From positions 125,116,001 through 125,180,000 of the forward strand of contig JBITNC010000001.1 of assembly GCA_050084985.1 (NCBI GenBank): a stretch of 64,000 nucleotides of DNA, given 5' to 3'. Made by a program: the position numbers and the translations under genes. The DNA is from Nageia nagi. Its lineage: Eukaryota; Plantae; Pinophyta. Positions 1-64,000 of this stretch are shown here, in pieces. How positions within the stretch are numbered: the first letter of the stretch is position 1; each line of letters begins with the position of its first letter. The notes under the pieces were generated by a model, which was not told the origin of the DNA, ran no database searches, and saw only the letters and a list, made by a program, of their open reading frames with translations.

Positions 1-1426
1 GAGTTGGCTTTTTTATTCATCCTTTATCCTCACTTTATCATGTGAAATTCAATTATGCTTTCTTAGCCTTTTAATCCTAGCATTGTTTGCCACCAAAATT
101 TCACTGATGTATATAATTTCATTTGCAAGACCTTTATTGAGGCTTAAAAGGTTTAAGATACTTTTTCCTTCTTTTCAAGCACTCTCCAATCTCTTTTTCA
201 TAACCATTGAGAGATCCAAGGATATAGTTTATTTTGCTTATTTCTTGGTCTTACTTTTCATAGAGGCTTCTCTCTTCTCTTCTGTGACTTCTTTCCTTCT
301 AAATTTATCTACAAATGCTTCTTCTGCCTCATGCTGGTTTCTTCTACAATTTATGAATTGGTCTTCCCTGCACCACATACAGGCTTCTCCTTAATATATA
401 TATTATCATCATGACCATGGGTATACAACTGACATAAAAAATTAGACTTTTGTCACCTTACTATAGTATAAGATAAAGCTAAGCCCAATGTGGTTTTCTT
501 TGCCACCATCATTCTTATTGTGTGATGCACATGGGTATGACGACTAACATTGACAATAGTTTCTTGCATCTATTGCCATTGCTCTATATCACAATTACTC
601 AAAAATAAAAACTGCAGCATGATTAACGCAGTTTTCACTTTTTATCAATGAGTCTTATTATTCTACAATGTCAAATTCATCATTATTATCTCCTGCTTCC
701 ACAAGTTAAGTTGTCTTATTGCACAGATTGTGCCCTTTTATTCTAAACCTATTTGAGGCTATGGAATAGCCATGCCCCATTTTGAGTAATCATCTTTATA
801 TAATTTGAAATATTCTTTGTATGTTTCTATAATATGAGTTGCTATTCATTCTATCTTATGCCATGTTAGAAGATTTAGAGGTTTCATATTTGAAATAAAG
901 TGGTGCATGTTTAGATTGTAGCTTAACAAGGAATCTTTCATTGACAATATTATTTTTGTCGGTTGTTTTTCTTTTTTTTTTGTGAAATGACAAATGTTAT
1001 CAGTCAAACATGTTTTAGCATGTGTATCCTTGTAAAGCCTTGTCATGGCACAAGCAACTGCTTTTTTCATTGTATATGAAATTATCTTACTATTTTTAGT
1101 TGAGAAATTGTTAACATTGTATAAATAGCAGTTTTGTTTGACATTGTAGGATATGATTTTGTATTAATCAATTGTTAAAAGAAAGATGTCATATGAGACA
1201 CATTTAAGTATATTTATGTGAGTTATGTATATGTTGTCCTGTTTTGTGCGCGCTTTTTTTATGATCAGTGTAGTAATCAATTTGGCGATGTACTTGTTTA
1301 ATATATTCTTCTTGTAGCTTGACTCTTCAAATACTGAAGTCTATAGTCATGTTTGAAGAATACAGCTCAACCTTTGTTGGGTTTATCCTCTATTGGAAAT
1401 AATGAACTTTTTAAATTTTAATGCAG

Positions 1427-1600
1427 ATTGTGAAGTTGATTGGAGCTAAAGAGGCAAATCATATCGAGTTTTGTAGAATCCGAAACATGGCAAAGCAGAT
1501 ATTATACATGCATGAAAAAACTGAACTCAGGGCCATCACTCAGAAGTTGATAGATCCTACATGGGTGGCAACAGGATTGAAGATTGATCTAGAAGGATTG
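1427..1600 (+). CDS. MSH1: MSH1 internal exon (first in window)
   Basis: cag acceptor at 1424-1426 and gt donor at 1601. Translates IVKLIGAKEANHIEFCRIRN...DPTWVATGLKIDLEGL, matching the plant MSH1 segment LVKLLELREANYIEFCRIKN...DPTWVATGLKID (recalled). 174 nt, phase 0-0. Confidence 0.95.
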
Positions 1601-4077
1601 GTATTTTCCTTGGACATGTATTCTTCACTCATTTGCTATAGTTTTTGTTTATGGATGCTTCCTTTTATTTCCTTTTAGGCACCTTTGTGTTTAATTCAAT
1701 TCACACCTATTATAATTTATCAATGAAGAGGAACACAGGATTGTGGAGAAAGTTGCATGATGCCTGTAACTATTAGAATTACGGGAGCATAAGGTTGACA
1801 TAGGAACATTGGTGTTTTTTAATGAACATTTTCTCTTTGCTATTTAGAAAGAATTGTATTTTTCCTTTCATTTCCATTACTTGGGCTTCTTCAATTATAA
1901 TTCATGTTACTTTTGTTCTCACTGATCCACATAGGCTTCTTCATTGCCAATTTTCCTCTCATTGATGACGTTTTCCAATCCATGTTCATATTTTCAACAG
2001 TCAAATATTCAATTATCCACTAGAAAGTCTGCTTATTTTCCTTCAGTCTTTCATTATTGACTGATTCTCTTTTGTTTATGTCATCTAAGGTGTGTCTTCT
2101 AGTAGTGTTGTTACGATTAGGTGAACACAATTGTTTGTTGACCCTTCCACATATACTTATTCCTTGACTTTCTCAACTATTTCAGTTACAGTTTCTGGGA
2201 CCCTTTTGCAAGATCAATGTTTTCTTTTGTTTGGCACAGCTTCTTCTCAGTAATCCTTGCTGACCATCTCAGGGGTAATTGTCATTAGCATTGCAGTGTT
2301 GTCAAATGACACACTTTGATTGTGATGCTAACATGTCAACATGCTTTATGTTTTCAGAGATGCCAATATAATTTCAAATTTAAACATGAGCATGTAAATG
2401 TAGAAAAATGTTGGAATTTGGCAAGAATATTCCTTAAATTTACTCTCTTATCCACTTTATTTGGCATTTCGACTGTTATTTATTTTGTTTATTTTAAACT
2501 TCTATAGGCATCAAATTGATTTAGATGGTGGCAATTGAAGAGCCTTCATCATATATTGCTCAACCTCGTAGGCATTGGAAATGAATGAATAGGATGGGTT
2601 GAAGTTGGGATTAAATAATGGCTGTGTTTATAATAGATCAATATTAGATAATAGAAAAATATTACTTGTTAGTTTTTAGTTAAAATTGATGCCACTTGCA
2701 TATATATTTTTATAGACACTTAGATATGCTTTTTTTTCTATTTAAAATATATGTGTAAATGTTTTATTTGATTTATTTAAAGTGTCAATTTGAGATCCAC
2801 TTGGGGTCATTTTTAGAAATTAATTTGTGTAATATCTTTTTATTTTAATTAAAAATTAGACTTCTACAAGTTTATATAAATAGAAGAGTTAAAAACTTTA
2901 TTTAAAAGGAGGAAAAAATACAAAAAAAAAAAAAAAAGAAAAACATTTTGGAAATTCACAAGAGGTTTTCTAACGCTAATATCTTTTATAAGACTAATCA
3001 GCATTCTCCCAAGCTTGTCAAAGCGTTTCCAGAAATCATGTTCGTTGGCATTGCAACGTGATTCTATAAGAAAATTGTCCGAACTAACTTGAGCATTGTA
3101 GGATGCATCAATTAAAGATTGCCACATGCCAAAAGGATACTAGATCTAGAGGGCGGGTGTTTTGGACCTTACATACTAGAGTGTGGTTGTTGTGGGACCT
3201 CAATCCTAGATCATAAGTGATGTAGTCCTCAACCTAGATCGACCTTGAACCAATCTTGAAAGATAATTTTAGTGTAGCATAGCATAGATTTGCGATCTTG
3301 TTTCTGAATGCCTTGATTTTTCCTCCAAGAACACAAGTTGCCCATTAACCTTCCTTCAATATGTCGAACACCAAATATGTTCTCTCTATATCGCCCCTAG
3401 TCAATAGTGCATAATCCTAGTTATTCAACTTTATATTGTAAGATTCCAAATTAGCAAAATTAATATTTTACCCAAAAGTGCTAATTCAAAACGACAACAA
3501 TTTTGTAATTGAGCCAAAACATCAAATTTGAAATTAATTGCAACTAGGAGCCAAATAAAATATTCAAAATTCGTCCAAAAATTGCCCTAACGTTGGACAC
3601 CACACTACAAAGCTCAAAATGGTCCAAAGTGCTAGACATATGGCTTTGGAGATGAGATTTGTTAGAAAACAACTCCAAAAGCTCAACTAGCTGGACTTAT
3701 AAGTCCAAGAGATGGAATAGTGTCCCGAAATGTGTAAATTCTCCTCCAAGATTGGATGCCACACTGCTAGGGTCTCAAACCCCTGAATCTGAATAATGAA
3801 ATCTCAATGAACCACTCCCCAAGCTGGATGCACCATTGAAGGTCTTCCAATTGCCAAAGCCAATGCTCTGGAGCACCTTGTGAAGGATAAATTCCTATGA
3901 ACACAAGGGTTTTTTTTCCTTGGTCAACGGCCAATGCTAAACTCGTCAAGGGTTTTCGTCCTGAAGAAACCTCCTTACTGTAGGTTTTCGTCGACAGGAA
4001 GGGATGAGAAGTGACAAGTCACTCACTCAAGAGATAGAAGATGGTAGATGACAAAGATGATTTCCAAATGAGGCATC

Positions 4078-5586
4078 TGTGATGTCTCCCTTGCATGATT
4101 GTAATTAATTATGGAATCCAACGGATTCCTCTTGTAATATATTTTATTATTGCATTGTACTTTCATGTTGTAACTTGGGATAGACGACTTGGGTCAATGG
4201 AGCCCACTGTGAGCCCCAAGTGGGACGTCTCCCTACCAAGCATAGATTAGGCATTTTATTATACTTGGAGGTCCCGATCTTGATTGTGGGAATCCCAAGG
4301 TTTGTTTTACACTTAAGTGGATGGATGAGCACTTGTATACATGCGCCAGCCTTGGGGAGACTCCTCGACCCCCACGTTGGCCCATTATGACACCTAGATC
4401 CCAAGCATGGCTTCTAGACCCACGTTGGGCATGTGTAGCACTCCTAGACCCCCACGTTGGCATTTATGGCACTCCAGGCCCCACGTTGGCATGCCTGACT
4501 CCTAGGCACCCATGTTGGGCATTTTGGCCCCTAGGAGGCTAACGTTGGGATTAAGGAGTCGAGTGATCCTAGGTGAGATCCAAACAGAGTTGAGTGTATA
4601 AAGAGACATTGGAGCCTCATTGTTGGATATACCTGATCTATTATCTCATTGATACCATCTTGTGGAGGACAGCAGTCTTAGTGGCACTAAACAATCCCCT
4701 AGGTGCAACATCTAGGAGGGCCATCGAGATGAGGGATTCTGATTGTCTACGACATTGGTGTAGCAACCTTGCCCATCCAATGGTATTTTGAGGTTGAGCT
4801 TCTGCCATTCAGTTGGCCGCTAGGATTTGAGGAGGGCTCCTTGGGTGGAGAGGATTTAGGTTCTGAGGGAGCCAGGTTGTCCCATGGTTCTACTTGACTG
4901 TCCAACATTGAGGATAACGACTTGCCCTAGTTGGCTTCTTGGAGGCCAACATTCAGCTTTTGGAGCTTGGTATTGTATCATTGTTCATTCTTTATCATAT
5001 ATGCAGCAAGTGGGCATTCAGATCTCATATTATCTTATGCATGTGTCCATAATTGCAACATTTGGTGTATTTGTCTATTTTATGCATGCATGAGCTAGAC
5101 GGCATTATGAGGGTTCGATTATTGATATCTGCTTGCCTTGGCCAGACGTCGCCTTTTGTATGTTGATTGAGCTTGTATTTGGTGCCCTAACCCTAATGTT
5201 GGTATATTAAGGTATTAGATGCTTGTAATTGCCCTTCTGGACCAGACGTTGGTTGCATACTTGTGTATTTTGGTATAATTGCACTCGAGTTGTGTTTTGG
5301 ATCCTTACAGTGGTATCAGAGGTTGGATCTGGCCAGCCTGTGTATGAGACTTGTAGTACATTGTTATTACACTAGATCCAGCACTTAGGGAGAGATGGAA
5401 TCTGCAAGGAAGAGCAGAAAGTCACACATAGAAGAGACACCTTCTAGGGCTGTCCATCAGGAGGATCGTTGACAGTGGATGATGAGGCACCAAACGAAGG
5501 AGCATTCGAAGAGGAAGAGGATGCACCAAGGGTGAGATCCACTGCAGATAGAAGAAGGAGCTCAACTCTGGTTCAGGATTCCACAC
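4078..5586 (+). mobile_element. Truncated Ty3/Gypsy element: 5' LTR (4078-5309), tRNA-iMet PBS and start of internal region
   Basis: TGTGATGT...TTACA termini and PBS TGGTATCAGAG at 5311-5321. The LTR is the same family as the reverse complement of 22759-23943 and contains ~30-bp CCCACGTTGGGC subrepeats. Cut off by the next element at 5587. Confidence 0.85.
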
Positions 5587-7520
5587 TATTGGTATGTTTT
5601 TCTTTCCTCACCTAAAACATGCATAAGATCTAGATGAAACAATGTTACTTGTTTCCACCTGAAAGGATTGGTTACCCCAAGTGCTTACATGGAATATGGA
5701 CTAGAGCACAATGGATAGAGATGAATGTTGTTAATTGTATACAAGGGAAATACATCGTCGACATTCGCTTCCATAAAGAGGAAAGATTGCAAATGTGAAC
5801 GAAAGCGAAGAAAGATCACAAATGCAAGGATAAATGCATAGGAATATGAATAATGAACTTATGAAGGTATCGCCAATGATGCGGTGTCCAACAGGCCATC
5901 TCTAGATTTTTTAAGAAAATGTAATCACTTATCAAGCTGGGCAGCAAATAGCAAAAGGCTCTAGTTACTACCACACAAGAGCAGGAAGTTGTAGTGTCTT
6001 TGATGGAAGATTGAATGGAATGGGGTGAAGGGAAATGACCAACATGTGAATACATAAGTCTAATTAAATGACATAGAAATAAGCTATACACCCCAGAATA
6101 CATCCACTTACGTGCAAATCATACAATGAACAATTAAAACCACTTCGAAAGATATTCAATTATCTTCTTCTAGAACTTGCAGTTTTCAAAGATAATGCAC
6201 TTAAGCAGTAAAAACCATTCAAACCAGCAAGAAAATTGTACAGGATAAGATGCATGATCCCACATATGATAGTCTTCACAGCATTTACTTTACAAAACCA
6301 TTCCAGAAAGAAATCAATTCTCAATGATATTCAATAATATAAACATAAACATTCCTTACTTGATTGCAGTACCATCAATATGATAGTCAAAATGCACCAG
6401 AGATATAAAAGTATGCAACCATGATATACAAAGAATCCCTTATGCCGCAAATTCTTGTGCAATGGAATGCTGAAATCTTTCATATGCAAGAATTCTCATA
6501 TATGCAACAATCTTTCCTTCATATATTTTGCCTTCAAAGCCTGCATTCATCATCATCCAATTACCGTCATTTTATCTGTTGTGAGAATAAAATCGTGGGA
6601 AATTCTCCCATATTGGGTGCATGTGGTCAAATAAGAATTCAGTGTTAGCCATGGAAGTTACCCTCACCCTACTGTGAAGGAGTAGGAAAACTAGGTAGGA
6701 GTTAATGTAGAATTTTTTGCCAGCCTACACGTTTATCAACTGTTGGGCCAAACAATTGTTGATCACTCTACTCCACCTTATGCCTTTACCACTATTGATC
6801 ATATCTATTAACCCTACGAACTCTAGCCAGAATTTGGTGTTGTCTTTCTATCCGGTCACTCTGGAGAGCATTGATATGATCTTGGAAACTGTAGGATACA
6901 ATTTTGTTCTCTTGGGTGTCACGAAGGCTTTCCTAGTAAGGTGCTTATGGTCATCAGCTAACCAATCTTTGATCGAAGCAGATGGAGGCTTCAAACTCTT
7001 GTAGTATCTGAAGGAGTCTTGCACACTATATGATATACCTTCACTTGTCCAAGCGAAGGCCAACTTTATTCCTTTCTCTGAGAAATCCATGATCACTACA
7101 TTATTTCTATCCAGGAGTCTCTGTCTTCTAGTGTTGTAATGCTTTCCTAGTTTGTAGCACAACTTTGGGAAGGGTGAGGCAAATGGCACCATAGATGCCT
7201 TTACTAGCAAAGATGATTTAAATGTGTCGTTTATTAGCAAAGCATGATCCATAAACTCTATCTTTGTCAATGTTTTGATTGGATCCTGTAATGACCCTAT
7301 TTTTAAGAATATCTTGCATTTGGGATTTTCCACAAATCTTTTCTCGTACAAGTCAGATATGGTCGTTGCACCTTCAGAATTGGATAGAGCATCTCGTGGC
7401 ATTTGTTTTAAGTGGTCACATGACCCCTTTTGGACAAGAAATGAAGGAGTTATGGCTACTTGAAGTTCGCCAGTCGGACCAGTCTTCCATATCGTGCCTA
7501 CACACGAAAATCCACTTAAC
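5587..7520 (-). mobile_element. Fragment of giant-LTR family carrying accessory ORF copy A
   Basis: 5587-5725 is the reverse complement of the LTR end at 48940-49064 and starts TATTGG (decayed TGTTGG). ORF 6848-7402 and its continuation past a stop (KDNTKFWLEFVGLIDMINSGKGIRWSRVINNCLAQQL...KKFYINSYLV) are homologous to ORFs 37908-38501 and 44338-45087. Confidence 0.75.
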
Positions 7521-8134
7521 TTAGTGGATTTTTACTTAAAAGTGCAATGTTGAATTATAATAAACTTTTATGTTATTCTAATATTATTTGAAGTACTTTT
7601 ATTTGTAATAAGGCCAATCAATGGGTTAGATTAGCTTAGAGGGGTCAATGCAAGATTAGGGTTGGAGTCTATATAAGGAGATGCAACACTCCATTTTGGG
7701 CATGTTATGTGGTATGAGAATTGAATATTGAAACCCTAGAGTTTCCATGAGTTGAGATTGCAGGTCTTGCTTATTCCCATATTGCATTGGAGGTGCATGG
7801 TTGGGGACTTGGCAATATCATTGAAGGTGTTATTGCCCTAAAATATCAAAAATACAAAAAGAGGCATCTCTGAGTGGTTCGTGGTATTTCTTTTGTGGAG
7901 GGATTCACTCAATTTGGAAAGTTTGTATCTGCATTTTTAGTTCCGTGAGGATTCCATTTGTCCATTCCAGCTTTGTATTGGTTTGGAAATATTTAATATA
8001 TGATACTGGCTGATTTCTCCTCATACTAGTGTTATTTTATGATCAATTTCTGAGTTGTTTTATAGCTGCAATTTATTTCTGCATTTTTATGTTGAGGGTT
8101 TGCTAGAAATAAAGAAATAAAAATAAAAGGAACA

Positions 8135-9340
8135 TCACAGATCCAAGGAGTTACAATCAGTATCTCCAATCTCACTTAGACGGTCAGTGATCTTCGCCAT
8201 GGGCATCACTAGCTTTGTAGTATGTTCAAGGGTGATGTGGCTCTCCATCATGAGCCTTCTTTGCTTTTGGGCTTTAATATTTTGTACGACTAACGCCATT
8301 TTATCCCTCTTAAGTGAACAACACAATGTTAGGAGAGCTCTAGCAACTATCTTGCACTTTCTAGGCAAAAAGAGGAATTTTGGATTTTTTGGAAATTTTC
8401 CTAAATATGCCATCATTGAAAATGAACCAAAATTGCAAAGTTTTGTGAGTGAAGTTGGAATGATACCAAGGTAACTGACTCTAAGGGGGAAGTGCCTTGG
8501 GAAGACTTTGGGAAAATTTGGGATTTTGGAAGACTTTGCAAGATTTTAGCTCAAAAATAGAGCTTGTTGGAAAAATTAGAGACTTATCAAAATTTTGCCA
8601 AGGAAAGAGAGGCAAATTTGGAAAATAGGTTAAGTGATGCAGGAATTGGTTTCTAACACCTTGAGCAGATGGAGAATGAGTAGGGCAGGTGTTTTGGATT
8701 TTGAAACGGCCAATTCCGAATTGAAAAACACTTTTTAGAGAACTTTGAAAAATTTTCGAAAAATTTGAATTTTAGGCACTCAGATCTTGGATCTTGGAAT
8801 TTTTTGTGTTTCTTTTGGGTGAAATTAAAATTGATCCCAAGGGTAATGGGTATCCAAATATGTAATCCAATTTGAAATCTGAAAAAAATATTTTTCAAGG
8901 GTTTGGGATCTTGGAAAATGGGGTTTTGGAGCATAAATCCTTAAAATTTTGAAAATAATGGATTATGATCGTTCAAAGCATCTATGAACCCATCTATACC
9001 CCCATTGCACATAATTCTCTAGACCACCTGATCTTATCTGAATTCTTCTCCGGAGGTCGGTTCAAGATGCTTCTGGCCCGTCATCTTCCTTGCATGGAAC
9101 TAACACGATGATTGACTATGGGTGCTCCTCCCTATATTGTGTTTTTCAATTTGCCACCCTAGTTTTTGAATCTCAACCTTCTATCAATCACCACAATCTA
9201 GGGTTCTCACTATCACGATCCTTGGCATTGCTACGGAGTCCTTGCGTGTATTTCCTTCACACACACTCCTTCGAGTGCACCATTTTTCACTCATGTGAGT
9301 CATGCGAGGTACTTCTCTCCCCTCCCGCCCTACCGGAATT
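8135..9340 (-). mobile_element. Probable further giant-LTR fragment with the N-terminus of an accessory ORF copy
   Basis: ORF 8135-8416 ends RLSEIGDTDCNSLDL, resembling FATIGDIDWQNVDP (copy B) and PPDTDWGNIDP (copy C). The match is short and the boundaries are approximate. Confidence 0.4.
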
Positions 9341-9669
9341 TTAATAATGGCTGTTCAATATGGAGTAAATGTTGTTTACTTTATCAGTGGCTACTTGCAA
9401 GCTTTGATTAGATGTAGGTTGCTACATACTGGTGTGGATGCTTCGCTTTTTATTTTTTTTGTAAGTCCAAGTTATCACAAATCATGATTAATTGTTTGTG
9501 TAATATGATTTTGAGAAATGTCTTGTTTCACATTAAATTGAAAAGTCTTTACTAGTTGAACAAAATGTGTTACAATACTTTGTTATTTTAAGATTTATAA
9601 TATGATAACAGTTAGTTTCCTACATATGTAGCCAAGTATATTTGACAATCTGATGCATATAAATTACAG

Positions 9670-9876
9670 GTAAAAGAATGCAGAGAGATTGCAGATTCAA
9701 TTGGTGAAATAATCATTCTCGAGGGAGAGTCAGATCAAGCTGTCCACAGTTCTTCAATCATCCCTTCTGATTTCTTTATAGACATGGAATCTTCATGGAA
9801 GGGTCGTGTAAAACGTGTGCATGCAGAAGATGTCTTTCAAGAAGTTGAAGAAGCTGCTGAAGCTTTATCCTTGGCT
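9670..9876 (+). CDS. MSH1: MSH1 internal exon (not in ORF track)
   Basis: ttacag acceptor and gtaagt donor. Translates VKECREIADSIGEII...DFFIDMESSWKGRVKRVHAEDVFQEVEEAAEALSLA, with the MSH1 motif DMESSWxGRVK. 207 nt, phase 0-0. Confidence 0.95.
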
Positions 9877-10294
9877 GTAAGTTTGGAATTTGTTTTCTTC
9901 TATATTTTTATTCCAGTCCTATGTTTTCTGAAAATCATATATCTTTTGTCATGAGTTTTCTGCTCAAGTATTTGAACTTCACAAATAAACTTGCCATACA
10001 TCTGATTGATAATAGTGTTGCATTTAGATTGTAATTTCAGCCATGTAGATATGTTGGCATGCACAAAACGTCATTTCAATGTGTATACTTTCAAATACTT
10101 TTCAAATTGGAAATTGTCAAATATGTACATCAATCAAACTTTTCAAATTGACATTTATAATTTGTAGGATTAGATCTTTCATCTCACATTTCATTATGGT
10201 ATGGAAAACAGTAACTCCTTCCTTCTGGGATGACAGTTTGGAAATTGTTCTATTTTCAACTAAGTTTCTTTTCTACCAATTGACGGTTCTTCAG

Positions 10295-10554
10295 GTAGAA
10301 GAAGGTTTTCTTCCAATTATCTTAAGAGTGAAGGCTGTTTCTAATCCTCTGGGAAGTGGGACTAAGGGTGAAGTACTGTATGCCAGAGAGCATGAGTCTG
10401 TCTGGTTCAAGGGAAAATCATTCACCCCAGCTGTGTGGGGCAATACTCCTGGGGAAGAACAGATAAAAAACTTAATACCTGCAACAGATGCAAAAGGGAA
10501 GAAGGTTGGTGCTGAATGGTATACCACAAAAAAAGTGGAGGCAGCATTAAATAG
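10295..10554 (+). CDS. MSH1: MSH1 internal exon
   Basis: ttcag acceptor and AG|gtgcga donor. Encodes KGEVLYAREHESVWFKGKSFTP...KGKKVGAEWYTTKKVEAAL, strongly conserved in MSH1. Phase 0-2. Confidence 0.95.
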
Positions 10555-10898
10555 GTGCGATCTTTTTGATGAAATAGGCTAGTCAGTTTCTTTTTACACC
10601 ATTTGATACATTTTCATACTTTCCTAAAACATTTCTTGAAATGCCAGTATTAGATGTTGATGCTAGTACGCTGTAGACTATACACATTGATTTAGCTTAG
10701 TAATTATATATGGCTGTCCAAATATGGCGGGGAATTCATATATAACAAATTTGGGATCTTCTAGACAATATTCTAGAAGTAATTGGAAGGAACCAAGATG
10801 AATATTTTTCAATCTTATTGTATGTAAACGTTAGAGCAGATAATGGTAAGGAAATAATTTTGCCCCTTCTAAGGTTTCAGAATGGTTGTGTATTGCAG

Positions 10899-11042
10899 TT
10901 ACAGGGAGGCAGTTCTCCAAGCAAATTTGAAAGTCATGGAGATTTTAAAGGGACTTGCTGCAAAATTGCAGTTGAAGACGAACACTATTGTTTTTTTATC
11001 TGTATTATTGGTTATTACAAAAACGCTTTTTGGACATGTCAG
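10899..11042 (+). CDS. MSH1: MSH1 internal exon
   Basis: ttgcag acceptor and AG|gttaga donor. Encodes YREAVLQANLKVMEILKGLAAKLQLKTNTIVFLSVLLVITKTLFGHV. Phase 2-2, consistent with neighbours. Confidence 0.93.
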
Positions 11043-11657
11043 GTTAGAAGGCTCTCTCTATTTTAGTATTATATGCAATGTGCCTATTTAATTAAAACTT
11101 CAAAAAACTAAATCCTTTTACTATAGCTGTTTTCAACTATGAGCGCAAGATGGATCCACGGCATTTAGTTAAATAGAAAATACATGCGACAAAATCTTTG
11201 GAGCATTATTATCTATCACATGTGTGATAGCAGTTGCATATAAAATTCTAGTTGCAATTGCAATCTTGATGACCTTATGGTTTCAAAGCATCCTTCGGAT
11301 ATAATATCTTATAATAAGCAATAAAAGCCAATTTATAACTTCACACAGTTGAGTCAGTTCATAGAGATTTTGACCTCTTATTTTGCATGCGTTTAAATGT
11401 GGTCCAAGACATTTAGTCGTAATTAGTTAAAGCAGTAATATTGGTAATATTAAAGCAGTCTCAAATAATTTGTAATTTGTTAATATTTCAGTTTAAAATT
11501 AATAATAATTCTGTTGCTTCTTAGCTCAAAGAAACAAAGATGTTATCTTAATGTTCACGAGTGACGAAAGTAGATGAATGGGACTTGCCTAGATTCAAAA
11601 TATAGTAGAAGCCTGTAGCCACAAAAGAGAGAACAATGTATTAAAATAAATACATTT

Positions 11658-14600
11658 TGTAATGTACCTTTCTAGGGTTTATCCAATTTCTTACTTAGTT
11701 TCGAATTCATTCACAAATTAGGGCATCAAAGTAAATGTTCATTAATCATCCAAACATGTGCTCAAAACTAAAATATAACAGCAGTAGCCAAATCTGATGT
11801 AAAGCTCATATAACATGCAAACTAGGGCACAATTTCAGATCTGTAACATAACAAAAATATAGCTTCAAAATTCTCTAATCCGCATTCAGTCCCATGCACA
11901 ACAAATGATAATAGCATAGCATAAATATAGGAACATACAATCACATTCGAGATGCAATATCAGAGCCAATATCATGAATAATGAACCAAGAACAAGTATA
12001 GGGCTGTAACAAGTTCTAGGGCAAAGTCCAAGACTCAAAGATGCTCAATCAAGGCTTCCCAAGGTTGGCGCAAATCCCAAAAAGGCTCCCAAAGGTAGCG
12101 CAAGGCTCAAGATGACTCCCAAAGGCTGGCACAAGCTTCCAAGTGGCAAATATGGATGGTGCAAGTCTCTAGATAGCTCCACAAGGTTGGCGCAAGCTTT
12201 CCAAGTGAGTATGAGTGTAGAAGAGCCACTTCTAGGCTAGGGAGCAGCCCTAGTCCTTAGAAGGTAGAGAGGGGAGCATCTCCAAACTCTGAATGATCTA
12301 AGATTGAATGCACAAGATGATCCTTCAAAAATGATGTTACAAAAATGATGATACAAAAATCATTTTTGAGGATCATCTTGTGAATTTTTTGATAAAAGAT
12401 CTATGGCCATAGTTTCAAAAATGATGATACAAAATTTTCATAACAGATATTGTCACATACATATGGCCATAGATCTTTTATCAAAAAATTCACAAGAATC
12501 TCATTGACATCTAATTCTTCTATTAGAGTGTTGATGTTTTGCAATATGTTTTTGGACCTACGATTATATTTTTCAATCTTCTCGCTTGGTCCTTGTTGAA
12601 TTGCATAGAGATTTGCTATTATAGATGGTTTCTTGATGTCATATCTGTATATCAGCTACCTCTTTAAAACTATGGAGAGATTTAGGAGCAAGTTTGTAGA
12701 ACCAATCAAATGCTTCGCCTTTGAGACTCCTATGGAAGAATTTAACCATTATGTTGCCATCATCGCCAAATTTCAAACTACATTCTTCCTGAAATAGTAA
12801 ATAATGTTGTGTTGGATCTCTTTCGCCATTAAACATTTCAAATGTTGGAGATTTATAATCATGAGGAAGAGCAACATTCTAAAATTTTGGAGATAAGAGG
12901 ATTTTCATTGAAATTTTTTTAAGAGGAACATGGATCATTGTAATTTTACACATTTTATCTCAGCGCTAGTTTGATCTAATAGTTTTGTCAATTCTGTCAC
13001 TCTTGAATCTACATGTGCCCTTGAAGTGAGCAAAGGTGCATGATAGGCTTTCCTAGCATTTGAGGTTGAAGAGTCTCTGTTGAGAAAGTTAGAAATCTAT
13101 CTTTGCTGATCACTTATCTAAAACCCTAAAGATTCGTGGATGTACTATCTAGGGGCCTTGTCTTTGTCTGAATGATCCAATTTGTGATGTTTTCATCCGA
13201 TATTCCCCCTTTGTCCATATGTTTTGGGGAAGTATGTTGTGATGGGTCAAGAGTGTAGTATACAAATACAATTTTTTTTCGAAATACGGCTTGGGTCTAG
13301 TTTTAAATTTCGGGAAAACTTCTATAGAAGGCAAGAACTTTTTAAATTTGGAGCCCTTGAAAATTTGTGAATATTCGGCAAATTTGCAAATAAATGGAGA
13401 ATTTGTATACTATGGGTAGGAGTGTGGAGGTCAAGAATGTAATAACCCTCTCTAGAAAATTCAAGAATTTTGCAAATAAAACTCAGATTTTTCCAAACAA
13501 ATATTAGATCTGCTATTTTACTCGGAAAATGACACAAAAAACCTCAAATTGGCTAGCTCTATCCATAAAAATTTTATAAAAATTATTTGCAAGTGCCAAT
13601 ACAAACTAGGGCACACAAGGAGCTCAAATCATGCTCCAAAAATACGATAAAAATTTCCTAGGGCTGGACGCCAAGCTATAGAGGCCAAATCTGGTCTGTA
13701 TGTCTTCAATCTCTCAACCAACCGTAGATCTATTGATAAAAGCTTCAGATCTGATAGATGTAATCATAAACTTCAGAATTAGTCTTTAATTCAACAGATT
13801 TGATCACAAATTCAGATCTGATTATATACTCTCAAATCTGATGCTGAAGTCTCAATATGCCCAAGTGGTGAACCTTGGATGAATTCTTTCAAAAGACTCA
13901 AGGGATCAACCCTTGAATCCTTAATCAAGAGAAAGGAATCAGCCCTTGTATGCAAGATTGGCTCTTCTGCAGATTTTGGGATTAGCCCTTCACTCTACAA
14001 AATCACAATATTAGAAAATGCACAAAGATTCCCCCAAATGGAGCACTCCGTCTCTATATACCTAGCAGTCCACTTTTTTGCTTCTGCCACTTTATTATTT
14101 TTTATGTTTATTTTTAAATACAAAATTCTCTCCTAATACTACTATAAAGTGTGCCCCGCTTCTACTTGGCCAATTTGTCATAACATTGCATTGGGTTGAG
14201 TGGGGTCCACAAGAGGGGATATTACAAGTTCAACCCTCCCAAATTGCTTGCCCTCAAGCAATGCAAACACAACCTCAACATCGCTTGATTGAGCCAAATT
14301 GAAACCAACTGTAATTCTAGGGTCCCAAATCATCCTTAGAAAAATCCATCATCAAACTTTCCATTTACTACTCACCAAAGAAGATCTGGTGTATTTTCCA
14401 AGACCATCAGAGCTTCTGAAACATGATGAGGCTTGAAAAGTACAGCAAGAAAACTCACTTCGCTGATTTATTCTCACATCTTGTGTTTGTTCATCAGTTT
14501 AGCTATATTGTACCTCAAAGGAAGACGATGCCCTGTTGCTACAAGCCCGAAGTCTTTCCCAGCAATTCTTTTCAATGCATTTACGATGGATCGAGAATTT

Positions 14601-14845
14601 GGTCGCATCAAACAATCCTAGTAGAACTTGTAATGCGGTTCTATGGCACTTGTTGGGAAGGAAATATTTCTTCTTACTTGGCGATTGCCCATATGATCAA
14701 GACGGAAAAGCGACCCAGCATGTAGGTGAGAACGCATTACTGAACTCCTCTTGTAAGGATTTATACTCCAAGGTTTTTATCGGAAAGCTCGTGTCATTAA
14801 TACGAGCTTTGAATTGTGTAGGTCTTGTTTGGGAATCAATTGAAT
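11658..14845 (-). mobile_element. Rearranged Gypsy remnants: LTR-like segment 11658-14226, PPT and pol 3' end, with an embedded gag fragment
   Basis: TGTAATGT...ATATTACA termini. On the - strand the PPT gggagggttgaact (14227-14240) is preceded by ttgcttgagggcaagcaattt, as at 19240-19260. ORF 12639-12836 (FNGERDP...SLKGEAFDWF) is Retrotrans_gag-like. A PBS-like TGGCGTCCAGCC lies near 13662-13673. Confidence 0.6.
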
Positions 14846-17800
14846 AGTGTAGTAGAGGTAATAACTGTTAACTCACGTGGTGTACTAGGGTTGGACATCT
14901 AGCTTAAAAGACTAGATTTGATGGAAACAATGCTTGAAACACCTCAAATTGTTGGGTGTGTTGTTATTAAATATTTTTGGTAAATATATAGTATCTCTAT
15001 GTAACTGGTATGTGTCACAATCAGTAATAATGCCTAGTAGCCAACTTGTTGGGCAAGATAATGGCATCCACCAATAAGCTACAGTTACAGCCACAATGGA
15101 ATAACGACGAAACCGAAATAAAGAGATAGGGACGTAATAATGATTAGTAGTACAAGTGTACTATGGGGGCTTTAAGTTGGTGAAGTTCGGTTAAAAGTAA
15201 AACAGTAAATGGTAAATGGTAAAAGGTAAAAGGTAAATGTTAAATGGTAAAAGGTGAAAGGTTAATGGTGAAAGTAAGTAATGGTAAGTGGAAGAAATGT
15301 CCATGGGTAATATCTAGAAGACATATGTTCTAGAATTATCCATAGGATTATGTGGCACAAGGATATGTGATGATGTGGAAGTAATTCATATTTAAAAGGG
15401 GTTTCTAGAAAAAGGTTATGTGGCAAAAGATCCATGCGGTATCTCATGGATATTTCTAAAAGTGGATTGGATATTTCTAGAGATGGAGATATAATGTATT
15501 TTAAAATTTAAGTTGTAGAGAAATTTAGAAATTGTCTCTAGCCTATAATTAGAGAAGTGCTATGGGCATGTAAGGCAACTTGAGTGTAAAGTCTAGAGCA
15601 AGTCTAGTGGGAGTCAAATCGAGTTGAAGTTGTGAGTTGTGAAATTGTGAAGAAGTTTATATATGTGTGATAAGTCTTGAGTCTTAGTGTCATAAGTGGG
15701 TCAAGTGTTATATTGTGTTCATGATTATCCAAGTGAAGAGAAGGTTGGAGTTTTGTTGTAAGAAAGCTCACTTTATGAAGTTGTGATAGTGGTTGTGTTG
15801 GATTGGTTGTTGAGTTGAGCAAGTGGTGGCGCTCCTCATGGGATAACCAAGTCCATTGCTATCATCACTGTGAGAGTTTCTTACCATTGTATTGTAACTC
15901 TTGTTGCATTTGTATCTTCATTTTAATCAATAATATTGTATCATTGTTCTATTGTACGATTACTGTGTTGGTCATAATGTTTAAATTGCATTACCAGTAA
16001 TTAAAACGGTGCATCGGGACAAAAGATCATTGCAAGAGGAAGGCCCAATATTATAATTCCTTATGTACTAAAATAATTGACATTTTTGGTTCTATTTCCC
16101 GGACCATTCCTCATTAGTGGTAATCGTAGAGTATTTTGTTATCATGGGTAAAATTCCTGTTTTTGTTGCTCATTCTCATGGGGATGCTCAAGCATTTGTG
16201 CAAGAGTTCAAGAGATTGTGAATTTGCAATTGATTGACTACGAAGGCACAATGGGCAGAGTTCCTTCCTACCTTCCTTGATAGAACGACTCATCGATGGT
16301 ACAAGATGTTAGAGGAAGCTGCACAGAATTCTTTGGATCAAGTCTGAGAGAGATTTCTTGAAGAGTTTGGACCACGAGAAAAGTACTTCGACCTCGTGAT
16401 CGAGGTCGCCAAGCTATGCCAAGGAGCGAATGAGAAGATTAAAGACTACTATGCTCGATCACAAGAGTTGAGGAGGAAGATTGAGGCTCAAATTCGAAAG
16501 GAGAATCTTGGTGATAGAGTCATCAATGGCATTGATAGATTGTTGCTAAAGCACTTTCTCGCGAATGAAGCAAGATATCCGACAAAGGATGAAGTATGAA
16601 AGACCTACCACTATGGAACAAGCTAAGGAGATAGCGAAGAGGCAAGAGGAAAGTATGGAGGAAGAACTAGAAGAAATCATAGTTCCTTATACACCAAGTG
16701 CTACTATAAGGCCTTCGACACTAGGTACATCGTTGATTTTTGTCTCTTCAACAAAATATGATGACTTGATTCGTAAAATGGGACAATTGGCTATTAATCT
16801 TCTGCAAGGAAAGGAAGTTATGATGCCGCAACGACCCCATGGGGGAGATCATGGTCACAGAAAGAATGCTGTAGATATCACATACTATGGGTGTGGGAAC
16901 AAAGGGCACTACAAGACTAATTGTCCAAGTAAGCCATCAACTTCAGGAATGAAGGGTGAAAAGGACAAGGCACTTGTAGATCTGGTGGAGCTTGTGAAAG
17001 AAGAAGAAGCTAATGTTCTTGCAACAAAACTTGTGAAGGAGCATGCAAATGAAGGAGAACGAGAAGCTTAGAAGACAAAAGAGGATAAAGGAAAAAGAAG
17101 GAGAAGGAAACTAGGTGTTTATGACTTTTCAATCTCTCAAGGCCAAGTACCTTATTCAATATTGGAGGATCTATTATCATGTCTTACTAATATAACATAT
17201 GGATAATTGTTGGCATTATCTTCTGAGAAGAGGAGACAATTGCGAAACGGACTCAGCGCATGAAGGAAGAAGCAAGCAGATGTTCCTATCTTGGAAGTGT
17301 AAGTGGATGCATATGCTCCCCAAGCTGAGGTACTTTGCAATGGTGTCTCTATTCCCAATGTTTTTATAGATGGAGGTGTTGTAAATATTATGATAATTCT
17401 TGTTATGAATATGTTGCGTTTAAAAATTAATCATGAGTCCACTACAATTGAGGTCCTTAAATAAGGGTAAAACAAAACCTGAAGGAGTTTTTTCTAATGT
17501 TGCTATTTTTGTTGTTGGAGTTATTTGTTTGGTAGATTTCCAAGTGATGAAGGATGGTTCAATAGCTTATCTTATGCTCTTGGGAAGGCCATGTTTAAGA
17601 AGAGTTTGTGCTCGTAACTACTGGAATGAGGGATACATGACAATAAGATGAGATAAAGTGAGAATTCCAGTGGTTCCCTTAAGCCATATTGCAAAGACAA
17701 CAGAGTTTGGGAGTGAAGAATGGACATCTTCAGGCAATACAAGTATCAATGATGTGGATACTATAGACGAGGATGATGTTGATGTCTCAATTATGGATAT

Positions 17801-19669
17801 ATTGCCAACGCCACTTGCTAAATCTCCTATGCAATTTACAGAGGAAGAAGTAGAGCATTGTATGCAAGAGCTACAATTTGGAGATGATATTGAAGAAAAT
17901 GATAGGGAAGAGTGTTTTTAACTTTTTCAAAGGTATATCCATCTCTTCACATTTGATTATAAGGAGTTACAATGACTAACATGGGTAGAACATTCAATTG
18001 AATTGCTGGAGAATACTAAGCCCATTAAACAGATGCCCTATCCAATTTTCTTTGAAAGTTGTAGCGCAATTAAACCCAAACACACAAGTATTCAACAATG
18101 TCTAGCCAAGAAGGGCAAATACAAGCATTCAACACCTCAATATGCCAACGTTAGGGTTAGGGCATCAATTACAAGTCTATACAACACAATAATGCCAATG
18201 TCTGGCTACAACACGCATGAAAGGACAAATGCACCACAACGTTGCAAATATAGACAAGCGCACAATAGAATATGAGATCCAATAGCCCACGGCTTGTATT
18301 AAGATGTATGTTGAACCATGATACAATACCAGACCCCTAGGGCTCAACATTGTCCTCCAAGGAGCCAACTAGGGCACAACGAATATGCTCAATGCTGGAC
18401 GGACGAAACATTGAATGGGATAGCCTTATTCCCTCAAAATCTGAATTCTCTCCATCAAAAGAGCTCTCTCCAATTCTTGGCAACCAACTGAATGGTAGAA
18501 GTGTGCCTCGGAATGCCACTGGATGGACTAAGGTGCTACACCAAAGTCATAGATCAACAGGATCCCTCAGCCAATTAACCCTCCTAGATGCTGCACCTAG
18601 GGATGTTGCTTGATGCTATGCCAAGACTTCAATCCTTCTAGACTGTATATGTATTAATCGATATCTGTATATCGAATAATGATGCTCCAATAACTAATAT
18701 AGCTTTCTTGGATCTGGATCTTACCTCAAAGTCATCACCCAATCCCCTCAAACCCCAACGATGGCACTTAGGAGTCATTCCAGGCCCAATGTGGGTATCT
18801 GAGCCTCCCTCATGCTCCACATGGGTCCTCAAGCTCAATGTGGGTTTAGGGATGCATGCGTGGGCCAAGGAGACATGCGTGGGTGTCATGGGCCAACATG
18901 GGGGTCTAGAAGTCTCCCCAAGGCTTGCGCATGTGTACAAGTGCTCCCAACCTCAACGTTGGGGCCATTAAGTGATCATCCATGCTCTAAGTGCTACATA
19001 GACCTTGGGATTCCCACAATCATGTTTCGGGATCTCCAAGTACATTAAAACACACTAAACTACACTTGGGAGGGAGACATCCCACTTGGGGCTTATAGTG
19101 GGATCCAACGGACCTTTATATCTTCTATCCCAAGTCTTAACTAATAAAACATAATTAAATATGTACAAAGAGGGAATCCGTTGGATTCCAGAATTAATTA
19201 CAATACTCAAAGGGGTACATCATAAAGTCTCCCCTCTCAAATTGCTTGCCCTCAAGCAATGGTAGAATGTTGCAACATATTGTCTTCCAAGAATCCTTTA
19301 ACCTTGTTGACTGAAATTTGCTAGAGTGGAATGCAACTTCAATAAGTCTCCTCCTTGATGAAGGTTCTGTATGAAACATTGAAGCTGCTTTTTCACATAC
19401 GAATATTTCATGAAAAAATTCTGAGAGGCTGCTGTTGTCACCCCTTATCAAGTGCCAAAATGCTTGCAAACATTCTCGTGCCATCGTCCTCAGAAAACAT
19501 GAGGGTGTATGTAGGGATGTTGATGCATCCATCCATGCTATGCATCTAGTTGTGGTAGTATGAATATGGAAGCCTCCTAGAAGATGTTCCTGCAAAAACT
19601 TCATGTAAATCATGCATGAGTGAAAATAGGTGGAGCCTTTGCTCCATAATTGAGGCCAAGCCTTTCCCA

Positions 19670-20190
19670 AGCTCAACGTGGGGTCCCAAACTCTACAAGC
19701 TACCAACGAGGAGTCCAAATCCTCATTGACCTCCAACATGGGGTACCAAAATGTCTTCGAATCCAATGCCAAGTATCCAAGCCTACCTAGGTCCAACATG
19801 AGATGCCAACACTCCATTATTGCAATCGTTGGGTGCCCAGGCCTCTCCAATCCCAACATGAGGTGTTTGAACTCCTCCATGCTCATCATCAGGTTCCAAA
19901 GTTCCTTTGTCTCCCACGTGAAGTGTAGAAACTCCCCCAAGTCCAATGCAGAATGCAAGAGCTCCTTTAAGCTCAACACCAGGTAGCAAATCTCCCTAGT
20001 GTCCAACTTGAGGTGCAGGAGGCCCTCTAAGGTCAACGTGCAGTGCCTAGCCCCCTCAAGCTCCAATGTGTTGTGTAGAAGGTCCTCTAGGCTCCACGTG
20101 AAGTGTCCAAGCTCCCTTATGTTCAACGTGGGGTATGGGAGTTCCTCATCACTCCTTGCCTCATGCCAAGGTTGCTCTTGGTTCAACGTG
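19670..20190 (-). repeat. Degenerate 30-bp tandem repeat (~17 units) encoding a 10-aa Leu-rich repeat
   Basis: The CAACGTG(G/A)-type motif recurs every 30 nt. Translation gives LEDLLHNTLE/LEGARHCTLT/LEGLLHLKLD/LKELLHSALD/LGEFLHFTWE... Confidence 0.85.
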
Positions 20191-20875
20191 GGCTCATCTT
20201 CTTCCTCCTCCTTCTAACACCACTCAATCACCTCTAATCTTTTGTTGGCGACCTGTGGGCAATCATCTCGAATTCCTAGCAATGTGTGGGTCTTACCATC
20301 AATCTCAAAACTCATGGTGAGCTTTTGATAATTGGTGTGAATGTCACTCAACTCAAATAGCCACTGCACGCCCATAATGATGTGAGTATGTCCTTTCAGA
20401 GGGTAGACGTAGAAATCCTCTCTCACTATGTAACTCTGTAGTCTCACACCAAATCTTTCGATGATTTGGTCCACCAGAGTGAGCTTCCCAATGATGTTGG
20501 AATTTTTGAAACCCACAAACCCCTTGGTCTTGAAGGCCTTCTTCTCAACAAAACCCTTATCAATGAAGTTGTGAGATGCTCCAGGATCAATTAGGACCAT
20601 CACAACCTGCCACCTGCTTGCCCCACTACCTTTAATGTGAGGTACTTCTTCACCCCATAGAATAAAGCAATCATGCTTCCCAATGAGCCTTCTGCCTTAG
20701 GTGTTTCCTGGTCTAGCATTTCCATAACAAGGTCCAAGTGTGAATCATTCGTCTCCTCATTCGAAAACACCTCAATGTAATGCACTTACCCTTTGCCTTG
20801 GCAATGGTGCCCAGGCTTCCACATCTTCTTGCAGTAGAAGCACTTTCCCTCTTCTTTTAACTTTCTTCGAGTGGC

Positions 20876-21285
20876 TGTTAGGATCCCACATCTTAACATT
20901 TTAGTGTTAGTATTAGTTATTTTAATTAAATTGTTGGCCTATATTGTAAACCGTAATATTGTGATTGTAAGGGCAGGGCCCGATTTTGCATTACTATTAA
21001 GGTTAGGGTTAGCATATTATAAATAGGTAGAAGTGTATGCAGAAAGGATCTTGAACATTATTTTTCACTTTTGGAGTTGTAAGGAGGTAGCCCCCTCGAA
21101 GTGGCCTGTGATTCTGTTACTATTCAGTAAAATCCTATCCTTATCTGCTTATTGTTGCTATTTCGTGTTCTAATTATCAGTGCATGCTCTATATTACCAC
21201 TAGATTAGTTGTCATTTTCTTGTTTCAATCGATATTCGTTTACATTTATGCAATATTTCCCTTTCATATTCGTAGCATTGTAATA
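20876..21285 (+). mobile_element. 410-bp solo LTR inserted in gag of the nested element
   Basis: TGTTA...TAATA (decayed TAACA) termini, TSD gtggc/gtggt and an internal TATAAATA. The gag reading NQLDAT|RRKLKEEGKCFYC rejoins across it. Confidence 0.85.
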
Positions 21286-24200
21286 GTGGTTGCGTCCAAT
21301 TGGTTTGTTCGAGGCAAGGGAAAGGGTTTGGACTTGCTAGGCCCCTCCTTTTCTGTAGAAGTCTTTCGAGTGGTCAACTCCTTGTATGTTTGTCCTCCCT
21401 TGAGGGATCTCATTGTCGGCTCCAAATCGTATGCAGCCCTAATAGTGTCATTAAGGCTCCTTTGTATGGATACCTTGACCATCCCCTGCAACGGCTCCAT
21501 CAATCCTTCTATGAAAAGGAATGTCAACCACTCCTCCAGAATGTTGTGGATCATCACTGCAACCTTTTGAAACTCGGACACATATTCTTCTACTACAGCA
21601 TGTTGTCTTAGAGATGTCAATTCTCTTAAATAGTCATTCTCCCTTTTTCTATCAAACCTCTTTACCAACCTCTTGGCAAACTCGTCGAAAGAGGTGATGT
21701 TTGAGTAATCCTGGCTGATTACTCCATGCTACCACCATTCGAGGGCATCACCCTCAAAGTGCAATGATGCAAAATGAATTGCATCCTCCTATACCATGTT
21801 TGGATTCAAAGTAAAGTAAGTTTGCAATTGATGCAACTAAGCCCTAGCTGTCATCCTCTTGTTGTCATATAGCGACACCTACATCTTATTGATTTTCTAT
21901 TGCAAGGTCCCTTTTGTCTCCCCACGAGGTTCTCTGGGAATGTGCTATGTGAGCTGCTCCTTTTCAGCCCTAAGATCTCCATGTAGCCGTTGAAGTTCAT
22001 GTGTCTCGTCAACCCTTGATCTAGCATGGAATAGTCTCTAAAAATCTGGTTTAACTCCAGAAGGCCAAGGATCCGACTCTTTGCTTCATCTGTGGACTTC
22101 TTAGCAAACATGGGTTTGGATGGTTTGGGGATAATGGGTTGCTCCCCTATCTTCGCAACTTCCTCATCTAGGAACCTCCATAGGAGAGGGGTTAGTTCCC
22201 TGCGGAGCTCTATGAGAATGTGGGTTCTGGATGACACATGGATCCATGATGAGTGGATCCTCTATCTCTCAAATTGTAGGATCTCCTCAAGCTTGACTCC
22301 CTCTTTGCCTTGTCCTCCCGTGGCTCCTCTTCTTTATCAGGGATAGGACATGGGGGGCTCACATGCCTTTCCGACATCTCTTGACCTTCAATGTGTTTGT
22401 GGACAGTGGTTAATTGTTTTTGCATGGTGGTGATGGCTCTTGTCATGTTGTGGATGGTCAAAATGAGCTTATTAAACTTTCTTTCCGATGTGGACTCTCT
22501 AACTGGAGTAGGGCTTCTCCTCCTAGTTAATGTGGTTCTGCTTCTTGTCTCCTCATTCTTTTGACCAAAATTGTCCTCATCATTGACTTCATTCATCCAT
22601 GGTCGATGGTCCTCCTCTTGGGCGGCTCTAGAAGGGGTCTCTTCATGTTGTGACTTTTCTTTGAGGAACCCATCTCTCTTTTGCTGCTAGATCTGGTTTA
22701 GTAGTTGTGAATGGAAGGTTTCATTCACGGGTTGGCCAAATCCAAGCTCTGATACCACTGTAAAATCCCAAATACAAATTCAAGTGCAATTAAAACCAAA
22801 CACACAAGTATGCACCAACGTCTGGCCAGGAAGGGCAAATACAAGCATTCAACACCTCAATATGCCAACGTTAGGGTTAGGGCATCAATTACAAGTCTAT
22901 ACAACACAATAATGCCAACGTCTAGCTACAACATGCATGAAAGGACAAATACACCACAATGTTGCAAATATAGACAAGTCCATAGCAGAATATGAGATCC
23001 AATAGCCCACAACTTGTATTAAGATGTATGATGAACAAAGATACAATACCAATCCAACAAGGCTCAACGTTGGCCTCCAGGGAGCCAACTAGGGCACAAC
23101 GAATATGCTCCATGCTGGATGAACGAAACATTGAATGGGATAGCCTCACTCCCTCATAATCTGAATCCTCTCCAGCAAAGGAGTTCTTTCCAAACCTTGG
23201 CGACCAATTGAATGGTAGAAGTGTGCCTCGGAATGCCATTGGATGGACTAAGGTGCTACATCAAAGACGTAAATCAACAAGATCCCTCAGCCTATTAACC
23301 CTCCTAGATGCTGCTCCTAGGGATGTTGCTTCACCCTGTGTCAAGACTTCTATCCTTTGGATGGTATGTGTAATAATCAATATCTGTATATCCAACAATG
23401 ATGATCGAAGGACTAATATAGCTTTCTTGGATTTGGATCTCACCTCAAAGTCATCACCCAATCGCGTCAAACCCCAATGATGGCACCTAGGAGTCATTCT
23501 AGGTCCAACGTGGGTATTTGAGCCTCCCTCATGCTCCATGTGGGTCCTCAAGCTCAACGTGGGTGTAGGGATGCATGTGTGGGTCTAGGAGGCATGCATG
23601 GGTGTCATGGGCCAATGTGGGGGTCTAGAAGTCTACCCAAGGCTTGCGCATGTGTACAAGTGCTCCTAATCTCAACGTTGGGGCCATTAAGTGATAATCC
23701 ATCCTCTAAGTGCTAAATAGGCCTTGTGATTCCCACAATCATGTTTTAGGATCTCCAAGTACATTAAAACACACTAAACTACACATGGGAGGGAGACGTC
23801 CCACTTGGGGCTCACAGTGAGGTCCAATGGACCTTTATATCTTCTATCCCAAGTTCTAACTAATAATTTATAATTAAATATGTACAAAGAGGGAATCTGT
23901 TGGATTCTCGAATTAATTACAATACTCAAAGGGGGACATCACAAGTGTTAAAGAGGAAATAAATAAGTTCTTAGATGTAGGATTTATCTTTCCTATAGAT
24001 AATTCAGAATGGGTTTCTCCTATTGTGGTATCTATAAAGAAGAATGGGAAGATAAGAGTATGTGTGGATTATTGGAAGTTGAATAAATTCACAAAGAAAG
24101 ATCGTTATCCTCTTCCTTTTTCAGATCAAATTTTGGATGAAGTGACAAGACATGATTGCTACAGTTTTGCAGACGGTTATAGTGGATATAACCAAGTTCC

Positions 24201-26387
24201 AATAGCAAAGAAGGATCAATTGAAGACAACTTTCACCACACCATGGGGTAGGTTTGCTTACCGAGTAATGCCCTTTGGATTGTGTAATGCACTTGCTCCA
24301 TTTCAAAGACTTATGAATAGAGTTTTTGAGCTTGATATTGGAACATTCATTAGAGTTTTTCTAGATGATTTTTGTATATATGGAAAGAAGGAAAATCATT
24401 TGGGACAAATTGAGAAGGCTTTTGAAAGATTGCAAGAAGCAAGAGCATCATTGAATCCAACCAAATATTTTTTTGGATGCTCGAAGGGAGTGCTTTTTGG
24501 ACATGTTGTATCCAAGAGTGGTATTGAAATAGATCTAGAGAAGGTGGCTAAGATTAAGGAGCTTTCATTCTCATGGAATAAGAGCAAGTTAAGATGTTTC
24601 TTGGGGCATGTTGGGTACTATAGGATTGCTCAACCATTGACTCAATTTTTGAAGAATCCTGATTGGAGTAAGCCATAGATGCATCAGATAAAGCATTAGG
24701 TAGTACACTCATCCAAAAAGATGAAGATGGAAATGATCATTCTATACATTTTGATAGTCGACAGATAAGCAATGCTGAAGTAAATTATACAATCTCTGAA
24801 AAAGAAGCTTTAGCTATAATTTTTGCTTTGAAGAAATTTAGAAATTACTTGTTGGGGCAGAAGTTCATTGTGGTTACTGATCATCAAGCTTTGAAGTATA
24901 TCATTAATAAGCCTAATCTTACGGGACAAATTGCAAGGTGGATCCTCCTATTACAAGAATATGAATTTGATATTGTGGATAGACGAGACAAGAAGCATAT
25001 CAATGTTGATGCATTATCTAGAGCATATGAAGGCATTGGATCTTCTAAGGATGATGAATTTCCCAATGCAGCTTTGTCTTCTATGGAGACGATTGCAAAT
25101 GAGTACATTGATATTTGGAATTACTGAGTGAATTCAAATTTCTTAAAGGGTCAACATCCAAGATAAAAAGGAAAATTACTTAAGCAATTAGACCCTATAC
25201 ACTTGTGGATGGGGTGTTATATAGAGTTGGAACAGATGAAAAATATCTTTGTGCCATTGGACAAGATCAATGGAAAGAGTTAATAAGAGAGATGCATGAT
25301 GGCATATGCAGAGGACATTTTACGCATCAGTTGACAAGAAGATGACTATTGGATGCAGGTTATTATTGGCCCACTCTTTTTAAAGATTTTTTTCACTTAT
25401 TATAAAAGTTGTGGGAGAAATATCCTAGGGTAATATCTAGAAGACATATGTTCTAGAATTATCCATAGGATTATGCATGGATTTTTGAATCAGGGATCTC
25501 AATGCTTCCTTAGTGGTCATCAGTGATCTTGAAGGCTTTGACACATTGTAGAGATTGGTATGCATAACAATTTCATTTATTCTTGACCTTAAAGGCTCTT
25601 TCAAATATATTTTGTTAATTATTTTTCTATCACGACATATGTGTCGTTTCCTTGTGAAAATTACTAAATATTTTGACATTGTTACACATACATATCAATA
25701 ACTGAATGTAAGTTGGGGACATTTTCTAAATTACTTTACGTCCTAGGATTAAAATATCTATAGTTTAGAATGCAGACACTTTCTACTTCATATGATTTCT
25801 TCCAAAAATATCTCTTTGACATTGAACATTCTTGATGATATTGGGGTTGTATTTTCCACATAGGTGCAAAGAAGATATGTTAGAAGATTTTGGGTCCCAA
25901 GTCTTGAGTCGTAATATTCATCGTAGACATCAAGTCACAAATCACTTTACTTGTGTATCCCATAAATGATTTTGTAAGCATATGATAAGAGAAAATGTGC
26001 ATGTCAAATTTTTATATGTAACTGAACAGGTTGCATTTATATTACTGATAGAAATCTCATTGTTGGTCAATCTGTTTTTCATTCCATGAAAAGAGTATGT
26101 GTTACACGTAAATCCATTCATGAATAGAATTTATTGAATGGGAGTTTTGCTTCTCTTACATACTTTTCTGTGGTGTTTGTTCTTATATTTTTCAAAAAAA
26201 GTATTTCTCCATATGATTGAAAGGGTTGGTGCTTTAGTTGCCACAGCAGACTACGTAAAAAAGATATCTGTTTACTTCTTTATTATAGTGCAAGACAACA
26301 TGAGAAGTCCTAAAAGACTGAATGTTTTCTCATTCTTTTGAGTATGAAACAGCTACTATGTAAAGCCCGTATATTCTGAATTGCAAG

Positions 26388-26555
26388 TTCTCCTCTATGA
26401 AAGGGGGTGTGCTTTGGATTGGGAGTAACCACTTCTTGATTGATAGGCACCAATTATTGATAGGGGAAGGGAATGGAGTCTGGACCAATGCCTACATACA
26501 ATCAACTGATTCGTCATAGTAGAGAGGAAAAAGACCCCGAGCTTTGAATGCCCTA
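26388..26555 (+). pseudogene. nad3-rps12: Nuclear mitochondrial insertion (NUMT): nad3 3' end, spacer and rps12 5' end
   Basis: ...ctc tat gaa...GCT TTG GAT TGG GAG TAA (stop 26426-26428) matches the nad3 C-terminus LYEWKRGALDWE. ATG at 26488 gives MPTYNQLIRHSREEK, then cga gct ttg...tgc cct, matching the mitochondrial rps12 start MPTxNQLIRHGREEK...RALDxCP. The adjacency matches the seed-plant nad3-rps12 operon. Confidence 0.85.
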
Positions 26556-27164
26556 TTATTATTACCTCAGCCCCCCTGTTATTATTATTTAGCGAGGGCC
26601 TGGAATTGTAGTTAGCACCGGGAGTAATAGACCAGGTAATAGACGGAAAGCTGGCTACTCTTTCCTCGGAAAAAGAGCTCTGTATCTAATAGCTTTTGTG
26701 CTAGCACTGCAATTCACTACATCCTGAAGTCAACGTTTGGAGATGCCTATCATAGGATACAACTGATGATTTCTTTTCCATATTCCTCAAACTGGAAATT
26801 TTTGCACCGCTTAGAATTTGACATTTTTTATTTTGAACAATTGAAATAATTTCAGCCTGTTGTATGTGGAGCAGGACTTAACTGTTTAGATTCTATGTTG
26901 TTTGAGACTACCCATTTGTTTTTCTTTAGTAGGGTATTGTGTTAGAATGGTCCTGATGCATATATATTCATGAGATGGTTCGGGTCATAAAGCAAATTGA
27001 CTGTGCAGCACATATTTCAAAAATAGATCTATTGGCAGGATCTCTAACAAATGAGAAACACATGTTTGAGAACTTCTATGCAGAATTTTATAATCTGAAT
27101 TAGTTCCTCGTAGACTGCACGTAATTGTTATTAATCATTATCTTGATGTTCTGAGCTTGTTCAG

Positions 27165-27225
27165 TGAGGCTAGGAGGCGAAATTGGGTCTTTCCAACCTT
27201 GAAAGAGGTTACTCGAAAGTCATTG
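27165..27225 (+). CDS. MSH1: MSH1 small internal exon (61 nt, not in ORF track)
   Basis: ttcag acceptor and gtaagt donor. Encodes (S)EARRRNWVFPTLKEVTRKSL, matching the MSH1 EGRRRKWVFPTL motif. Phase 2-0. Confidence 0.93.
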
Positions 27226-27553
27226 GTAAGTTTTCTCTAGAACATAGCTTCTATTGTAACTCATTAGTTCACTACAGAAAAGAAACTTTGAAAGTTGAAA
27301 TATTTGAATAAAAAGCTTTTATTATGAATAGGTAGAAATTGGTTTTCATAATGGATTTCATTGCATTAGGTACCACATTTTAATGCAACTAATTATTATT
27401 ATTATTTTAATCATTGTTTTCTTATTAGATATTGCAACTCATTATGATAGAAAATTAATCTATGAGTCAACAATTAATCTCTATAGAAGCTTTGATCATT
27501 AGGATCTTAATTTTTTTTATATAAAGTCTTATGAATTGAAATGTGAAAAGCAG

Positions 27554-27853
27554 GAAATGAGATCACATTATGTGAGAAATCAGTTAGAAATCGTAGGTTT
27601 AGTGCCATATTGGTTTGACATCGAACAAGGATTAGCTGTGCGGAACAGAATTGAAATGCAGTCACTCTTTCTTCTTACTGGACCAAATGGTGGTGGAAAG
27701 TCTAGCATACTTAGATCCATTTGTGCGGCAGCACTGCTTGGCATGTGTGGTTTAATGGTTCCTGCTGAAAAAGCTACCATTCCACATTTTGATTCGATCA
27801 TGCTCCACATGCTGTCATATGACAGCCCTGCAGATGGGAAAAGCTCATTCCAG
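27554..27853 (+). CDS. MSH1: MSH1 exon, MutS ATPase domain with Walker A
   Basis: Encodes GLVPYWFD...MQSLFLLTGPNGGGKSSILRSICAAALLG...SYDSPADGKSSFQ, with a CAG|gtatca donor. The exact acceptor is ambiguous among in-frame AGs giving starts at 27527, 27551, 27554 or 27584. Confidence 0.92.
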
Positions 27854-28390
27854 GTATCATGTGTTTCATTTGTTTATTGGTTATGAGCATACCGCCTTTA
27901 TTGCAGTCCTTTTTGAGATAATGCCTTTTTGGGCATCCTATATATGTAACCTATGGTATAACTTTTTTACAAAAGTAAATAGAATCATCATTAGTTGTTT
28001 TCTTATTCACTCAGTCTGTTCATCATATAGGTTTACTCGTTTGAAGAATGTCTTTAGGGCAGTAAGTCCTGAGATGAATTTGTACTTAAATCAATTGTAT
28101 ATCTGATTAGATTTTTCTGTTGGGCATCATAAGTACTGTAAACATATTTCATATATTTCTAAAACTAGACAGGAATCCACATAATGAGTTGTTTTCAGAT
28201 ATGCAGAATATTGTATGGTTTCTACATGTGATTGTGCATGCAAACTTAATAGTTTTATAAAAGTTAATAAGTCTCACCTTATGTTCCTTATCCAACTTCA
28301 ACTGGAAGCAGTGACTCTTCACTTTGCATTTTGATTTTGTTTGATTGGGTCTAATGAAAATGGTCAATACTGTCATGGGCAGGTATTGAC

Positions 28391-31300
28391 CATTGTAGTG
28401 AAACTTGGCCTGAGTCTTGAGCACCCGGCCAAGTCTGGGTTAGCTTGGACTCGGATTTTTTCAAAACACGGGTGAGGCCGTGGTCGAGTCAGTTCTGATG
28501 TTGAGACTTGGTCAGTCCAACAAAAGCACACGGCACAATTTTTTTTTTTAAAAAAAGAAAACTCTTATTTTTCACTTTTCAGTTTGCAGCTGCTGGGAGA
28601 AGGTTTCGAAAGAGGGCAACAGGCATTCTAAGCTAAAAACATGATTTGTCTCTGTTAGAATGAATTTTCTTAGAGTTGGGAAGAATTGGACATCCACCAA
28701 CACACCCATGTGTTGCATTTGCTTTTGAGCTAAGCAAAATGATTTCTTTATCTTTTACATTCTTTTTGTGGGTTTGTTCTTGATCTAAAATTTGATCATA
28801 TGAATGAAGATCAAATATCATTGGAGTGAGGACTTGGCACATTCTCATGCTTGGGTGGTATTTGGAACATTTTGCTATTGGTTTGTGGAAATTTGTGGCT
28901 AGAAAACAGTCATAAAATAGATCAGTCATCTTTGAGAGGGTATAACTTTTGATAGAGATGTCCAATTGAGTTGATTCTTTTCTCATTGGATAGTGCTCAA
29001 AAATACCTTTCCAATGAGTATATGCATGCCTACGTTTGTTGAAGATTTGATCACCATCCACGTTCATGCTAGCATCTGTGCTAGTGTTTCTGAGGAATTT
29101 GAATGTAGGATTTTGAATTTGATCAGTTTGGCATGTCTATATATCAAAAAAGATCCTATGGACTAATTATTACTTAAAAAGACCAATGCGGACGTTGATG
29201 AAGACCCAGGCATTCACCCGACTGTTCGTATGGCACCTGACCCGGTACCCAACCCTTATACAACTGACATGCCAGCGCCAACATTGAGGCCAACGCTTGT
29301 GCTGGAAAAACAAATCATGTACGGATGGAAGGTGAAGTGTTTCGAGTCCTTTTAAAGCATTTGGAAGTTGGAGAACCGTTGGGAACCTGAAGGGATGTTG
29401 GGTTTGAACTTGTTTATCCCCTTAGTGAGTTTATAAAACAATCCAACAATCTGAGAAGAAAAAACAAGAAACATGAGAGATGGAAATGGCCTAGGGAGGT
29501 GATTCTTGTGTTGATGTTGCTGGTACTACTGCTAGAAGACTGTGAGGCTGTTGTTAGAGACCAAAATGTTGCTAAAAACAAAGAGGGCTTCATAAGAAGG
29601 GAAAATCCTTTCCATTCTCCATGTTATAATATTGATTAAATGATGGATAGTGTCATAGCCATCCTAATCAATTTGTCATAAGCCTAGCATAGGATGAACT
29701 AGATTATAGTCATTCTATACTAATTCATTTCTTATGTACTAAGTAGATCAATGATGTAATAATTGCAGTTGCATTGTTGAGAGCATGTTGTATTTGTGAG
29801 AGGTATAATGTGAGTCTTGTACATGAATAAGAAATGTAGAAAAAAGATAATGTTGTCCAAGAGAGTGATCTGAAGGGAGTTATCAAAGTCTTTCACAAAC
29901 ATGATGGAAGAGGAAGTTATGGATCATGAAATGATAGAAAAGAAAAGAAAATGTTGTTACAAATACTAGCGCCAACGCTAGGCTGAGCGCTAGTGCTGCT
30001 GTAGCAGTGGAAGAAATAAGCATGAAAATGAATTGGTTGAGCTTGGAGGAGCCAAAGGATCATGGGAGATGAAAGTGTGAATGTCCAGAATATCGAGGCA
30101 GCATTTAGACTACTTGTGGTTGTAAGCTTCACCCTTGTATCAATAATAAAATCATGAGAAAGCTATTAAAGGGGATGTACTCTCAAAATAGGGAGAGGAA
30201 CCTCTATAAAAATACTTTTGTTCTTTATGTGGATGTGTATTTATGTTTAAGATTTGTGCATATTAAGAACATAGAGCATTAAGAAAATGAAAGCAATAAA
30301 ATCAAAAATCTGTATGTGATATTTTCTTGTAAGCTATAAGCTTCAGAAAATTATAGATCAGTTCTCCATTTTCTTTCTTTGAATGTTATTTTGGGTGGGT
30401 TATTTTTTCTTTTCAAATTGATAAACTAGGTAGTAGAATTTTGTAAATTTGTAGGCATTAAGCATTTAAATTTAAGTAGCAACATTTAGAAAATTAGAAG
30501 TATGTTATTGTATCATGTATGTTTGTATGTTATTGTTTCTAATTTAATGTTTCTATTTAAATTCAATTTCAGCAGCATCATTTAGCATTTAAATTTTAAA
30601 TTTTAGTGGTAGCATTTAAAATTGTATGTATGTTAGGGTTTCTAGGTTTTGTATGTTATTGTTTTTTATGTTTCCTTCTTGTTGGTTTCCTTGTGTAGCT
30701 GCAGGATAATGGTTGGCATAGGGAAGAAGGATTTTGTTTGGAAATATGGTACAAAAGGGTCCAAAAAGGGGAGGTAATATGCATTTTTATGAGATTAAAA
30801 TGATTGGAGGCATAAACTACCTCAAGTACCACCTAGCCAGAGAAAAGGGGCATGATGTTAAATTATGCCATCATGTTCCCATTGATGCTGAGTGAGAGTG
30901 TAATGCACTTATCGTTGATTATGTTGAGAAAAAGGAATTGAAAAGGAGACACAATGATGTCATGGCAACCCCCCTTGGAGTAGCATACACAACTAGCACA
31001 CATGGGGGCCCTCACCATTTCCTAGGTTTGGACAATGCAATGGCTCCAATGCCTCAGGTGTACACCTTGGGAGTGGCACTCCCAACTCTTTTTTTTATTG
31101 CACATTCCACTCCAAGATCACAACCCACGTTGCAAGGTATGGCCGAATGGAAAGAGGAGAGACATAGGGCAACTAGGAAGGTGATACTCATTTTGGTATT
31201 TTTCAGATTTGTCATTCAATGTGGCAAGGTCTCCATACTGGAGGGGCATGGTAGATGCCATTGTAGTATGCGTTTCAAGATTTAGGCCACCCACCTATGA

Positions 31301-33323
31301 TGATTTGAGGGGCCCTCTCCTTAAGGAGTCTATGCAAGACATTTAGACATTTCATGAGAAGTAGCGTGAGACTTAATAGGCAAAGGGTTGCATGATTATG
31401 TTAGATGGTTGGATAGATGGGAGGAGAAAGACGTTGCTCAATTCTTGGTTGCTTCATCTGTTAGCATCGTATTCTTGAGATCAATAGATGCATCTTCCCA
31501 AACGAAGAATGTAGATCTTCTTGCACTGTTGTTGAGTGAGATAGTGAACGAGGTGGGGGCTGCAAATGTTATCCATATCATCATGGACAATGCTTCAACT
31601 TATGTGGCGACAAGGAAGATCTTGGAAGAGAATATGGACCCCATGTGTGGCTCACTATCTTGATTTGCTGTTGGAGGACCTTGGCAAATTGCCTTGGGTG
31701 ATAGAGGTTACCTAGAGAGCAAATGTTGTGACCAAATATGTTTACAATCATACATGGGTGTTGACTATTATAAGGGAGTACATTGGTGGCAAAGAGATAT
31801 TGCAACTTGGCAATATATAATTTGCCACGACTTTTATTACATTGCAAAGTCTCTTCAATGCACATGTTGATATATATTACAATTTACACCTTTTCTTGGT
31901 CAATATGATTATTTTTAATTCTCATTAACTAACTTAGATTTGATATCTAGGAGGCATTGAAGAAGATGTTTATTGGTGATGAGTGGCTCACGTAGATCAG
32001 AGCTAGGTTCAAAAACATTATTGAATGGAAGAAAGTCTATGATATCATATTTTAGGAGCCCTTCTATAAGGCCATGGAGGAGGCCATCAAGGTACAAACT
32101 ACAACTTGCAAGATTAAGATTTTAACTTTATGTTTTGTTTATTAGAGGAGGCAGTTGCTAATAGTGTGCTACTCAAATACCGACCCATTTGGGATATCAT
32201 TGATTTTGGTTGGACAATCCAACTCCATATCCCTCTTCATGCAACAACATACTTCTTTAATCCCCAATTCTATTTTGGATCAAAAGTTTATAAGGATTAT
32301 GAGGTGATGTAGGGTTTAAGAGTTTGTATTGATTGTTTGGTGGTTGATCCAGGAGTTCGCTTATTGATACAACATGAGCTTCAATCTTATAAAAAAGGAA
32401 AGGGCATCCTTTTGAATTCCTTTGAGTGTGTTAACATGAAATCAACTTTGTTGGCACGTAAGTTATTTAAAGTTGTATCATTTAATCTCAATTTTTATAT
32501 GTGAACTTGTGATGTATTAATTCTTCTTTTTTTATTATTATTTTTTTTCATATTTATGGTGGGAGGATTTTGAATCATATACGCCCAACGTCCAAAATTT
32601 GCGATCCATATCTTATCTCAGCCATGTAGTGCTTTTGGTTGTGAGTGTAATTGGAGTGTTTTTGAGTACATTAACTCCAAGAAGAACACATTAATATAAG
32701 AAAAATTGAATGATCATGTGTTTGTGCATTACAATCTACTCTTCCACCACAAACAAATTGTAGATTCAGACTATAAGACCATTGACCTCGATAAAATTGA
32801 TCCATCCTCTGAATGGATCACAAAGGAGGAGCAACAACAACTTTTAGACGATCCTATTATCCCTTTTGAGGAACTTGAAAAGCTAGTAGAGGAGGCAAGG
32901 GAGCAGGAGGAGCAAAGGGAAGAAGAAGAGGCACATGGATCTAGTTCTGCATCTCAGTCACATAGGAAACTTAGAGCTTATTATAGGTTAAAGGGAAAAT
33001 ATGCTTCCAAATAGTTTGGCACTTTAGAGATTGTGTATTTTGCCGTGGCTTATGAGCACATTTTCTATTGTAAACATTTTGATGAATACAAAAATATGCC
33101 CCTTCTTCTTCATAATTTCTTTGTTGTAGTTTGTATAATGTTGAATGTTGAGTAAGTATGCTTCTAGAAGATGCTAATAACAGTAATGTGCAAGAACAAG
33201 TTTATGTTATCATTGATTTTTTTTTTTTCATTTTTCCTTTTTGTCGAGTCTAACCAAGTTTTTTTCTAAGCCCTATTTTTGAGCCCTAAGGGGACCTTGT
33301 CGAGTTCGAGATTTGCTACAATG
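28391..33323 (+). mobile_element. hAT DNA transposon with decayed transposase
   Basis: TIRs CATTGTAG.../...CTACAATG and 8-bp TSD gtattgac/gtaatgac. Transposase remnants at 30709-33014 include a BED-like N-terminus (KDFVWKYG), DUF659-like IVFLRSIDAS and IIMDNAS, PLHATTYFFNP, and hAT dimerisation CExNWSVF and LNDHVFVHYNL. Many stops and frameshifts. Confidence 0.9.
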
Positions 33324-36273
33324 GTAATGACTTCCTTCTTACCAACCTGTGTCTACGCGAAGGTATTATTCAAGGAAGTTTCCCTGGATTTCTAAACCCA
33401 ATTATATCTATCTTCCTACTACTATTGTAGAACCAAATATATACCTTTGAGGTCATATGAATGAAATAGTTTTGGAACGTGGAGGATACCTATATCCTTT
33501 TGAGTTGGTCATCATTTTTTTATAGGTTGTGTAAAATCAACTTGGCAATTCTCTAATTAGTCTCCAATCTGTTTCTTTTTTTTTAATATATTTTGCAGAT
33601 ATTGAGATTGAATGGTCGGAGCATAGGTTTCAATCCTTTGCTAAATTTTATATGGTAGCTCATGCTATGACTTATTTATTGGAGAATCTATCTATAAAAG
33701 AAACATTGGCCTTCTATATCAAAGATTGGATAATATTCCTTTTCCATTAGAAGTTTTAAACATCTGATGTACAAGAACTTCTTTCCTTTCATTGTTACAT
33801 TTGGTTTCGAGTGTATTACTAGCTTGATTTATTCTATTCTTGGAGGTTTCAAGCTTAAAATCGTGCAATTGTTTTACACTAGTTGGTTTATATGGGTCCC
33901 TCTCTTGAATGACAACTCTTATATAATTGTAGACACAAAATAAAGAACAATGTATTATGTCTATGAAATGAAAATAGATTAATATCAATATGTAGTATAG
34001 ATTCTAGCAATTAGGATTATACAAACTTATGAGAGGAGATCTAGAGGAAGCTTATGTGGAGGGTGGAGGATTGAAGACTTGCTACTATACAAGTTGTGAT
34101 CTTGGAGGGCAAACCCTAGCTTCCAAATGATAGTTTTGGAGATAATTTTGAATCAATGATATTGAGGATGATTCTATTTTGGATGAGTCTAGAATAGATA
34201 TGTGGACATTTTGGAATGACTTGGTTGACTTGTGGAGATTGTTGAAGTTTGGGACAAAAGCATTTGTGTTTTGAGCCTCCAATGCTAGAGTATTAGGTGC
34301 TTTAGGCTTAGGTGCCATAATATTGGGCGTTATGGCTTGGAGGCATGTTTCAGCTTACACTTCTTTTGGATATGCATTTCGGCTCTTTGATGTTTCTGTG
34401 ATTCAACTACGATAATAAAAGATGATATTGCATTTTTCTTGCTTGATCTTTGATAATGATAATTCTTGAACTTCCATCATATCTGAAATGAGCAATTGGG
34501 AGTGCTTTGTAAATAATTCATAAATTGGATTTTGAGTTTATCGACGTGGACTCACTTAGAATAATGTGCATAGAAGAAAATGATAATTTAAAGTAATTTA
34601 CGTAGCTTTGATCTACCCAAAGCAGTCCAAATTAACATTTTACATAAATCAAATCAAACACTTAAATTAAACTACAGGTCAACTGCAAATTTATGTCTAC
34701 AATAACCAAGCATATTGTAAAATGTCTCAAATATATGTCGACAATTAGGACTCAATAGCATGTGTTAAAATAAATGTTGTGTAATAATCAAATCATTTGT
34801 GACAACAAATAATAGCCATAAGAAAGCGAGATGCATGCGAATTACAAGAATAGCGAAGCTGGAACGAAGTCGATTAGGGCTTTTCAAGTGTGCGGATTAT
34901 GGATTGTAGATTATCGAAGCTGTAATAAAGCGGTAACAAAGCTGAAATGTAACTAAATGATGTCCGCAATGCAATGAATAAGGCACAAAGCAGACCAAAA
35001 CCTAAGCCTCTGTGCGAATGGGTCAACATTATCACTAGGGATCATGCCAAAGTCAAGGAAGACATCGAAGTTGATCTTGAGATCAAGATAGTTGATAATA
35101 AAGCTTGCATAACAGTCCCAAAAGATATTGTGAATCTTGAAACTGATCGATAAAATAATAGTTTGATAGAAAAGTTTGTGGGATTTAGACCAAGTTTACA
35201 TATAATTCAAAGACGAATATTTGAAAAATGGAAAAGAAAGGAGCGAGTGGATCTAGTGGTGCTGCCAAGAGAATTTTTGCTCTTCGATTTCAAGTGTGAA
35301 GAAGATATGGCAAAGGTCCTAGAGTTAGGGACATGGTTCTGTTGTGCCTGCACAACACCCCCAAAAATTTTGCATTTTTGAGGACCCTCATCATACTGAA
35401 AGACAAAGGCATGAAAAATTTTATAAGTCAAATACATGAGTTTCAAAGCCAAACAAGGATAAATGTGGTATATTTTCATATTCAAGTGAAAACAAGTCCA
35501 AAAATATCATTTTTGTCTTAGGTGCATGTTTTTGGGGACATGCTTTTGCATGTACCAAAAATGGTGCGACCATCTTCATTTTGCATGTATCTTGTCAATT
35601 CTTGCGTTTTCATGTCCAAAATTGCATTTTCATGTCAAAATTGCACCCATCATATGTAAAAGGCATCCCCTTCCATTGCATATCATTTTTGGGGGTCATT
35701 TTGGTCATTTTTTGTGAAATTTAGCATTTTCTGTTCTTGGGCGCAGCCGTGCATGTATTTCATGTAGTGAAAAAAGCACGTACCAAAAAAGGTGCATCTA
35801 AGTGGATGAGGTGTTTCCAACACTTGGCATTTTTTTGGAAAATTGGGAAAAAAGAGCTTGAGTGCATGTTTTTGGGCACATGCTTTTGCATGTACCAAGA
35901 ACGGTGCGCCCACCCCCTCATGTGCATAAAATTGACTAACTATCAAAATTTTGGGACGTCCACTATGGGCTTGTTGTGATTGAAACACAACATCCTCTAA
36001 AATCCTGCGATTTCAGGGACCCTCAATGCACCAATGTATATACTTCGTTTTGTCGTCATCAGTCCCACCCAAGTTGTGTCTCAAAGACCGAGATTCATGA
36101 ACAACTCCTTATAGTTCAAGCCTCTTCCTTCGTCTAGGGTTAGTCATGTCAATTTAAGAATTTCAAAATCTCTAAAAATGGCTAAGTTTGGGAAGGGTAA
36201 AAGTCGATCTTAGGTGAAGTAGGGAGTCTAGGAAGAGTTAAAGCCTGATCAAAGCAAATTGGGCATCTCCAAG

Positions 36274-37240
36274 GGTTGGCGCATGGTTTTAAAAGACAAA
36301 ATCTTGTCTTTTTGAACCATGCGATTGGACTTGGAGGTCTTCTAGATAGGAGGGAAGGCTCAAGACAGAATTTGGGCATTTGCAAGCCCAACGCATTCCT
36401 CCAGGAGACAAAAGCTTGTCTTTCCTAGGCATGCACCAAATACAGGGAGCAAAATGGACCAAAAGTAAGCACGAAGAACCTAAGACAAAGGCACTACAAG
36501 GTTGGCGCATGGTTTGAAAAGACAAAATCTTGGCTTTTTGAACCATGCAACTTGGCCAGGAAGGCAAGTTGAGCAAGTTTGGAGGTCGGAAAATGAAATA
36601 GTCACCCAGGAGGCTTGTGCATGCTTCAAAAAGACAAAATCTTGTCTTTTTGAACCATGCGCCAAGCCTAGAAAGGTTGCCAGTTTGAGGAACGTGGAAA
36701 ATTTGACAAGTCCTGGACCCGAGAAACTCAAGACCAACTCAAGCATACACAGAGGGGCTGGAACATGGTCTCAAAAGACAAATTCTTGACTTTTTGAGAT
36801 ATGTGCTAAGCCCAGGAAGCCTTTAGGATCTGAGAAAGGTAAAAATTTGGCTAAGGCATGAGTACTTAAAGATCAAATTCTGGAAAACAGGCCAACTGGA
36901 GGCTGACACGCTTCAAAATGACAAAATCTTGTCTTTTTGAACCATGTGACTAGGTTGGATGGATAGGCAAGGCTGGCACATGCCTCAAAAAGTCACAAAC
37001 TTGACTTTTGGGAGCATGTGCCAAGCCCACAGGTTGCCCAGGTTGAAATGAAACATCAAAATTGATAAGTCCAGCCGATTGGAAGACCAGAAATCAGGAA
37101 AAATCAGGTTACTTGGTGAGTTAGGTGATCAAGGTAAGCAAGCATGAAGTTAGGAGACCCAACGTTGGAAGCATACAAACTCCCAGGGTTGGAGCATGGT
37201 TCAAAAAGTCACCTTTGTCTTTTTTTTTCATGCGCCAAGG
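36274..37240. repeat. Array of ~8 palindromic ~58-bp hairpin units separated by non-repetitive spacers, inside the LTR
   Basis: Consensus GGCTTGGCGCATGGTTCAAAAAGACAA-AATC-TTGTCTTTTTGAACCATGCGCCAAGCC. Units start at about 36274, 36393, 36500, 36612, 36756, 36901, 36971 and 37187. Confidence 0.85.
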
Positions 37241-37390
37241 CAGGTTGAGCATTAAAACCCAAACATTCAGGCATAGGTGACTTTACATGAGTTTCTAGGT
37301 TGACACACATTTCGAGGTTGGCCAGGTGGAAGGCTATGATGAGGTGTGTTAGTAACCCTAGCCGACTAGGGCAAGCTGGAAGCCAAGAGG

Positions 37391-37401
37391 GCTATAAATA
37401 C
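37391..37401 (+). promoter_or_regulatory. Candidate TATA box for the LTR-internal accessory gene
   Basis: GGCTATAAATA lies between the hairpin array and the ATG at 37622. Function is inferred from position only. Confidence 0.5.
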
Positions 37402-37621
37402 AAGCTTGAGGACTTCATTTTCTCAAATTCAAAACTTGCCCCTCTTCTATTCTTGCACCAGGATAGCAGCGAATTGCAAATTTTTGTGCTCAAACATCAT
37501 CATTCATTCATCCTAGGGCTTGCGCAAGCACTTGGGGGGCACGACCCTCCAACGAGGGTGTCATCTTCATCCGGAAACCCAGGTAACATTCTTGAGGAGC
37601 CACGTTGCAAGTGAGAAAACC

Positions 37622-40403
37622 ATGACCTTCTCTAAGGGCAATTTGGCTTCGGATTTCGCTAGGGATCTTGAGCGGTTGAAATAGGATTGTGTCATCTTCG
37701 TTCGTGAGACACAACAAGCCCTTCCCCAAGGGGCAAAATTCTCGAGAAACGGTTTTGCAACCATCGGAGATATAGATTGGCAAAATGTTGACCCTACGCA
37801 GATGAGGGAGAGCACTCATGGTCTTCCTATCACCGACTTGAAGCAGGATATTGTCTACTTCTCGGAACTCTCCACTTGCACATTAGTCCCATTCACAACC
37901 CCAAAAATTGTGCATGGAAGTCGGTCACCACTGGCAGAAAGGGGAGAGAATCCTTCGAGACATCAAAGGAGACATCATAATGAATTTCAGCCCGGGCGTC
38001 ATCAAAGCAGCATACCAGTGGACCTCTGAAGGAGAAGTTGAATATAGTGAGGCTAGGTCATTAGCTTGTTACCAAGAGACCCTTAGGGCAGTTGTCGCTA
38101 TTAAGAGTTGGATGTTGGAGGAGCATCATGGATTGCAAAGAAACGCACTCATTAATGCTCCTCGCTCCGACTTCTATCTCGTAGTTGAGTTGATGATTCT
38201 CTTGTTGTCCAGAGTCCTTGGGAAGGAAGACGCTTCAAAGTTTAGGAAAGAGTTCTTTGGGTTCATTCTAGAGATCGCCAGAGGAAGGAGGATCAGGCGG
38301 AGCAAGGTGTTGAGCAACTCCATAGCTGATCAATTGTTGTCCTTAGGTATTGCTCGTAAATTCTATCTCAATTCATACCTGGTATACATGTTGCTTCACT
38401 GTAAGTATAGAGCGATAGCTCATGGTGAGACGGATAGAAAGAGGGACCTACTCCATTTGGAAGTGCTACCCCAAATGGAAGTTGGAGAGGAGATGGGATA
38501 GTTTTATGATGAAATACGATGGATGGGAGTACGAAATATACAAGGAACTAAAAGGGGAGATCACGGTTGCTAGGATCTCCAATTCAGCCCAAGATGCTTT
38601 GAAGAAGTATGGGGACTTCTTCCTCCATCACGAACACTATTCCTACATTCGTATACATGGATCAGTTATCCAACCCTATTAATTGCCAAGATTCGTGAGT
38701 AATAGGATGCTATTAATGGAGATGATGAGGCAATTGGCCTTTCTACACAAGCATGGTAGAAGAAATCGGCCACCTCCAATTTGTCGATTGCTGTAGGAGA
38801 ATACCAGTGCAAGTTTTGGACGGATGTGGACACCATGAAAGAAGAGTTGGCCAAATTCAATTTCAAGAAAATGCCTATTGTCGACCACTACGATCCGGAT
38901 TCTAGAATGCATTCGTTCTTCATGAAGGAAAGGAAGAAAACTAAGGAGCATAAGTACTTGTAGACAAGGAGCCTTTCCGGAATATCAGCAATGAGATAGA
39001 AATAAAGAAGATAAGAGAAAGGGTACACAAGGATGCAAATGATCAGCAACATCGTGTCGAAGCTACCATCAACAACAAGATGAATCCGTAGAGATATTTG
39101 TAAAAATTCATAAGATAGCAGCACAAAGCCATCTATCGAGAAGGACAAGGAGCCAATATTCGAGATAGTCCAAAAGAGGGCTCCATTAAAGAGAACCCCA
39201 CAGTCACAAGCTATAGGAACTTCAAGTGAACATGTTGAACAAAGAGAAGAGAGACCCTCAAAGAGAATGGAGAAGAATGCTACTACTATTCCAGAAGTAG
39301 TTGTGGAGACTTATTAGCCATCACCCACGAATGAGTGGGGTGTCAACATGGAGGAGTGTCTAGATGTGTTTAATATGGATGTTGGGGAAGAATTTGGAGC
39401 AGAAGAAAAGAACGACCAGATTGGAGAATGCTCCACTCGCCTAGGGAAAACCCAAACATATGTACACTTAGCTAAGAACGCTATACACATCAAGACCATT
39501 ATAGATGATAAGGAGAATCCGCAATGTCTTGAAGATCGTCGATAGATTAACCAAATCATCAACACAGGTCCGATTGGTCGAAAACATGTAATCATCTCCA
39601 ATGTTGAGGCCATTGCCAAAGATGGTATGATGAAAGATAAAGAGATTAAAGGTCTGAAGAAGGAGTTAGCCACACAAAGGAAGTTGACTAAGGAATTAGA
39701 ATTGGCTAAGGTGCCCATTGAAGAGCTCTGAAAAGTTAAGCCCCTTAAGGAGGGTATGATTGCAATTAAACAAAAGCATATAGAGGAGGTCTTGGTAGTA
39801 ATACATCAGTTCATTGGAGCACTAGAGAGGGTAGCGTTCGAGGAGCAAAAGCTCAAGGATATCATTGTGGAGAGAACCAATCTCCTTAGGATCTTGGATT
39901 CTAGACAGCCTATGATCATGTAGTTCAAGATGACACGGAATCGGGAGCTTGAAGATATAAAGTTTTGTGAATAATATTGGTTTTATTTGGGGGTAGTCAA
40001 CCAAATAAGCACCTGATTTCAGGAGGTGCAAAAGGATGTTCAAAAGCTCAACGACAAGGCAAACACTTGTCTTGAGCAGATGGAGTTCCAGGTAAAGTTT
40101 CTTGACGATGATGCTATCATCCGTGACAAAGACCTTGTAGTGGCGGAAGTGAGACACTTCCTTTATAGTCTGATCATGACTGAGGACATTAATACTTTCC
40201 AGACGACTAGTCACTTGGAGCATTTGCTCAAAGCTCATGCGTGGGAGAAAGACATGATGAGGATTGTGGACAAGGTAGAGCGTGGTGTGTGAAGAATGGA
40301 CCAAGGCTATCAAAGATGCTACATGGATTGGAGCTCACAACTAAATTCTTGGATGATGACTTTGATGGACGTGTAGAGGCGTTGGGCACACCAACTGCCT
40401 AGT
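37622..40403 (+). pseudogene. LTR-encoded uncharacterised accessory gene, copy B (decayed)
   Basis: ATG at 37622, then collinear ORF pieces 37802, 37908, 38422, 38781, 39348 and 40026, broken by stops and frameshifts. Conserved block RKEFFGFI...KFYLNSYLVYMLLH...YSYIRIHG...LPRFV, then a charged linker and coiled-coil-like tail. Lies wholly inside the LTR 35972-41473. Confidence 0.7.
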
Positions 40404-43400
40404 CATATTATTTAGTGTCTTTTATATATTATTTGATGGTTATTTTTGGAAACTTTAATTTATTTATTAATAAATTCCTAAGTTTGTGATGGATAAGGAT
40501 TTGCTTCCACAAATTTGGATGATATCTTGTAATGCCATGTGGCATATTTCTGGTGGACCATATTTTATTTCTTGGAAAATGTAATTATGGTTAGGGCAAC
40601 ACTTTGGGTTGCACTAAAACTAGATATATCCCATTTGGGATCATTACTACTTAAAATAATATTCTAAAAACTTACAAGTTTTCCCTTTTCGCAATTGTGA
40701 TATAATTTCAAGGAATTGAAGTGAGCTTGTTTCATTTGTGAATGAGTGTTACATTTTAATGCTATCTTGAGTATTTGAGGCATTTTATAAACCTTCTAGG
40801 TGGATAAAAGAATGCTTGCATATCTTTAGAAATATTTCAAAAAGTGTTTAAGTGTGATGTTTCATAGTTTGCACTTAGGATTAATATGTTCTGATGATGA
40901 CTTGTGTATGCCGTTTAACATAGGAACTTCACCCAATGATTGAGTCATACCCACGCCTTACCTCTTCTTTTCATTGCCTTAGCGCCAAGCTCCTCTTGTC
41001 ATGACATTCGTGTTATCGCCTTTCAAGCTGGAATTGGGGTGTGTGGAACTTCTACCTTACTTGCACAAGTTCAATCTCAAAAGGTCATATTAATCAGTGA
41101 AACATAGCCCTAGAGCCCCGCTCATATATCGTCTTTTCACAGTCTTTTTTATTTTCCTTTTTATTTTCTTTGTGTGGCTTTTGCAATAGAACTTTTTTTT
41201 ATTTTCCCCTTTTTTTTAGAAACAATTATACCTAGATTAGGGACCCTTCGAGTCCTTGATTAACAAAATTATATTTTGAGTTGGCAACAACTTTAAACAT
41301 CTCCACTATTTCATCTTAGTGAACACTTGCACACTCCATTTTCAAACCTTTGAGGTAGAAGTTCTCATAGTGGGTAGGGGTTACGCCCTACCAATCAGGT
41401 GTTGGAGTCTTTCCATGAGCCTTGTGACACCATTTGCTGATCCGCAAGGGTAGGAAAGAAAAAGCCCCCAACATAAATTGGTGCTAGAAGAAGGGCCTCA
41501 AACTATTTCTTCGTCCAGTAAAATTTTGTTTCTCTACTTATATTTCGCCAAGATAGGACCTAAAAAGCACTGTCTTATAACTTGAGGTCAACTAAAGATA
41601 AGGTTCAGCCAAAAGAAGAATCGTAGAGTTCTCTAGAGACCATTGAAGCCTATATTCCAAGTCTCGACAATACCTCCACTTCTACCTTATCTGACATATC
41701 AATCACTAGCCCTAGCTCATCGAAAAACTTGGTTCCTTTCTTGACTAACACACAACCAAGTGTTTAAAACCAAGCTATTGTGCAAATACAACCTTCGCTG
41801 CAACAACAACCACAATTGGGTCCTCAACCGCAAGCCAGAGCCAACCCGCAGCAAAGGAGAAGAATGGCCAATCCACCTCCTGCACCTCCTACTTGGTTGA
41901 AATCAAGTTCTATAAGTGTTCTTGGAGCTCAAAATGACATCCCAAAAGATTACCAGAAACACTTCCAAAAGTACAACCCTGATAGTCTCACGTCAGCGGT
42001 AGACCACATCCAGTCATACATTGATTCATTGACCAGACTCTACATTGAACATGAGGATGTGGCGTGCAGAATGTTTCCATCTACTCTAGAGGGTCATGCT
42101 TGAGATTGGTATCGCAGATTTACCTTGAGATCTATCACATCATGGACACAACTAGGAGAAGCATTCCTGCAAAGATTTCAAATACCGGTAGATTCAGATT
42201 TATTATATCACCAATTTGTAAATATTGAAATGTTCCCTCATGAACTAGTCAGAAATTTTAATGACAAATTCCACAATGCCTATGGGAAAGTAGTGCAACC
42301 ACATACAGCTTCCGATGCTACGAATGTACATAAGGACACTTGATCCCCTCACAACAGCCTTCGTTAGAAGAGAAGCAGGCATCACAACGCTAGAACAGGC
42401 TTATGCCTCTGCGACTACCATTGAAAGGCAGCTCACTCAAAACACCGAAGGGTAAAAGGCCACTATTCTTATGCATTTGTTGGGCAATTTGAGCCTAAAC
42501 GTTGCTATTGCTCCTCCACAACCCGTCGCTCTAAGTCCTGCCCAAACGTCATTGCGAAATATCCCCATGACCTCAAATGTAGTCCGGCCTAACCCTTTAG
42601 CCCTCACACACACCATGCATGCCCAATAATCCCACTTCGTCATCCAGTCCACTGAGCACCGACTTGATCACCCAACTCATCACTCACTTATCACAGCTGT
42701 CCCATCCCAACCTTGCACATAATCCTTCCGGGCAGGGAGAGCTCAACGTCTTAAAGCAATTTTTGGGTGTACCTTCAAAAGATGCAAAAGATCCCAAACC
42801 ACCCAAAAGGGACCAAGAGCTTGTTAAGAAAGAGCAAGAGCTCGCTAGGCGCGAAAGAGAGTTGGCTAAGAGGGAGAAGGATTAGAATGACTTTAAGACA
42901 CTTTTGTCCAAGATGGTTGAAAATAACAGAGGGCAGAACAATGCTGGGCTCAATCAATAGCCTGCGCCCAATAACGATCATCAGTGCAATCCCAACTTTC
43001 AAAGGGGAAATATACCTTGGAATATCGGTTCTAATAATGGCATGGGTACAATACCCAATCCAGTAGCAAGGGATCCAGGGCCCTCTCAAGTGAATAATGT
43101 TGACTTGACAGAAATTGTGTTGACCACCTCGTGTAGGATTCATAGCACTGCCCATTCAGAATCTACCTGTCTAGAGTTCACTTATGCCATTAATATGCTT
43201 CGTCATGAAAGAAACAATTGGGAACTCACCCAACCAGAATCCGAGTCTCCTAATACACATAGTGATGCTTTGATGTTTGAAGTTTATACCAGTACTAAAG
43301 ATGAAACACAAGATGAGGAGATACCCGAAACTCACCCAGTCGTCTCTCAACCTGTTTTTGCTACATGAGAATCCTAGGAGATTCGGCTATGCTTTCAGGA

Positions 43401-44389
43401 GAAGAGATCGAGAGCCATTGATTGAATCTAATCCTCCTAATGGTCTCTAGGTACCTTTGAACCAAGTCTCTTCAAATAATCCCCCTCGACCTGGGCCGGT
43501 AGCACAACCAAGCATTCTTCAGAGGCAACCGACGTCTAGTATTCCCAGGCCTCAACAGGCTTAACCATCACGGGGGAGTCCCCTTCATCACGGCCAACCG
43601 GGGAGTACTCGTAAGAAATAGACTCAAGCCAGGGAAGAGCTGCGGGAGAGCTCTTTTGATATCATTGAAACTCTAAAGCATACTAAAGTTAGTATGAACT
43701 TGATGGATTTATTGGAGTATGAAGAGCCTCGCGAACGGGTTATTAGTCATCTCAAGTCTAAGCAAACACAAAAGAAGGAATGGAGGAAAGTTTTAGAACG
43801 ACAAGTACAAATAACATCTCCATTGGTTGTTGAAGACCCCGCGGTTGCTCAAGTCCAAATGGCCTTGGAGAAAGCTAAGATACACACGCTAAGGAGAGCA
43901 ATTCCCCTTTGCTTGATCACATTGAGATTTGTTGGTAAAAACTTGCATATTGTATGCTGGACTTTGGCCCAAGAGCAAACATAATACCATGGGAAGTATG
44001 CAAGCCTTTGAACTTACCCATTGCAGAGAGTCCTGATGGTATCACTCAATTGGATGATACGCTTGTAAAAGTAGTGGGAATGATCCACAACTTACGCATC
44101 CAAATTGCATCCGAGCTAAGGATTGAAAGAGATATAGATGTACAAGTGGTTCAGATGCCACCCAAATACGGGATGTTGCTTAGCAGAGAATGGTCAAAGA
44201 TGTTGAATGGATTCTGGTCCACATGCTTCAAATATTTATGGCTAACATGGAGAGGCTTGTCGAATCAAATTAAGATATAAGGAGAGCCTTATCTCAGAGA
44301 CCTCATCATTGAATATAACAATATCAGTCAAGTAGCGGTGACGAAGCGAGATTTGGGCATTTGTTGCCTTGAAGTTAATAGACCTCCTC

Positions 44390-47300
44390 CTGATACTGAT
44401 TGGGGAAATATTGATCCCATCCAGACCAATGCATCCACTGCTAGTATCAGTGAAGAAGATTTACTTGATGAAATCATCCACTCCTGTGGGTTGTTTAATG
44501 CGACAATGATTCCTTTTGTTGTTCCTTTTCCTGACTTATGCTACGAGGTAGCCAAGCGATGTAAATATGATATGAGAGTTCTCTTAGACATTGAAGGGAA
44601 TGTGATCATGGACTTCTCTCCAGCAAGGAATGAAGCTGCTTTTGGTTGGAGAAGATATGGAGATGAGTATACTATAGCCCAGTCAAAGGAATTCCATGAT
44701 AGTACCACCAGATCGGGAGACTATATAAGACTTTGGCTTTATGAAGACTACCAAGGACTCCAAAGCCAGAGGCTGGTTAGTGCTCATAGGGAAGAATTCC
44801 TCCCTATAGTGTCCAAGTTAATTACTCTAATGTGGGTCACAGGCCAAGAAAATGATACTAAGTATAGGAAGGAGTTCACTGGATTCATTGCTATGATTAG
44901 CTCAGGGAGAGCTGTACGATGGAGTAGAGTGATCACTGATACCTTGCATCACCAGTTGGCCTACTTGGGCTCTTCCAAAAGGTTTTATAAGAACTACTAC
45001 TTAGTATATTTGTTATTACATGGAAAATTCAGATCCAAGGAACATGTACATGAAAGAAAGTTAGGTGAGAAAGGCATCTCTGTGTAGAACATGTACCACA
45101 AGTGGTGGTATAATAACAAGTTTAGGCACTACTATGAGAGGGAATGATTAGTGGGAGTATGCTATTTACAAAGAGATCAAAGGAGAATCGGTAGTCGAGG
45201 ATTTTTGATGCAACCATCCAAGCCATCATCGTAGATGCAGATTTCTATTTGCAGTATACTGATTACATGTACATCAGAGTCTATGGCTTTGAAGAGTAGC
45301 CTCTTGTCGTACCCAGATATGCTAGTGATAGGCTAGTCCTCATGGAGTTTGCTAGGCAGTTGTGGAGAAAGAAGGATGCAACGATTAACTTTCCCATTTC
45401 TATTGCAAGTTATGTTTTTCAGACTTGGGTTGAGGCCAAGAGCATGCTTAAGGAGCTGCAGCAGTACATTTTCTATAAGGAGGAAACAATGAGAAATTAT
45501 GATCCTAGAGGTGTCATTGCTCATTTCTACAACATTGTATTCCCAAAACCTATAATATACAAGCATAAATGTTTGGGGAATGTGGAAAAGTATAGGAATG
45601 TGCGAGAAGAGGAGAAGATCATGAAGATTGATGCTCTTTTGAGCAAGGATAAGGCTCCTCTCCAAGTAGAAAAGAGGACGTATCAAGGGCCCAGAGTTGT
45701 GAAAGAGAGGCCAAAAGAGGTCCCACTCAGGATCAAGACAACCCCTCTTGCCAGTGATGCAGCTCCACAAGTCAAGGAATCCTTGCTTCCCATTGGAAAA
45801 AGACAAGGACCTTTAGGGCAATATGCTTCAATGGGATCCAACAAATGTAATGTGGTGGCTGATGTAGCCAAGATAAGCCAACAGGTGGTTGATCTTAGGA
45901 ATGCAGGTTACTCAAATGCCCCTTTGAGTGTGTTGGAGCAAGCTTGTGCCAGTGATTCCCCTGTTAGAAAACCAACTCCACAAAGACCCTCTCGGCTTCC
46001 TGGAAGCAGAGAGAAGGTTCCCCGATTACAACCAAGTTCCAATTCTTCTAGTTCCTCATCCTCCTCTTCTTCAGATGAACAAGATACTGAAGAACTAGGC
46101 CACGATGAAGAAGGCTCGGAAGTTGAAGTGAGCCAAGAAGAAGAAGAGAGCTACGATGAAGAAGATGATGATGAGTACCCCGATCGAGAGAATGTAACTG
46201 TAGGTGTTTCTGCACTTGATGATACCGAGATTGATACTTTCTCAAATGATGATGATTTATTTATTGATGTAGAAACTTGTGATGAAGACGTCTAGATTGT
46301 TGGAGTGAGGTATGCCAAAGAAGTAGACGCTTCCAAGCCCTTTCCTGCATAACACAGAAGAAAATCACACCGATCTTCTCATAAGGCTCTAGTAAAGAGA
46401 ACCAGCCATTAGAGATCTCAGCCCCATAGGAAAGTGATATCTTTAGGGGGTGGTGGTGGAGATGAGGAAGATGAAGGTGAAACAAAAGAGTAGAAGAAGA
46501 AAAAGAAGGGGACCGAGCACCAGGGCAAGGAGGTTGCCCTTATTCAATCCACTTCGACTAAAGAGGTCAAGAAAGTGAATAAAAGCAGGATTTTAGTGCA
46601 AAGGCTTACTCCCAAACCACCCATTGAACATCCATAGCTTGACTTGGGCACCTGCTTGAGAGCCTAAGCATGAGCACGATTCACTATAAAGATGTTGATC
46701 CATATCTGAGGTCTAAGGACGAAGAGGAGGAGCTCTCTGATGGTGAGAAGAGTAGATACTTCTGTTTCTACTAGTAGGAAGGAGATCTCCATTAGCGATT
46801 ATTATTCCAAGGAGAAGTATCCCAAAGGACCTGAAGATTGTATGATAGAGACCTTCAAGATGCCTGCAAAGATAGGCCTGTCAGCAAGGAAGCATATAGT
46901 CACCCAAAATGCAGTTGTTATGGAGTAAGAAGGCTATGAGGCCAATTAGGAGGTGAGGAGATTGAAGATGGAACTTACAGTTAGTAGAAAAATCATAAAG
47001 GAGTTCCAAACTATAAGTATCACTCTTTTAGAACTCAAGAAACAAGCTTCATATCATGTGGGTCGGGAGTTGATGAAGGATTCCTTAAAAAAGGAGATGA
47101 TGGAGACCATTGAGAAGCTTGCTTCTCAAATCTATAGCATTATTGAGGAAGGAGTTGAGATAAGAGATTTGAAGTCCCAAATAACATACCTCCTCAAGAA
47201 GCTCGATGGCTATCTCCCTACCATCACCAACTTGTAGCGTACCTTTGCTGACAGAACTGAAAAATTGGTCTAGTACCATTAATTTATGTACCTACACGAT

Positions 47301-47733
47301 TGGTTGAAGCACACATTGGACAAGTACCACGTGGTGCTTAAAATGAGAATACCCTTGAGGAAGGAAGTAGAGGAGCAGATGTCTCATTGTGTACCTGTTG
47401 AAGTTCCATGGGGAAGATAGTAACGTGTGGAAAAAAGAGGCGATTTTGGTAGAGGCACAAAATCTCATTCAGGAGCATTTTGAGGTTGAAGATCTCAATT
47501 TGTTGAAGGCAGGCAAACCCATTCATCACGAGAGGCAAATGGTCATATGGAGATTTCAAATGCAAGCTACAACCAAATAGATCGAGGATTATTATAGGCA
47601 AAATAATAGCATCATGGGCATGGTTTCCAGAGGAGTACGGAAGACCTTGGCTTTCTTGGAAGAGACCATAGAGTCATACGGCCTCATCGATGAAGAGTGG
47701 AACTCCATAGGAGCTGGATCAAGTCAGGCCTAG
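44390..47733 (+). pseudogene. LTR-encoded uncharacterised accessory gene, copy C (decayed)
   Basis: ORFs 44338-45087, 45342-46295, 46740, 46953 and 47389. Same motifs as copy B (YRKEFTGFI, RWSRV, RFYKNYYLVYLLLH, YIRVYG, MEFARQL, YDP), then a Ser/acidic tract and coiled-coil-like region. Confidence 0.7.
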
Positions 47734-50700
47734 ATTTGATCCACTTGCAGATTCTGTCTGCAATTGTCTTTTCAATTGTTTAATGTATCTAGTTCCTAGT
47801 TTCAGACTTCATTTACTTGATTTGACTGGTGCAGCGATGAGTATTTGCTCCTGCTGGATCAAATTTGTCAGACTCATTTATGGATCTGATCGATGCAGGA
47901 ATGAGGTTTTGCTTCTGTCGGTTCAAATGTTAGACTTTTTCAGCATATCTGATTTCATTTTGCATAGAGTAGAGATAGATTAGACATTTTTGTGGCTGTC
48001 GCATTTATATTTTGTTAGTTTTAGATGCCATTTGCATAGTTATTTGTTATACAATCCGATTTTGCATTGGTATGTGTGTTGCATGTGAGCACACCATATC
48101 AGATTTGATGCCTTTAGGGCAACACCTCTAGTGGCCTATTTATACCCCACTCGGGCCATTTAGAAGGGGATTTGTTGCATGAAATTTTTTGCATATTGGT
48201 AATTGCATAGCAGACTTTTGCCATACTGATTTTGCATATTGTTGTTCAATCTTTGGCTTATTTTGAAATATTACATACTGAGAGTTTTGCAATCAAAAGA
48301 AAGGAATGCTCCTGTTCATGTCATTGAGTATCTTTATAAGTTGATTTTTTTTTTGGATGGTGCTCTAAAGAAATGCTATGAAATCTGTCATTCGTGGGAT
48401 CATGCATCTTATCTTGTAAGAGTTTCTTACTAGTTTGAATGATTTTTACTGCTTAAGTGCATTCTCTTTAAAAATTAAGAGTTCTAGGAGAAGAAAGTTG
48501 AATATCTTTTGAAGTGGTTTAAATTGTTCATTGCATGGTTTGCACATACATGAATGTATTTTGTGGTGTATAGCTTATCTCTATGTCATTCACCTAGAAT
48601 ATATGTATTCACATGTTGATCATTTCCCTTCATTCTCATTTCCACCCAGTCTTCCATCATAGACCCTACAACTTCTTGTCTCGTCTAGTGCCAACTTGAG
48701 CTTTGCTATTTGCTGCTAGGCTTGATAAGTGAATACATCTTTTTTAAGGAATTCGGAGATGACTTGCCAAGATACTTCATCATTGGTGACACTTTCATAA
48801 GCTCATTTTTACATTCTTTTGCACTTATCCTTGCATCTGTGATCTTTCCTTGCTTTCGTTCACACTCGTAGTCTTTCCTCTTTTGTGGAAAAAAACTTAG
48901 ATGGTGAGTCTCAATTGTATACGGTTCAATAGCATGCATCTCTATCCACTATTCTCGCGTCAATATTCCATGTGAGCGCTTAGGGTAACCAATCCTTTCA
49001 GGTGGAAACAAGTAATGTTGTTTCCTCCACATCTTATGCATGTTTTGGTGAGGAAAGAAAAGTATTTGTAGAAAAGGATTTATACTTAAACATTGGCATA
49101 AGGGATTTAGACCAGAGGTTGAAAACACTGATCTGAAAATAGGTTCCTTGGTAGAAAAGGATTTGTACTTAAACAGTGGCATAAGGGATTTAGACCAGAG
49201 GTTGAAAACATTGATCTGATCCCAACTTGGGTTAGCCTTCCAAACTTGCCAATAGAGTTTTGGAATGCAAGTATCATCGCTAGAATTGCAAATGGGATTG
49301 GTTCATTGGTTTGAATAGAGAAGGCAACTAGGTGTCAAAGTAGTATGATTGATGCTCGTGTTTGTGTCAATATGGACATAACTAAGGAACTAAGGAAGAG
49401 TATCTTTATTGATGAAGAAGATGGAGGGACTTGGGAGCAAGAAATAGTATATGAAAACCTTCCTATTCGCTATAATATGTGGAGGCAATTTGACTATTTT
49501 GCTAGGGCTGCCCATTAAAGAAGAAAGAATCAAAAAGAGATGAGAAGGCATGGAGACCTGTTCAAGGACATATCAATAAAATACATGATCGGTCTCAGGT
49601 ACAAAAACAATCATAGGAGCAAACTCAAAATACAAAAGGTCAAAAATTCGAAAGTAGAAACCCTTATAATGCATTAAGTATGTTCGAAGGCAATGATTCG
49701 GAAGAAGGGCAACTTGACAATAGTGAGGATGATTATGAAAAAGAGCGAAACTACAATGAACCGACATAAATGGAAATGGATGAAAACTCAGGAAAGATGG
49801 TTCCAAAAAGAAAAAGATAGAGGAATGAAGCAGGTCAGGGAGAAGGAACTCTACAAGGTACAAAATAGGAGAAAGAAGATAAGGAACTCTACAAGGTACA
49901 CAATAGGAGAAACAAGATATTTCATTAAGACAACATCACCAATATAAGAAGACGACAAATGTGGGTCAAAATCTTGTGGGAACATAAGAGGACATCAAAA
50001 TAAATTGCAAATAGCTTTCAGCATATGTTGGATGTGCATGGGCACCTTCTTGTCCCTAGCAATAGGTCTTAAGGATCAAATTAAACTTTTGTAGGGCTGT
50101 ATTTGAGCTACAATAAAGCTATGACTGGCATACTGTAAATTGGAGGTTTAGGCTAGTTTTTGGCTACCATCAGGTTATGGTTAGGTAGCATTAGTGAAAT
50201 ACTTCAATCCAATGGATACACAATGGTATGTCTTTGAACCAGGTTTTGGGATCCTATTAAAACCCACACTTTTTTGATAATAGAATTTATCCTTATTATA
50301 AAAAAAAATCCTATGTAGTTCACATTTAGCTCACTATGCATTGTTCAACACAATTTTCTTTACTCACTTATGTTCATCTTTAAGCCTCTTCCTACATAGC
50401 AACCCTTGCTACAGAACCATAAATTCGAAGTTGCACCTTGATCATTCTATTTAGCAAAATATAGTTGCCATATCTTCTGTCTACATGCTTCAGTAATTGC
50501 TTCCTTCAAAATCCTGTGGAAATTTATAAATAAAAATCTATTTGTAACAGCAATGAAAAAGCAAAAGGGGAAAGTGGAAAAATAGAAGTAGAACAATAGC
50601 TGAAAACTGAGAAAAAAGAAGATAAATATGTTGTAAGATACAACTAAAAAAGCATCAAATAGATTTGGTATTTGCAGTTTATAAATTGCACATTCCGAGC

Positions 50701-53700
50701 ACTTGGAATTGCCTTTTTGACCCCAGCAATATAATCAAATTTTTTAATGCACTGCTCAATGCATGTACACAAAATGGAGCCCAAAGATTATGTATGCATG
50801 TTTTCTGAATTATCACTTATGCTGAATTTCACTCGTGGTCAGAATCTATCACCAACTAGACTGCATTGGAGGATCATATCCTTTTTATTATAAAACTAGA
50901 AGCTGCGTAATTGTGTTTTTCAGAATGTCAATTAGCTCTTAAGAAAATATGACCCCATTTGACCTTTAAAAGTCATATTCATGAATTCTAGATGTCTAAT
51001 ATCTTTCCTTCTGTCCATAAAGCACCCTATCTTACCCATCTTTCTCAACTGCATCAACAGATTGATTTTGGAATCATGAGTAAGCTGTAAAAAAACTAAA
51101 AATCAATATACAATAGGTCCATTATATGTTTGCAAATCAATACACCAGAAAATGTGAGCACTCAATCAAGACATGCCTTGTTAAATAGAATCAAATGTGT
51201 TCAAGACTTTGAGTCCCATCTACGCACTTTGAACCACATTCATAGAAGAATATTTAACTGGACTTTCCTATTCGGATGTTTACAGGACAAAAAGCCTTAT
51301 ATTGGTGGTGGAAGCTCTTGCTTGATTTCTTTTCAAAACTCACTTGTCACCTCTAAGCTGCCCAGAAATAAAAGACATAAATTTTAGTAATGTCCATTAG
51401 TGATTAAAATAGGTAAATGGAACTTAAGAAATAAAAACAAGTGGGTGAAAATCGCTTTTTAAGACAAAAAGGAGGCTTTGAACTACAAGACAATTAGAGA
51501 AACTTATTAAGCTAAAGCATGATATAAAATATGTTTTAAAAGCACGTGAAAATTATTAATATAAATAGTACAAATGTTGTAAGTTGGGTCTAAACAATAC
51601 TGGAATGGTGAGTAATTGAAGACTCACAGTCAACATTGATCTTTCCAAAGGAATCAATGTAAGACCTGATCATGGTAATGGAAGAGCGGCTAGGGTTGAG
51701 TAGACCTGGGTGGACTTGGGAGGATGTGTTAAGTCCCCAAAATTGCTTTTCCAATCTCCCAAGAATATTGGGAGAGCACAAAATTTCATTCCAACCTCAA
51801 GATTTAAAATAAATATGCAAACAAAGGGGTTAAATGACCGATTTCTTTAATCATACGGAATATGAAGACAAATATCAAAGCCAACAGTAAGGTTCCTTGA
51901 TGTTTCTGAATTCAGTCTGATAAAATGTGAACTATAGATTCTTTGATCTTACTCCAATCATAATGCGAGAGTGAAATATGTTTTCCATGTTTCACATGCA
52001 ACAAACAACAAACAAGTGAGAAGACGGAACAAATAAAAATATTCTCTTTTATTTTTTTCAAAAATTCTGCTAAAGGCAATTGGAAAGACTTTGCTGAGAT
52101 CCTGTGCTCAAGATGCAGTACAGTTTGAAGATGCCTCAACTTGATTAGTAACACCTAGAATAACAATACAAAACAACTAAGATTAAGGGACCTGATCCTT
52201 TAAGATGTAGATGTAAAAATATTGAAATCAAACTGTGCATGAATCAGGAACAGAAATTGAGAAAATTATTATACTTGAAGTTTTAGGTTTTTTAGTTGGT
52301 GGATGGTCTGCAAGCTATAGCTGTACTGCTCCAGTCAATGACAGATGCACCTAGGTGAAGGTGGATGTACGGGTACCTATGCATGCCTGTCATGTGTGTG
52401 CAAGCCTAAAACAAATAGAATCAACAGAGATGTTGACTGTAACATCATGTTACACCCAACTGAAATACATAAAGCTGAATATGAAATAACTTACCAGAGG
52501 AACTTATTGTGTGATACAAAATAAGTAAAAGCAGATAACATCAGATTTTGTCAGGATAAAAGAATATGACAAAGAATAAAAAGACAGGCAGAGAAGCGAT
52601 ACCGCCCGTTCTCTTTAATCCTTGGCTTCTCCCAAGCTAGGGAAGCGCCTCTAGGTGAGGCCAGACACATGCCTACGGTGCTGATTAGTCTCTGAATATC
52701 TTAGAACAGTATATGTATGAGCTCTGTTGAAAACCGAACTTCATTTCTTCGTGAGAAAAGAAGACATGAAACAACGGAATATCAAAAGCGTGGATTTCCA
52801 TACCCTAAATGCAATAACAAACAATACAGTAAATATTTTTCAAAGGAAAACTGATGCAAAAATGACTGCATTTCATGTAAACAGAGAGCAGAGAATTGTG
52901 AAATATGATGTCTGTCAAGGGCCTGCTACTGAAATGCAACTAAACTGATGCAGGATCATTTCTGCAAGGCCATGATTGTCAGCATGATCTAGGTAAGATG
53001 CTCCAAGACTGTTGGAAGAGGGAGACAAAATTCTTAGACTTGTCTTAGAGATCCCTAAGCAGAGAAACAACCATACTTGAAACTGACGGTACTATGAAAT
53101 ATCACATCAATGGCTGGATAATTCTCTACCTTGTTAGTGATCCGGATGATGGGTCTCATGCTGGATATAGACACTCAAAGAGCTGAAGATTGGCTAGATT
53201 TTTACCTCCAATAGGATGTAGCTTGCAAAACCAACAATGTTGCGCAGGCTCAAAGGATTAGGATATGGCATTGATTTGATTTCCCTTGCATGAGAGCAAA
53301 GCCAAATAGGGCTTAAACTATTAAGACAACCAAAACCTAATAGACTATTGTAGTATCGTGGATGCTAAGTCCAGTCAGAGAAGCTAGTGTAACATGCACA
53401 TACAAACAGCTAATACAAATCAATATGATAATGGAACAAAAGATGTGATGATAAACCAAGCTCTCTATGTGCAAGAAATTGAGATTTGATAGCAAGAGAT
53501 TGAATCCCCCGTGTATGCACTATCATGCCTCTTTTACCAAAAGCCAATTGTTACTTGATATTGAATTATCCTCTGGTTTTGATTTTGATTGTTTGTTTTG
53601 GGAACTTTTCCTCACTGTTTGCTTAGTTATCTTAGTTAAGTTGCAATTTGTTTATTGAAGTGGTTCAATTGTCTAGAAAAATCAAGAACCATGAGAAACT

Positions 53701-54002
53701 TAGGAAAATTGCAAACGTGGCCTCTTGTGGGTTTGGATATGCTTTACTAGTTCTAACAAACATGTTGCAATGAGTGGGATTTCATAGATGTGCTTTTGTT
53801 GCCATTTGATTGGGGATCAATGACTCAAATGGCAATTGGGGGAAACATGAGCAGTTGCATGGCCAAAATCTCATTCAAAAGTAGGGTCCCATGGGAAAGA
53901 AATGGGCCTTGGAAGATTGGTGGGCCCTGTGGATTGGGAATTTCTCCAATGTATAATTCTTTACTCTTTGTGCAGTACATGTGATTTTAGTCTTTGATTT
54001 GT

Positions 54003-55651
54003 TGTAACATCCCCTTTTGAAGAAAATTAAGGAAATTTGGGATCCTTGGTACCCTTTTTGTAAATATTTTGTTTTGCATTAGTAGTAACTTGGGATAGAA
54101 AAATAATGGTCCATTGGACCCACATTGTGAGCCCCAAGGTGGGATGTTTCAGCATAGGATGAGTTGTTTTATTGTTATTTTTGTACTCGGAGATCCTAAA
54201 AACGGAATGTGGGAATCTCAAGACTTTGGCATGGTTGGACACCTATGACCCCAATGTTGGACTTGGGGAGCATCATTGCACTAGTACACCTACGCCACAC
54301 TTGGGGAAGATTCTAGACCCCCATGTGGCCCATGATGACATCTGCTTGGCATGAGGAGCCTCTAGAAGGCTAACGATGGGCATGCATGACACCTAGGTGC
54401 ACATCTAACCCCACGTTGGGCATTTGAGGGCCTCAAGGAGGCTAATGTTGGGCATGCATGACATCCAGGTGCACATCTAATCCTACATTGGGCATTTGAG
54501 GGCCTCTAGGATGCTAACATTGGGGAATGTTATACAAGGCATTGGAGCATCATTGTGAGGATAAGCTAATTTTGATATTAAAACTATTTCTTCTCTTCGG
54601 AGTTTCTAAAGACTTGGTGGCATTAAGCACCCTTGGGTTGTGTAGTTTAGGGAGAGATTAGGATGCTTGGAACACCTTCTATTCTGTGGTTGAGGTGATT
54701 GCTCATGCTGTGAGGTTGCCCTTCCTTGAGGCGTCCATAGTGGTCAACATCTTTGAATCCATCTGGTGGCATTTCAGAATTGCACTTGTTCTCTTCATCG
54801 AGAGCCAACCTATGAGGAAGCCCATCAGTGTGGCATCCATAGATCTGGTAGAGTGTAGTTGTTTTGCAACATATCTTTTGTAGTGATCAGATTTGCATAA
54901 GTGTGTGACCTAGTTGGTTCCTTGGAGTCCAATGTTGAGCCATTTGGGCCTGGTATTGCTTTGTACTCATCATTTCTCCATTAATTGAGCATCACCACAC
55001 TTGATTTCCCATTATTGTCTCATTTTAATGTGAATTTGGTGTAATATTGCTTCCTTGAGTGTGATGTCATGTTTCTTGGTCCATTAATGATGAATTTTGC
55101 ATGATATCTTGATGCCCTTATGTGTCGTTGTGCTTATTGGAGTGTTTATTGGCTAAGGGAGAGAGACGTTGTGGATTTGGCATATTTTATTGCATGTTTG
55201 ATGCCCTAGATCAGTTCATAGCATAGTTGGAAAAATCGGATCAGAATCGGATAAAATCGCCTAAAATTGGAATCGGCCAAGCAAACAATCCAATTTTTTT
55301 CAAATAAGTGTTTATTCGAATTTTTCCAACTTCGATTTTATTGAAAAAAAAATCGCGATTTTTTGCGAAGAAATCGGTATTGAATCGATCCACAATTTTT
55401 TGCCGATTTTTTTCCCCTTTTTTTGCCAATTTTATCCGATTTTTTAAGATTTAGCTAAAATCAAAGAAATTCTTTCATTTTTTCTCATGTCGATTTTTTG
55501 CCAATTTTATCCGGTTTTTCAAAAAACCCGAATCCTGCAGCCAAACGATTCCGATTTTTCTATGGTTTGTAGAATCTATAAGGCCATAATTTGATATTTG
55601 TTGGTGAATATTTGGCTAAACCTTGCATTGGAGGATTTTTGGGATTTTACA
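54003..55651 (+). mobile_element. Solo LTR related to the 4078 / 22759 family, containing a MITE
   Basis: TGTAACATCCCC...TTTTACA termini and TSD tttgt/tttat. Shares gagccccaag(g)tggga and CCCACGTTGGGC subrepeats with 4078-5309. Confidence 0.75.
55222..55564. mobile_element. hAT-type MITE (343 bp)
   Basis: TIRs CATAG(TTGG)AAAAATCGGA / TCCGATTTTTCTATG and many subterminal AATCGG/CCGATT motifs. 8-bp TSD gttcatag/gtttgtag. Confidence 0.75.
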
Positions 55652-55872
55652 TTTATGCTTTTAAATTTGAAGTTTTTATAAATGGGTAAATATAGTTGTC
55701 TACAAGGTGTACAAAGCAACTACTTAGGGTTATTTTAACATCCAAGGCTAGTGAGATTGTTGAAGGTAAGAAATTGGTGCTTGTCTGCTAGCACTGCCTA
55801 ACCTTGGGATGAGAGGAGGAAGATGGCCCATGATGTTGTTATATGCCTTTTTTATATTTATGCCTTTTTGTA

Positions 55873-56803
55873 CATGATAAGACCCATGGGGTCCATTGGG
55901 AGCTCGACGTCCACCCTTAGGGGACGTTTGGGCACAAAATTAAGTAATTTAGGAATGTTTTACTACTTAGGGTTGATTTTGTAGTTAGAAGTGCTAATTT
56001 AGCTATTGCATTTGTACTTGGACATTAATTGTAATAACGCGTTGGGTATTAAAGTCAAACTATGAGCCCCAAAGTGGGAGGTCACTCTCCTTGGATAGAT
56101 AGTCATTTAATGTTATTTGATTTAATAATAATGGCCCAATGGCTTGTTTGTGCTCATCTCAAGGTGGAATCCTAGCACCAAGCTAAGGATGACTCCTTGT
56201 TGTAAATGCACCTCATTCCAAGACCCCACGCATTTATTCTTGTGGCGCTCCATTGGCATGGATTCCTAGGCAAGATCTAGGCCACCCAGTGAGACGTCTA
56301 GCTATTTAGGGGCTTGGTGCATCATTTGGAGGTAGCTTTTGATCATACTTGTTATTCTTCATTCGAGTGTGGCATGGAGTCATCTATTGGGCCTTTTGTG
56401 GACAAAAACCTGTAGGAGAAGGAGATAGTGGGACGAAAACCCCATTAGATCTAGTTAAGGATGGAAAACCTTGACCTTTGGTTACTTTAGTTCTTCAGTT
56501 GCTCACACCCAGATCCAAACGTTAGCCTTCCAGGAGCATATTTGTCATTGTTGAGTGCTAGATCTGCTCCATAGAGCCAGATGTCAAGCCTATCTGGCTT
56601 ATTGCATTGTATTAGCGCCATTTTGATGATATATTGAGGCATGGGCCCTTGGATCCCATATTTTGTGTCATAATTGATCATTCTTGTGTGATGTTGGCAT
56701 TTTTGAGCTTAATTTATGTAATTGGCATCATTTCTGGTCTTGGTGTGTAACATTGGGTTCCTGGAATAATAATTTGGCATAAGAATAAATTTGGCACATC
56801 ACA
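55873..56803 (+). mobile_element. LTR-like remnant
   Basis: Ends ACATCACA, contains gagccccaaagtgggag as in the other LTRs, and 56390-56445 resembles the reverse complement of 3950-4000. No clear TSD. Confidence 0.45.
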
Positions 56804-57667
56804 AATGTCAAAGGTTACAGGGTCTCTCTCATCTTGTAGAAGAGTGAATGGTCCTTGAGATTCTTAACAGTATTCCATGAGGGAAGACATGGCCTCTATG
56901 ATCGATCATTATCAGCCCAGGTATTAGTTGCATCAAAAGGACATTTGGGTCCCTCAACGCTTGAGAAAGGAGGTGATTAATCTAGTGGTGTTTGAGACCT
57001 CCCACAAGGTTTGTTGTTTGTGCATTGTTGCTTGTTGAAGGTACAAAGCCAGGCCCCTTTAGTCAAGGTTAGGGAAGAAAATAGAAAGTGACTCTCCTGA
57101 ATCTTTGGATAAGCTATAAGACCTTCCTTGAATCTCAGTCTTAGCAAAGATCTGTCATTTTCTTTTATTTTTAGGCTTTCAGCCATGGTCCTCCATCTTC
57201 AAGCTGGAGTCATGAGATCTGTTTATCGAGATATGAGCATTCACTTAGTCTCTTTCAGTGTATTTGATCTCAGGAGGTGCTAGATGCTTGCCTTCTCTTG
57301 AAAGCATGTCTCTAGAACATTCATTCGGAAGTTCTTTATGACTTATGAAGAGCCTCCCTGTTTGTTTTATGTCTTTTCATAGACCTAAAAGGTTTGTGGA
57401 GAGGAAATATATGAAAGTATCAGATACTTGTGTGTTTTTTATGCAGGAAAACACCCTTACAAGTCCAATGATAACTACTGATATGATTATTTAAATTTAC
57501 TGCAGCTGTTAACTCTCATTGGCACTTTTTGTATTTACGGAATTCGTAGCATGTCTGTATTATATTTTGAATAAAGAAGTTTTGATGATGACCTTACCAT
57601 TTCATGCATGAGGAAGTTGTGTCTTGGCGTTTTTCTCGACTAATGATCATTATTTTCTTTGTTTCAG

Positions 57668-58412
57668 ATGGAAATGTCGGAAATGCGATCAATACTCCGT
57701 GAAGCTACAAATAGAAGCCTTGTACTTGTTGATGAAATATGTAGAGGTACAGAAGTGCAGAAGGGAACATGCATTGCTGCAAGCATGATAGAAGAACTTG
57801 ATTCTATTGGTTGCTTGGGTGTTATTTCCACTCACTTGCATGGTCTCCTAGATATGCCACTCAGAGCAAAAAGTCTTGTGTATAAAGCAATGGGGTCTGA
57901 GGAAGTTAATGGGCAAATAAAACCAACATGGCAACTAATAGATGGTGTTTGTCGCGAAAGCCTTGCCTTTGAAACAGCTCGATTGGAAGGAATCCCAGAA
58001 ACTATTGTTAGGAGAGCAGGAGAATTATATGCATCTTTAAAGCAAGATAAAATTCATAACTTTGGAAATGGGAAAGAAAGCCCTAAAACAAAAACTGCTA
58101 TTTTGGAAGACATTAGGTATCTTGGAGATGATGATGAAAATGGATATAAATATACAACTGTAACAGAAAAAGTAAACTTTGCTAATAATTCTTTTACCGA
58201 GCTCTCTGAAATTGAACAGCCAATTGCATTAGTAGAAGATCATGATAGGAAATTACTAGGAGAATACAATAGGAAAGTTTCTGATCACAAAGTCAATGCC
58301 ATTTCAAACAGAGGTTGGAAACCAGAGGCTATCTCTGATCCACACTATGAGAGAACAGAGCCTACAGCAATAGAGAGCATGACTACCTCAGGCACTGATA
58401 TTGTGATTTCGG
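57668..58412 (+). CDS. MSH1: MSH1 exon, ATPase Walker B / helix-turn-helix plus long linker
   Basis: ttgtttcag acceptor. Encodes MEMSEMRSILREATNRSLVLVDEICRGTE...STHLHGL...GVCRESLAFETA. The best donor is G|GCAAGT at 58413 (GC-AG intron), which gives the phase 1 required by the next exon. Confidence 0.9.
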
Positions 58413-58551
58413 GCAAGTAGATCTTCTTTTGCCTATATTCTGATACTTGTTTTCAGCTGTATTCTATATGATATAGATGTTTTACTCGCTTATGATCAGA
58501 ATTTGAGAAGTTTATTTTGAGTATAATTGTTTGTTAAATTTCATTTGGCAG

Positions 58552-58769
58552 AACGCAACCTAAGATTGTTGAAAGATGCTGAGAAGGCTTTTATTAGCAC
58601 ATGTGAAGAGAAGCTGCAGGAACTTTATGGACTAAGACCCCTTCCACCAAAATCTTCGAAGTTATGCTGCTCTTTTATTGGAGCACATGAACGGCCACCT
58701 CCCACCTTGGTGAAGTGTTCATGTGTCTACATGTTACAGAGACCTGATGGAAGGTTTTATGTGGGCCAG
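58552..58769 (+). CDS. MSH1: MSH1 exon, start of GIY-YIG endonuclease domain
   Basis: tttggcag acceptor (phase 1) and CAG|gtatct donor. Encodes IGAHERPPPTLVKCSCVYMLQRPDGRFYVGQ, the CVY...YVG variant of GIY-YIG typical of MSH1. Confidence 0.93.
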
Positions 58770-59329
58770 GTATCTGACCTTCCTCGTTAGCTAACTAACA
58801 AAAAACTGATCTTTGCACATGTATATAGATTGAATATATTAGCTTACTATTAGGGCATTCATGAGTACCATTCCATGCCAGCCCAAATGGGGTAAACAAA
58901 GTTGTGGGTAGAGGGTAAATTTCCAAAGGTGCCTGTGTTCGAGGCACTCCAACTTTCCAGTGAACTTCAAAGGATTTGAATCTGTGACCTTGTATGTAGC
59001 AATCTACATGCAGGCAGGAGTTTTAAGTTTATCTAAATATCAAAGTGCTGTTCTGCTCAGGAACCCATGCACAAGCAATCATGCAATGTGATGCACCTCT
59101 TTCGTTTCAGATGATTTGATTTGGTTAATTTTTGACTGTGTCGCACCTCTTTCTTTATAAATGATTTGATTTGTTTAATTTCTGCCTGCAGATTTTCAGG
59201 TTACAGCTGTCATTCCTAAATTAATTCATTCTTACAGGATGGAGTTGAATGTTTCTCATATGGGATGAATGAAGTGTCATTAGTATGAATTGCTTGGACT
59301 TATTCTAATGCTTTACTTGTTTGTTGCAG

Positions 59330-59551
59330 ACAGATGACCTTGCAGGCCGAATTAGTACACATCGTTCTCTGGATGGATGGAAAAATGTGCCTTTCCTTTA
59401 TATAAAAGTGGCAGGAAAAAGTTTAGCACGGGAACTTGAAACACTTGTCATAAATAAGCTTCCTCTGCTAGGTATTGAGCTTGTAAACACAGCAGATAAG
59501 AACCATCGGAATTTTGGCGCAACTGTGACTTCCGATATTCTGCCATTTTAG
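59330..59551 (+). CDS. MSH1: MSH1 terminal coding exon (GIY-YIG C-half)
   Basis: ttgcag acceptor. Encodes TDDLAGRISTHR...GKSLARELETLVINKL...ADKNHRNFG, with TAG at 59549-59551. Confidence 0.95.
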   Translation, partial: TDDLAGRISTHRSLDGWKNVPFLYIKVAGKSLARELETLVINKLPLLGIELVNTADKNHRNFGATVTSDILPF

Positions 59552-59925
59552 GCTATTAATGCTTGATAACTAGCCTTCTCCCAAGTGCAGTTTTTTTGAA
59601 GCACCGTGGAGAAGTGGTGTCATCAATGAAAATATATTTCAATGTAAAGAGAGAAACCTCAATGCCTGCAACATTATTTTTTGTTTTCGTTTTTTTTTCA
59701 TGTAGATCAAGAGGTTGCAAAGTGGAGCCATATGTATTGGGTCTCAATTTTGAAGTATGAAATTAGTAAGATTAACGAATGAGCCAAATTGAATGTTATG
59801 TTTTTAAATTTCTGAAGGTCCAACAAATTAAAAGCATTTGGTACCCCTCTTTATGCAAAACAAATGTAAAGGTTTTTGAAATACAACTTTTGATGAAATT
59901 CTAACTGCATTAAATTAGAGAGAAC

Positions 59926-59926
<1 letters not shown>

Positions 59927-59957
<31 letters not shown>

Positions 59958-60029
59958 GTATGTATATATAATATATATATATATGTATATGTATGTATAT
60001 ATATACATATGTATGTATGTATATATATG

Positions 60030-60111
<82 letters not shown>

Positions 60112-60161
60112 TATATGTATATATATACATACATAGATATATAGATATATGTATATATGTA

Positions 60162-60200
<39 letters not shown>
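59927..60200. repeat. Compound (TA)n/(TATG)n microsatellite
   Basis: Directly visible. It explains the spurious YIYI ORFs at 59851-60341. Confidence 0.98.
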
Positions 60201-60202
<2 letters not shown>

Positions 60203-61359
60203 TTTGAATTGACAAAAAATGCAGAGATATTTTCGAGATGTAACCATTAAGGAGATACCACACATAACAAGATGTAAATTGCAGATGAAGACATGCATTC
60301 ATCTTTAAGATTACAAAATATGCACATGCAATAAATAACATAAAATACTAAATGTGACACTCTAGTTAACCTTCCACATGTGTCTGTTGGGCTATGTCTA
60401 TGACTACTGACCTAGTGCATTCCTACACCATAGGATTACATGTAAAATTTGAAAATTCATCTACTACTATTACATAAAGAACTTCAATATACTCATACCC
60501 GGCGGAGAGAATGCATCACACAAAGTATGTGGCATGGTACTCAATTAACTATTAGTGAATATACTATTCTAAAAATATATATTTCATGAACATAATAGGA
60601 GCAGATATCATATTAGGTCTGCTACAAAGATTGAAAAATATATTAAAATAAAAAAGGAGGTAAGGAAATCTTGATAAAGTATGACAAGTCCATTCCCATA
60701 AGTAGTGAGCTTACACCAAATACAAAAGCTTATCAAGAAAGGACAAAGGGGTGGTAGCAGATTTTTTTGTAATGGGGTTATCACAAGAACAAGAACTACC
60801 ATATGACCTGTGAAAATAATCCTCCAGCATAACAAGATCTTTTAATGATAACAAAATTTACCCTTTCAGACCATAAACCTAGAACTAGGAAGTAAAATTC
60901 CTAATATCTAGCAATATAGCCAATCATTTAGCCAAAAGTGAAGTTTTTAGTTGGTACAAGAATTGTTGGAGAAAGGTCGCATTTAACAGTCCTTGTTTCT
61001 CTTCGATAATGATGGTAAAAAATAGAATGTTTCATTGTAACGAGCACTATAGCCAGTATTCTGCTTAGAAAGTACAGATCATATTATATAGAGTAGAAAG
61101 TAGAGATTATATATATATATATAGGAACAACCTTGTTAATATTATTTATTTTGCATCCCCTTGTTCATATTGAGATTCTTCATTATTTCTATTGGCTGTG
61201 TTTGCTACAAGTGGTATTCTTAGGAAACTTTTAACAAATTTTCAGTGCAAAGAGATGCTATTGAAGTTGAAGGTTTCAAGGAGCAACTAGTCTTAAGAGA
61301 GTCCTAAACTTTCAAAACTTTTCATAGCTCGCTTTAAAAGGCACAAGGTGGTGTATTGG

Positions 61360-61720
61360 GATACAAGTCAAGTACAGAAGACCCTCTTATCTCCAGATAA
61401 TCAACAGCCAATACATAATCCTTCGTGATGCTATCACGGACTTGTTATCCCACTCCAACTCATCAGCTGTAAGCCTGATGTTGAAATCCTCCTTTTTGGC
61501 TTCTGCATGTTATCTGTAGTATTCTAAGATCTTGGCCAGAACTAAACTCATTACATTAACTAAGGTTATGTGTGGTATGGGAGGTGTTGTTTTAATCCGA
61601 TGTGTACGCATGTAAAATGGATATCCTTGATAATAGACGATGATAGACTGAATAATCTCTTTGCATTCAGAACCCATTACATTGTCCAAGGTTGTGCTGT
61701 TTTTTTTAGCAGGAGTTATA
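61360..61720 (-). pseudogene. Decayed SKP1/ASK-like pseudogene
   Basis: Manual minus-strand translation gives ITLVNVMSLVLAKILEYYR*HAEAKK...DELEWDNKSV, a frameshift, DYVLAVDYLEIRG, a frameshift, then LLYLTC. This parallels SKP1 [21 protein letters not shown]...WDAEF...LILAANYLNIKSLLDLTC. Confidence 0.65.
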
Positions 61721-62129
61721 GCTATCTGATTTGAAATCGAAAGCTACGCCTACGAAGCTCACGAAACTCCAAGTTTTGAAGTATACTTGATGTCGTCTGC
61801 CAGCCACATAAGCTTGATACTGTTATCCAACTTGGATTTGATACTCTTATCCAAGTCTCAATCAAATTGTATAAACATAAACTAGGAATTGCACTGGCGT
61901 GCAATGAGGACGTCGAAGGTACATCAGGCTATTTTGGTTACAAAGTGATGTACGCAATGTGATAAGAATTAGTCATGACTATTTGATCTGAAAATGGATT
62001 GATAAAGAATTAATATCTTGCATAACCCTTAACTAATATTTGACAAAAGCTTTTGTTGCAGTTAGAAAAATGATTGTCATGGTTAGATAACCTTTTCTAC
62101 GGTAAGAAGAAAAAACAATTGTCGGGGTT

Positions 62130-63350
62130 TGAGAAAACACTTGTTGGTTTCTATATGGATAATGTAGTCATCATATCTTTTGACATCATCTTCTTCATGG
62201 TGCAACGTTAATAGAAGATTTGTTGATGTCATTGTTTTTGTGGCGAGACGTTAATAGAAGACGACTTGCCATGACACGACATGGGTAACGTTGATCTCAT
62301 CGTTTTCAGTGTGTAGCATGGATAATGCTAACATCGTCGTCTTTGCAGTGTGGCATTAGTAGAAGAAAACTTGTCAGAGTACGACATGGACAATGCTGAC
62401 ATCACATCTTTCATGGTGCAGTGTTAGTATAAGACTTGTTGAAATGCAACATGGATAATGTTGATGTCTCATTTTTCGCAGTGTGACATTAGTAAAAAGA
62501 AGACTTATTGGGGTGTGGCATACTAGGGTGTTGACATCATCAATTCACGACATGACCTGTCATTGATAATGTTGCCTTCATGACTTTATGTTAGTAGAAG
62601 AAGACTTATTGGAGCATGACATGGGTAATGTTGATGTCATTGTCTTAGCGAGGCAACGTTGGTAAAAGAAGACTTGTTGGAATGTGACATGGATATTGCT
62701 AATGACATCCTCTTTGCAACATAACGTTAGTAGAAGACTTGCTAGAGCACATAATGGGTAATGTTGATGTCATCATCTTCGCAATACGACAGTAGTAGAA
62801 GAAGACTTGTCGAAGGGCACCATGGATAATGTTAACGTCACATATTTCATAATATGACATTAATAGAAGAAGACTTGCTAGAGCACGACACGGATAATGT
62901 TGATGTCATCATCTTTGTGATGCGACATTAGTAGAAGAAGACTTGTTGGAGTGCAATATGAATAATGTTGATGTCATGTCTTTCGCGGTGCAACATTTGT
63001 AGAAGAAGACTTGTTGGGGTGCAACATGGATAATGTTGACATTATTATCTTTCGTGGCATGGTGTTAGTAAAAGATGACTTGTTGGAGTGTAATATGGAT
63101 AATGTTGACATCACATTTTTACGATACGATGTTAGTAAAAGACTTATCAGAGCACGACATGGATAATGTTGATGTCATCGTCTTCATGGTGCGATGTTAG
63201 TAGAAGACTTGCCAGAGTACGACATAGATAATGCTGACATCATTATCTTCCATGACATGGTGTAAGTAGGAGAAGAGTTGTCAAGATGCAACATGGAGAC
63301 ATTGATATCATGTCTTTCTGGTGCAGTGCTAGTAGAAGAAGACTTGTTGG
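62130..63350. repeat. Tandem repeat array, ~65-68-bp unit, ~18 copies
   Basis: Unit approximately GACATGGATAATGTTGATGTCATCATCTTTGCGGTGCGACATTAGTAGAAGAAGACTTGTTGGAGTGC. Confidence 0.9.
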
Positions 63351-63359
63351 GTTGCAAAA

Positions 63360-64000
63360 CAAGGCAAAAAAATGTGTTGCCTATTGAAAGAGGTGACGTC
63401 AACCACAAAGTAGTCACGGTGCAGAATAAGGTTAAAAGGCACATTATTGCACTTTCAAGTAGGTGACATTAGCAACGAAGTTTTCATAGTGCAAAATAAG
63501 GCTAAAAGACACATTGTCACACTTAGAAGGAGTTGATGTTAACAACAAAGTTTTTGCGATGCAGAATGAGGTAGAAAAATCTGTTGTCGCACTTTGAAGG
63601 TGGTGACATCAATATTGAAGTTGTCATAGTGTAGAACAAGGTTTAAAAACACATTATCGTACTTTTAAGGTGACATCAACGATAAAGTTGTGCAGAACAA
63701 GGCAAAAAAATGCATTTTCACACTTTTAAGGTGAAGTTAGTAGTGAAGTTGTCACGGTTCAAAATAAGTCTAAAAGGCACATTGTTGCACTTTCAAAGAG
63801 ATGACGTCAACAACAAAGTTATAATAGTGCAACAATATAAGAGATGACATCATTGACCAAAAATCATGATAGGCAAAAAACACATTAAATTAGCTTTACC
63901 GTAGTCTGGTAACATAAGAGATGATGTTGTTGACCAGAAATTGCGAAAAATATAGAAAACACATGAAATTAGCTTTGTTGTAGTCTAACAACATAAGAGA
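63360..64000. repeat. Second (~68-70-bp, ~7 copies) and third (~76-bp) tandem arrays running off the window
   Basis: Unit AGGTGACATCAACAA(C)AAAGTTGTCA..GTGCAGAATAAGG..AAAA..CACATTGTTGCACTT repeats to ~63830. After that, AACATAAGAGATGA...AAATTAGCTTT...GTAGTCT repeats. Confidence 0.85.

Follow-up and report, generated by a model that had tools for sequence, protein, structure and literature searches.

Genes that lie in the U3 part of an LTR and are duplicated with it are known from animal retroviruses, as sag of MMTV and nef of HIV, and these encode much smaller proteins that are unrelated to the one considered here. The extra ORFs of plant Gypsy elements are described as internal, and the formation of solo LTRs is therefore assumed to erase coding capacity. 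Elements of the TatII lineage (gymnosperm OTA/Tat), as classified in REXdb (PMC6317226), resemble the element described below in their large size and in the possession of a sense-strand extra ORF; they have a 5-bp TSD, which is seen here in the outer relative. Among 27 TatII elements, extra ORFs were recorded as 5'-forward in 23% and as 3'-forward in 26% (PMC6317226, Additional file 5); the marks of OTA/TatII elements include a 4/5-bp TSD and a PBS of the Asp or Asn type, and the tRNA-Asn PBS occurs in 15% of TatII and 12% of Athila elements (PMC6317226). The available portions of that paper's text and Additional files 4 and 5 place no ORF inside an LTR, and the portion available of a second paper gives no extra ORF for the TatII lineage (PMC4408406). 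In Athila, too, the genomic RNA carries a sense-strand accessory ORF at its 3' end (the 3' extra ORF, PF03078 / PF20167, Transposase_32), but each element is described as having it a single time, after pol and ahead of the 3' LTR, and its Pfam match is absent here.

Other plant Gypsy accessory genes, such as Retand TRP28, Ogre PMD and Retrosat2 ORF0, often occur close to repeat arrays, and DNA binding has been proposed for TRP28 (PMC11963269, in the part available). The TRP28 ORFs differ from the gene described here in being internal and antisense, in elements with LTRs of 315-1194 bp, and Retrosat2 ORF0 differs in lying upstream of gag-pol (PMC3485330, in part). Among DNA transposons, VANC21 of the Mutator-like VANDAL21, together with MAIN/PMD, offers a parallel, in that a TE encodes an accessory protein with a coiled-coil-like region next to a repeat array specific to its family. 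According to the available parts of two reports, VANC binds short motifs of family-specific tandem repeats and strips methylation (PMC5735166), and dimerisation of VANC21 is predicted (PMC13547354). VANDAL21 differs in being a eudicot DNA transposon, and its VANC21 binds non-palindromic 9-mers. A gene inside a plant LTR is not described in the literature that was searched, which also spanned the available parts of PMC13477047, PMC11539532, PMC11728184, PMC5418596 and bioRxiv 10.1101/2024.04.02.587720 and 10.64898/2026.08.24.746577, with Repbase and Additional files 1 and 3 of PMC6317226 outside its scope.

Here we describe a stretch of 64,000 nucleotides from the conifer Nageia nagi (the window) in which a giant LTR carries palindromes, a TATA box and a broken gene that was once under selection. 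On balance we favor the reading that this gene belongs to U3 and, as predicted models of the protein suggest, encoded a DNA-binding protein of PMD/VANC-like type that regulated the family to which it belongs.

Setting and organization of the nested elements

Exons of a MutS-family gene, presumably MSH1-like, lie on the forward strand at 9646-10582, 27503-27886 and 57647-58420 (PF00488 matches 27503-27883 and 57647-58417), with retroelements of tens of kb between them, and the nested elements are located within an intron of this gene of ~30 kb. A 13.8-kb insertion flanked by the TSD GGTTC interrupts a LINE DUF4283 domain in register (Table 1), and the empty insertion site was bridged by contigs in two of four runs. 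Within this outer insertion, the inner LTR opens with TGTTG at 35972 and closes with CCCCCAACA at 41473, and a PBS that we take to be of the tRNA-Asn type starts 5 nt beyond its end. The resulting order is LTR start, palindromes, TATA1, gene, TATA2, LTR end, PBS and gag. An LTR bounded by TGTTG and CAACA and followed by a PBS and gag had been proposed in the original prediction, and the termini, the PBS and the PF03732 match bear this out; we read 35972-41473 as the LTR at the 5' end of a Gypsy element, likely one of gymnosperm Tat/Athila type. The protease-like region, for which Pfam gave no match, stops at a deletion near 44380, which removed both the RT, whose phylogeny would tell OTA/TatII membership, and the aRH that such elements have between protease and RT.

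Table 1. Coordinates of the features of the nested elements and their relatives in the window
Feature	Position	Strand	Basis or remark
Third gene homolog, fragmentary	5590..7285	-	domain at 7285-~6500, then a deletion, then a related LTR end
LINE ORF1 remnant, first half of DUF4283, target of the outer insertion	35040..35339	+	PF14111 profile 1-50, E 6.5e-5
Left TSD GGTTC	35335..35339	+	sequence; right partner at 49142-49146
Outer LTR, 5' part	35340..35971 (632 bp)	+	TGTTGTG...CACAACA start; repeats D10/D11, folds
Inner 5' LTR, 5502 bp, TG...CA	35972..41473	+	termini; colinear with L001 over 39069-41473
Eight palindromes, ~40 bp, 4-nt centre	36270..37240	.	repeats and folds; spacing 112, 114, 112, 144, 143, 72, 216
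TATA box 1, TATAAATA	37393..37400	+	sequence; 229 bp upstream of the ATG
Decayed accessory gene, ~930 codons	37622..40402	+	N-terminal domain (conserved), then a charged linker and a helical tail
Globular domain of the gene, conserved; fold predicted as PMD/VANC-like	37769..38921	+	homology to outer and third copies; folds, searches
TATA-like box 2, degenerate in the inner copy	40621..40628	+	intact at the aligned place in relatives
PBS TGGTGCTAGAAGAAGGG	41479..41496	+	starts 5 nt beyond the LTR end
gag capsid region, inner element	41864..42340	+	PF03732, E 7e-11
Decayed protease-like region	43939..44380	+	recognised by eye; stops at the deletion junction
Outer gene homolog, 5' end lost	44392..47700 (end approximate)	+	~40% identity in the domain
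Outer TATA-like box 2 to outer LTR end	48137..49141	+	79% to 5598-6418
Right TSD GGTTC and second half of LINE DUF4283	49142..49500	+	PF14111 profile 55-124, E 3e-16

The outer element belongs to a related family. Its LTR start is 72% identical to that of the inner LTR over 54 bp, its own palindromes (35517-35572 and 35857-35912) differ from the inner ones, and the two families are unlike both in protein and in palindrome. The deletion near 44380 fused the inner protease region to the conserved domain of the outer gene and took away whatever lay upstream of that domain. The outer LTR had been predicted to carry a diverged homolog in the same position, which would have made the layout family-wide; the homolog is there, at ~40% identity in the domain, but because of the deletion the outer unit (35340-49141) is no continuous LTR, is too rearranged to show such a layout and alone cannot place the gene. 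The 3' end of this unit reads AAATA. Its last bases include, at 49065-49136, a 72-bp copy (94%) of the right flank (49148-49219), which resembles the filler DNA of break repair. The inner element landed just past the outer LTR's palindromes, i.e., in the LTR of a related family.

The accessory gene: decay and past selection

The gene runs from an ATG at 37622 to a TAG stop at 40400-40402. The sense coding region of ~2.8 kb that had been predicted is present, with its domain, linker and tail, but its reading frame is broken by six frame changes and by internal stops, of which there are at least 12. This inner copy is dead, and the outer and third copies are broken as well. The comparison of dN/dS among copies that had been suggested was run between the window gene and L001, an independent copy, and indicates that the gene was formerly under purifying selection. 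Over 354 of 362 codon pairs (the eight with stops were dropped), in codon blocks chosen from in-frame tblastx matches, pN was 0.156 and pS 0.710, for a pN/pS of 0.22, with 69, 48 and 169 differences at codon positions 1, 2 and 3; the remaining five frames gave 0.89, 1.19, 0.87, 1.42 and, for the mirror frame, 0.25. We quote pN/pS because the JC-corrected dN/dS of 0.08 (bootstrap 0.00-0.14) is near saturation. The charged low-complexity linker of L001 (its positions 74-628) is ~490 bp longer than that of the window copy, which shows that the family is variable in the length of its linker.

A profile search among 1.84 billion representatives returned 91 homologs at E <=0.001, and the 10 of these whose entries were consulted all proved to be unnamed singletons. 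No long homolog emerged from protein searches aimed at such sequences, which is weak evidence, and another search gave three unnamed matches.

Predicted fold and probable type of protein

It is fairly probable, judging from the predicted models, that the conserved domain has a PMD/VANC-related fold. VANC21 (PDB 9lnk) was the top structural match for both models, although a weak one at 5-6% identity, and the sole domain-wide structural match is a DNA-bound TE regulator. Foldseek against PDB and BFVD returned nothing at E <=0.001, and a profile search of PDB sequences gave no match. The VANC21 match lends weak, independent support to the earlier guess of a DNA-binding or anti-silencing function. 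In a Pfam check of the kind proposed with that guess, Transposase_32, PMD, DUF1985 and ATHILA yielded no matches in the window ORFs or in the 24 of the 91 homologs scanned.

The gene could instead lie in the LTR and encode an accessory protein of the Athila-ORF1/Transposase_32 type, with a structural or particle role rather than that of a DNA-binding regulator, in which case the palindromes would be sites for host factors, would form RNA structures or would have expanded neutrally. This would agree with the Atlas, in which, of the named clusters, those that score best for the window domain (0.82-0.84) belong to Transposase_32 and ATHILA, and with the weakness of the VANC21 match; the role of such extra ORFs is given as unknown in the available part of PMC7264820. 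That the only match spanning the domain is a DNA-bound regulator argues the other way, as does the hydropathy of the protein, whose best 19-residue value was 1.57 over the five segments scanned (38510-39100 lay outside the scan), i.e., no strong membrane segment among them, which would make a classical envelope unlikely. We regard this structural role as appreciably less probable than that of a regulator, while it is the most credible of the alternatives.

Position of the gene relative to the LTR

Very probably, the gene lies inside the LTR, as had been predicted. From the gene's tail through the LTR end, L001 is colinear with the window (67% over 2510 columns, 39069-41473), and what follows its LTR end is a Copia gag fragment and not a PBS, which identifies L001 as a 3' or solo LTR; the LTR end is flanked by non-PBS sequence in both loci found (L001 and L002). 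On the 5' side, contigs covered all 30 bins from 36950 to 38000 in each of the four runs, single records span the 5' leader with the ATG (37431-37742) and the last palindrome with TATA1 (37105-37406), and contigs run from the array through TATA1 to the ATG without a junction among the 24 of 457 loose ends and 32 of 3749 pieces listed. The continuity of the LTR was thus pieced together from overlapping contigs on the 5' side and L001 on the 3' side, no single record spanning it. Summed contig depth over 35974-41817 (X1 335-5524) greatly exceeds that over gag-protease (17-81) in all four runs, which fits an LTR location and was left uncounted because depth is no copy number. A full element was absent from the 104 loci compared, among which the matches were L001 and L002 only. 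Viral and prokaryote collections yielded nothing related apart from one chance match, and three further searches returned 100 loci, none and one locus.

If the gene were an internal 3' ORF, a polypurine tract followed by a TG start would have to separate it from the LTR promoter. In the window, L002 and the outer element, the AT-rich stretch between the gene stop and TATA2 has neither a polypurine tract nor a TG start that is conserved, and L001 alone has a single, non-conserved run of nine purines; this argues against an internal ORF. A candidate tract after TATA2, AAGGGGAT, was rejected, as L001 and L002 read on with TAGACA and not TG. The same result bears on the suggestion that 35972-41473 is a mosaic or tandem, in which an ordinary 3' extra ORF and a ~1-kb LTR shared with the downstream element became joined to a foreign LTR start. 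The window is much rearranged (the deletion near 44380, the nested insertions), an internal position is the usual one for extra ORFs (PMC7264820 and PMC6317226, in the parts available), and near 40440 L002 starts with ATGTTG where L001 has AAGAAAAGA-TG. We nonetheless consider a mosaic improbable, given the lack of a conserved tract or TG start, the contigs of other genomes that traverse the array, TATA1 and the ATG, and the fact that the first 1.6 kb of the LTR is without a counterpart in its last 1 kb.

The TATA box predicted at 37393 is indeed found there, and from its position it is likely the promoter of the LTR-borne gene. TATA2, which was overlooked in the first reading, has kept an intact sequence in three relatives, namely L001, L002 and the outer element (48137), where it lies 850-1005 bp upstream of the LTR end; it is read, from this conservation, as the likely promoter of the genomic RNA, which would place the gene in U3. 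That TATA1, perfect where TATA2 is degenerate in the window copy, is the genomic promoter and the gene part of R/U5 is very improbable, since in all three relatives examined TATA2 is intact and its distance to the LTR end hardly varies, and since gag would otherwise follow a 930-codon ORF.

Palindromes and a possible mode of action

The hairpin array predicted for the LTR was recovered as eight palindromes at 36274-37240, and their 22-nt core, at <=3 mismatches, has five sites as compared to none in 100 shuffles. The spacings of 72, 143, 144 and 216 are multiples of ~72 bp, and spacings of 112-114 are also present.

Under the reading that we favor, a U3 gene for a regulator of the family, the genomic RNA would start past TATA2 and bear the gene once, 3' of the polypurine tract, so that each of the two LTRs would receive a copy during reverse transcription. 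TATA1 would yield a separate mRNA, and solo LTRs would retain a complete transcription unit of promoter, gene and 3' end. The gene probably goes back to a 3' extra ORF of the Athila type, which came to lie in U3 once the polypurine tract had shifted upstream of it. By analogy with VANC, the protein may be a dimerising, sequence-specific binder of its family's palindromes, those upstream of the gene's own promoter, which boosts the family's transcription or works against its silencing, in the way that VANC acts for VANDAL. That it binds the array and counters silencing is a tentative proposal, and it is still more doubtful that gymnosperm Gypsy LTRs each carry a VANC-like anti-silencing cassette of a gene with co-evolving palindromic targets.

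Implications

If the gene does lie in the LTR, solo LTRs of this family would keep coding capacity; if the fold is VANC/PMD-like, such regulators would reach beyond eudicot DNA transposons. Should the cassette reading hold, each insertion would double the cassette and solo LTRs would keep supplying the protein in trans, giving a plant counterpart of the U3-encoded retroviral accessory genes and a case of sequence-specific counter-silencing in an LTR retrotransposon. The presence of the gene beside family-specific palindromes makes the role of a Gypsy extra ORF testable, since it supplies a candidate for the protein, candidates for its sites and, as control, another family whose sites differ. 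LTR finders that limit LTR length to a few kb miscount such elements, and the frequencies of 5'-forward and 3'-forward ORFs in TatII may include catalogued elements that have the same layout, unrecognised.

Other repeats in the window

An LTR pair of ~1.16 kb (18063-19225 and 22783-23944, 90% identical) encloses a minus-strand gag and protease without RT, and related LTRs occur at 4078-5482 and 54052-54335. A Gypsy RT and RNase H fragment on the forward strand (PF00078, PF17917; 23917-25127) abuts an LTR end directly. A degenerate tandem array with a unit of ~65-70 bp is found at 62310-63840, and an AT microsatellite at 59924-60201.
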